64,000 bases of DNA, from NCBI GenBank assembly GCA_038087875.1, contig CM075990.1, forward strand, positions 7,256,001 through 7,320,000. The letters run 5' to 3'. The position numbers were made by a program, and so were the translations under genes. Below are positions 1 to 64,000 of the stretch, piece by piece. The notes beneath the pieces were generated by a model that was given only the letters and a program-made list of their open reading frames with translations, did not search any database and was not told the origin of the DNA. Origin of the DNA: Malacoraja senta (lineage: Eukaryota). Numbering within the stretch: position 1 is the first letter of the stretch; every line of letters starts with the position of its first letter.

Positions 1-246
1 TCCGCGCCGACCAGCGATCCCCGCACATTAACTATACCCTACACACACTATGGACAATTTTACATTTATACCAAGCCAAATAACCTACAAACTTGTACGT
101 CTTGGGAGCAAACCGAAGATCTCAGAGAAAACCCGCGCAGGTCACGGGGAGAACGTACAAACTCACTATAGACAGCTACCGTGGTTAGGATTGAACCCGA
201 GTTTCTGGCGCAGTGAGGCAGCGACTGACTCTACCGCTACGCCACC
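1..246 (-). mobile_element. tRNA-derived SINE (HE1/V-SINE-like), cut by window edge
   Basis: Reverse complement matches the family at 27493-27805: tRNA-like head with A/B-box remnants and central TTTGTACGTTCTCCCCGTGACC. Confidence 0.8.
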
Positions 247-662
247 TTGCTGTCCCCATGCTTCAAAGATGTGTACAAGCACTCAGCAAATTCCACTTGA
301 CAAGATTCCAAACAGTGGCAATGCATTCAAATAGAACATTTTCATCATTGTAACATCTTTTGAAAATCTAAATGCATTTGCTTCATTTATGTTTTCCATT
401 GTGATCAATTTCAATCATCCTTCCTGCAGCGTGTACTTTGTTATAGTTACCAGTTAATCTTGTAAAAAAAATATCCAATTTGCTTAAAATATATTTTCAG
501 TTGGCAGGTCCACTGTGAAAAGAAAGTTCAAACTGTGAAAGATTTCAAGGAGAGTGTTATTTTCCCCGTGGTGCACAGTTCCCGTACCCTGTGTGTGAGA
601 GACACTCTCCGAATCAGATTTATTTTCTAGTGTATCTGGGAAGGCACTAATGATCTAGCATT

Positions 663-1397
663 GTTTAAGAAGGAACTGCAGAGGCTGGAACAATCGAAGG
701 TAGACAAAAATGCTGGAGAAACTCAGCGGGTGAGGCAGCATCTATGGTGCGAAGGAATGGGCGATGTTTCGGGTCGAGACCCTTCTTCAGACTGATGAGG
801 GGATGGGAGGGGGGGGGGCGGGAAGAAGAAAGGAAGAGGCAGAGACAGTGGGCTGTGGGTGAGCTGGGAAGGGGAGGGGAAACAGGGAGAAAGCAAGGAC
901 GATCTGGAATTGGCGAAGTCAATGTTCATACCGCAGGGGTGTGAACCACCCAAGCAAAATATGAAGTGCTGCTCCTCCAATTTACGGTGGGACTCAATCT
1001 GGCCATGGAGGAGGCCCAGGGCAGAAAGGTCAGATTCGGAATGGGAGGGGGAGTTGAAGTGCTGAGCCACCGAGAGATCAGGTTGGTTATTGCGGACAGA
1101 GCAGGTGTTGGGCGAAACGATCACCAAGCCTACGCTTGGTCTCAACGATGTAGAGCAGCTGACACCTAGAGCAGCGGATGCAATAGATGAGGTTGGAGGA
1201 GGTGCAGGTGAACCTCTGCCGCACCTGGAAAGACTGCTTGCATCCTTGGATGGAGTCAGGGGGGGAGGTAAAGCGACAAGTGTAGCATTTCCTGCAGTTG
1301 CAAGGGAAAGTACCAGGGGCGGGCGGTGGTTTGGGTGGGAAGGGAAGAATTGACCCAGGGAGTTACGGAGGGAGCGGTCTCTGCGGAAAGCCGACAA
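663..1397 (-). mobile_element. 5'-truncated Penelope-like retroelement (Neptune-type): GIY-YIG endonuclease remnant plus 3' terminal repeat
   Basis: Minus strand 1194-1105 translates NLIYCIRCSRCQLLYIVETKRRLGDRFAQH (GIY-YIG, with YIG changed to YIV). It is preceded by PGTFPCNCRKCYTC (Cys-rich linker) and followed after a frameshift by VAQHFNSPSH...EQHFIFCLG..HPCGMN. Ends in the common terminal repeat. Confidence 0.9.
763..790 (-). ncRNA. Minimal hammerhead ribozyme motif in the PLE 3' repeat
   Basis: Minus strand CTGAAGA-A-GGGTC-TC-GACCC-GAAA-CA-TC. Core CUGAnGA/GAAA/UH with a 5-bp stem II, in sense orientation to the PLE ORF. Confidence 0.7.
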
Positions 1398-1702
1398 GAA
1401 ATAACAAGGAACTGAAGATGCTGGTTTTGTCTGAAGAAGGGTTCCGACTCAAAACATCACCTCAGTGTTCTCAAGATCATTGGTCGGTGCGGAATTGGTG
1501 GCCGAATGGTCTGTTTCCATTGCTGTATCTTTAAACTAAGTAAATTGAAGCTTTTTTTACACAATCATTCTGCAACTGTTCATCAAAGCTTTTGCTCATT
1601 TTCTACCCTAATTAACCCATCGATCAGATGACCTCCAAAGCAAATGTCCACAGCAATCCTATCCTCGCCCTATCACAGATATTCCATTTGTACTAACTAT
1701 CC

Positions 1703-2100
1703 ATGGATTGTCACCTTGTTGTGGTGGAGAAGCTTGTGTGGACCTGAGAGCGATGCCGTCTGGAGCTATGCTCCTGGTAGGGCCACCCAGAGCGGTAAGG
1801 TTGAGGGGGAGGACTCTGACAAAGAGCAATCCAACCAAGACCTCAACGGTGGAACAGGCGGAGGACGATGGCTGACCTTAGTGGAGCGTCACAACAGCTG
1901 GGAAGGCGGATGAAGGCTGCAGCAGAAAAGGGTCTCCGGTCGTCTTGGACTCCATGCCACTGGATCCTGACCCAGATCTGTCAAGGACCGTGTGGTGGCT
2001 GTCTGTGCACCAGTCTCCCCACGTTAAACAAAGTCATGCACTGGCGTCCTCCAACCATGGAGACACCCATGGCCAGCCATGACCGAAGGGGGCCTAAGAA
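1703..2100 (+). mobile_element. RTE-derived non-autonomous element (RTE/Expander-like 5' UTR)
   Basis: Starts CACCTTGTTGTGGTGGAG...GGAGCTATGCTCCTGGTAGGGCCACCCA...GACAAAGAGC, resembling RTE-clade 5' UTRs from memory. TSD TAACTATCC at 1694-1702 and 2101-2109. Confidence 0.65.
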
Positions 2101-2883
2101 TAACTATCCTGTTTTCTCTCTTTCCCAGTGGTGACAATAACTGTGTCTCTTTCCACAGATGCCGCCTGACCAACGGAGTCTTTCCAGCATTTTCTGCTTT
2201 CATTTAATGTTAGATTCATCTATGTAAATATTGAGATTGTAGTTGCAAGCCCTGGTCAACGGGTGGCGATGTGGAACAGGTTTTAGTGACGCCTCCACAA
2301 CGACCACCACTTTTAGTTTTAAGATAGATAGAAAGTGCTTGGGTAGCTCAGCGGGTCAGGCAGCATCTGTGGGGAAAAGGGATGTGACGTTTCAGGTCGG
2401 AACCCTTCTTCAGACCTGTAGGAATCACAGAGGGGGAGCAATGAGAGAGAGTCTCACAGAACTGCTGTTAGAGAAAGAAAAACATCTTCAAAGTAGGCAT
2501 ACCTGGAGGAGATTTTGCTGTGGAGCAGACAAGATGTGGAGGAGGGAACTGCAGATGCTGGTTCAGGATTCACAGAGGAATCCCTTTCCCCAGAGATGCC
2601 GCCTGACCCAGCACTTTGTGTCTATCTTCGGAATAAACCAACATCTGCAATTCCTTCCTATACCACTTTTAGTTCCATTTATGATAAACTTCCTCTTTGC
2701 AGCTTCTCTCCTGCCATTCTATTGGTATTAAAGTATCACCTTAGCATGACAGGGAACAAATAAAAATGACTGGGACCAAGTCACTCATTGTCAACATTGG
2801 GCAGGTCAGAAGTCAGAGATAGAGTTGTACGGCACAGAAACCAGCCCTTCAGCCCATCCAGTCTATCCCAATCAAGTTGACGT

Positions 2884-4316
2884 AGAAAGAGAAAACGGGG
2901 AATTACAGACCAGTTAGTCTAACATCGGTAGTGGGGAAACTGCTAGAGTCAGTTATTAAAGATGGGATAGCAGCACATTTGGAAAGTGGTGAAATCATTG
3001 GACAAAGTCAGCATGGATTTACGAAAGGTAAATCGTGTCTGACGAATCTTATAGAATTTTTCGAGGATGTAACTAGTAGAGTGGATAGGGGAGAACCAGT
3101 GGATGTGTTGTATCTGGACTTTCAGAAGGCTTTCGACAAGGTACCACATAAGAGATTAGGATACAAACTTAAATCACACGGTATTGGGGGTTCAGTATTG
3201 ATGTGGATAGAGAACTGGCTGGCAAACAGGAAGCAAAGAGTAGGAGTAAACGGGTCCTTTTCACAATGGCAGGCAGTGACTAGTGGGGTACCGCGAGGCT
3301 CAGTGCTGGGACCCCAGCTATTTACAATTTATATTAATGATCTGGACGAGGGAATTGAAAGCAACATCTCCAAGTTTGCGGATGACACTAAGCTGGGGGG
3401 CAGTGTTAGCTGTGAGGAGGATGCTAGGAGACTGCAAGGTGACTTGGATAGGCTGGGTGAGTGGGCAAATGTTTGGCAGATGCAGTATAATGTGGATAAA
3501 TGTGAGGTTATCCACTTTGGTGGCAAAAACGGGAAGGCAGACTATTATCTAAATGGTGGCCGATTAGGAAATGGGGAGGTGCAGCGAGACCTGGGTGTCA
3601 TGGTACACCAGTCATTGAAAGTAGGCATGCAGGTGCAGCAGGCAGTGAAGAAAGTGAATGGTATGTTGGCCTTCATAGCAAGAGGATTTGAGTATAGGAG
3701 CAGGGAGGTTCTACTGCAGTTGTACAGGGTCTTGGTGAGACCACACCTGGAGTATTGCGTACAGTTTTGGTCTCCAAATCTGAGGAAGGACATTATAGCC
3801 ATAGAGGGAGTGCAGAGCAGGTTCACCAGACTGATTCCTGGGATGTCAGGACTTTCATATGAAGAAAGACTGGATAGACTTGGCTTATACTCGCTAGAAT
3901 TTAGGAGATTGAGAGGGGATCTTATAGAAACGTACAAAATTCTTATGGGGTTGGACAGGCTAGATGCAGGAAGATTGTTCCCGATGTTGGGGAAGTCCAG
4001 GACAAGGGGTCACAGCTTAAGGATAAGGGGGAAATCCTTTAAGACCGAGATGAGGAAAAACTTTTTCACACAGAGAGTGGTGAATCTCTGGAACTCTCTG
4101 CCACAGAGGGTTGTTGAGGCCAGTTCATTGGCTATATTTAAGAGGGAGTTAGATGTGGCCCTTGTGGCTAAAGGGATCAGGGGGTATGGAGAGAAGGCAG
4201 GTATGGGATACTGAGTTGGATGATCAGCCATGATCATATTGAATGGCGGTGCAGGCTCGAAGGGCCGAATGGCCTACTCCTGCACCTATTTTCTATGTAT
4301 CTATGTATCTATGTAC
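2884..4316 (+). mobile_element. CR1 LINE, 5'-truncated, young
   Basis: Uninterrupted RT ORF 2931-4214, CR1 3' UTR, and (CTATGTAT)n tail. Confidence 0.95.
2931..4214 (+). CDS. CR1 ORF2 reverse transcriptase, C-terminal part (not a host gene)
   Basis: QHGF, YLDFQKAFDKV, GVPRGSVLGP, FADD and RPHLEYCVQFWSP motifs. Confidence 0.9.
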   Translation: MGKLLESVIKDGIAAHLESGEIIGQSQHGFTKGKSCLTNLIEFFEDVTSRVDRGEPVDVLYLDFQKAFDKVPHKRLGYKLKSHGIGGSVLMWIENWLANRKQRVGVNGSFSQWQAVTSGVPRGSVLGPQLFTIYINDLDEGIESNISKFADDTKLGGSVSCEEDARRLQGDLDRLGEWANVWQMQYNVDKCEVIHFGGKNGKADYYLNGGRLGNGEVQRDLGVMVHQSLKVGMQVQQAVKKVNGMLAFIARGFEYRSREVLLQLYRVLVRPHLEYCVQFWSPNLRKDIIAIEGVQSRFTRLIPGMSGLSYEERLDRLGLYSLEFRRLRGDLIETYKILMGLDRLDAGRLFPMLGKSRTRGHSLRIRGKSFKTEMRKNFFTQRVVNLWNSLPQRVVEASSLAIFKRELDVALVAKGIRGYGEKAGMGY

Positions 4317-7097
4317 GTACTGGGCTAATCCCTTTTTCCCGCATTTGGCCTCCAGCACTCTAAACCCTTCCTATCCAAATCTATCTAAATGTCTTTTATA
4401 AGTTGTAATTGTGTGTTGGGCTCTAAGAGACCTGGGCTGTAATTGACACAGTCGGTGTCTCGGTGCTTGCTATATGTCGGATGCTGAAACAAAAACAGAA
4501 AATACTGGAAACACTTAGGTCAGGCAATATCAGTGGAGAAAGAAACAGAGACACAACTCCAGTCCATGATATCTCATCAACCTGCAACATTAATCCTGTC
4601 CCCAGACAACATAGAACGGCACAGAAAAGGACACAAAGTCAGGCACCATCTCTCGGGAACATGGATAAGTGACATGTTGGGTCTCTTTTTCTTGCCATTG
4701 GCCCACATCTCCCAGAAACCCTTCCTATCAATATAGCTGTCCCAATTTTTTTTCAGTCGGAATTGTGCCGAGGCCCGAAACGTCACCTATTCGTGTTCTC
4801 CCGAGTTGCTGCCTGACCTACTGAGTTATTCCAGCACTTTGTGCCTTTTTGTGTATTAACCAGCGTCTGCAGTTCCTTGTATCAATGTAGAATAGTACAG
4901 CACAGGAACTGGTCCTTCCGAGTCCGTGCCGACGACCAACAATCACAATCCTACAGATTAGCAACAATTTACAGAAGCCAATTAACCTACAAAAAGCCCA
5001 CTGTCTGACCCTGCTGAGTTACTCCAGCACTTTGTGTCTTGTTTTGTTGTAAACCAGCATCTGCAGTTCCTAGTTTCCACACGCCCTACTGACGCCTGAG
5101 TTTCGCCATCTGTGACCTTAGTGGAGTAGTTTGAGGTAGAGGAGACCAAAGTTGTCAACTAGAAGCCGGGCAGGGGTATACGACAAAGACACTGTGGAAT
5201 ATTTATAAAACACATTTCAGAAGACCCCGTTTCATTTCTATTCCCGTGACAGCCAATCAATACTTTATTACTGAAGAGATCAATAAATGGGGATTTATTT
5301 CCCCCTTTGGCTTTACCTTTCTGCTGACGGCTGGATCTGATGCATCCGGACAAGGCGGAGGTTTCACGGGCATTGCTACTTCTGAAGACAATTGGTCTAA
5401 TGGGAGTATTCGGGGGAATGAGACATTGCATGTCTCCCGTCCTGCCAGCTTTCAGTTAGTGCAACAAGCGACGCTGTCTGACTGCCTCCGCGAGTTAATG
5501 TTTCATTAGTCTGATCATACATCTTGCAATGAGCTCTCAGCTCCCCCAGCAAGCACGTCCCATTGAAAGGTAGACAGCGCCAGAGATCAGCCAAGCAACG
5601 GCATCTGCAAGGACAGATGCATTGGCTTGTTCTAGTAATGCATTTAACAAACTGCATTCCAACCCGCCCATGTTAATGCTATTCTGTAGGTCGAGGGGGA
5701 CGGGGAGGTGAGGTGAGGTGAGGTGAGGTGGAATGGGAGAGGGAATGATGTGGAGTCTTTCCAACTTGAGGTTTCAGCGCAAGTTCCCGTCTCTTTCAAC
5801 AAGAACAGCTCATTCCACCCTGCCCGCCCGACTGTAAACGCTCTCCACAACTGCAGCCACACTTTAGCCAAGTGACACTTTATTTTTTATTTTTTTTGCA
5901 CACACGTTCAATAGCAGGGATACAAATCACCATTCGCGTCTCAGGAGCAGCAACCTGCAGCTTTGGAAAGGATGCAATGGTCAAATAATAACAAACTGGG
6001 ATGTGTTGGAAGGAACTGCAGATGCTGGTTTAAACCGAAGATAGACACAAGGAGCTGGAGTAACTCAGCGGGACAGGCGGCTTCTCGAGAGAGAGAAGGA
6101 ATGGGTGACGTTTCGGGTCGAGACCCTTCTTAAGACAATGTGATGTATTTAACTGTATCACTGAATCGTACAGCAACCTGCACAATTGTACCAATGCCCT
6201 GGGTCTCAGGTACTGCATTCTAACCCGCCCAAGGTAAATGACAAGGAACAGTCAATATTAAATTGCACGTACCTCTTCTAACCTGCTTAACCTTAGGACT
6301 CAGCATGCTTTCAGATCGCCGTCTTCAGCCTCTGCTCGCTACATCACCTTGTACCATTGCCCCATTGCAGAGCCCCCCACACCACTGAGAAACCGTGGTG
6401 CCATCCACTCTCGCGGACAGCCCAGGAATGATGTCTCGCATCCAGCTAAATAAACGCTGATGCATTATTTATCCAGCCCTGAATTAATTCTGCTCCAAAC
6501 GAACCATTAAGTACTTGAGAGATTACTGTCGATAAATCACCGGAGCGCGCATCAGGGGAGGACGGTGGATCTCTTTTCCTAATTGGCCCGTGACCAGTGT
6601 GTTATTAATATACCTTTGATATGACACTGGCAGCACTCGTTCATTGTCCTGCTAATGTAAGCTGTGACTGCGCCACAAATCGAATCAATGGGCTCTCTGC
6701 GTACTCAGTGCCGACAAGTCCAGACGGGGACACAGAGATCAGGGTGGACAAGGCTGCGTCGTGCAAGGAGGAACACTCAAATCATCCCTAGTCGTGAGAG
6801 GCGTGTGTTTTCTCATCTACTTTGTTGGATTGCAGCTGAAAGGAATACCTGTACCTCTTGCTTTAGTGGATGTGAGAAGTTGCTTTCTTTATTTTCTTGG
6901 CATATCTTGGTGTCTGGTTTCCTCCTGGAGCTACCAATATATCCACATTCAATTGGCAGCGCAAAACAAGGCCCTGCGGCACAAATGGTCCATTGTAATG
7001 TTTGTGTTGCAGTTGAGCCTCTTCCCTCCCTAGTTCATCCGGCCCAACATCACATATCTTTCTCCCCACATTACAAAAGTCCTTAGTTTTCCTAATG

Positions 7098-7417
7098 TGT
7101 AGGAAGGAACTGCAGATGCTGGTTTACACCGAAGATAGACATAAAATGCTGGAGTAACTCAGCAGGACTGGCAGCATCTAATCAGAGAAGGAATAGGTGC
7201 CGTTTCGGGTCGAGAACCTTCTTCGGTCTGAAGAAGAGTCTTGACCTGAAACTACCCATTCCTTCTCTCCATAGATGCTGCCAGTTCCACTGAGTTACTC
7301 CAACATTTTACGTCTATCTTCAGACTGAAGAAGGGTCTCGACCCGAAACATCACCCATTCCTTCTCTCCAGAAATGCTGCTTGTCCTGCCGAGTTACTCC
7401 AGCATTTTGTGTCTATC
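7098..7417. mobile_element. PLE terminal-repeat cluster: one inverted arm plus two tandem arms
   Basis: Arm about 7098-7225 is inverted relative to 7226-7320 and 7321-7417. Hammerhead core at 7325-7352. Confidence 0.8.
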
Positions 7418-7494
7418 CTTACCTTTCCTGTTGGTCTATTTACCTCAATTACTCATGTGGGTGACTTCCACATCTTCATCAGTCAAAAGGGATG

Positions 7495-7730
7495 AGGATC
7501 ATCGCATAATGACCATACCTTGGCTAAGTTGCTTCATATCGTAACCCTTCATTGGCTAAGGAGCATCGCATCCCAACCATTCACTGGGTGAGGAACACCA
7601 TACTTTAACCATTCATTGGCTGAGAAACATCGTATCCTCACCATTGATTGGCTGAAGCGCATCACATTGTAACCAATCATTGGGAAAGGGGGTCACATCG
7701 TGACCATCCACTGGGTAAGGTGTATCGTGG
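7495..7730. repeat. Decayed ~33-bp tandem repeat
   Basis: Recurring CATCGCAT...ACCATTCATTGGCTGAG-like units, about 6-7 copies. Confidence 0.6.
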
Positions 7731-8349
7731 AATCTCCAATATCCACACTTAATCTCATTCACTTGCAGTTTATCCACCAAAATGGCATGCAATAAAACGT
7801 TACATGAGCTATCTCCTCCGCACAGAAGACACGAACCATCAGTCACCTTCTGTCTGATATAAATCTGTCTGGTAGCACACACACACAAAAAGACGCAAGC
7901 TCAATTTATGTTGTTTGAATTAGACTCATTTTCAGTCTGGTGCCTGAGGTCCTGATGTAAAAGCCAAGGCCAAAAAATGTAGGGATTTGTAATTATCTTT
8001 CAATGCCCATAGCCAAAGGGCAACCATAAAATAAAGTGCAAATGGGAGATGGGAGAGAGGAACTCAAGCTTTCATTAGCAGGGATAATAAAGGCATTTCC
8101 ATGTGTTGTTGAAGTCGTTCCAAAGGAACCACACTTCTGATTTTCCAGTGCAGCAAACAATAAAATGACGGTACATTTATTTTCATAATATCTCCATGGA
8201 CTGATGTGTTATTATGTTTTGTTTCTCGGTTCTATGCATCACAATTTTGCAAGCATAAGGAGTTCCACAGATAGAATAATTACAGAGTTTTGTATAGAAA
8301 GAGAATATTTAGCCCGAGTGTTTTATACTAGTGTCAATGTCCACAACTT

Positions 8350-8815
8350 TTGTGCGTTAACCTTCATCAGTCAAGGTATTGAGTATAGAAGTTGGATCGC
8401 TAGGTTATCGTTGTAGAAGACATTAGCGAGGCCGCATTTAGAGTGTGGCGTACAGGTCACACTGCCGTAGGAAGGACATCTTTAAGCTGGAAAGTGGGCA
8501 GAGATTTATGAAGACCACGAATGTCCTTTTACCTCTCCATGTTATCCAACTCTATTGGCATACCTTGCCTTTCATCAAGCCTTTGTCAATTAGGCAATGT
8601 GCCAGGACTCAAGGGCTTGAGCTACAGGGAGAGGTTGTGCACGTTAGGACTTTATTCCTCGGAGTGCAGGTGGCTGAGGGGTGCAAACTCATGGGGGAAA
8701 CAGATAGGGTGAATGCACAGAGCCTTTTACCCAGGGTTGGAGAATCAAGAACCAGAGGACACGGGGTTAAGGTGAGAGGGGCAAGAATTAGCAGGACCCT
8801 GGGGGGCAACATTTA
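8350..8815 (+). mobile_element. Degraded CR1 fragment
   Basis: GLSYRERL..LGLYS and ESRTRGH motifs in broken frames. Confidence 0.75.
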
Positions 8816-8882
8816 CAATCTCCAAAGCAAGGAAAACCAACCCAACTCTCCTTATAATTGAGACAGTCCATCCTAGGCAACA

Positions 8883-9065
8883 CAAAATGCTGGAGTAACG
8901 CGGTGGGACAGGCAGCATCTCTGGATAGAAGGAATGAGTGACATTTTGGGTCGACCCAAAACGTCACCCATTCCTTCTATCCAGAGATGCTGCCTGCCCG
9001 CTGAGTTACTCCAGCATTTTGTGTCTATCTTCAATGTAAACCAGCATCTGCAATTCCTTCCTACA
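8883..9065. mobile_element. Palindromic PLE terminal-repeat insertion with TSD
   Basis: Fold-back centred on GGGTCGACCC (8948-8957). TSD CATCCTAGGCAACA at 8869-8882 and 9066-9079. Confidence 0.85.
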
Positions 9066-9665
9066 CATCCTAGGCAACATCCTGGTGAACTCTCTCTGGA
9101 CCCTCTCAGGGGCAATCACATATTTTCTATACCATGAGTGACCAGAACTGCATTCAATATTCCAGCTATGGCCTCAACTAACGTTTCTGAAGCTGTACCA
9201 TAACTTCCCTGTTCTTTTATTCCGTGCCCAGGCTAATGCAGGCAGCATCCTATATGCTTTCTCCACTGCGCTCTCTATTTGTCACCTTCAGGGACCTTTG
9301 GCCTTGTAAATCAAGGTTTCTTTGTTCCTCAGTACTCCCAAGGGTTTTCCAATTCATTGCACATGTCCGAACCTAATTTGTCCTCTCAAAGTGCATCCCT
9401 TCACACTTATAAGGATTAAATTCAATATGCCATTGCTCCAGCCAATTTGCCATCTGATCTTTATCTTTCTGTGGCCAGACTATAACACCACCATTTTTTG
9501 TGTCACGTGCAATTGTACTAATCAAACCTCTGATATTAATATGTTATTATGGCATATGGCAAACAGTAAGAGTCCCATTATTGATTTCTGTGGAACACCA
9601 CGGGTCATGACCAAAGCAACCATCCTCTATCACACTCTCTCTCTCATAGACTCAGGACAATTTTG

Positions 9666-10005
9666 TGGATGTGGAGAGGATGTTTCCACTATTGGAAGAG
9701 TCTAGGACTAGAGGTTATAGCCTCAGAATTGAAGGACGTTCCTTTACGAAGGGGATGAGGAGGATTTTTTTTTTGTCAGAGGGTGGTGAATCTGGGGAAT
9801 TCTTTGTTACAGAAGGCTGTGGAGACCGTCAATGGATATTTATAAGGCAGAGATAGATAGATTCTTGATTAGCACATGTGGAGAAGGCAGGAGAATGGGG
9901 ATAGGAGGGAAAGATAGATCAGTCATGATTGAATGGCGGAGTAGACTTGTTGGGCTGAATGGCCTAATTCTGTTCCTATCACTAATGACCTATGACCTTA
10001 TGACC
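9666..10005 (+). mobile_element. CR1 3' fragment
   Basis: DVERMFPLLEESRTRG motif, CR1 3' UTR, (ATGACCT)-like tail. Confidence 0.8.
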
Positions 10006-10649
10006 TGATGAACTTTCCACCCATAGAAGTCGAGAATACATCTCATCATGCCTTTATGTCTACTACTAGAACCTCTCATACCTTCGCTTATTCAATGATA
10101 GATTCTCTAGAATATCACGCTCCCCTTCCCTGAAAGCCGCAGCGACGGTGTCTTTACCCTCGGTGCATGTGGAAGAGAATTTATTTATCTAAGACCTTAC
10201 CAACTTCCTATGACTCAATGCACTGATTGCCCTTTGGGTCCTTGCTGGCTCCACTCTTTCACTGTCCACCCTCATGCTCTTTAATATAAAATGCCTTGTG
10301 AAAATCCTTAATTATTATATCTTCTCATAATCATATTTTATATATAATCTTCTTATATTTCCTTAATCTGATATTTCACAGCTCCTTTTTGCCATACTCA
10401 TTTCTTTCAAGCACTGTCCCTCCACTCTCTATGCTACAAAGGGGTCTCCCCCACTTCAGTAACACTCCTTCCAGATGCCTCATTTCCCCCTTTAACTAAA
10501 CCCTCCATGTCCCTCAACATCCAGGGTTCCATGGACTTGCCAATCTTGCTTTGCATCCTGACATTGAACTCTGCTTCATTCAGGAGAGGATGTGAGATGA
10601 ATGTGGATCAAGAAGTAACAAAGTGCATATGATGAATGAAAAGGCTGGC

Positions 10650-10980
10650 ACACACCATCCTGGCCACACACTCATCTCCCCGCTGCCTTCAGATAGAAGG
10701 TACAGGAGCCTGAAATCTGCAACAACCAGGTTCAGGAACAGCTTCTTCACCTCAGCCATCAGACTACTAAACTCAACTCAAACAAAAATCTGAACTTTAA
10801 TAGCCTATTGCACTTTATATGCTTATCAGTGTGTGTATATATATATTCAATGGTAATATGGACACACTGATCTGTTCTGTATTTATTTATGCCTACAATA
10901 TTCTGTGCTGAAGCAAAGCAAGAATTTTATTGTCCTATCTGGGACACATGACAATAAACTCTCTTGAACTCTTGAACTCT
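10650..10980 (+). mobile_element. Rex1/Babar-like LINE 3' fragment
   Basis: LPSDRRYRS..TTRFRNSFF-like coding remnant, AATAAA and (CTTGAACT) tail. Confidence 0.65.
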
Positions 10981-11231
10981 GATATCCACTATAGTGCCAT
11001 CAAGATGGGCAATCCTTCCAAGCAGAGTGCTATTGGGAATGCTATGACCATCCCATGAGAACTGATGTTGGATGTGGACAAAGAATCTATACCTTAACCA
11101 TTGGTCAATGAGGGCTTTCTAGTATCTTTGATTGAAGTTCCAGACAAGACCCAGACTGAACCCAGACCCAAAAGGGTTAAGGAAGAGTACACAAATATGA
11201 ACAGGAGATATCATTTCATTATCGTTGCAAA

Positions 11232-13519
11232 GACTCTAGATTTATTGTTCACTTCTCACCCAGATTTAATTTCGGAAGTTTCATCGTGTGCTGGAATTAG
11301 CGATCATTATATTATCCAAGCAAAACTGCACACAAAGCTTAAAGTTCCTTCAAAGCCACCGCGTAAAATTTCCCTCTGGAGAAAAGTGAACAGCGAGGAA
11401 TTTAAAGTCTTAGCAAAAAAACTGGGAAAAGATTTCTTCAACCTGCAACCAGATAAAAGATCCGTAAATGACAACTGGGTGTGGCTGAGAAACTCTTTAA
11501 ATAATATTGTTACAAATCATGTTCCTCAAAAACTCATTAAGGGCCGTATGTGTCCTCCTTGGTTTTCGGCAAAACTGAAACGTCTCTGCAGTAAGAAAGA
11601 GAAGTCTTATATCCGTACCAAACAAAGGGGTACAAAACTGGACTGGGACAATTTTACTAGAGTGCAAAAGCAAGTCGATCGTGCTATTAGGAGTGCTCAT
11701 AGACAACATGTTTCTTCTATTCTTGGGGGAGAGCAACCCAAGGCTTTTTGGAGATATGTGAAATCCAGATGGACAGACAACACTGGTGTCCAGATGCTGA
11801 AAGTGAACAACTGTCTGATCACTGAGGACCAGGCGAAAGCAGAAGCTCTTGCCAACCAATTCCAACACGTTTTCACCCGGGAAGATATGGAGCCTTCATC
11901 ATTTCCAGTTCTACCGCCCAGCCCGTATGCTGATATGCCTGCTATTAAAATTGAGGTTGAAGGTGTCAAGAAATTATTGCTCAACATCAATACCACAAAA
12001 GCAATTGGACCAGATCAGATACAGAATCAAACCCTCAAGATCGCGGCCGAAGAACTGGCTCCAGTTTTGCAGTTCATTTTCCAACAATCGCTTGACTCAG
12101 GTGATGTTCCGCTGGATTGGAGGAAGGCTAACATCACTCCTCTCTTTAAGAAGGGTTCAACCACCAACCCAGCGAATTATCGTCCTGTTTCATTAACAAG
12201 TACTTGCTGCAAATTACTGGAGCATGTAATTGATAGTAATCTGATGCGACACGTGAGCAAACATAATATTCTTGCTGACAACCAACATGCATTTAGGAGG
12301 CATAGATCATGTGAGTCTCAGCTTATCCTGACGACAAATGACCTGGCCAAACATCTTGATGGTAATGTCATCACGGATTTAGTAGTGCTGGACTTTTCTA
12401 AAGCATTTGATGTCATCCCACACTGCTTCGGAAGCTTGACTTCTATGGTATTCGTTCCAACACGAAACGATGGATTTCCAGTTTCCTGACAAAACGTCTT
12501 CAGCGTGTGTGTGTCAACGGAAAGAGCTCCAATTGGCATCCAGTGTTGAGTGGTACACCTCAGGGCACAGTACTTGGCCCACATCTGTTTTTGCTTTACA
12601 TAAACGACATCCATGAAAAAGTCGCAAGCACGACCAGACTATTCGCTGATGATTGCTTGCTGTACCGTCCAATTAAGTCAGCTGATGATGAAGATGCTCT
12701 CCAAAAGGACCTCAATACAATGGTTGAGTGGTCACACCAATGGGGCATGCAGTTCAACCCTTCCAAATGTGAAACCATGCGTGTCACCAGAAAGAGGCGT
12801 CCAGGCAAAACATTGTACAATATACTTGGTACCACCCTTGAAGAATCCAAACAAACCAAGTATCTTGGCATCAAATTGCAGAATGACCTGCGTTGGAATG
12901 GTCAGACTCATCATGCAACGGTGAAAGCAACAGGTGTCCTAAATTTTCTGAGGCGCAACTTTCATCATTGTTCAACTTCTGTCAAGGAGAAGTTATACTT
13001 CACCCTCGTTAGACCTCATTTGGACTACGCAGTTGCAGCATGGGACCCATACACAAATAAAAACATTTCTTCCATCGAACGTGTCCAAAGACAGGCAGCT
13101 CGATTTGTTACTAACACCTATGAGAGAGAAGCGAGTGTTACCAAACTTCTGAACCCTCTCCAAGACAGACGTGAAGCTCACCGTTTGACCTGTTTTTACA
13201 ACATGTTAAATGGTCAGCTCAACATAAATTACAAGACCTACACCAAACCCAAACCAATTAGGAGCAGACGAGGACATTCGATCCAATTTGAGATTCCAGC
13301 TGCCAAGACAGATGTGTACAGCAATTCATTCTTCCCCCGCACAATTAAAGCATGGAATAATCTTCACCCTACCATAGTGACCCAACTAGATGCAACTAAA
13401 TTTAAGGTAGCTCTTTCTTCCCAAAAACTCTTTCTGGCTTAAGTCCACCCTCCACCACCTCCAGTTTAAATTCCATTTGGAATATTTTGGAGGACCAAGA
13501 AACCAAGAAGAAGAAGAAA
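11232..13519 (+). mobile_element. Divergent CR1-group LINE: end of APE domain plus RT, one frameshift
   Basis: LDLLFT..ISDH (APE end), NYRPVSLTS, LDFSKAFD, PQGTVLGP, FADD, SFFPRTIKAWNNL. Frameshift near 12421 joins ORFs 11101-12489 and 12507-13442. (AAG)n tail at about 13505-13519. Confidence 0.9.
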
Positions 13520-13559
13520 CTACATACAAGAACAGTGATTCAGTAAGGAGTTCATTGAG

Positions 13560-14112
13560 TTGTAATAATTTGAGGAAGGACATCCTTGTGATTGAGGCAG
13601 TGCAGCGTAGGTTCACCAGATTGATCCCTGGGGTGGCGGGACTGTCATATGAGGAAAGATTGAAAAGACTATGCTTGTATTCACTGGAGTTTAGAAGGAT
13701 GAGGGGATCTTATAGAAACATATAAAATTATAAAAAGACTGGACAAGCTAGATACAGGAAAAATGTTCCCAATGTTGGGCGAGTCCAGAACCAGGGGCCA
13801 CAGTCTTAGAATAAAGGGGAGGTCATTTAAGACTGAGGTGAGAAAAAACGTTTTCTCACCTCAGAGTTGTGAATTTATGGAATTCCCTGCCACAGAGGGC
13901 AGTGGAGGCCAAGTCACTGGATGGATTTAAGAGAGAGTTAGATAGAGCTCTAGGGACTAGTGGAGTCAAAGGATATGGGGAGAAGGCAGGCATGGGTTAT
14001 TGATAGGGGACGATCAGCCATGATCACAATGAATGGCGGTGCTGGCTCGAAGGGCCGAATGGCCTCCTCCTGCACCTATTTTCTATGTTTCTATGTTTCT
14101 ATGTTTCTATGT
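13560..14112 (+). mobile_element. CR1 3' fragment
   Basis: RKDILVIEAVQRRFTRLIPG motif and (CTATGTTT)n tail. Confidence 0.9.
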
Positions 14113-14562
14113 AATAACTTCTACTTTGATTGCCAACTTTCACACCGAATGTACAGGAGTATTACTGTGAAAATAAATGCAAGCAGCTTTGGTATTCTTC
14201 TTATTCAACAGAGGTCTCAAATAGTCTCGAAGCAAATGCAGTATTTGTTAACAGTTTTAGGAACAAGTCACCAACCACTCCTTTACATTCATGTAACGTG
14301 GCTTATTCTACAGAGAGTGCATGTGAGAAAGAAAGTGAGAATTGATTGAAAGTCATTCAAAGTGGATTGGTGGGAAGCAATGGATTCATTTCCCACTACT
14401 GACCAACCATGCACAAGAGTGCATGTTGTGGTCAACAAAAATAGCTCAGTTCCGAATCTGTGACTCAGTCTTGATCTAATTTGATTGCATTGTGTCATAC
14501 ATATGCTCATTCCTTCATATCTCCATATTCTCAAGCGAGAATAGTCAAGGAAGATACAAAGT

Positions 14563-14590
14563 CTGAAGAAGGGTCCTGACCCGAAACGTC
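14563..14590 (+). ncRNA. Intact minimal hammerhead motif in a PLE terminal repeat
   Basis: CTGAAGA-A-GGGTC-CT-GACCC-GAAA-CG-TC. Confidence 0.7.
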
Positions 14591-15623
14591 ACCTTTCCAT
14601 GTTCTCCAGAGATACTGCTTGACCCGCGGAGTTACTCCAGCACTTTGTGTCATTTTATTTAGGTCCTTGCATCCGCAATAGTTAAGGAAGCTCCTGCTGT
14701 GGGGATATTCAAAACCCAGTGTGAAATATCACTGCTCCAGTTTCTTATTGAACCAGTAAACAACTTTGCACAATACCACAGCATAAACATCTGCAATTCT
14801 CATAGGAACAAACTGCGCCTTGTGCAAGCAAATTGGCTTCCAGCGTCTAAGCACTTTCATGTTCTTATCCCCCCAAACAAGCTCACATAAGTAGACACAA
14901 AATCTCTGGAGAGAAGGAATGGGTAACGTTTTGGGTTGAGCCCCTTCGAGATCCTTCTTCCTCTTTCACATAAGTAGAGGTGGTAGCCACTATACAGCCC
15001 ATAATACAATCAGGATATATTATTTCAGAATGAGCAGTATCAGTGCTTGCCCTATGTTTGCATTGATTGCATAATCCTGCCACCAAAGAACCAAGTCTAG
15101 ATGTAAACTCCTAGTGTCAGTGTGAAGAAGGGTCCTGATCTGAAACTTCACCCGTCCATGTTCTCCAGGGGTGCTACCTGTCCCACTGAGTTACTCCAGC
15201 ACATTCCATCTTTTATTTGAAAACCAGCATCTGCAGTTTCTTGATGTAAACTCTTTGATCATGAAGTTGTGGCTGTCGAATCTGGAGTCAATCATTCCAG
15301 GAACTGATTTGACATCAAGGCAGACTCCAATGAACTGAATTAATAGTTGTTGCATATTAATAAGGTGTATTGGCTGGGAAATACATCCATAAATTGTAAT
15401 GGGTGTTCCTCGACTCAGACGGTGGCTTGAATAGTTGAAAGCAGCCTGTTCTAATTTGACCGGTATATACAGTATGTGTGTTTATATTGCAATGGTAATA
15501 CACAGCAGAGACACGTGTTGTGCTGGCTTCCATCCCAAGGTCAGAAATGGGTGCTTAACTTCAGTGTTTAATCCCATTCACACCTCCTCAGCAAATTAAG
15601 TAGTTCACGATACCATATGGTAC

Positions 15624-16282
15624 AATAGAACTTTATTTATCCCAGGTGGGGATGTGATCTGCCATCAGTCATAAAGGATTGGCGATGTGCAAAGATTGGG
15701 GAAGGGGAGTCAGTCTACCCCACGACAGAAGGGGGAGGAGTTGTGTTTGATAGCCACAGGGAAGAAGGATCTGGCATTCTGTACTGCATCTTGGTGGAAC
15801 CAGTCTGCTGCTGAAGGTACTCCTCAGGTTGACCAGTGTGTCATGGAGAAGGTGAGCTGTATTGTCCAGGATGCTCCGCAGTTTGAGCAGCATCCTCCCC
15901 TCCAAGACCACCTCCCATGAATCCAACTCCTCCCCCAAAATGGAGCCAGCCTTCTTGATGAGTTTGTTAATCTTATTGGCGTTCACGGCCTTGTGGCGTA
16001 GCAAACTAAGGCGAAGAAGCATGCACTGGCTACCACCGATTGGTAGAACATCTGCAGCATCTTACTGCAGATGTTGAAGGAGCGGAGCCTATTCAAAAAG
16101 TACAGCTGGGCTCTGTCCCTACTTGTACAGGGCCTGGACCAGTCCTGTTTACTGTCCAGGTATAATACAAGGTACTCCAAGGTAAACTGCACATCCACAC
16201 CATTGATGGAGACAGGGGACAGGGGTGTTCCTCTCCGCCTAAAGTCCACTACTAACTCGTTAGTCTTGTCTGTGTTGATCTT
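15624..16282 (-). mobile_element. Rex1/Babar LINE 3' portion, degraded
   Basis: KTNELVVDFRR, LYFLNRLRSFNICSKMLQMFYQSVVAS and INKLIKKAGSILG motifs. Confidence 0.85.
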
Positions 16283-16888
16283 ATATTTATATTCCAAAGG
16301 GCGATCCAATTTATTGGGTAATTAGTTACATTTTGAGGGCTTGAGAACGATTTCTTTCTCATTAAGAGATATTTTCTTCTGTTTCAGAGCTTCAATGGAT
16401 TAAAAGAAACATAAATATACCTTTTATGTATTTATGTAAATATATCTGAATATATCTATTATGTATAATACATAACTTTTATGTATTATGTATCTATTAA
16501 CAATTAATAGATGCTAAATTACGTTGTTAATATTCTGATGAATAAGCTGGAATAGTTTGAATTTGATGAACGCATTGCATAACAGATTTGGAGATTCAAG
16601 ATTTAGATTGGAAACCCACTTTGATTAACCTATAACATAATTTAAATATAATTTGGAAATTTCCCTTAGGAACCGAAGGAAAGATTTGCTGAACCCTATT
16701 TTGTTTCTGAACTGCACATATTAAGTGAACGTTTTGTTCATTGCTTCAGGTGGAAATAATGAGCAGAGTTAGTGCCAACAGGGATATTAAGCATCTCTCC
16801 GCCTTTGAATGATCTGTCACTCACGTTCACACGTCCACAAAGCAATTGTCAGCCGATTTATTTATGGAATGGACACAAAATGCTGGAC

Positions 16889-17213
16889 GGGCGGCATGGT
16901 GGCACAGCAATGGAGTTGCTGCCTTACAGTGCTTGCAGTGCCAGAGACCTGGGTTCGATCCCGACTACGGGTGCTGTCTGTAAGGAGTTTGTACGTTCTC
17001 CCCGTGACCGCGTGGGCTTTCTCGGAGATCTTCGGTTACCTCCCACACTCCAAAGACGTACAGGTTTGTTGGTTAATTGGCTTGGTATTAGTGTAAAGTA
17101 TCCCTAATGTGTGTAGGATAGTGTTAATGTGCAGGGATTGCTGGTCGGTGCAGGCTCGGTGGGCCGAATGGCCTTTTCCCGTGCTAAAGCTCCAATCTAA
17201 ACTACACTAAACA
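16889..17213 (+). mobile_element. tRNA-derived SINE (HE1/V-SINE-like)
   Basis: GGCATGGTGGCACAGC head, B box GTTCGATCC, (TAAAC) tail. Confidence 0.85.
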
Positions 17214-18258
17214 AAACTCAGCGGGCCAGGCAGGAATGGGCGACGTTTCGGGTTGTGATCCTTCTTCAGAGCTCACCAGTACAGAACTTTCACTGCAAAC
17301 GTGAAGGAAGATCAGGGATCATCAGGTAGCATTTAAGATCCAAGAGTGTTGAATGACACTTCAGGTCCTAATTTTCCTGCTTGATTTTAATGCAGATGCA
17401 GCTGCTTCAGGTAAATCAAGGTTACAGCAGAGGATGGACAAACCTGGATTAGGATCTCTGGAGCATCGGAGGCTGGGGTGACTTGATAGAAGTGTATAAA
17501 ATTATGGTCGGCATTAGACAATTTAATTTGTGGGAGACTGGCAGATCCCACCATGGTAGATAGTAATCAGAGACTTTCTCTCAGGATGGCATAGCTTAAA
17601 GGTGAGAGAAGGACACTACAAAGGAGATATGTGAGGTAGGTTTTTTCATATAAAGCATGGTGGGTGTTTGGAACATGCTGCCAGACGAGGTGGGACAAGC
17701 AGATGTGAGAGCCGCGTTTAAGAGATATTTGACAATGTTTGGTGGAGAAGACGATGGGCCGAATGGCCTAATTCTGTCCTATCACATATGGACCGATGAC
17801 ATAGATATACACATGAACAGGCAGGAAATAGAGGGATATGGGTTTTACGTAGTGAGATGAGGTTAGATTGACATCATAGTTGGTGCATATGGTGAGCCAA
17901 AGAGCCTGTTGTGTTTTACTGCGCTATGTCTATAGTTTGTTTATGTTGCACCTCCGTTAAACAGAGGTTTAATTTTTACAAATTGTACATTTAATTTTAT
18001 TTTACATTTGCGAATAGCAGATGGAACTGTGGAATAACTGCTAAACTGGGACAGTAAATGAGTGTGAAAATCACACAGGTTGGTCTATTACATTGCTAAT
18101 ATGTGTCTTAATATGTGCTCAGTTTTGATTGACGCCTCATACAAATATGTTAGCTTCAGCTTTGAAAACATCAACTGATCCATGGTTCAAGGAGGATATT
18201 TGCCTCTAATGCCCAACGATACTCACGTGAGAATATTGGACATCATTTACATTGAAGT

Positions 18259-18764
18259 TACAGAGAAAGGTTGAACAAGTTAGGTCTTTATTCTTTGGAG
18301 CGCAGAAGGTTAAGAGGGGACTTGATAGAGGTCTTTAAAATTATGAGCGGGTTAGACAGAGTGGATGTGGATAAGCTTTTCCCATTGAGAGTAGGGAAGA
18401 TTCAAACAAGGGGACATGACTTGAGAATTAAGGGACAGAAGTTTAGGGGGAACATTAGGGGGAACTTCTTTACTCAGAGAGTGGTAGCTGTGTGGAATGA
18501 GCTTCCAGTGGAAGTGGTGGAGGCAGGTTCGATGTTATCCTTTAAAAATAGATTGGATGGGTATATGGACGGGAAAGGAATGGAGGGTTATGGTCTGAGT
18601 GCAGGTAGATGGGACTCGGGGGAAGTATTTTATTTTTAATTAAAAAAAAAAATTTAAAAAAAAATAATAATAATAATAAAAAAAATTTAATGTTCGGCAC
18701 GGACTTGAAGGGCCGAGATGGCCTGTTTCCGTGCTGTTATGGTTATATGGTTATATGGTTATAT
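18259..18764 (+). mobile_element. CR1 3' fragment
   Basis: ORF 18271-18639 LGLYSLERRRLRGDLIEVFKI and (TATATGGT) tail. Confidence 0.9.
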
Positions 18765-19393
18765 GACCTCTGCACAATTGGCCCCATTCTCTTCCAATAC
18801 CAAGTGGCACAGGTTGCTCCCGATAATGTTTATCAACAGAGATATAAAACAAATGAGTTCAGCGACACTTAAGTGGTGTCTGGAAGGTAAAGCATAGCTT
18901 GATTCAATAATCTTGTAGAAAGCATACAAATAACAGTATTATTGAATCTCCATGCCTTGTGTTTTACCAAGTAAGTACTTTAGTGGAGTTTATTGTCATC
19001 TGCACCGAGGTACAGGGTAAAGCTTTTGTTGCGTGCTAACCAGTTGGCAGAAATACATGATTACAATCGAGCCATCCACAGTGTGCAGATACATAATAAT
19101 GTGGATAACGTTTAGTGCAAGATAAAGCCCAGTAAACCCAGATGAAAGATAGTCCATTTTCTTCCATGGGTCTTTGTGTTGGATTTTATGGTGTGGAACC
19201 AAGATTAAATCATGTGAGTGACAAAATACTAAAGAAAAGAGAAGGCAACTAATGGGTGAAAAGCATCAAGTGTATCCATCAACACCAGAGACATGGATTT
19301 GATCCTGACTACAGGTGCTATCTCTACAGAGTTTGTACGTCCTCGCCGTGACCACGTGGGTTTTCACCAGGTGCTCCGGTTGCCTCCAACACT

Positions 19394-19786
19394 CCAAAGA
19401 CCACTACTTATAAATGCAATGGGCTGACGTGTAGTATGCAACGGAGCGGAACATGGGCCTTTTTTTCATCCATTTCAGTAACCCGACCCGACCCGACCCG
19501 ACCCAACTCGCAGTGTAATCAACGTTGGGGGGGAACAGTTTGGTTAATAAATTATAATTCTGAAAATGAGGAGAAGATTTTTACCAAAGAACTTTTATTT
19601 TTATGAGGATGTTTCCGTAACCGGCTTCCGTCTCCGCACTAGTATCTTTGCTCCGCTACGGGATCATTGGTGCGGAGACGGAAGCCGGTTACGGAAATGG
19701 GGCCGAAAATTACCCATGAATCTGCCCATGACCGTACTACGTCTTTTTCGTCGAGTGGACTATCTTGCTTGCTATAGGATCTTTGG
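19394..19786. mobile_element. Probable non-autonomous DNA transposon with internal 28-bp inverted repeat
   Basis: Ends CCAAAGA...TCTTTGG. Perfect inverted repeat 19612-19639/19670-19697. (ACCCG)n run. CpG-rich relative to its flanks. Confidence 0.55.
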
Positions 19787-19805
19787 TTTCAATGTGGCAA
19801 ATTTG

Positions 19806-20121
19806 GTGGCACAGTTGGTAGAGCTGCTGCCTCACAGCTCCAGAGACCCCTGCTCCATCCTGACCTCAGGTACTGTCTGTGTGAAGTTTGCACGTTCTCC
19901 CTGTGACTGCGTGGGTTTCCTCTGGATGCTCCGGTTTCCTCCCACATCCCAAAGACCTGCGGGGTTTGTAGGTTAATTGGCCACTGTTCAAAAAGCAAAA
20001 TTGCCCAGCGCTTGTGCAGGGAGTAGATGAGAAAGGGGGATAATATACGTAGAACTAATGTCAATGCATGATCAGTGGACTGAGGACCAATGGGCCTGTT
20101 TCCATGTTGTATCTCCAAACT
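19806..20121 (+). mobile_element. tRNA-derived SINE, related subfamily
   Basis: GGTGGCACAGTTGGTAGAGC head and shared central domain. Confidence 0.75.
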
Positions 20122-20662
20122 AATGTAACCAGAAAGCTCTGAGTATACAGTCCATCAGCATTCTCAAACAATGATATTTTCTGTCTCAAGACTCAAATTT
20201 ATTGCGGCCAATTTTGGTCTCGGATGATGGAAATAAAGCTCTACTTGGCAATGGCGGTAGGATAAAAGTGCCAAATACCAACATTAATCGTTACCGCTAG
20301 ACCTGATCCTGGGCACGATGCTGGGCCATTTACAGATATTGATAGCAAGTCATATCAGAAAGCTATAGCCTCTCACAAGATCATCACAATGCATCATGAT
20401 ATGTGAGTATTTGTAGCTTCATCCTGTGACCTTGTAGGGAGGACAATAATAAGTGGAAGCTATCATTGGATTTCTGGTCTGTGGTTGCTGAGAATCTGTT
20501 CTTTCCTCCACCAGTCTGTGTTGGATGTCACAATGCAGCTGAAATTGTCAAGCAGTTTTATCAAGTGTTTTCTTCCTCACCATCAAATGGTTCCTGTACC
20601 CAAAGGGTGAAGCAGAAATACAAAGGAGAAAAGGTGTTCACAGAATGGGCCATTATGGACTT

Positions 20663-21001
20663 GGTGGCATGGTGGGGCAACGGTTACAGCTCTGCTTTAC
20701 AGCGCTGTAACCGTTGCTGCCTTCCAGCGCTTGCAGGGCCAGAGACCTAGGTTCGATCCTGGCTATGGGATGCTTGCCTGTACGGAGATTGTATGTTCTC
20801 CCTGTCACCGCGTGGGTTTTATCCGAGATCTTCGGTTTCCTCCAGCACTCCAAAGACGTAGAGGTTTGTAGGTTGATTGGCTTGGTACAAATGTAAAAAT
20901 TGTCCCTAGTATGTAGGATAGTGTTGATGTGCGGGGATCGCTGGTCGTTCGGACTCGGTGGGCCGAGGGGCCTGTTTCCGCGCTGTATCTCTAAACTAAA
21001 C
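20663..21001 (+). mobile_element. tRNA-derived SINE
   Basis: B box GTTCGATCC, central domain, TAAAC tail. Confidence 0.85.
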
Positions 21002-21309
21002 TCCACCATTTCTGAGGTCATCTGTTGTCGACCCTGTTTTGTTCCTGCCTTTTCTCGCCTCCAGTTCCCTTCTCCCCCTACCCACCAACCCCACCTTTAT
21101 CTGAAGAAGGGTTCAGACCTGAAACCATATCACCTATTCCTTTTCTCCAGAGATGCTGCCCGACCCTCTGAGTTACTCCAGCAAATTGTGTCCATCTTCG
21201 TCACTGCAGAAAGGTTGGACTGCGAGGGTGAGACTGCTCTCAGGTCAGCCATGATGTTATTGAATGGTTGAGGAGGCTCGAAGGGCCAGTCGACTTCCGC
21301 TCAATTCAT

Positions 21310-22560
21310 ATAGAACGTAAATCATAGTGCAGCACAGCAACAGTCCCATCGCCCCACAATGTTTGTGCTGAACACGATGCCTCGTTAAAATGATCTTATC
21401 TGCCAGTGCATAATCCATATCCCTCTATTCCCTGCAATTCCATGTGCCTATGCAAGAGCTTCTAAAACACCAATATCATATCTGCTTCCATCACCACCGC
21501 TGGCAATGTATTACAGGCCCCCACCCTCTCTGTTGCTTGCTCTGCACATCCTCATTAAACTTTCCCCTCACATTATAGCTATGTTATACCCTCTAGTGCT
21601 GGGCATTTCCACCCTGAGAAAATGTGTCATCCATTTAAGCCTCTAATAATTGTTTATGCTTCATCGAGTCTCCCCGCAACCTCCAACATCCCAGAGAAAC
21701 CAGTCCAAGTCTATACAACCCATTGTGTTTAAGAAGGAACTGCAGATGCTGGAAAATCGAAGGTCGACAAAAGTGCTGGAGAAACTCAGCGGGTGCGGCA
21801 GCATCTATGGAGTGAAGGAAATAGGCAACGTTTCGGGCCGAAACGTCTGGAGAAGGGTTTCGGGCCGAAACGTTGCCTATTTCCTTCGCTCCATAGATGC
21901 TGCCGCACCCGCTGAGTTTCTCCAGCACTTTTGTCTACACAACCCATCTCTGTAGCGGAAACCCTCTAATCCAGGCAACATTCTGTAAACCTCCTCTGGA
22001 CGCTTCCCAGAGCCTCCACATCTTTCCTGCAATGGGGCAACCAGAACTGCATGCAATACTCCAAATGTGGCCCAACCAAAGTCCTATCGAACTGCATCAT
22101 AACTTCTTGGCTCTTGAATTCAATGCCCCTAGCAATGAAGGCAAGCTCAACATACGCCTTCTTTACCACCCTATCTACTTGTGCTGCCATCTTTAATTGC
22201 ACTGAACTTTGACTCCAAGATCCCTCTCCACATCAATGCTGTTAAGGGTCTTTCCATCAACTGTATACTCTCTTGTTATATTCAACCTTCCAAAGCTGTC
22301 TGTGTGGAGTTTGTACGTTCTCCCTGTGACCTGCGTGGGTTTTCTCCAAGATCTCCGGTTTCCTCCCACATTCCAAAGACGTACAGGTTTGCAGGTTAAT
22401 TGGTTTGGTAAGTGTAAAAATTGACCCTCGTGGGTGTTATGTGCGGGGATCGCTGGTCGGCGTGGACTCAGTGGGCCGAAGGGCCTGTTTCTGTGCTGTA
22501 TCTCTAAGCTAAACTAAACTAAACCTCACACTTGCTCGGGTTAAAGTCCATCTGCGATTT
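21310..22560 (-). mobile_element. Degraded CR1 interrupted by a PLE palindrome and a SINE fragment (22295-22523)
   Basis: AFIARGIEFKSQEVM..PHLEYCMQFW at 21966-22202. Confidence 0.8.
21724..21938. mobile_element. Palindromic PLE terminal-repeat insertion with TSD
   Basis: ~74-bp inverted arms 21763-21836/21865-21938. TSD ACAACCCAT at 21715-21723 and 21939-21947. Confidence 0.85.
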
Positions 22561-22789
22561 CTCTGCCCATAACCGCAGCTGATTTATGAGGATTCTGATA
22601 ATCCAGGCCTGCAATTTCTCATTTCCCACATTGGACAATCTGCCATTAGGTTTTAACTTAATGCTCTCCATGAGGTTTCCATAATGTGTCAAAGAAAGCA
22701 TGTGATCCAAAAACAAATGCCTGAACTGCCTCGAAACTGGTGTTGAAATGTTGCCATTTCCGTGCCAAGGGGAAAGATGCCTCGGTCCT

Positions 22790-23028
22790 GCAACCAAACC
22801 TGCTCATGCCCGGGACCCCGCACCCAAACTTGCTCGCACCGGGGCTCGGCATCCAAACTGCTCACTACTTGGCTCCGCAACCAAACGTGCTCACGCCCAG
22901 CCCTGCATCCAAACTTGCTTGTGTCTGGGCCTGCACCTAAACTTGCTCGCCCTTCGGCCCCCGCACCCCAACTTGCTCGTGCCTTGGCCCCCCGCACCCC
23001 AAACTTGCTCGTGCCTTGGCCCCACATC
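22790..23028. repeat. ~30-bp GC-rich minisatellite
   Basis: Unit about CCCCGCACCCAAACTTGCTCGTGCCTTGGC, roughly 8 diverged copies. Confidence 0.8.
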
Positions 23029-23183
23029 CACACACTTACTACTTTTTCCTCCACACAACAGTTCCCATTAGAGCTCTGAGGTACCGTACAATTTTTGATC
23101 TCCTCTGTCATAACGTTGATGCAGCTGAGAAGCCTCGGGGCAATGCTTGGCATTTACTGCGCATTTGCCATTGTATCTCATTT

Positions 23184-23965
23184 TGTAAATAGCTCCTTCT
23201 AAGCTTCCCCCCAGTCTAGTTTCAGTCAATAAAATACTGAGTCAAGCACTTGCGCATCTAAACTTTATTTTGGAAGAACACTGTTCCCCACTACTATACC
23301 TAACCACCGTGGGTTCGACCCATGTATCTGCTTGGCCAAGCCCTTCTAGCCTCATGCAAGCAGAGACTCTCCAAAAGGTCACACAGTCCCAAGCGCTCTT
23401 CCAGAAGATCGACACAGGACCTCGTGGGAGCTACCTTTTATAGGTCCCCGAACCTTGAGGGGCCGAACCATATGGGGGTGCTCTCTTTACAGTCCAATAA
23501 CAGATATCGATTAACACAGTACATGATAGACATTTCTCTAACCCAATAATACAGTAACTAATACAATGTATTTGGAAGAAAGTTCTCGAAGGAAGCAAAC
23601 AAGAATAAACATTGAAATATGTGCCCTGAGATTCAAACGGTTTCTCCAAGGGTCAACAGTTCAACCAATCATCAACCAACAGGATGACCATCTTGCAACA
23701 TGATTTATACTATTTACAATGCCCTTGCAGCGATCCAATCGAAATGATGCATTTAGGGTTCGTTTGCAAAACTGCTATACATGTTATCAATTTAGGAGAA
23801 ACAAGGAGAACACCTGGACCCCTCACCATCCTGCATACCAGTCTGAGCCTAGACTGGCTGGCGCCATCCAAAGCCTGTAAGTTTCAGCTGGCAAGGGTTA
23901 AGCAATTCTGACAAGTGCAGGGATCCTCCATTTTTATGGTGTCTTTATGTTGGCCAATATTAACA
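23184..23965 (-). mobile_element. Solo LTR (782 bp)
   Basis: TGT...ACA ends, TSD ATTT (23180-23183, 23966-23969). Minus-strand TATAAAA at 23436-23442 and AATAAA at 23264-23269. Homologous to 52697-53481. Confidence 0.85.
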
Positions 23966-26632
23966 ATTTCAGCACCACCAATCGTCCCCTCTCTTCACTT
24001 GCAAAGTGTCTGCAAATATATATATATATATATATTTTTTTGCCTTGCACCATTGTGCCTGAGAGTGCTGAGCATTTTTAATTGCACACAAACCGTCAGA
24101 TAAAATCCATACATCTACAAGTGCACTATCTGAGTGGACTGCCCAGATCATCAAATGATTCTTCCCCAACCTTTGGGGACTGCTAATGATTATTATGGAA
24201 ACAACCAATTATCTTGATGTCACTAAGACTGCCAGCGAGTCCATCTCATTACTTTCCATCTTTCCGATTAGAAGGGACTTCCAGTGATTTATTTGAATGA
24301 TTTCTTTATCTACATAACCCACCTGCTTCATGAATGAGGCATTATCTTTGCCTCAGGGCGTGGAAATGGGAAAGGTGTGTCTGTGCACTCTGCAGCTGAT
24401 AAGTTGATTGTTGCGTTTGTGGCTCCACCATTGTGGTAAAGAACGGCAGGTGAAGAAAGAAAGTGCATCATGTAAGTTAAGAAACAGTAAGACAGGTACA
24501 TCGATAGACACAAAAATATGAGTAACTGAGCGGGACAAGCAGCATCTCTGGAGAGAAGGAATGGGTGAAGTTTCGGGTAGAGACCCTTCTTCAGATCGGA
24601 AACGTCACCCGTTCCGTCTCTCCAGAGATGCTGCCTGTCCCGCTGAGTTACTCCATTCTTTTCGTGTCTATCTTTGATTGAAACCACCATCTGCAGTTCC
24701 TTCCTACATGGTACGTGGATAGGACAGGTTTGGAAGGGTTATGGACCAAATGCAGGCAGGTGGGACTAGTGTGGCTGGGATATGTTGGCCAGTGTGGGCA
24801 AGTTGGGCCGATAGGCCTGTTTCCACACTGTGCCAGTCTATGACTATTATATACTTACACCGCACAGTATCTCCGGCAGGAACTTGGCAAATTAAGCCAT
24901 CTACTACTTGGCCCTTGGGCAATGGTCAGCCTTCTGTGATATAAATGGCATCCCTGGGCAGATGTTGTATGGGATAAAACCCACCCACAAACCAGATGAA
25001 AATTATTGTCAGATAAGTAAACAAACTTCGCTTAGATAAACCAATCAAAACAAAAAGGATGTTTCTCATTGTTTTAACGAGTAATTATCCAAATTATTAA
25101 AGTGTGAAAAAGCATTGATTACTTTTAAGGAATAATAATCTGAACAAAGGTATTGGAATAAACCAACAATGAGTCCACACAGAGACAAGCAACCACAGAT
25201 GCTAGAAGCTTGGACCAAAATAACAAATGCACAGAGAAACTCGATGGGTCAGGCAGCATCTGTGGAGGGTATAGACAGGTTACATTTTGGGTTGGACTCT
25301 TCTTTGGACACTTGAATAGGGAAGAGTAAAGTTATGTGGCTGTAGTAGTGAGTCTCAGCCAGAATGTGGTAGAACTGCAGGAATCACAGAGGGTGAGCAG
25401 TCAGAGAGGTCCTCACAAAACTACCGGAGAGAGAGGAGAATTTCTCTTCAAAGATTTCACAGTCGATCAGTAAAATGGAGATACAAGGAACTGCAGATGC
25501 TGGAATCTTGAACAAAACATGAAGTGATGGAGGAACTCTGTGAGTTAGGTAGCATCTGCGGTGGGGATGGATAGCTGATGTTTCGGGTCGGGGCCCTTCT
25601 TTAGACTGATTGTAGTATTGGTGAAAGTTTCAAGCTCCTACCCCAGTAACATTACAATTAAAACACAAAGTACTTGTGCTATAACGCCAGGATAAGCGCT
25701 TAACTAAGAAAACCAAGCCCAAAGCCAAAGTATTATCTATCTAACTAAATATACCAACTGACAATAAATAATTCCGTATGCAAAAAATAACCCAGCTACC
25801 TACATGTTAATTAGCTCTTAAAAAACCCAAATCCTGTAGATGCAAGTATATGTTTGGGGTTATCACGTGGGCACCTCCCTTCATTGGTGTTTCATTGAGT
25901 TAGGCCCACGACACCTCAGGAAGGCTCAACAGTTCATTCAGGCGTCCCAGAGGGGCCTGTTTCCTCCCTCCCTCCTTCCTTCCTTCTTTCCTTCCTCCGT
26001 TCTTCCCTCCCTCCCTCCCTCCCTCCTTCCTTCCCACCATCCTTTCTTCCCTCCCTCCCTCCCTCCTGTAGTCATAGTCAGGATCAAACCCGGGTCTCTT
26101 GAGTATCAGGACATTCTTGTTCGAATGCAACCAGCATTATACCATTAGCTTCAATTCAAACACTGCCGATGCCCAATAAACCATTACTGCAGTATCATGC
26201 TGTTTTGTACTTCATCCAAATTAAACATTAAAGAGCTGGCCCAGAGTGTAAATGTTTTTTTTAAAGAATTAAATCAATTATTCCATTTTTCATGAGCATA
26301 TTTTATTTGTTTGCTCCGCTTGCAAGTTTGCATCCAGCTGCTGGCTTAGCAGGAACTACTTATAAATGTATCAGCAATTTTGTGATCTGTTCAAAGATAT
26401 TTGTTTCCCTGAAATGCTGATCAGCAGACTATGGGTCAAATGGAGCAGCAAGTTCATGATCTGGCTTGATCAGATCTAGGATACATGTCAAGGTGTAGGA
26501 TATAACCTCTGGAGCATCACCTTTGGTTAAACCATCACTATAACAACATTTAAAAGGTTTTTGGACAGATACATGGATACAGGTTTAGAGGAATATTGAC
26601 CTATGGATGTGGGTAGGTGTGACCAGTGCAGT

Positions 26633-26947
26633 TTTCGTTTAGAGAGATACAGCGCGGAAACAGGCCCTTTGGCCCAACAAGTCCACATCGACCAGCGATC
26701 CTCGCACAGTAACATTACCCTACACACACTAGGAACAATGTACACTTGTACCAAACCAATTTATCTACAAACCTGTCCGTCTTTGGAGTGTAGGACAACA
26801 ACAAAGATCTCGGAAAAAACCCATGTGTTCATGGGGAGAGCGCGCAAACTCCGTACAGACCGCACCCCTATTCGGGATGGAACCTGGGTCTCTGGTGCTG
26901 CAAGCGCTGTAAGGCAGCGTCTATAGCGCTGCGCCACCATGCCGCCC
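26633..26947 (-). mobile_element. tRNA-derived SINE
   Basis: Reverse complement of the family consensus. Confidence 0.85.
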
Positions 26948-27492
26948 CTTGGTTGGCGCATCTTGGTTGGCGTGGAAAAGTTGGGCTGAAGGGTCTGTAT
27001 GATTCTATGACTGTACATGGCTCCAGTTCCTCATTGGAGGTTAAAACCATTTTGCAGAAGAAGGACGTTGGTTTAAAAATATCCAATTTTCGAGAAATTT
27101 TCAGTCGTGTATGGAATCTGGGCATTAAATCACATCAACGGCATTGGCTTCAGTGGAATAACACATGGGTTATGCGAGAATTTAGGAAGTTAGGCAGAAA
27201 ATTGGGCGGCACAGTGGTGCAGTGGTAAAGTTGTTGACTTACAGCACTTGCAGCGGGTTCGATCCAGACCACGTGGGTTTTTTCTGGACGTTCCGGTTTC
27301 CTTTCACATTCCAAAGATGTATCAGTAATAAGGCTTCATCTGGCTCACAAATACCCACCTGGGAAAGAAATCCGAGATCCTTTCTTGGCTTGACATATAT
27401 CTAACTCCAGGGCCATTATTCTCATTCCCAACCAACACTTCAGATCGGGATGAGGGACGGACATTTTCAACAACATTGCATTCCATAACTGA

Positions 27493-27805
27493 GTGGCACG
27501 GTGGCGCAGCGGTAGAGTTGCTGCCTTACAGCGCCAGAGACCCGGGTTAGATCCTGACTATGAGTGCTGTCTGTACGGAGGTTGTACTCCTCCCCGTTAC
27601 TGCCTGGGTTTTCTCCAAGATCTTTGGTTCCGTCCCATACTCCAAAGAAGTACAGGTATGTAGGTAATTTGGCTTGGCGTAAGTGTAAATTGTCCCTATT
27701 GTGTGTAGGATAGTGTTAATGTGCAGGGATCGCTAGTCGGCGCGGACGCATTGGGCTTAAGGGCCTGTATCCGCGTTGCATCTTTAAACTGAACTGAACT
27801 AAACT
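27493..27805 (+). mobile_element. tRNA-derived SINE
   Basis: A box TGGCGCAGCGG, B-box-like GTTAGATCC, (TAAAC/TGAAC) tail. Confidence 0.85.
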
Positions 27806-30109
27806 AAAAATGACCTCTGACATCCTATGTTTTTCTGAGAACTGCATTCTGTAAGTGGAAACTCTCAGCTGATCAGAAATTACATCACCAGCTCAGTTGA
27901 ACCTCATTACATCACCCTGTCAATTAGCACTTTACTGGTTGGCCTCTGAAGCAGAAGGTCCAATCCATGAAATTGGGTTTGACTATGAATGGGCATTGTG
28001 GCTATCACCTTCGTGTTTCCTTCTGGTCCCCAACTTGACAAGTTCAGAGCACACAAAGGGATTGTCTTTGCAGGTGGTGTTTGAAAAGGACATGGCCATT
28101 CTGAAGCTCTTTGGTGCTGACTCAAGTCTGTTTTAACTACCGCACTTGCTTATTTATCTGTCAGCTTAAGTGCCTACAAGAGCTTGTTGTATGGAATTGA
28201 TTTCTTTTATGTTGCGTTCAACCTGGTTGAACTGACAAAAGATCTCAATTTAAGATCTAGATTAATTTACCGAAATCTACATTTGATTGGTTATCTCATT
28301 GTCAGGCGGAACAATATGTCCTGTGTAACGTTATAACATTGCTGATACTCTAAATAATATCAGTGGAGCACTACCCTTGACACTGTGCCCCAATTACAGA
28401 TTAAGCGCCTTCATGATAGCGATGGACTAAAGGTTTATAACAGTGACAGATTAGAAACTGCATATAGTAAAGACCATATGTGGACAGGGTGCCTGAAGTA
28501 CTTCTAATATTTCTAAAAGCAATATGGAATTCAGCTACATTGACCTCTAGGGACCAAGAGCGTTGAGCTAGCTGATAGCAATGAGCTGAGATAAGGCAAA
28601 CTATAGCTAGTCTCAGAACCGATACCTCATGGTATCATGATACCTCATGCTATGGTCAGGCAAACGCCTCCGCTGTCATGTTGTGAAAACAGAGAGGATG
28701 AGAAGGAGTTTCTTCCCAGAGGCCATTAGGACTGTAAGCTCTTACCTCACCAGGGACTAGCTTACTGTACCAATTTGCTGTTGTGTTGTGTCTTTTTAAA
28801 ATTGCTGGGGTTTTTCGGTTTTTTTTCTCACAAATATGTAATTACTGATTATGTTCTATTCTGTTTTGTAGTTTTTTTTGCAACATCCGCGAGCATTGAC
28901 ACTTTTCATTTCACTGCACATCTCGTATGCGTATGTGACAAATAAACTTGACTCATGAGAGCAACCAAGGTTATATATCAAATGCTTGTTGTGGAAATTG
29001 GGTGGAGACAGAGTTAAGGTGAACATAGAACATATTACAGTAATAGCAGAGGAACAGGCCCTTTGGCCCACGATGTCTGTGTCTGCAGAAGGGTCCCGAC
29101 CCGAAACGTCACCCATCCTTTTACTCCAGAGATGCTGCCTGGCCTGCTGAGTTACTCCAAGCACTTGGCATCTATCTTTTCATTTTCATTAGTTCTCCAC
29201 TGACCTGTGCCCCGATATTGAAAATTCTCACCCTTGCTTTCAAATCTGGTCATCACTCCCATGTTTCCTGTGCAGTCCCTATCCTATAAAGCAGTGAGAT
29301 ATTTGCATTCCAGCTTCTGTCAACCACAAATTCAATGATTCAGTCATTATTAATCATGCATTCAGCTCACTGGAATGATCAACACTCACTCCCCCTCCAC
29401 TTAGCCTCTCCACCTCTCCTTCCTTCTGTTGTGAAATTTGCTAAAAGCTACCACTTTCACTAAGCTTTTGATCACCTCTCTGAATATCACCTTGTACCAA
29501 TTTGAGCAGCTTGCTACATTATTAGACCTGCACACCTGTCTTCAAAGTTAAGTAATACCCATTGGAAATGAAAGCAGAAAATACTGGAAATATTCAGCAG
29601 CTCAGGCAACATCGATGGACAGCAAAGCAGAAATATTATTTCAGGTCATAGTCACAGAGGCATGCAGCATGGAAACAGACCCTTTGTCCCATCTCGTCCA
29701 TGCCAACCAAGATGTTGTTGACCTTCCATCAGAATTGGGGAAATGTCAATAGTCAAAGAAAATGTGCAAAGAGATAGGAGAGGGGCAGAGTGAAGAGAAG
29801 GGCAACTCTACATTAGGTTAGAGAGCAAGGGAGCATGAGTGAATGCATGGTGATGTTACAAGGTGGAAAAGCCTAGTGTGTGGCTGAGGCTCGGTGTAAC
29901 TAGGAGGGAACAGGTGAGAGCTGAAATAACCACTGAGGAAGGGAGACATAGATGCTGGAGGGCCATAGCCAGAATTACGATCTGGTGTAGAATTCAATGC
30001 TCCTTCATTGCCAACTTTTCTTTGGCCTCCAACCTTGTTCTAAAGATATTGAGTGTAAACGATGCCCAGCATTTAACTCAATTTTTCAGCATCTGTAGCC
30101 TCAATAGAC

Positions 30110-30149
<40 letters not shown>

Positions 30150-32774
30150 GCATTGTTATTGTTTGTTTCTTGAGTATGTATGCATATGTGTATATATGTG
30201 TATATATACACACTGAAATTTTTTTTTACCTCTCTCGTTTATCATTTCATTTAGTATGATTACATCTTCTGTTGTGCTGCAGCAAGTAAGAATGTCATTG
30301 TTCTATCTGGGACATATGACAATAAAACACTCTTGAATCCTGACTCTTGTCACGCTGCTTCAGAATCTAATGTTTCAAGATCATCTCACACTCGTCTATC
30401 CTCTATTGAGACAAATGTGAGATGATCTAATGAAATATTAAATTTTGAGATTAGATGCTGAGTCAAGTGCTGCTCATCAAGTGCTGTTACAGTCAATATC
30501 TTTGGAACAAGGTAGGAAGCCAAACAAAGCTTAGAGGGGGAATGAGTACAGAATTAAAGTGAAAGGCAACCAGAAACTCCGGGTCAACCATGTAGTCTGA
30601 ACAGGGGTGGTTAAACAATCTGAGTTGGACCACAGCATAAATATAGGATGCAATGTATTTGGGAAAAGGCTTTCAGTTTTATTGAGGTGGAAGAGTAGTG
30701 GGAAGGAAAGAGTTAAATAGGTCAGATGTTGCATGCACAGGAAAGTTGATGGGAAAGGATCTGGATTTTGGATTTTGGACAACCAGAGGGAACAGTTCCT
30801 TTTGAATGTTTTTGAAGAATGAAAAAAGCAAATTATTTTGTAAACAGAATGAGGTCACAAGATGTTGCAGTGCGAAGGGATATAGAGGATTTAGTACTTG
30901 AAACACAAAGAGTTGTCGTGCAAATACCAACCAGGGGTTAGTGGTGCTAATGGAATGGTGGCCTTTATTCCAAGGGGGGGGGGGTGGGATACACAGGTTC
31001 AGGTACAGGTTTGCCATGCTGAGATGTCCCCTATATTTAAGGATGGAAGGACTGTTTGCCTGAGAAGATGTGCAGATGAACTTCAGTTGGTTAATTTGTG
31101 GGAGGAAGAGGTTGCCTAATGAAGATAGGCTCAGCGGGTTAAGTCTATACTCACTGGACTATAGACGAATGTGAGGTGATCTTATGGAACATTAGATTCT
31201 GCGGCAGAGCAGACACAAGAGACTGCAGATACTGGAACCTTAAGCAAAAAATAAACTGCTGAAGGAACTCAGCAGATCAGGTAGTATCTGTACAGTGAAA
31301 TGGATAGACAATGTTGGGTCAGGAACCTTCTTCAGACTTTGTTCTGAGGTAGGCTGGATGCAAGAAAATGGTTTCCCCTGTGCAGGTATCTGCAGCTTGG
31401 GGGCATATTTTCAGAACAAGCAATCCACCCATTTCTGATGGTGGTATAGAGACGTCTTCTCTCAAAGGATCTTGAGAATCCAGAGAATAAGGAGGATATC
31501 TTGGAAGCACAGCTAAGGAAGGGTGGTGATGTCCAAGTCTATGTGATGAAGATGGAGAAAGTGAGAGAAGGCAATGGAGTTCTCACAAGAAGCAAGGGAG
31601 GAGAGTATAATTAAGGTGGATTAATTTAGTTAGATAGTGGTCACTTCCTTGCAATGGAGATTGAGAAATTGAGAAAAAGACGGGAAGCACAAGGAACGGT
31701 AGATGCTAGGATCTTGAGTAAAAACACAAAGTGCTGGTGTAACTCAATCGGTTAGGCAGCATCTTTGGAGGGAATGGATAGACAACATTTTGGGATTGGG
31801 ACCCTTCTTCAGACGAAGGATAATGACCTGAAATGTAGCCTGTCCACCCCCTATCCTGAGATGGTGCATATCCTGCTGAATTACTCTTGCACTTTGTGTC
31901 TTACTCAAGGAATAGGAAGAGTTGGATTATGTGCAAGTGAAAGTAGAAGCAGGGTGGAAACTGGCAAGAAAGATGATGCAAGTTGAGTGTTGTGTTAGAA
32001 TAGGAAACAGTGCCGATGCACTCATAGGTACACATTCTGCAGCAGGCAACTGTGGCAGGTGGGATTTGTACCTGCACTCTCTGGTTCATTTCTACCGCAG
32101 GGCAGTTATCTCCATTGTGAAGTAGTTCAGAGTGAGTTACCATGTTCAGTAAACCAGAGAAGAAACTGAAAACCTAATTGCTCAGCAATATATCTTCAGG
32201 AAGCCTGACAGCTTCCCTGCGCAGTGCCAAGAATGACTACTGTAATCTTTAGAAGTCATCAATGTAAGAACGACAATATTTTACAAAGCTCCAGTATAAA
32301 AAGTCCATGACATCCATTAGCAAATTGAATGATATTTCAAGATAATTGCAGATAGACTGTCAGTTCAAGTGACGACTTTCAGGTAAATGTTTCTGCAGCA
32401 GGGAAGTTGCCTGTGGAAACATCTGCCAATGTCATTTTAAAGAAGAACAGATTATATTTTAATCATTCCACACTGTTAAATCAGTAAATGGATTGAAGTT
32501 CCTAGGGTCTTGATTCACCTGATAAGCGTCCTCTTTGTAGAGTACACCATGCAAGAGCATTGGGAAACCCACTATACGACAAGGGACAGGGCCAAGAAAT
32601 AGAATTGGAGGAATGGGGTGACTATGGAGGGTTGTTGGAGTTACAGAGTCAAATAAAGAGGGATATGAAGAATGGAATATTATAACAATAGTGTAGGAAG
32701 TAAATGCCGATGCTGGTTTACACCGAAGATAGATATAAAATGCTGGGGTAACTCAGTGGGACAGGCAGCTTCTC

Positions 32775-33498
32775 ACAATCACAATAATACTTTATTAGCC
32801 AAGTATGTTTTGCAACATACGAGGAATTTCATTTGCCAAGTCAGTCATACAAATAAAAAGCAACGGAACACACAAAATACATTTTAACATAAACATCCAC
32901 CACAGTGACTCCTCCACGTTCCTCACTGTGATGGAAGGCGAAAAAGAAGTTCAAATCTCTTCCCTTTTTCCCTCTCCTGCAGTCGGGGACCTCGTGCCCT
33001 CCGTTGACGCCTGTAGAGGGCGGCGTTTTGGCCCTCCGCGTCAGGGCGATCAGCTCCTGCATCGGGGGGGAAATCAGCTCCCCGCGCTGGGAGATCGAAC
33101 CCCGCGTCGGGGCTGGTCGAGCCTCTGCGTTGTTGGAGCTCCCGACTAGCCTCTCCTGAGACTGCGAGCTCCCGATGTGGTCCGTTGGAGCAATCCCAGG
33201 TAAGGGATCGACTCCGATGTTAAGTCCATGCCCCGCGGTGGGGCCCAAAGTCAGCCCGAGAAGGCCCCAAGCTCCATCAATGTTAGGCTGCAGAGCGACC
33301 AGAGATGCGACCCTGAAAATAATCGCATCTCCAGCAAGGTAAGAAACTGAAATAAAGTTTCCCCCGTCCACCTCCCCCCACATAAAACAAACGGAGGACT
33401 TTTACACAGACTTTTAACACATACTAAACATTAAAAAAAAGATGAAAAAACAGACAGACTGTTGGCGGGGCTGCCAATCGTGCGGCTCCCCTGGTGGA
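32775..33498 (-). mobile_element. Non-autonomous LINE-dependent retroelement inserted into a PLE repeat
   Basis: CpG-rich block with a minus-strand AATAAA and (TTGTGA) tail at 32775-32795. It interrupts a PLE terminal repeat that resumes at about 33500. Confidence 0.55.
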
Positions 33499-34619
33499 TG
33501 GCAGGAATGAGTTCCGTTTTAGGTCGCGACGTTTTGGGTCTGAGGAAGGGTCTTGACCAGAAACGTCACACATTCCTTCTATCCAAAGATGTTGCCTGTC
33601 CCGCTGAGTTACTCCAGCATTTTGCGTCTTTCTTCATTACAATGAAAGGGATGTTGCTCACCAGAGAGCCATTGGCTCATGGCTGAAATGGCTTGGTGGG
33701 TTTCAGCGACAAAGAAATTACCTTTGGAGATCAAAAAGCAAAGACCCTTGGAACTATGACACTGTTTGCTGAACCATCACTGTGGATCACTGTGAGATAT
33801 AGTGTTTGGTGAAACTTTGGAAATGTCGTATATTTTCTCCTCTCCAGAATATTTTTTACGAATTGCAACAATGCATCATGGCACTAAGCTCAAATACAGG
33901 AAACAAATCGTTTTAACTTGTATTTGAATTATCCATTTGAGTGCAGGCTACATCTTTCTTCGTGACATGTTGATTTTGTTAGTCTGCACGGTTATTGTTT
34001 TAGTGCTAATTATGAGAAACAGGCACATTTGTCAGACATATCTCAGCCCATTGTGCGTTGTTCTTTGACTCTTTGGGATGAAGCAGTCCTATGATAAACA
34101 TTTGGATGACAGATTCTATTGCCTGCACAATATAAATGAATGCTGTGCAATGGAATTATATCTGACAAACATCTGCATGATTTTCCAAAGCATGATTTAC
34201 TCCCAATTCCCCCAGGCAAGTAAGTGATGTGCTTATATAACAGACATATTCCTGCCCTTTGTCCACCATGCAGGTACACAGACAATCACTCTGATTGAAA
34301 CACTTGCACTTCTTCCATGTTGGAGTAATGAATTCAATGGCTTTGATGTGCTCTCCTCTGCAGTGGAGTAATCAAATGCAGATTGGTGACCGATTTGCAG
34401 AACCCTTCTGCTCAGTGTAGAGTGGTGACCTTGACCTTCCAGACAACTCTCACTTCAATTCCGCTTCCCACTTTCATGTTGACTCCTTTGGCTTTGACCT
34501 ACATCGCTCCAACCATGCCCAACACAAACTTGAGGAGCAGCGGCTTATTTTCCATGTGGGTGCTTTGCAATGGATTAAACTCTCAGGTAATCTCTCTTTC
34601 TCACTCTGCCTTTTGCTCC

Positions 34620-35045
34620 CTACTTCCTCTCTTTTTCTTCCCTTCCTTTCCTCCTCTTCTTCTTCCTCTCCCTTCCCCCCTTCTTTCCCCCCTCCTCACC
34701 CCTCCACCCCCTCGTCCCCCCCTTCCCCTCCCCACTCCTCTCACACTCACCCTCCCCCCTCCCTCCTTCCCCCTCTCCTCGCCCTCCTTCCCCCCTCCTC
34801 CCCCTCCCCCTCCATCCTCCCCCTCTTCTCCCCCTCCCCCCTGCTCCCCCTCCTCTCCTCTCTCCTTCCCCCCTCCTTCCCCCTCCCTCCTACCCCCTCC
34901 CTCCTACCCCCAACCTTCTCCCCCTTCCCTCCTCCTTCCCCCATCTTCCCATGCCTTCCTTCCCTCCCGTCTCCCCCTCCATTCTTCTCCACTCTCCACT
35001 TTGCCCTCTTCCCCTCTCCCCACTCCTCACCCCTCCCCCTCTAGA
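34620..35045. repeat. Polypyrimidine/polypurine low-complexity tract
   Basis: Almost pure C/T on the + strand. Confidence 0.95.
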
Positions 35046-36162
35046 CATGGCTGCACCATTCCATTTCCTTTTTTTTTCTTTTCTGTCTCCAAGTTCCTGT
35101 TTTAAAAGTAATTGTTAGCTTGACCACATTGGTGTGCGGACTCTCACAAACAGTTCCTCTATTCTCCACACTCAGTTTCTCCCTGTAACCTAGAACATGC
35201 CTGTTCTCTCATCCTTCCAATTCTGATGAAGGGTCCTTGACCTGACGTGTCATTTGTTCCCTCTCACCAATAAAAGATGCTACTTGACCTGCTGAGCACT
35301 TCCTGCATTTTATTATCATGTTTCCAAACCGTATAGTTCTGCCTGCCACATGAATAATGGATACTGTCACTGCAAATTTCCCTGCCTGCTATAATTGAAA
35401 GAGAATTTATTTAAAGGCTGGGCCTAAAGAATCAGTTTGGTTATGCTGCTTTTTCTCAGCCCATTTCAGAAAAAATAACAATACAATGCCCATGCAAAGG
35501 GATGATGGATTCTTAAGTACAAATTACATTCAACACAACTCAAGCTTCTGCAACCTTTTATCCTCGGGGTTGTCCTGGGTTGAATTCATCACCATTTGGA
35601 ATTTAATCAGCAGCTTCCATTTATAAGGTTGCTCAAGATCCCTCACAGGAGAATTACCAAACAAGGTTCAGGTAGAGAGTGATGGGATGAGGTGGCCAAA
35701 TGCTTGGTTAAAAGTCACAGATGATGCATCTACAGGCTTTAGACACATAGTGTGGAACTAGGCCCGTTGGCCTACCGTGTCCACGTCGACCGGAAATCTT
35801 CCTGCACACTAACGTTATTCTGCACACTATATGGCCAATTTACCGTCTTGGCAATGTGGGAGCAAACTGGAGCACGGCCACAGGGAGAACGTACAAACTC
35901 CGTGGAGACAGCACCTGTAGTCAGGATTGAAGCCGGTTGCTGGTGCTGTAAGCCAGCAGCTCGACCATTGCGCCACTGTGCCGCATCTTAAAGAGAGGTA
36001 GAGAATTCAAGAAAAACAAATCCTGAACTTTGAACCTGGGCAGTTGATTGCCAAGGATGGAGCGATTAAATTTGTACTAGAATTAGATGTCAGTGCAAAG
36101 ACCATCGAGCTTCTGAAAATTAAACCAATCGCTTGATGGTCTAATTCTTCTAACTGGTCACA

Positions 36163-36197
<35 letters not shown>

Positions 36198-36210
36198 GCT
36201 TTTATTTACG

Positions 36211-36281
36211 TTAATTGTAAGAAGACATAAGTGACGAGTACTAATGTATGTGGTTGTACTGTAATGTACTTCTAATAAATT

Positions 36282-36311
<30 letters not shown>
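36211..36311 (+). mobile_element. Very short polyadenylated retro-insertion, probably an L1 3' end
   Basis: AATAAA, long poly(A), TSD AGCTTTTATTTACG at 36197-36210 and 36312-36325. Confidence 0.8.
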
Positions 36312-36312
<1 letters not shown>

Positions 36313-36515
36313 GCTTTTATTTACGGGCGCCTTAGGTCTCAAGGACACCTTACAGAGATTGACAAATAGCAAGTCATTGCCTCTGGATGGTCCCATTAAA
36401 ACAGATTGGCTCTCATTCATCAGTCTTTTATAAACCCACCTTCAGCTGTCTTAGTCAAACTGTCTCATGTAAACAAAATTATGAAATATTAAGAAAAAAA
36501 CTTTTTAAAGTATGT

Positions 36516-36668
36516 GTAAGAAGGAACTGCAGATGCTGGTTTAAACCAAAGATAGACACAAAAAGCTGTATTAACTCAGGGGGGACAGGCAGCATCTCTG
36601 GAGAGAAGGAATGGGTGACGTTTCAGGTCGAGACTTTTCTTCAGACTCCAGCTTTTTGTGTCTATCTT
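36516..36668. mobile_element. PLE terminal-repeat insertion with 15-bp TSD
   Basis: CTTTTTAAAGTATGT at 36501-36515 and 36669-36683, with a short inverted tail. Confidence 0.85.
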
Positions 36669-39600
36669 CTTTTTAAAGTATGTTTTAGTATAGAAAGTCA
36701 GAACTTCTTTTCCCAGGATGGAACTATCAAATACTAGAGGACATTACATTAAGGTGAAAGGGACAATATTGAAAGGAGATATGTGAGGTGAGTTGTTTTA
36801 TACAGAGGGTGGAAGGTGCCACAAACACATTGCTAGGGGCGATGGTGGAGGCAGATATAATAGTGGTGCTTAAGAGGCTTTTAGATAGGCACATAGATAT
36901 GATAAGAGCTTGTAGAGGAAAGAACTGCAGATGCTGGACTGGTTTACCACCAATACCTATTACCTACTAGATAGACACAAAATGCTGGAGTAACTCAGTG
37001 GGACAGGCAGCATCTCCGGAGAGAAGGAATGGGTGATGTTTCGGGTTGAGACCCTTCTTCAGTCTCTGATAAGAGCTGTCTTGGCACAATTACCGCACTG
37101 ACATTGTGCCTGCACCTGTACTGTTCTGTGTTCGATGTTGTTTGGCTGGTTAGAAATGGTAAAGGATATGAATTCAAATCAATGGGAGTGAATGATAATG
37201 GGTGGATGTAGTCATTGAATACCAAAGGTAATTATCACTCAACAATTGTGACGTAATTTATTTGTGTAGATAGCAGGCAATAGATGTGTAAGAAGGAACT
37301 GCAGATGCTGGTTTAAACCGAAGATACTGTTGGCACAAAAAGCTGGAGTAACTCGGCTGGACAGGCAGCATCTCTGGAGAGAAGGAATGGGTAACGTTTG
37401 AGGCTGAGAGTTTGAAGAAATGTCACCCATTCCTTCTCTCCAGACATGCTGCTTGTCCCGCTGAGTTACTCCAGGTTTTTGTGCCTATCTAGCAGGTAAT
37501 AGATATTGGTGGTATGTAGAGAATTATCATTGATGATGGTGAATGGTAATCAACATCGAGTTAATCAATGAATTATTAATTGTACAGAAATGGATTTGAA
37601 TAATAATGAATGAAAACGTGATAATGGATCTATGTGCTTGATCGAGGACCTGCTATGTGTTCTGTCCAGGAATTTAGTTTCCTCATAGTTTGAAACTGTA
37701 AAAGATGTCTGTCAGAATGGCAGGCTAACCAGGCTGGTGAACTATTAATTCCCCACATTAATGGACAAATGAGGAATTGTAGATGTTGGAATCTTGAGCA
37801 AGAAAAAGAAAAAAAGTGCTGGAGGAACCCCATGGGTCAGGCAACAACTGCGGAGGGGATGGACAGATGACGTCTCGGGCCGAGACCCTTCCCCACACTG
37901 CTTGGAGTAGGGTGCGAAAGTTGGTAAAGAGGGGTGGGGGTGGGGCAAAGCCTGGAACGTGATTGATGGATACAGGTGAGGGGGGTAATTGTCAGGTGGA
38001 TGGGCACAGGTCAAGTGTGGAGATCCAACTCAACTAATAATCCAAATCCTTCTTCCCAAAATGGATGAGTTTGTCAGCCCATCCAGAAGGAAATAACCTG
38101 GATTCTACTACAGTCTTAACTAAAGAATGGGGTCATGTCCAGGGCTGACCCAGAACAGAGAGAATATGCGTAATTTACAGAAAACCCGAGAGAGAAGTTC
38201 TCTTCCGTGCTTTCTTTTTAAAGGGGGAAAATAAGTTTTCCCACACTGCAAAGGTTAAACAATTCTCTTTGGCTTTGTGAACAACATGACATTGGGGCTG
38301 AGCAAACCACACACTTATACGCTGAGGTATTGTTTCAATAACACAAAAGTCATAGGGCTTGTCACATAAATCGTCGTTATGCAGAGGAGAGGGTTAAAGA
38401 GATGAAACTAGAAATAATAACAACCTACGCTCATGGGGGATTCCCAGGTTTACAGAGAAGAAAAGAGGCGACTAAAATTGACAGGGATAGTAATTCACTG
38501 GTCACTTTTCAGTGCCACTCCTGTGGGATTTTTTTTATTAATGAGAAGACCCGGAGAATTACAAATACAAGTTCGCAGCCAACTGTTACAAACAGCAACA
38601 TTGCTTCTTCTTCCCTTGTACATTACCCTGATCACCAACACTCGCAGAATTAAACTCTTTTATAAGACTTTATTATTAATGTTTCACTCTCTCTGCAGTT
38701 AACTGCCAGAAGTCCCGCTGAACTGCCCAAATAACTTAATTGAATGCTTCAAATGCCTCATCATGAGGGAGAGATTCTTAGCTCCAACTAATTAGTTACC
38801 ATATTCTATTATCAATTTCTATTAGCTTTCTGCAGCGACTACTGGTTTACAGAGCCTTTACTCCCCACGCGTTAATTAAAAAACATACCAATCCAGGGTT
38901 CCCTCGGTCGCTGCTTCCACATTCTGTCTGCTGCTGTGGAGACTTCTCGGCATTTTCTTGCATCTGCTGCTCTGCTTCACTAGTTACAGGCAGAAGAATG
39001 TAGCAAGAAACCACATCCTCATGTATCATTCCCCTCGACAAAAGCAAGGCAGCGAGACGAAACTGGAGGGATGTGAGATCGTAAGACCTGCAGAGAGTCC
39101 ATATATTTAAGCTCAGCAAGTCACTCCACCACTTAAGAATGACTATTGATTTTCATTATGGGTCAGTTCCAGCATTTTCATCTCCCTTCTCCCTTTTAAA
39201 TTCTGCTCTCCTTCTCTGAGATTTTCTATCTACTTAATTTGGCTGATGGTAGGTGTAGCTCTGGGCATGGCACCAATCTTTGATTAAGGCTGTAGTGGAC
39301 CTCTTAGTTATTCTTCTCTGATGCCAAACTCATTACTTTGGGAAAGAGGGATTAGGAATGTGAGTTGAGGTGGCTTTCCAAGTATCACCCATGGATTATT
39401 GGTTAAACAGTCTTGTACCTGTTTAGCCCAGTCCTCTGCCCACCCCCCTTTGTCATTACATTCAGGACAACTGGACCACTCATTTATAACAGTATCGTTG
39501 CAGCACCTAATGTCTGGTTTACTTTGATGCTGGATACATAAACGTAGAATTATACAGCCCAGGAAGGGGCCCTTCAGCCCACAATGTCCATGTCAAACAT

Positions 39601-40241
39601 GATACCGTTAAACCAATCTCCTCAGTCTGAACTTGTTCCATATTCCTCCGTAACCCTCCATTCCCTGCATATCCATGCACCTTACCAAAAGCCACTTCAA
39701 TGCCACTATCTTATCTGTGTCCACCACCACCAACCCTGGCAGTGCATTCATGGCACCCACCACTCTTGAACCACCACGTATCTCCTTTAAGCTTTGCCCC
39801 CCTCTCACCTTAAAGCTATGCCCTCTTGTGTTTGATATTCCTCTCCTAGGGAAAATGTTCTGACCATCGACCCTATCTATGCCTCTCATAATTCTATATA
39901 CCTCTGTCACGTTTCCCCCCAGCCTCTAACATTTGAAAGAAAACAATCCAAGTCTGCCCAACCTCTCTCTTGCAGCTAATCCCCTCAAAACCAGGCAGCA
40001 TTCTGGTAGACCGGTTCTTCAGCCTCCACGTCCTTCACGTCCTTCCTGTAAGGGGGCGACCAGAATTGCACAAAATACTCCAAATGCGGCCTAACCAACA
40101 TGACTTCCTGACTCGTTTACTTACAGCTAACAATGGCCTGTTTCCTTTATCATCGTTGCTCTTTTGCATATCTTTTATTCATTGTTCTTTACCTCTCCAC
40201 ATCATCGTCTATATCTCTTGTTTCCATTATACCTAACCAGT

Positions 40242-40269
40242 CTGAGGAAGGGTCTTGACCCGAAACGTC
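40242..40269 (+). ncRNA. Intact minimal hammerhead motif in a PLE terminal repeat
   Basis: CTGAGGA-A-GGGTC-TT-GACCC-GAAA-CG-TC. Confidence 0.65.
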
Positions 40270-41149
40270 ACCCATTCCTTCTCTTCAGAGATGCTGCCTG
40301 TCCCGCTGAGTTACTCCAGCTTTTTGTGTCGATCTTTTACTTATCGCCCCAGCGAATGAATGCATGTCTACATGTGTTGCCACTTTTAGGAAGTGATGGG
40401 CTTGGACCCCAAGACTTGGTCTCTTTTACTTCAGTGACCTCTACACCGTCAACTCCCACCAGCTGCACACTGCAGTAATCCCCCTGGTCATCAAACACAC
40501 TGAAGAGTATGATTTTTATTTTTTGATTACATGGTACATGGGCTAGTGACATTATTCTGCTGCAAACATCTCCTCGTGGATTACATTTCTGTTTCCCGCA
40601 GGCATTGTTTGTTGCTTGGCAAACAAACACCTCCCACAAAGCCTGAGTGTGTGAAATGTGCCAAGCTATTTTACTTATCTGGAGATCATCTTTTCCACAT
40701 AATTTGGCTCTCAGGGCAGGATTCCCATTTAAAAAGGCTTATAAATGAAAAAAAAAGGGAAATGCATGCTGCTAATATCTAATGGAATGAACAGTAGTTC
40801 TGATGGGCACTTTTAAGCTGTGTTTCCTTTCCAGGGTAACGCGCACAGAAGCTTTTCTGCACCTGTTCTCATGCCACAACAGGCTTCTGGCAGCTTCCTG
40901 ACTGGAACAGAGCACAGTATTCCAAATGTGGCCTGACCAATGTGTAGGAAGGAACTGCAGATGCTGGTTTAAACTGAAGATAGACACAAAAAGGTGGAGT
41001 AACTCAGCGGGACAGGCAGCTTGTCTGGAGCGAAGGAATGGGTAACGTTTCAGGTCGAGACCCTTCTTCAGGCCAATGTCTTGCACACTTGTAGCACATC
41101 ATCCCAACACTTGTACTTGAGCACAGAAGCACTGAGGTCATCTGACAAT

Positions 41150-41552
41150 CCTCTCTCTCTCTCTCTGTCTCTCTCTGTCTCTCTCTGTGTCTCTGTCTGC
41201 CTCTCTCTGTCTCTCTCTGTCTCTCTCTGTCTCTCTCTGCCTCTCTCTGTCTCTCTCTCTGTGTCTCTGTATCTCTCTCTCTGTCTCTCTCTCTGTCTCT
41301 CTCTCTGTCTCTGTGTCTCTGTCTCTGTGTCTCTGTCTCTCTCTGTGTCTCTCTCTCTGTCTGTCTCTGTCTGTCTCTCTCTGTCTCTGTGTCTCTGTGT
41401 CTCTGTGTCTCTGTATCTCTCTCTCTGTGTCTCTCTGTCTCTCTGTCTGTCTCTGTGTCTCTGTCTCTCTCTGTATCTCTCTCTCTGTGTCTCTCTCTCT
41501 GTGTCTCTCTCTCTGTCTCTGTCTGTCTCTCTCTGTGTGTATCCCTCTCTCT
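41150..41552. repeat. (CT)n/(CTGT)n compound microsatellite
   Basis: Direct inspection. Confidence 0.97.
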
Positions 41553-41914
41553 TTCTTTTGAAAAGCATAAAATATCTCACAAACGGAAGTTCCGTCCCTC
41601 AGGCCACAATGATCACTTCTGGTCCAAGTGAGGAAATGAAGTGTCTCCTGCTTTCAGTTTCAATAGGCACGCTGATGTGATGCACTCCACGGGTTGTAAT
41701 TCATGGTCACCTTTGTAGCTTGGATCATCGGTGGAGGAAGTGGCTATAATGTCCATGGTCACTGTGGAATTGGCTCCTGCAGGGACCGATCTATTACAAC
41801 AACGGGATGAAACTTGGTTTGCATCCGATGTAGGGAATGTAAATCTTACAGTCGAGATCCTTCGTTTCTTCTCCCCCATAGACAACGGATACCACTCAAC
41901 AGAATACAAATGAA

Positions 41915-43380
41915 AGAGTCATAGAGAGTGCAGCATAGAAATGAGCTCTTCAGCCCAACTCATCCATGTCACCGCCAACGCTATTCATATCCAAGAACCA
42001 GTTCATAAGCCTTTCAAAAGTTGTAAATATCTATTACTTCCCTTAGATGTTATTCCATATAACCATGTTATTCCATTATATTCCATATAACAATGTTAAA
42101 GAAAACTGCCCCTTAGATCTTTTTAAATTCCACCGTCTATCACTTCTAGTTTTAGACTGCTGGTGTGTCAGAGAAAGATTCTGATTATCTCACAGACCAA
42201 TGCCCACATAATGTTATAAAACACAAGGTGACCCGTCAGCTTCATGTTCCAGTGAGAATAATCCCAGCCCATCCAATCTCTCCTTATAGGCAAAGTCCTT
42301 CATTCTGGGCAACATCCTAGTAAATCCCTTCTGCACCCTTTCTTCTGCTACACGTCCTTCCTGCAGTGTTCTGACTAGAACAGTGCACGCCATTCCAAGT
42401 TCATCCTGACCAATGCCTTGCACAGCTCCAAAACATCAACCCAACTCTCGTTCTCAAGGCCTTGCTTATTAAGGCACATTTGCTGAATGCCTTCTTCGCC
42501 ATCCTATCCACTTCTGTCACCATTTTCAAAAGGTCTATGAACTTGCAGCCCACGAGTCCCTCTGTACGACAATGCTCCTGAAGTATCTGGCATTTACTGC
42601 ACAACTCCTTTTGCATTTGACCTTGCAAAATGTGTTAGGTCACACTTGCGTGGTTTAAACTCTATCCGCCATTGCTCCACCCAACTTTCCAAGTGATCTA
42701 ATTCCTTCCCTATACTTTCATATCTTTCTTCATTATCTACTACTAAATCAATGTTTGCATGATCAGCAAACTTACTGATCAGTTCACCTACATTCTCATT
42801 TATATCTTTAGAATATCTAAACAATGATGGTCCAAGCACGGATACTGGCAATACGCCACTGTTCACAGATCCAGTCAGATATATGCCCCTTGACCACTAC
42901 CATCTGTGTCCTCTCATCAAGCCAATTTTGGTTCCCAGTTTGCCAACACACCCAAATGACCTAACCTTCTGGACCAGCCTACCATTTGGAACTTTGTCAA
43001 AAGCCTTGCTGAAATCCATGTGAATCACATCCATTGCCTTACCTTTTCTCAGCTGGTGTAGAATCATCAGTGCTGGGAGATAGGGTTTTCCTCACTGTAA
43101 AGCCATGTTGACGTCTCCTAATCTGTTCTTGAGTTTCTGAGTGAATGGAAATGCTTTTCTCTACCAATTTGCCTACCACTGACGAAAGACTCACCAGTCT
43201 GTAATTTCTCGACATCCCTACTAGCTTTTCGAATATTAGTTGCCCACCAGTACCTCACCTACAGCTAATGAGGATGCAAAATTTCACTTCTCCTCCCTAG
43301 CTACCCATTGCAACCGAGGATAGATTAGGCCTGAGGGATTTATCCACCTAAATATGTCAATATCTCAAACATTTTCTTTG
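41915..43380 (-). mobile_element. Old degraded CR1
   Basis: SGVLPVSVLGP, ISKFAD and ERVQKGFTRMLP remnants. Confidence 0.75.
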
Positions 43381-43415
43381 CCCTTACACAATTGCTCCAG
43401 TATATCAATGCACTC

Positions 43416-43713
43416 GGCACGGTGGCGCAGCGATAGAGCTATTGCCTTCCAGCACCAGGGACCCGGGTTCGATCCTGACTACGGATGCTGTCTGCTTGAC
43501 CTGCGGGGTTTTCTCCGAGATCTTCGGTTTCCTCCCACATTCCACAGACGTAGAGGTTTGTAGGTTAATTGCCTTGGTATTAATGTATAAATGTAAAAAA
43601 ATGTCCCTAGTGTGTGTCGGGTAGTGTTAATGTACAGGGATCGCTGGTCGGTGCGGACTCGATGAACAGAAAGGCCTGTTTTCGCACTGTATCTGTAAAC
43701 TAAACTAAACTAA
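43416..43713 (+). mobile_element. tRNA-derived SINE
   Basis: GGCACGGTGGCGCAGCG head, GTTCGATCC B box, (TAAAC)n tail. Confidence 0.85.
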
Positions 43714-45780
43714 ATACTCATCTCCCAACTCTCCAATCTCCACATCCTTGTTCCTGGTAAATATTGACAAAAACTATTAATTTAGGATCCCACGAATATC
43801 CCTCTTGCACCACCCATAGCCTACCTTTATGATCCCTGAGGGGACCTACTCTTTCTCAAGCTACCCTTTGGTTTCTAACATAAACGGTTTTGATATTCCC
43901 CAAATCCTGCTTGTTAACGCCATTTCATATTTCTTTTTTGTCCTGATTATTTTCTTATATTCTCTCTGACATCATCTATAAACTTCAAAGGACTCACTCA
44001 AAACCAAACTTAAAACCCAACATATACCTCCTACTTATAATCTGATTAAAACTTCTTTATAAACCAGCGTTCCCCAATTTTATGAGGTACAAGGAACTGC
44101 AGGCGCTGGTTTACAACAGTTTGAAGTCCTGACCTGGACTGTCACCTTATCCATCTTCTCCGGAGATGCTGCCTGAGTTACGCCTCTGAGTTACTCTGGC
44201 ACTTTGTATTTTTTTTTCCTTAATATTATCTTCTTTGCTTCTTACCCTTTCAGGTTCATGATGATCTAAGCACTTCCTACCTCTCCTTTGATTCCTCTGG
44301 CTGATCCAGTTTCCTCTAACATACCAAAGACGGGCGGGTTGGTAGATTAATTGAACTCTGTAAGTTGCCGACCCTTGTGTGTCAGGAATGAATGACAAAG
44401 ATAACATAGAACTAGTGTGAACATAGTGTGAATAGATGATGAGCCTGGACTCCTGGATTGAAAGTCCTGTTGGCCAGCTGTAGCTCTGAACTAAAACTAA
44501 ACTGTAAGCACCCCAGTGTAGGGAGATACTAGTTTATACTGAATGTTGACAAAAAATGCTGGAGTAACTCAACGTGTCGGACAGCATCTCTGGAGAAAAA
44601 GAATAGGTAACGTCTTGGGTCGGAACACTTCTTCAATGCGATGAAGGGTTTTGACCCGAAACGTCACCTAATCTTTACTTTACTTGAAGTTAATTAAAGC
44701 ACCCTTTACTTATGATATTGATTTCCCCTCTAGCAGCTGCGCGTCATCTATTTTAGCCAACTCCTTATACTGTTGAAATCAGCAATTAATTCTTGGCATA
44801 AAGAGATTGGATCAAGTAATGATCTCATAGGGAAGATTGTCTTTGTAGCAGGAATCATAATATGATGGAATTTTACATTCAGTTTGAGGGAGAGAGGAAT
44901 GAGTCCAATAACAGTATTTTATACAAATTAGGGCAATTATGATATGAAAACAGAGCTAGCTAAATATGAATTGACAGATTTGGTTAAGGATTAGTCAACC
45001 GAGGCAGCCATTAAAGAATACAAAGTAGATACAACTCAACAGGAAAGAAAGTTCCAAGGAAAGCCTCTTCACCAAGATGTAGGACAGAACACCACAGGAG
45101 ATCCTTCTTCCCTGTGGCTATCAAACTGTACAACTCCTTCCCCTTCTGTTGTGGGGTAGACTGGGACTGACTCCCACCCCCCTCCCCCCCAATCTTTGCA
45201 CATTCCCCCACGCCTTTCCACTAGTCACATTAATTTCATGTCTCATTTATTTTGTACTTTGTGTTTTGTGTATTTTTACGACTGTTGGCAGATCAATTTC
45301 CCTCCTGGGATCAAAAAAGTTCTATCGTATCGTAACTGAAAAAGTTAACGATAATATCAAACTTAAAATAAATGAAAAACATGCTGGTGCAAAAGTGTCA
45401 AACTGACATTTGAACAGAAGTTGAAAAACGAAGAATAGCTAAAAGATTAATAGGAGTGGACATGTTATGGTTGAGATAAAGCTAAAAACAGCAAGCAAGT
45501 GATTTAAGATATTCAGAATATAATGTTGTAAAGGAAAATCATATTTGACCCAATCCAGTGGAGATCTTAAAGAAGAAAGAAATACTATGGTTAAAGATTA
45601 TTGTGGAAAATATAGTGCTGTGCGAGATACATTGGCAGTGAAAGATGATGAAATGTCGAACAGGAATGAGAGGAGGTAAATCTGTATTTTTATTTGTTGG
45701 CAAAATGTAATGAGTGTTGGTGAAGGCCACATTTTTATATATAACTTGAGTGAAGATAGTTGTCAATGTATATTGTTCAA

Positions 45781-46460
45781 TTACATAGATACATAGATAC
45801 ATAGAAAATAGGTGCAGGAGTAGGCCATTCGGCCCTTCGAGCCTGCACCGCCATTCAATATGATCATGGCTGATCATCCAACTCAGTATCCCGTACCTGC
45901 CTTCTCTCCATACCCCCTGATCCCTTTAGCCACAAGGGCCACATCTAACTCCCTCTTAAATATAGCCAATGAACTGGCGTCAACTACCCTCTGTGGCAGA
46001 GAGTTCCAGAGATTCACCACTCTCTGTGTGAAAATGTTTTTTCTCATCTCGGTCTTAAAGGATTTCCCCCTTATCCTTAAGCTGTGACCCCTTGTCCTGG
46101 ACTTCCCCAACATCGGGAACAATCTTCCTGCATCTAGCCTGTCCAACCCCATAAGAATTTTGTACGTTTCTATAAGATCCCCTCTCAATCTCCTAAATTC
46201 TAGCGAGTATAAGCCAAGTCTATCCAGTCTTTCTTCATATGAAAGTCCTGACATCCCAGGAATCAGTCTGGTGAACCTTCTCTGCACTCCCTCTATGGCT
46301 ATAATGTCCTTCCTCAGATTTGGAGACCAAAACTGTACGCAATACTCCAGGTGTGGTCTCACCAAGACCCTGTACAACTGCAGTAGAACCTCCCTGCTCC
46401 TATACTCAAATCCTCTTGCTATGAAGGCCAACATACCATTCGCTTTCTTCACTGCCTGCC
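45781..46460 (-). mobile_element. CR1 3' fragment, nearly identical to the 3' part of 2884-4316
   Basis: ORF 45883-46452 differs from the 2931-4214 C-terminus at only a few residues. Same tail. Confidence 0.95.
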
Positions 46461-46929
46461 ATTGTTAAACAAAGGCAAGGGGGAAAGTAAGGGTCCCGAC
46501 CCGAAACACCACCTATCCATGTTCTCCAGATATGCTGTCTGACACTCTGAGTTACTCCAGTACATTGTGCCCTCTTGATTTAGGGTGAAAATAAGTTATG
46601 AACTAACCAGGAAGCTACGGAGCGATATACAGAGGTTAAATAAGTGGGCAAACATATGACTTTAATGTATTATAGTCCTGGAAGGTAGACAAAAAATACT
46701 GGAGAAACTCAGCGGTTGAGGCAGCATCTATGGGGTAAAGGAGTAGGTGAAGTTTCGGGTCAAGACACTTCTTCAGACTGATCTTGGAAGGGTGTTCTAA
46801 TGCATGATATGCAGGAGGCTGGCATTCAGATACAACAAGTAATTGAGAAAGCCAGTTTAATAATTTTGCTAAAAGAAGGAACTGCAGATTCTGGTTTATA
46901 CCAAAGGCAGACAGAAAGAGCTAGAGTAA

Positions 46930-47532
46930 AGGGGCTGTCCCACTTGGGTCCCACTTGGGCGACCTAATTGGCGAGCTTAGAAGAGTTTGAAAAAATGACA
47001 TGTTGAAGACCTCCTTCGACTATGTAGACCTCCTTCGACCTCCTTCGACCTCCTTCGACTATGTTGAAGACCAGCTTTGACTAGCTTCGACTAGCTACGA
47101 CTAGCTACGACTAACTTCGGGAAAATTGGGCACCGAATAGTGGAAAGTGAAGACGACCTCCTTAGACCCCCCTTTGACCTCCCTTCGACCTCCCTTCGAC
47201 TATGATGAAGACTATCTACGACTACCTTTGATTACCTTTGACTACCCTCGATTACCTACGGCTAACATGCCGACCTACTACGACCTACTAGGACTAAACT
47301 TACGAGTAAAAAAAGTATTGATTTTTTCCACGGCAACCTTTTTTTACTCGCGAGCATTTTTTAACATGTTGAAAAAAACGCCGCGACCTAGCTGAGGCCT
47401 CGAGTACGTGGAGACCACTCTCGAGCATGAAGGAGAGTTACGAAGACCTCCTACGACCTCCTGTCGACCATGCTGCGAGTATGAGTCGAGGGCAAACTCA
47501 CTAGAACTCGCGGATTAGGTCGCCCAAGTGGG
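46930..47532. mobile_element. PIF/Harbinger-type MITE, right end truncated
   Basis: TAA then AGGGGCTGTCCCACTTGGG...CGACCTAAT. Right end ATTAGGTCGCCCAAGTGGG. Internal CCTCCTTCGA and TAGCTACGAC repeats. Confidence 0.7.
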
Positions 47533-50500
47533 GCATTTGCTTATTGCGAGGGAAATTAAATACAAAAGTAATGAGACTGTGCTTGCTTTATGTAGGTCCA
47601 TGGTAAGACTACACCTGGAACACTATGTGTAGTGTCGGTCTCCTTATTTAAGGAGGTACGGAGGCAGTTCAGAGAAGCTTTCCTAAATTGCTAACTGAAA
47701 TGGGAGGGTTGTCGATGAAGTAAGGTTGGGCAGATCTGTTGGAGTTTCAACAAGCGGAAGAGACTGAACCGAAACAGAAACAGCTCAGGTGTGGAGAACA
47801 CAGTTCTATTTGTGGGAGAAACTACAACCCGGGGACATGTCTAAAAATAACATGCCATCCATTAAAAACACATGTGAAATTCTTTCTCTTAGTCATAGAG
47901 GTAAACAAAACGGAAATGGGCCTTTGGCCCAACTCACCTGTGCTGACCAAGTTGCTTAATTGAGCTCATACTACTTGCCAGCACCTGGCTCATATCCCCC
48001 AACTCTTTGCTATGCATATATCTGTATCCCAAGTATCTGTTAAATGTTGTAATTGTACCTGCCCCTATCATTTCACAGGGGAGCTCATTCCATATACCCA
48101 TCACTCTGTTGGGCCACAGATACTTTTTACATCTTTCCACTCTCACCTTAAACCTGTGCCCTCTAGATTTTGATCTCCCTGTCCTTGGGATAGACTGTGA
48201 CTATTCACCTTATCTATGCCCCTCATAATGTTATATACTTGATGTTCATCCCTCAGCCTCCTTCCCTTCAGGGAAAAAGACTGATTTGTCCATCCTTCCC
48301 TTATAACTTAAACCCTCCAGACCTGATATTATCCTCTTAAATCTTCATGCACTCTTCCCACTCTCTCTTTCCAGAGATTCCACAGTCTTTAGGGATCTCC
48401 TCCAACGCAAACAGAGAGAGAGCGATTCTCCATAAGCAAGATGCTTGAGGTTTGCTGCGGGTAGATAATGCAGAGTTGAGGTTACAATCAGATCGGCCAT
48501 CTTCTTGAAGAGCAGACTTGAGGGCCCAAGTGCTCTTCTCCTGCTCCTAATTCACCAGTGTGTACAATCCACCTTATATTGGCTGTCTCTTGTCATTAAA
48601 ATAAAAATCATCTGTCCAAAGTAGGCAGAAACCCATGATTCTGTGGATTCCTTTACCGCTGTTCTCTGGATACCAAAACATCAGATACATTCAAGATCAT
48701 CAAGGGTTGATGAGGAACTAGCAGGATAAATTTGATGTCAAGATGAGATCAGCCATGATTTTATTGAGGCTCCAAATGGTCATCTCTTGTTCCTGCTGTC
48801 CTTCTTTCATCTATGTAACGTTATGTAAGATCCTTCTTCGAGCAGTGATGAAGCAAATACAAGTCCATATCTTGACTAAACATGTTTCTCAGCATTGCAG
48901 ACTTGTCTAACCGCCTGAGTCTGAATTAATCTTTGTGGCCTGCAATTCTAGTTCTCATCTTAACACTGGGAGCTCTAACTTTAGTGGGAATCAACCCCAA
49001 GATACGTCAAACTGTGTGGGTAAAAAAAGCCTCTAGCCTTTATATGACTGGACTATTGCATAACTTAGTGTAAAGTCTAGTGATCTAAACTGGTTAAATA
49101 ATCCATTAATAATCCATAAATAATCCATTTCAGCTGGTGACACTTTAGTACGTTCTACCCAACTTCCCAAGTCTGCTTTAGAAGATGTGTCCAAAACATG
49201 CTCATGATTGCAGCCAATGCTTATGAGAAGCCCTTGAGAACTTTGCAGCCCCTGGCCGGGTCTCCCACGCACAAGTTAAATGTATTCAATGTCAATTAAC
49301 TACAGTGTCTCAGTTCTGGAGAAGAGGAAGTGAAGCAGACTGACGATTAATCATTTCCAAACCATGGTCAGATCACTTCCTCAGAAGTAAAGCTTTAAGC
49401 AGATTTATAGTCAGTGTTAGAGTCAATGAGTTGTCGAGAGTGGAAACAGGCCCTTCTGCTCAACTGGCCCATGCCGACCAACCTGCCCCATCTACACCAG
49501 CCCCACCTGGCTGCACTTAGCCCAAATCCCTCTAGACTTGTCCTATCCATGTACCTGTTCAAATGTTGGTTTTTTAAAACATTCTGATGGTAGTTTGTGG
49601 AATTCGCAGGAAACCTTTCTCTGGGTGTTTGGTCAGAGTGAGTGGGTCAGCTGACAGCAATGTGCTCTGTGGTCAGTTTTGTCAACCACAACATTCGCAG
49701 GGGGAATCCAAGAGAGTGTGTGTGAAGCAAGGGGGAAAAGCAGAAACACCACCCCACAATGACCAGATAAGGTTTGCATGCAGACATCTGTGACATAACA
49801 ATAAGCTGTGGTCTTGTCCCAACATAACTCGGTGAAGTTAAGTTCCTCCTGTTGCTGATGAGTCCAAAAGTGTTGAGTCTCTGGGATGAAGGTAACGTAT
49901 ACACACTGCTCAAATACACCGAGGTTTGAAGAGAAAGCCAGGACTGGAATCATCAATTTAACAAAAAATGAATCTGTAACCTCAAGAAAACTTTATTACA
50001 CATTTATGAATTTAATAAATAAGCAGAGCAGCAAGTAGAATATTTCTTCCTCCAATGTTTTTCCTTTTGCAGATGCAGATGTGTTGAAGGTCATCACAGT
50101 GTTACATATTTGATCTCCACAGGGACCAGTGTTTCTATTCTGCCTTTGCCTTTGTATACACCCAGTAATCATCCTCAGTCTTGCCTCCTTCTTGCGATGC
50201 AGCTACATTGAAACTTAAGCCTGGAGTTCATGGATCCTTGCTGGGGCCTATCACTGCATCATCAACTTTGGTGGGGTCAAGCAAAGAGCGTTCACGTCGC
50301 GGCCCTGTTTCCACCAACCTTTCCACCACCACGCACAAGAAGCACAAGAAGTGACAAGACAGACACCATTGTATGCAGATGCAGAGAGGCGTGTTATATT
50401 CTGCTCTGGCTGAACAACTTCTAATCTTGTGTGTCGACTCGATAAGAAGAAGATCAACTTAGGTGCTCCATTCTCTCTGTATCTTGGGCCAGATAGAAAT

Positions 50501-51555
50501 AAAACATCTCCAATAGATTCAGAACGATTTATGATCTTCCAACCTCAAGGGACATTGATCGTCCTACCTCAAGAGACTGCCGTGACCTCCTCCCAGACTA
50601 TAATTCCAAAGCTCACAAAGCAGGAGTTACGAGGGGGGTGGGGGGGGGGTGGGGGGAGCTGGTAGTCAGGATGTAAGATTCCTTTCTATGTCATATTGTC
50701 TTCCAGCCTTGCTTCAGAGACATCCTTCCTCCTGCATCTCCTTAAACTCTACTAGATCTGCACAGTGTTTGTACTTGTCTCTGTGGAATATCTGACCGAG
50801 ACTGCCATCAATCTTACTCAGATCGAGTGTGCCCCTGATTGTGATAATCTCCTCTATCTTTGTTCCTCTGGAGTTGTTTGCAGCCGCTGTCACAGAGGAA
50901 CACATCATCGTCCTCCAACATGCCTTCCACACCGTATCTCTAAACTAAACAAAAAATTCATAGGCTTCTGCCTTGGTAACAATATCTGAAAACCATTCCT
51001 GCTCCATGTTCGGCTACTGATGCCCAGTTGCATTTCATTCTACATCTTTCCTTCTCTTGATCTGTTTGCCGTGCCATCTGACTTGTCGTGCTGCTTACCT
51101 GATACCCTGTCGGGCACCAGCAGAAGTTTTTGGAAAGACAAAAGTCCTTTGTATATCCTCCTCAGTGGCAGCAGAGGGACCTGGTTCAATGCTGATCTCA
51201 GTTGTGTCTGTCTGAAGTCCTAACACTCTTCTGATGACTGGGTGGGTGACCTCTGGACATTTCAGTTCCTTTCACAAATCCCAGGAATTTGCTGGCTAGT
51301 CCATTAATTGACCACCGCTAAATAATCTCATTGCAGCTGGGTTGTCGTGGAAATCAGCTGAGCGGGAGAATAGATTGTTAAAGAAGGAACTGCAGATGCT
51401 GGAAAATCGAAGGTTCTCCCGGGAGAATAGATTATGGGAAATAAATGAGGGAATGGGATTGATGGCATTCCCTGAGATCTGGAAGACTCGGTGGGTTGAA
51501 TGGCCGATTACAGGTCACAAGAAAATTTGGTTTTACTGCATGACATACGAAAACT

Positions 51556-51874
51556 CAGTTTAGTTTAGTTTAGTTTAGTTTAGAGATGCAGCGTGGAAAC
51601 AGGCTCTTTGACCCACAGAGTCCGCTCCGACGCGCGATCCCCGCACCCTTACACTAACTAGGGACAATTTTTAAAAGCATTTATACCAAGCCAATTAACC
51701 TCCAAACCTGCACGTCTTTGGACTGTGGGAGGAAATCGAAGATCTCGGAGAAAAACCCACGCAGAACACGGGGAGAACATACAAGCTCCGTACAGACAGC
51801 ACCCATAGTCGGGATCGAACCCGGGTCTCGGGCGCTGTAAGTCAGTAGCTCTACCGCTGTGCCACTGTGCCGCC
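51556..51874 (-). mobile_element. tRNA-derived SINE
   Basis: (GTTTA)n tail and reverse-complement head. Confidence 0.85.
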
Positions 51875-52696
51875 CACCAGTTGCCTGACCACCAGTTGCA
51901 TTCCTCTCCCTGGAAGCTCTGACTCCGAGCGAGGTTTCATGAAGCCATGGGTGATGCAGAGACAGACTACTGGCCACAAGTCCTCTCGCTCACTGGAGCT
52001 GTGTATGAGCAAGAATGGGACATGTTCTCATGGAAACATTTAAAGTCCTGGACGGTGTTTGGAGGGTGGATGTGGAGAGGATGATTCCTTGTTGGAGACA
52101 ATTAGAACGAGGGAGCATAGTTTCAGAACGGGAATCGCATGGTTCAAACTGGTTGATCGAAAGATAGAGCAGGGAAACTGGCCCTTCGACCTATCGAGTC
52201 CACACTGACCATCCATCACCTGTTCACCAGTCTGTGTTGGTCTAGAGGTAATATTTTGAGGTGAGATGGCCAGTGTTTAAAAGAGATGAGTGTGGCAAGT
52301 TTTTCTTTACAGAGGGTGGTGAATGCCCGGAATGTGTTGCCAAGAGTGGTGGTTGAAGCAGATACGTTAGTGGCATTTAAATGAATTTTGGATAGGCGCA
52401 TGGATAGAGTGATCCAGTATGGAAACAGGCCCTTCAGCCCAACTTGCCAACACCGGCCAACATGTCCCAGCTACACTAGTCCCACCTGCCTGCGTTTGGC
52501 CCATTTCCCTCCAAACCTGTCCTATCCATGTACCTGTCTAACTGTTTCTTAAACGATGGGATAGTCCCAGCCTCAACTACCTCCTCTGGCAGCTTGTTCC
52601 ATACACCCACCATTCTTTGTGTGAACAAATTACCCCTCAGATTCCTATTAATTCTTTTCCCCGACACCGTAAACCTATGTCCGCAGGTCCTCGATT

Positions 52697-53481
52697 TGTA
52701 AATCCTGGCCAAAACAGAGCTAATATAAAGCAGAGGATTTATGCCTCTACAAGGCCTGTTAACCCTTTTCTGTGTAAGAAGGCACAAGCTGCGAGCTGGT
52801 GCCAGGAAGTCTCGGTCCCAGATCAATACATCAGATAAGGAGAGGTCCAGATGTCCTCCCAAAGTGATAATATGTATGGGGACTTTGCAGAGAAACTCTA
52901 AGGTGTTGTAGACGCATGGTTTTGATTGGATTACTGCAAAGGGATTGTAAATAATGTTAATAATGTTGCAAGACAGTTACACTGCTGTCTGATGATTGGC
53001 TGAAGTGTGAAGCCCTGGCTGAATTGTTTGTACTGCCTAGGTAAATGTTGCATTATTCAGTTAAGCTGACTACTTTCCAGAAGCTTCTGTAGAAACATTG
53101 TGATGGGACTCTTTGTAATTGGGTTGGGGGACTGTCAATAATACTTTAATGTAATCGATATGTGTGATTGGCTTGTAAGGGGAGCCACCCTTATGTCGTT
53201 CGGCCCCTCAGGGTTCGTTGACCTATAAAAGATAGCCCCCACGGATCGGTGTCGATCTTCTGGAAGGGCGCTTGGGACTGCGTGACCTTTTGGGAATGTC
53301 TGCTTGTACGAGGCTGAAGGGCTTGGCCAGGCAGAGACAAGGATGGAGCCCGCGGTGGTTTAGGTATCGTTTATGGGGGAATTTGTTGTTCATTCAAAAA
53401 TAAAGTGTTGTTGGTCCAGTGCTTGACTCAGTGTGTTACTGAACTGGACTAAGGGTGGTTAGCTTTAGGAGCATAATTACA
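52697..53481 (+). mobile_element. Solo LTR (785 bp) inserted in a CR1 fragment
   Basis: TGTAA...TTACA ends, TSD GATT (52693-52696, 53482-53485), TATAAAA at 53224, AATAAA at 53399. Confidence 0.9.
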
Positions 53482-54277
53482 GATTCATCTGCTCTGGGCA
53501 AGAGACTCTGTGCATCTACCCGATCTATTCCTCTCATGATTTTCTACACCCAATGCATGGAATGGAGGGATGTGGGTTATGTGCAGGTATCACGTTCAGC
53601 ATTGTGGGCTGAAGGGCCTGTTCTTGTGTTGCACTGCTCTATGAAATACACTTTGTTACCTCTTCCAAAAAACTGGATTAATCATATAGTACTTGCCCTT
53701 GACTAAGCCACCTTTCTCAGATTTGACTCTGCCTTTCCAATTGATCATTCATCGTGTACTTCAGAAATGTTTCCTCTACCATCTCCCTCTTATTGATGCT
53801 AGGCTCACAGGTCTGTAATTACCAGGCTTTTATTTGCTGCACTGCTTTAACCAGGAACTGCATTTGACACCCTATAATCAGCAAGGCTTTACAAATCTCA
53901 GTCCTAGCAACCTCTTACGCAATTATTATCTCCTGTCTCAGTCTCTGAGGCTCATGTCAGAGCAGCCATCAAGAGGATGAATCCATGAAAAATGCCTGGT
54001 CCTGAATGTGTGTACTCTAGGCCTGTGCGGACTAATGAACCATCAGAAGTATTCAAGGACATCTTCAACCTCTATCTTCTGCGTCAGAATAATCTTACAT
54101 CCCCACACCAGGAATTTGGGCACAAAGTGCTGGAGTAACTCAACAGGTCAGGCAGCATCCCTGGAGAACATGGATAGATGACGTCTTGGGTCGGAACCCT
54201 GCTCCATACCCGAAACGTCACCTATCCATGTTCTCCAGAGATGCTGCCTGACCCGCTAAGTACCTCCAGCAATTGAT

Positions 54278-54583
54278 GTTTAGTTTCGTATATAGAGATA
54301 CAGCGTGGAAACAGGCCATTCGGCCCACCGACGCTGCGCTGAGCAGTGATCCCCCAATACGCGCACTATCTACACACTAGGGACAATTTACAATCTTTAC
54401 TGAAGTCAATTAACTTAAAACACTTTTTAGTCTTTACGTCTTTGTAGTGTGGGAGGAAACCGGAGCACCCGGGGTAAATCACCCGGTCACAGGGAGAACG
54501 GACAAACTCCAGACTGGACCCATAGTCAGGATCAAACTCAAGTCTCTGGTGCTGTAAGGCAGCAACTCACCGCTACGCCGCCA
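54278..54583 (-). mobile_element. tRNA-derived SINE
   Basis: Reverse complement of the family consensus. Confidence 0.75.
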
Positions 54584-54779
54584 TGTAGTTTATTTGTGAA
54601 CCGGCACCTGCAGTTCCTTAGTGTCTACCAGGTATTTGGAGGATGCTCTCCATTACACAAGGTAGGCTGTGGCCTTCCTTCCTAAACTCCCCCCCCCCCT
54701 CCCCACCCACCACGTCTCCAGCTGTGCATTATGAAGGCCTCGGAACAGGCAATCCCTAAAACATATATTTTAGAATCTA

Positions 54780-54828
54780 TGTTTGTGTGTATGTATGTGT
54801 GTATGTGTGTGTGTGTACGTGTGTGTGT

Positions 54829-54895
<67 letters not shown>

Positions 54896-55060
54896 TGTGT
54901 GTGTGTGTACGTGTGTGTGTATGTGTGTGTGTGTGTGTGTACGTGTGTGTGTGTGTATGTGTGTGTGTGTACGTGTGTGTGTGTATGTGTGTGTGTGTGT
55001 GTACATGTGTGTGTGTGTGTACGTGTGTGTGTGTGTGTACGTGTGTGTGTGTGTATGTGT

Positions 55061-55145
<85 letters not shown>

Positions 55146-55153
55146 TGTGTGTA

Positions 55154-55226
<73 letters not shown>

Positions 55227-55382
55227 GTGTATGTGTGTGTGTATGTGTGTGTATGTGTATGTGTGTGTGTGTGTATGTGTGTGTATGTGTATGTGTGTGT
55301 ATGTGTCTATGTGTATGTGTGTATGTGTGTGTGTGTGAATGGTGTGCGTGTGTGTGTGTATGTGTCTATGTGCGTGTGTGCG
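54780..55382. repeat. ~600-bp (GT)n microsatellite with AT/AC interruptions
   Basis: Direct inspection. Confidence 0.98.
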
Positions 55383-55977
55383 TCCGCATGTCTTTCTCAT
55401 CTACTTCCGTTCCTCTCCGACAACCTCACTCCCTGTCCATCTCACTCTCTGTGTGAGTGTCCGTGTCTCTGTCCATGTGCCCATGTATCCATGTCCATCT
55501 GCATGTCTATGTTGAGATAATATTTGGGAAGCAAGAGGCAGAGTTAGCATAGCAGGTCAATAAGTTTCCATCAGCACCTGTCATGACTTTTGATGTGAGA
55601 TCATTGAACTGAATCGACCTTCTCTCCACTGAGCAGTGGTTGAGCTGCTGCCTCCAGGGTTCAATCCTGACCTCGGGAAAGGCTTCTTCCCACAATGCTG
55701 AAAAGTAAATCAGGAGTGAAATGCAAGCAATATTAAAGCAGGCCAAGTCTCCTGGGTAGGAAGGAACTGCAGATGCTGGTTTAAAATGAAGATAGACACA
55801 TAAAGCTGGAGTAACTCAGTGGGACAGACATCATTCTGAAGAAGGGTCTCAACCCAAAACATTAATGTTGAGTTACTCCAGCTTTTTGTGTCTATCTTGT
55901 CCCCTGGGTCTCTGCCAGAGGATGGTCTGCTGGGGTTTCTGCTGCTTCTGCACTGATAGAACAAGTCAGCTTTGTGA

Positions 55978-56226
55978 AAGAAGGAACTGCAGATGCCAGT
56001 TTAAACCGAAGGTAGACACAAAATGCTGGAGTAACTCAGCGGGACAGGCAGCATCTCTGGAGAGAAGAAATAGATGACTGTTCGGGTCAAGAACGTTTTC
56101 ATACCTCTGGTTTCCCTCTCCCCTGACTTTCTCGGTCTGTAGAAGGGACTCGATCAGAAACTTCACCTATTCCTTTTCTCCAGAGATGCTGCCTGACCTG
56201 CTGAGTTACTGCAGCATTTTGTGTCT
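55978..56226. mobile_element. Palindromic PLE terminal-repeat insertion with 15-bp TSD
   Basis: AAGTCAGCTTTGTGA at 55963-55977 and 56227-56241, with inverted arms. Confidence 0.85.
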
Positions 56227-56463
56227 AAGTCAGCTTTGTGATTTGGGGAGACATCGCCATCTAATGGGTCTGGCTGCTTCCTACAACACGTTTTCCTGTT
56301 TCATTCTGAGGAGGATCAACATGAGAAAAACATGTTGCAGCTTCTTTGAATTGAAGGAATCTGCTTTCCATAAATATATATTAGGTTTAAACGAGGGAAT
56401 TTAATTGGTGGCGTGCACCAGTAAATGTGGAAATAAATTCCCCAATTCACATTTCTTGCTTTA

Positions 56464-56986
56464 AGGACCTGTCCCACTTGGCCGTCATTTACTCGACAGG
56501 CCGGTAGTGACTGATGCGCGACGTCTGGAGCGTGTGACGTCATCTGAAGAAGGGTCTCGACCCAAAACGTCACCCATTGCTTTTCTCCAGAGATGCTGCC
56601 GGTCCCGCTGAGTTACTCCTGCATTTTGTGTCTATCTCCAATCGTCATGGCCCCGCTCTGGGAGTAGGAGTGGGGGCGGATCCGGATCCGCAACGGCCGT
56701 GAGTCCCAGGCCGAGCTTGGCGATCGTTTGCCTGCTTCTGCTGCTGTTGGAGGTGAGACGTTGCGCGGCGCCAGGGTCTTGGGCCCGTCCCACTTTGGCC
56801 GTCAGTTACGCAACGGGCCGGTGGCGCGCGAAGATTTTGTGCAGGACGAAGACCACACTCCTCCACACCACTCCATGCGCCCGTCCCGTGCTGCCCACGT
56901 GCTACCCACACGCTACCCACACGCTACCCACACGCTAGCAGGTCGCGTAAATGGCGCGCGAATGACTGCCAAGTGGGACAGCCCCT
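56464..56986. mobile_element. PIF/Harbinger-type MITE with nested PLE repeat (~56544-56640)
   Basis: Terminal inverted repeats AGGACCTGTCCCACTTGG / CCAAGTGGGACAGCCCCT. TSD TTA at 56461-56463 and 56987-56989. Confidence 0.85.
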
Positions 56987-57126
56987 TTACTCCATTAATA
57001 CTTCTATTCTTGTTACATTTGATAAATATCCTATTAAGGTGCTCTTCCACACCTTTTAACCTATTAAGGGAACATTGACCTCGCAAATTACCATGCATGA
57101 TACCCACCCCTATTTCCTGAATTTAT

Positions 57127-57638
57127 AGGTGCCCTCCCCCAATTGCCACCTTTCCAGGTGCCCTCCCCCAATTGCCACCTTTCCAGGTGCCCTCCCCCAA
57201 TTGCCACCTTTCCAGGTGCCCTCCCCCAATTGCCACCTTTCCAGGTGCCCTCCCCCAATTACCACCTTTCCAGGTGCCCTCCCCCAATTGCCACCTTTCC
57301 AGGTGCCCTCCCCCAATTGCCACCTTTCCAGGTGCCCTCCCTCAATTGCCACCTTTACAGGTGCCCTCCCCCAATTGCCACCTTTCCAGGTGCCCTCCCC
57401 CAATTACCACCTTTCCAGGTGCCCTCCCCCAATTGCCACCTTTTCAGGTGCCCTCCCCCAATTGCCACCTTTCCAGGTGCCCTCCCCCAATTGCCACCTT
57501 TCCAGGTGCCCTCCCCCAATTACCACCTTTCCAGGTGCCCTCCCTCAATTGCCACCTTTACAGGTGCCCTCCCCCAATTGCCACCTTTACCGGTGCCCTC
57601 CCCCAATTGCCACCTTTCCAGGTGCCCTCCCCTAATTG
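57127..57638. repeat. 29-bp minisatellite, ~17.5 copies
   Basis: Unit AGGTGCCCTCCCCCAATTGCCACCTTTCC, highly homogeneous. Confidence 0.97.
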
Positions 57639-60298
57639 CTGGAGCATCTCAGCGGGTCAGGCAGCATCTGGAGAAAAGGAATCGGTGACATTTCGGGTCG
57701 AGACCCTTCTTCAGTCCAAGTCAGGGGAGAGGGAAACTAGAGGAATGGAAAGGTTCAGGACAAATCAGAGCCGGCATCGATGACCAAGGAAAGATGGAGC
57801 CCACAATAGTACATTGTTGGCTGTGGAAGAAGTGATAACGCCGGGATATGTGGATATGAACTGTGAAACTAGGTCAGTATGGGAATGGGAAAGGGAATTA
57901 AAACATTTGGCCACCGGGTCATCCTCGCTAAGCTCCCCGATTCACCACATTTAGAGGTGTCCTTCTGTAAATTTCACATTTAGAGGTGCCCTCCCCTAAA
58001 CCCCTTATTTGCAAATCTCCAGTCCTAACCTCCCTGTTTTTGTGCTCTCCATTTTGTCCCCCCTATTTGCAGGAGCCTTCCAACATGCCCAGAGTTCTCC
58101 ATTTGCTAGTCTTTTTTCCTAAGATGGAAGAATGGTCTCGACCCGGAAACGTTATCCATTCCTTCTTTCCAGAGATGCTGCCTGTCCCGCTTAGTTACTC
58201 CAGTATTTTGTGTCCAACTTTGGCTTAAACCAGCATCTGCAGTTCCTTCCTCCACATCTTAGTTTACTGAAGACCCTTTTTTCAAAATACCCCCCCCCCC
58301 CATCAATTCCTGATGTTCCATTTTAATTCCTTCAATACCTGCTGCCTTCCTCCAAAACTCTCCTTCTTAATGGTGTTCCTTCCAAATTCTGCCAATTAAT
58401 GTGGCCCTCTCTGATTCACAGGGCTACATGAATCACTCACCTATTTATTGCATCCTGCTCGAACTCCTATTTCGGGTGCCAGCTAATTTACCGCCCAGTT
58501 TCACATTTACAAGAGCTCGCCCCCAATTCCTCTAATTTATTGGTGGCAATTGTTTCTCTGGAAGTAAAGTGCATTTGCATTAACAGTGCTAGGGAGTTGG
58601 ACAGTGGAGAGTTTATGGTTTACCAATCCAGACATTAATCAAAAGGTAATATCCCGACATGTTACAGGGCTGTGGGGAATGGTGGGGCAGTGTGTTGCCT
58701 TTGAGAAGCAACCATTAACCGTGATTTTGTTTTCTCTCTCCTCTGTGGTTTTTGACTATCTACTGGATTATAACAGCCACAGAACAGTCATATCGTGGGG
58801 AAGTCAGAAGTCAGAAAGAGCGCTTCAGATAAGCACTAAATAAAGTGTCTACCGTTGAAAACCCGACTCTAGTTCTGCAGGCGGCACAGCAGTAACTGAA
58901 GGCATTGAAGCCTGAAGATGGCTTCTGATCCGGAATGTTGTCTGTCCATTTCCTCCACAGACGCGGCCTGACCTACTGAGCTCCTCCAGCACTTTCTGCT
59001 TTGTCGTTTCCGACAGACTTGTTTGTTTGCACGTGACACTTGAAGTCAAAATGCAGTTAATTGGGCTCTCTCAGGATGGCAATCTGTAGTATCAGGGGAT
59101 CGCTGATTGAGATCCGACTAGAAAGGGGAACGGGAGGGGGTCTTGTGTGCCTAGCATGCGTATGTATAAAGACATACAAGTCTATGAAAGAGCGTGTCTT
59201 CCAATTGCTTCCATCATCTTATTATAGGATGAATATGAAGAAGGAAATTAAGACGAGTTGAGTTCAATAATTGGGATGCAGGTGGAAAAGTTTGTAGTTG
59301 TATTTATTCCTTTATATTTTCCCTTTTGCAACGTAATGCCATTGTGATTATGTAAAAACATTGAAGCTTCTGGCTGCCAGAAAGGCCATTGACTTGTGAA
59401 CCATTAAGTAGGTACGTTACAATACTTACCTTCAGCGGCGCTGCAATTCTGTCACTGGCCGTGTGCGCGATTTTTGCGCCTTTGAGGGGGGGTGGGGGGG
59501 GGGCAGGGTTAAAACGCGGGTTTCTCCTACATTGTCCTGAATTATATTTCATTGGAGTGCAAGCTTTTGCTGAAGAATCGTTCCGACGGGCGTTTTGTGT
59601 GTTTTTTATTTTTATTCGCCCGACAAGTTCAGCGCTGGAGTTATTTTAAAATCAGCTTCGAAAGCCGTCAACGCCGACAACGGGGACGGATTTCATGCAC
59701 GGGACAGGTAAACGAAAGCCGTTTATTTTACGTATAAAAGTGCTTCTTAAGAGGCCTTTAATTCATATTTTAAAATGCGAAGGTGATTCTTTTCCCCGAA
59801 CTAACGGCAATATTTTTCATGCCGATACGGGGTTAAATTCACCGCAAATCAACGTTCCAAATGATCGCGTTCCAGAAAAACCCACTCGCAAGATGATTTA
59901 AATGCCCATTAATTTACAGGTATTAAACATTAAATTCCTTCCATTTGGCCTATAAATCCATGACAATGAGATTTAAAAATTATGTTATATTGTGAATTCT
60001 TGTGTGAATGTTATTTGGACACTTAGGCTATTTAAAAATGTTAATCTATTCTTAAGAAATTGATAGATGTTTAGATCTAGTAATTGAATTTTGTAATTAG
60101 CTACAATTAGGTAACTAACTAATTACATGCTTTAATTTCATGTCATCTAAGTAAGATTGTTTCATATGTGTTTCAGAATGCTTCAATCTATAATAACTGA
60201 ACATTTCTTTCAGTTCTCTTAATTGTTAAGAAAGTTATGGGCTTTTGACTGTCCTCGATCATAGCTTTTGTGTTAAGTCAATGGAAAAGCAATAGGGA

Positions 60299-61844
60299 GG
60301 TTTGGTTTTACCCAACTTTCTGTTTTATTTTTGGGCAGTTAATATTAAAAATATGAATTTCTGGTTGGAAGAAATAGAACAACAACCAGATTGGTTAAAA
60401 ATGGAAAAGGAAGATTGTTTGCCTTTTGATATCGGTTCGATATTATTTGCTACATCTAAATTAAACAAAAAAATTTATAGGGAAAACCCTATAATATTTA
60501 GTGCCATACGAATTTGGAAACAATTAAAAAAGACATTAAAATTAGATAATTTATCACTTTTTCTCCCAATTGTGAATAACCCTTTGTTTAAACCCTCATG
60601 GTTGGACAGGGGTTTTACACAATGGAAGAATTATGGAATTAAAAATATGGGACAACTTTATAAGGAAGGCACTTTTCTGACATTTCAGGAGTTGCAACAG
60701 ACTTATGGACTTCGAGGAAATGATTATTTCAGATATCTTCAACTCAGAGATTATGTAAAATCGAATACTCAAAACTTTCGAATTAGAAATTCAGAAATTC
60801 TTGACGAATGTTGGAATAAACATCCTAATACAGAAAAATTAATATCTTATATATATAATATCTTATTAGACAGTGACATTCCATCGACGGACTTACACAG
60901 ACAAACATGGGAAAAAGAATTAAATCAAATAATAACGAAAGATACTTGGGAAGAAAGTTTACAACATATACATCAATGTTCATTAAATGCCAGACATTCT
61001 TTAATACAATTTAAAGTAATACATAGATTACATTATTCAAAAACAAAATTACATAAAATCTTTCAACATATCTCACCTATATGTGATAAATGTCAACATT
61101 TAGAAGCTACCTTATCTCATATGTTTGCAAACTGTATAAAAATTAAAAAATTCTGGGTAAATATTTTTAGTATAATATCTAAAGTGACCAGCACACAAGT
61201 GGACCCGGATCCAAAATTTATAATACTCGGAACATCAGAATTAAATCAAACATTTACAACAACACAAAGAAACTTTATTGATTATAGTATAATAACAGGA
61301 AAAAAATTAATTCTAAAATTTTGGAAAGGCCCTACGGCCCCCACAATCAAAATGTGGATTATAGAAATGACGGAGACCTTAAACGTGGAAAGAATCAGAT
61401 TTTCCCTGTTGGACAAACAGGAATTATTCGTTGGAACATGGTCTCCCTTTATTGATTATTTAAAGGGTCAGAATGGTTCAGCACGGGAACCTGACTAATG
61501 CTCGGGCTAAAAAATGGATGAAATGCTATACTCTGAAATGTACGAATATATCTCGAATGAAGTTTTTTATTTTAATAAATTTTTCCACTCTTCTTTAACT
61601 ATCTTTCTCTTTTTTTTTTTTTTTTTTTCCTTCTTTTTTTTTCTCTTTTTCTTCTCTCTCTTTTCTTTCTTTACTTCATCTATCTTTTTAGTTCTATCTA
61701 GTTTAAAATAAAAAAAAAAGGCAAAAGGTATTGGAGACAATGTAATAATAATTGATAATATTATCAATTTAAAAATGTAAGACTGTAATGATGTTAATAG
61801 GTTATGTACTTATCTCCAATAAAAAATATTTTCAAAAAAAAAAA
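60299..61844 (+). mobile_element. 5'-truncated L1-clade LINE
   Basis: Open ORF2 C-terminus, T-rich 3' UTR, AATAAA at about 61818, poly(A), 71-bp flanking duplication. Confidence 0.9.
60302..61498 (+). CDS. L1 ORF2 C-terminal region (not a host gene)
   Basis: GGL.LPNF..YFWA, QFKVIHR and CDKC..ATLSHMFANC (CCHC) motifs. Confidence 0.85.
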   Translation: MVLPNFLFYFWAVNIKNMNFWLEEIEQQPDWLKMEKEDCLPFDIGSILFATSKLNKKIYRENPIIFSAIRIWKQLKKTLKLDNLSLFLPIVNNPLFKPSWLDRGFTQWKNYGIKNMGQLYKEGTFLTFQELQQTYGLRGNDYFRYLQLRDYVKSNTQNFRIRNSEILDECWNKHPNTEKLISYIYNILLDSDIPSTDLHRQTWEKELNQIITKDTWEESLQHIHQCSLNARHSLIQFKVIHRLHYSKTKLHKIFQHISPICDKCQHLEATLSHMFANCIKIKKFWVNIFSIISKVTSTQVDPDPKFIILGTSELNQTFTTTQRNFIDYSIITGKKLILKFWKGPTAPTIKMWIIEMTETLNVERIRFSLLDKQELFVGTWSPFIDYLKGQNGSAREPD

Positions 61845-62758
61845 AAGAAAGTTATGGGCTTTTGACTGTCCTCGATCACAGCTTTTGTGTTAAGTCAATG
61901 GAAAAGCAACAGGGAACAAGATGCTAATTTCCGAGTATGAAAATGGCCATAACTATTTTAATACTGAAGATATGAAAGTGAATTAGGTGTCAAATTAAAC
62001 GTCTTTTTATGCTTTATCTGATGGGATAAATTACAGACTTGATTTTTTAAATCTCAAAATTTTGTAACATTGCTACATTAACGTCATTAAAGTCGCTTAA
62101 ACACCTGGAATGCAATTTAAAATTATGATGATTTAATATACTAAATTGGTGACTTTTTAGATTGTATTTAACAGCTAACACATGGCTATCAGCAATGAGA
62201 GAAGAGAGAAATTCTGATTGTTTAGATCAGAGGGCATGAAGACATGTGAATATTATACTGGAGGGGCAGCCACAGTTTTAGCTTCATGTATAAATAAGAC
62301 TTCTCAATATGATAATCAGCGAAAGGAATTCTCCTTATCCTGACCATCTGAATTCCCACATTTTCTGGTGCTCTCGGCTAATTCACTATTTAGTGTTGCA
62401 CTCACGAAATTTCCAGTTTACTGGTTCCATATTTGTGTTTCACCATTTATTGGTGTCCAGCCATAATTATTCCATTCATCGAGTTGTAATTCACCAATTT
62501 ACTTGTTCTAATTGCGTTTACTTCAGCCCTCATTTCTCCATTCTCTGATCTTATGTATTGGTGTTCTCCCTTAATTTCTCCGTTGGTTATTCCTCTTACT
62601 TGATAATAAATGATACCAAACTAGACTATTACTCAGTGGTCTTGTTTGCCCTTTGTGTCCTTCATTAGTTCCTCCATGTACTGATGCTCTCCAATGTTTC
62701 CTCATTTCAAGTTTCCCTTCCCTTGTCTCCGCCATTACCACTGTTCCATCCAACCTTT

Positions 62759-62930
62759 CAATAGACAATAGACAATAGGCAATAGGTGCAGGAGAAGGCC
62801 ACTTGCCCCTTTGAGCCAGCACCACCATTCAATGTGATCATGGCTGATCATCCCCAATCAGTACCCCGTTCCTGCCTTCTCCCCATATCCCCTGATTCCG
62901 CTATTTTTAAGAGCCCTATCTAGCTCTCTC
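62759..62930 (-). mobile_element. CR1 3' end
   Basis: Reverse-complement CR1 3' UTR with (CTATTGT) tail. Confidence 0.8.
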
Positions 62931-64000
62931 TAGCTTTCCTCCTCTTTTCATTTTCCTAGACCTCTTTCCCAATTCCTATCTTTACTCCTATCCCATTCCT
63001 TTATACTCTCCCCTATTTTCTATTACGGGTGCACTATCGAAATCCACCTGCTTATTGTTGCCTTCCTTCACTTCTCTCATTGATCAGGTGCCTATCTTTA
63101 TTAGGACTTCTTTTTACTGCCATGTCTAATTCTCCAATTTTCTGTTTTCTTGGTTCCAATATTTAGTGTTTCTCGCATTTACTGCCACTTTCCCTATTTC
63201 ATACTGTCTTCCCACTATTCCCTAATTTCCCTATCAACCAGAGCCCTCCCCTGACCACTTACCCACTATTCCCCGTTCCTGCCTTCTCCCCATATTCCCT
63301 GACTCCGCTAAATAGACAAGAGGCATTTAAGAGGCTTGTAGGCAGAGGGAAGTGCAGGTATAGGCTGGCATTGTGTTTGGCAAAAATATTGACGGTCGAA
63401 GGGCCCATCGCTGGGCTGTTCTATGTTCTATACAGCTTCACAAATAGCTTCTTCCCAACTTCGATCACACTCTTCAACACTACAAATACCAATTAAATTA
63501 CAAACGGTTTTGGTTGCATTTGGGACCAGGCTTTTGTTTTGCACTAATATTGTTTTAATTTAAATGATGTAACTTTTTTGTTTATTTTGTTATCTATGAG
63601 TACCGTGTTTACAGAATTTCACCGTTCTGCACTCAGTATATATCACAATTAAATACCCTTGACTTCAATGGGCTGTTTTAACTTCTCCCATTATAAAGAG
63701 CTGACCAATCTCAGTCACCCAAATTCATTCTATTCTGAGTCACTAATCTGCGGTCCTGGACACTGGCACTTATTCCAGGTAGAAAAATAAAGGCTGAGCT
63801 TTCAATCAATGTAAACACTGAGTGCAATGCGCAGCATCAGCCACGGCTGAAAAATGGCCCAAAAATTAAATTCTATGTAAGACTGGGAACTGGAAAACAA
63901 TTCCTGCAAAGCACTCCCACAGGCAGAGTCAGGGACTGTGTGAAAGCTGAACCAATATATAAAAACATTCATTTGGGCACCAGCCATGGCCGCCCAATCC

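Follow-up and report, generated by a model that had tools for sequence, protein, structure and literature searches.

Near the start of the window, by which the whole 64,000-nt stretch of Malacoraja senta DNA analysed here is meant, a broken endonuclease frame lies close to a short repeat that recurs throughout the stretch and opens with a hammerhead-like motif. The locus raises the question of what this repeat is and whether its motif could cut RNA. A first-pass annotation had proposed a ribozyme-bearing terminal repeat of a Penelope-like element (PLE), placing many potential cleavage sites in host introns. The repeat is very probably the pseudo-LTR (pLTR) of a Neptune-type PLE with a minimal type I hammerhead motif, its 57 matches in the window being likely dead, 5'-truncated insertions that decay neutrally.

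The Neptune-type endonuclease remnant

At about 1400-894 on the minus strand lies the broken remnant of a Neptune-type linker and GIY-YIG endonuclease (EN), 5'-truncated and frameshifted (delimited as 894..1399 by tblastn, the homolog search, the alignment and read depth). Its pieces align to homologs at 1393-1304, 1314-1102 and 1103-876 (minus strand, tblastn), with the frameshift near 1102, and RNA read depth in a run from a related organism drops at about 1405, the edge of the remnant. Among 13 proteins the best match is that of Leucoraja erinacea (82%), ahead of those from other rays, further eukaryotes and gar. The remnant reads YIV where the aligned homologs have YIG and its pieces gave no Pfam match, while PF01541 (GIY-YIG) was matched by 7 of the 13 aligned EN members (best E 4.7e-5); the C-terminal GIY-YIG endonuclease of an EN+ PLE is present by homology.

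A CX4CxxC linker precedes the EN at about 1296-1270 (minus strand), within the CX2-5CxxC pattern described as a mark of Neptune and Nematis elements (PMC8557442). Because the copy is without a reverse transcriptase (RT), which tblastn found neither in the truncated EN copy nor in the whole window, the Neptune label rests on the EN and the linker; an RT-like region lies upstream of the EN in several homologs. One predicted protein of the little skate (P0014) consists of a LINE RT piece fused to a Neptune EN homologous to that of the window, and in two others (P0002 and P0005) an EN is joined to host-gene domains (DUF4518, zf-3CxxC), as exonisation or annotation artefacts.

The first-pass annotation described the GIY-YIG remnant as running directly into the repeat. 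The remnant is real, but a pyrimidine-rich 3' UTR of about 100 nt (793..893, minus strand; pyrimidine fraction 0.91 in the sequence) stands between the two and ends in CAG, the G of which is hammerhead position 2.2. Beyond the other edge of the remnant, an inverted 5' junction at 1405..1463 combines what is left of a tail at about 1405-1428 (minus strand) with part of a decayed hammerhead at 1429-1463 (plus strand). A second EN locus (34241..35313, plus strand) holds an older EN remnant (34241-34603), a pyrimidine tract and, downstream in the same orientation, a decayed hammerhead-bearing repeat (35223-35313). The order EN, 3' UTR, motif, pLTR and tail is found at these two independent loci.

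The repeat as a pseudo-LTR

In an iterated nhmmer profile the repeat spans 123 positions and has 57 matches (29 minus, 28 plus), which cover 5458 bp, or 8.5% of the window, at a density of about one match per 1.1 kb. A family of SINE-like repeats of about 250 nt, which by eye are probably of tRNA type, has 17 matches covering 3221 bp (3-249, 16895-17152, 20699-20947, 27497-27744 and others), and the hammerhead-bearing repeat is indeed the dominant short repeat of the window. The copy next to the EN remnant (662..792, minus strand; profile matches and tblastn) has a body of about 100 nt and a tail of about 25-30 nt. The family has two 3' ends, about 25 nt apart, with 27 of the 57 matches reaching the tail, 24 stopping at model positions 88-103 and 6 ending elsewhere.

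Ten head-to-head pairs were found, and in nine of them the tail is present on exactly one arm (binomial p=0.011 against a coin toss). Such pairs lie at 8879-9059, 21734-21938, 24500-24702, 31691-31909, 37293-37491, 44524-44675, 54112-54290, 55761-55899 and 55981-56233. The insertion signature described for PLEs is an optional tail of 30-40 bp, often at one end only, together with an inverted 5'-truncated copy (PMC8557442); both traits are seen here, the tail being the shorter at about 25-30 nt. The two 3' ends, the one-tailed pairs and the second EN locus argue for a pLTR rather than a SINE landed by the EN. With the EN adjacent twice, the tails, the inverted pairs and the fit of the consensus, the earlier proposal that a SINE-like repeat is in fact a PLE terminal repeat bearing a hammerhead motif is upheld, and this identity can be held with high confidence.

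The head-to-head pairs would form long RNA hairpins, and they give spurious matches to Rfam miRNA families. By eye, several of their junctions coincide with the palindrome of stem II or with short GTC repeats in the motif, which would fit template switching.

With regard to the 5' ends, the edge of the motif is the start of 31 of the 39 copies that reach the core: 18 begin there abruptly, with unrelated DNA upstream, 12 after an inverted arm and 1 in tandem, the other 8 having the pyrimidine tract. No match among the 57 begins at model positions 29-33, where the cut site lies, and this, together with the starts at the motif edge, points to insertions made from uncleaved RNA.

The sharp 5' edge would also be explained by a non-autonomous element consisting of the pLTR only, a master of SINE-, MITE- or retrozyme-like kind that the Neptune protein would copy in trans. 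The abundance of abrupt starts relative to copies that keep the pyrimidine tract, the inverted arms and the tandem copy are compatible with such a master, as are loose RNA read ends that cluster at 792-795 in the related organism's run and a summed contig depth that is several- to tens-fold greater in the repeat than in the EN and does not measure copy number; moreover, retrozymes have been reported as pLTR derivatives (bioRxiv 10.64898/2026.07.22.740005). Nevertheless, the junctions vary by copy and the tails stand at one end only, which suggests that they arise at insertion and do not belong to a fixed master, and PLEs are commonly truncated at the 5' end down to the length of a pLTR (PMC8557442). 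In a retrozyme, moreover, two or more complete motifs would follow one another in a tandem array, and no such array occurs in the window. The only dimer-like arrangement there is a 98-nt tandem pLTR pair at 7226-7422, which together with an inverted tailed copy occupies 7104..7422 (profile matches); both its motifs are decayed, the GUC site being incomplete in the first unit and helix I missing from the second. The layout of this stretch is otherwise retrozyme-like. A non-autonomous master is on balance doubtful, and truncated insertions of a Neptune element are preferred.

Fit and decay of the hammerhead motif

The motif occupies the first ~32 nt of the repeat. In the copy beside the EN it lies at 761..792 (minus strand) and comprises a 2-bp helix I, CUGAAGA plus an A, a 4-bp stem II and GAAAC; its palindrome has decayed (G16.2 to A), and the cut is predicted between 763 and 762. 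Under a strict test only 2 of the 57 copies are intact, both of them solo pLTRs on the plus strand, at 14561..14679 (motif 14563-14590) and 40240..40342 (motif 40242-40269).

All six motifs reported in the first pass were recovered on their strands, although their state needs some revision. Of the three called intact, those at 14563 and 40242 are so, but in the third (2386-2413, minus strand) the G10.1-C11.1 pair has decayed to G-U; of the three said to show CpG decay (763, 7325 and 57687), the last two form 0 bp of helix I.

The descriptor was coded from Cervera and De la Pena (PMC4209133), with 200 dinucleotide shuffles as the null. Freed of helix I it has 9 matches in the window, while the shuffles average 0.08 and never exceed 2, and with a helix I of at least 2 bp it has 4 against 0.01; with at least 3 bp, as published, there are 0 matches in the window. 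The helix I of the family has 2 bp, one of them A-U, and had already been recognised as short. Helices of 2 bp are found in published members from Drosophila, Culex and Oikopleura (PMC4209133) and in 50 of 128 metagenome motifs. Since such exceptions are published, the lack of a 3-bp helix I marks a short-helix form and does not exclude the family from the class.

These counts also bear on whether an unrelated SINE was inserted by chance near the EN remnant and carries the motif as a chance match. One copy per kb makes adjacency cheap, but the orientation and the pyrimidine spacer are alike at the two EN remnants and at a metagenome locus described below (L067), the copies bear the tail and inversion signature, and the Rfam scan of the window placed no tRNA match on the repeat. 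Set beside the excess over shuffles, this leaves the coincidence largely refuted and scarcely credible.

The core letters CUGANGAH, the G10.1-C11.1 pair, GAAAN, the palindromic 15.2/16.2 and the NUH site are present in the family majority and in the copies at 14563 and 40242. Helix II, with 4 bp and a 4-nt loop when the loop is required to have at least 3 nt, is within the range of 3-7 bp and 3-10 nt. Among the features called independently emerging in this class (the families per genome, the base between 9 and 10.1, G10.1-C11.1 and the palindromic 15.2/16.2; PMC4209133), the last three are found in the family majority. The extra A after A9 had been likened to a viroid hammerhead, a parallel that is not needed, as such a base is described as the rule for the PLE class (PMC4209133).

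Stem II is paired, per position, in 33-38 of 39-41 copies. It had been described as staying paired while its loop varies, and loop columns 15 and 16 do vary outside CpG; the pairing, on the other hand, amounts to invariance plus G-U wobbles. The loop variants CU and UU involve a CpG and probably arose by decay. The CpG columns of the motif are 71-82% conserved, and in the related organism's RNA the majority letters are intact where the copy at 761..792 is decayed (3963 of 5840 at 765 and 3382 of 5661 at 762), so that the majority reads restore the palindrome at 765. The Rfam check that had been suggested returned no hammerhead among the 19 matches at E up to 5 in the window. Rfam also misses the known-type motifs in metagenome loci L067, L004 and L012, and because L067 is a positive control, the blank is uninformative.

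Conservation and metagenome relatives

A motif scan of about 1/64 of a metagenome collection yielded 123 loci, none of which had an nhmmer match to the repeat of the window, and PLE-like protein similarity was seen at 6 of the scanned loci. At L067, an EN 51% identical to that of the window is followed 121 nt downstream by a hammerhead motif that equals the published Acropora digitifera Neptune hammerhead in core and stems; this layout and the compensatory changes support common descent and the Neptune label. A separate search for relatives in metagenomes found 0 among 263 candidates, and viral contigs gave 1 weak match (L001, 32%). By estimate, about 11,000 metagenome stretches carry the same minimal hammerhead pattern. 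Loci L002-L124 are dominated by two main families, with a 4-bp and a 7-bp stem II, and the latter has stem II variants that look compensatory.

Covariation was assessed in an alignment of 13 hand-picked window copies, of the 57, and a single L067 row. Two compensatory pairs appear, in the comparison with L067 only (one in helix I, one in stem II), a number reached by 49 of 500 shuffles. No compensatory change was seen among the window copies, and the covariation check proposed for stem II therefore finds nothing within the window family.

The other check put forward, in which a core no more conserved than its flanks would speak against a ribozyme, showed only a slight difference: after correction for end trimming the core is 89% conserved and the flank 84%, with p=0.097, which is not significant. 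An initial value of 94% against 84% (p=0.0006) had been inflated by end trimming in the local alignments and was discarded. Columns with non-CpG variants at a frequency of at least 20% number 1 of 24 in the motif outside the loop and 9 of 61 downstream, and they include both of the two non-CpG columns of the loop, a pattern that fits constraint and is not significant alone.

These data leave some room for a relic motif, without catalysis, that persists in some other function, for example in protein binding, as a promoter or as a splice signal. The 2-bp helix I with its A-U pair and a competing hairpin would suit a relic, and so would the lack of matches starting at the cut site. For the Anolis element, furthermore, insertion in vitro is reported not to need cleavage, and the site is marked by no read ends (PMC11167929). 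On the other side, the catalytic-core letters are all kept in the family majority and are common to L067 despite 49% EN divergence, and 2-bp helices recur in the published insect and Oikopleura members and in the metagenome motifs named above. A dead relic is possible, if unlikely, and catalytic activity of the motif in a master element has, as judged from the sequence, a little better than an even chance.

Folding, RNA and host transcripts

The active-compatible fold of the monomer is predicted to be 3.2-13.5 kcal/mol less stable than alternatives in which the CUGA core is paired, its partner lying about 10-20 nt downstream or in another part of the sequence. Core pairing is likewise predicted for the metagenome motifs (0.53-0.75) and is for that reason not special to the skate family. 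Minimal hammerheads lack a stable helix III; their single motifs are reported to show no cleavage and their dimers to cleave weakly (PMC4209133), with which a review passage concurs (PMC6765202). Any self-cleavage here is predicted to be weak.

In poly(A) RNA of the related organism the repeat is abundant, about equally on both strands (13,117 of 7,335,232 records placed). No pile-up of read starts or ends was seen at the cut site, a weak test in one fragmented poly(A) library of that organism, and no RNA reads cross the 15 joints listed of 407. A host gene domain was found in none of the 309 ORFs of at least 62 aa (309/309 scanned), a scan that would miss short exons; it returned three LINE RT matches and one sub-threshold, TE-like ALKBH8_N match.

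The first-pass annotation had envisaged many cleavage sites in host introns. Since the ORFs reveal no host gene, the introns are not borne out for this window, and the notion of many sites fares no better: only two copies are intact, helix III requires a second copy, the one tandem is decayed and no RNA ends mark the cut site. The idea that solo genomic copies cut host pre-mRNAs in introns draws on the density of the repeat, its abundance in RNA on both strands and the two strictly intact copies. Both of these copies are solo, however, and the published single motifs do not cleave; the competing fold, the flat read ends in a library that tests them weakly, and the missing host gene point the same way. 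Activity at many such copies is accordingly improbable, and meaningful cleavage of host RNA is most unlikely.

A pyrimidine tract and/or CAG stands directly before the motif at 790-830 (minus strand) and also upstream of 40240, 2415 and 25606. The tract and the CAG that supplies helix I look, from their letters, like a candidate 3' splice site, the use of which would alter helix I. In the Penelope of Drosophila virilis the end of an intron maps to helix I (PMC4209133).

A bolder combination would make skates and rays the holders of the densest known vertebrate hammerhead-motif family, with about a million pLTRs if the window is typical, an extrapolation to genome size from this one window. The motif would then be a gated ribozyme, its core held off by the downstream hairpin and switched on by splicing at the CAG or by the protein of the element, and the small intact fraction would cut host transcripts in trans-dimers; published screens would have missed the family because its helix I is 2 bp. 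As a joint claim this is a long shot, and dead, truncated insertions of a Neptune element are the reading retained.

Proposed mechanism

In the mechanism proposed for these insertions, the RT-EN protein of the element would have two internal sites at which to start reverse transcription, which would give the two 3' ends, and would copy uncleaved RNA. On reaching stem II or the 5' edge of the motif, the RT would usually stop or change template, leaving solo and inverted pLTRs. Selection on active master elements may keep the motif for the processing of tandem transcripts, in which cleavage of the master motif after GUC would be weak, would require a dimer and would probably be helped by a protein, a step proposed by analogy with the Anolis element. 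Solo genomic copies would be dead on arrival and would rarely cut host transcripts.

Other features of the window

LINE-type ORF remnants lie at 2886-4211 and 11098-13439 (RVT_1 matches) and, by eye, at 18256-18636, 45886-46464 and 60296-61495. The stretch at 50100-50350 looks like a decayed protease region of an LTR retrotransposon. A match to the CPEB3 HDV-like ribozyme at 50273-50306 (plus strand) reached 24.2 bits against a threshold of 35, covered 34 of 78 positions (13-46) and was treated as chance. A 29-bp minisatellite of about 18 copies (57100-57630) abuts the 3' end of the pLTR copy at 57634-57715.

Comparison with known systems

In 2014 Cervera and De la Pena (PMC4209133) described minimal hammerheads in Neptune, Poseidon and Xena PLEs of fishes, along with dispersed copies that number in the thousands in coelacanth and Xenopus. 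The genome-wide dispersal of thousands of such motifs, fish Neptune PLEs included, is thus already in print, which takes away the novelty implied in the first pass. The skate family resembles these metazoan motifs (PMC4209133) in its CUGANGAH core, the extra base before stem II, G10.1-C11.1, GAAA, the palindromic 15.2/16.2 and NUH, in its position 3' of the EN, in consisting mostly of dispersed single motifs of truncated elements, and in that some motifs lie close together on opposite strands. It departs from the descriptor given there in a helix I of 2 bp instead of 3 bp, with 2-bp exceptions listed in the same source. Its density (57 in 64 kb) extrapolates far above the 4,000-9,000 descriptor hits per genome of that study, counts that were made differently. 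Table S1 and the extracted rows of Fig. S3 of that paper contain no cartilaginous fish.

Retrozymes of the non-LTR type (PMC7229834; bioRxiv 10.64898/2026.07.22.740005) are similar in that they too are short repeats which bear a type I hammerhead and are akin to pLTRs; they form tandem arrays with complete motifs, whereas the window has dispersed or inverted copies and a single 98-nt tandem pair, which is decayed. The 2026 preprint records retrozymes and PLEs from a range of vertebrates, among them one chondrichthyan, in whose genome retrozymes have a mean consensus of 363 bp (bioRxiv 10.64898/2026.07.22.740005), and PMC7229834 holds no 'shark' passage. No published description of the skate or ray family was found in the literature searched on Penelope elements and hammerhead ribozymes in cartilaginous fishes; motifs from sharks or skates may be among those of Lunse et al. 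2016.

In Anolis carolinensis, the Poseidon element PAc (Frangieh et al. 2024, PMC11167929) likewise has a hammerhead in its pLTR and shows no RNA-seq ends at the cut site. Its tail lies between two RT start sites and is thereby optional (PMC11167929), and the window element shares the optional tail and the two 3' ends. Unlike the window element, PAc belongs to the Poseidon clade, in which the zinc-finger linker is absent. Its hammerhead is described as cleaving only with the protein of the element and as dispensable for insertion in vitro (PMC11167929), and this is the one element in which the role of a PLE hammerhead in insertion has been tested.

A close counterpart is the Acropora digitifera Neptune hammerhead (PMC4209133) with L067: the EN is homologous, with CX4CxxC and 51% identity to L067, and the systems share a spacing of 105-120 nt from the EN end to the motif, a 4-bp stem II, a 4-nt loop and CGUC at the cut site. 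They differ in helix I (3 bp there, 2 bp in the window), in two compensatory pair changes and in the downstream pLTR, which has no detectable nhmmer similarity to that of the window.

These comparisons allow the most frequent short repeat of the window to be relabelled as a Penelope terminal repeat, and they extend PLE minimal hammerheads to a skate or ray genome in a 2-bp helix I form. The abundance of the family permits population-scale tests, such as intron orientation bias between intact and decayed copies and the positions of 5' and 3' ends. Taken against the published systems, the family is mildly new in its lineage, in its density and in a helix I that, at 2 bp, goes undetected by the published descriptor, and the system to which it belongs is a known one.
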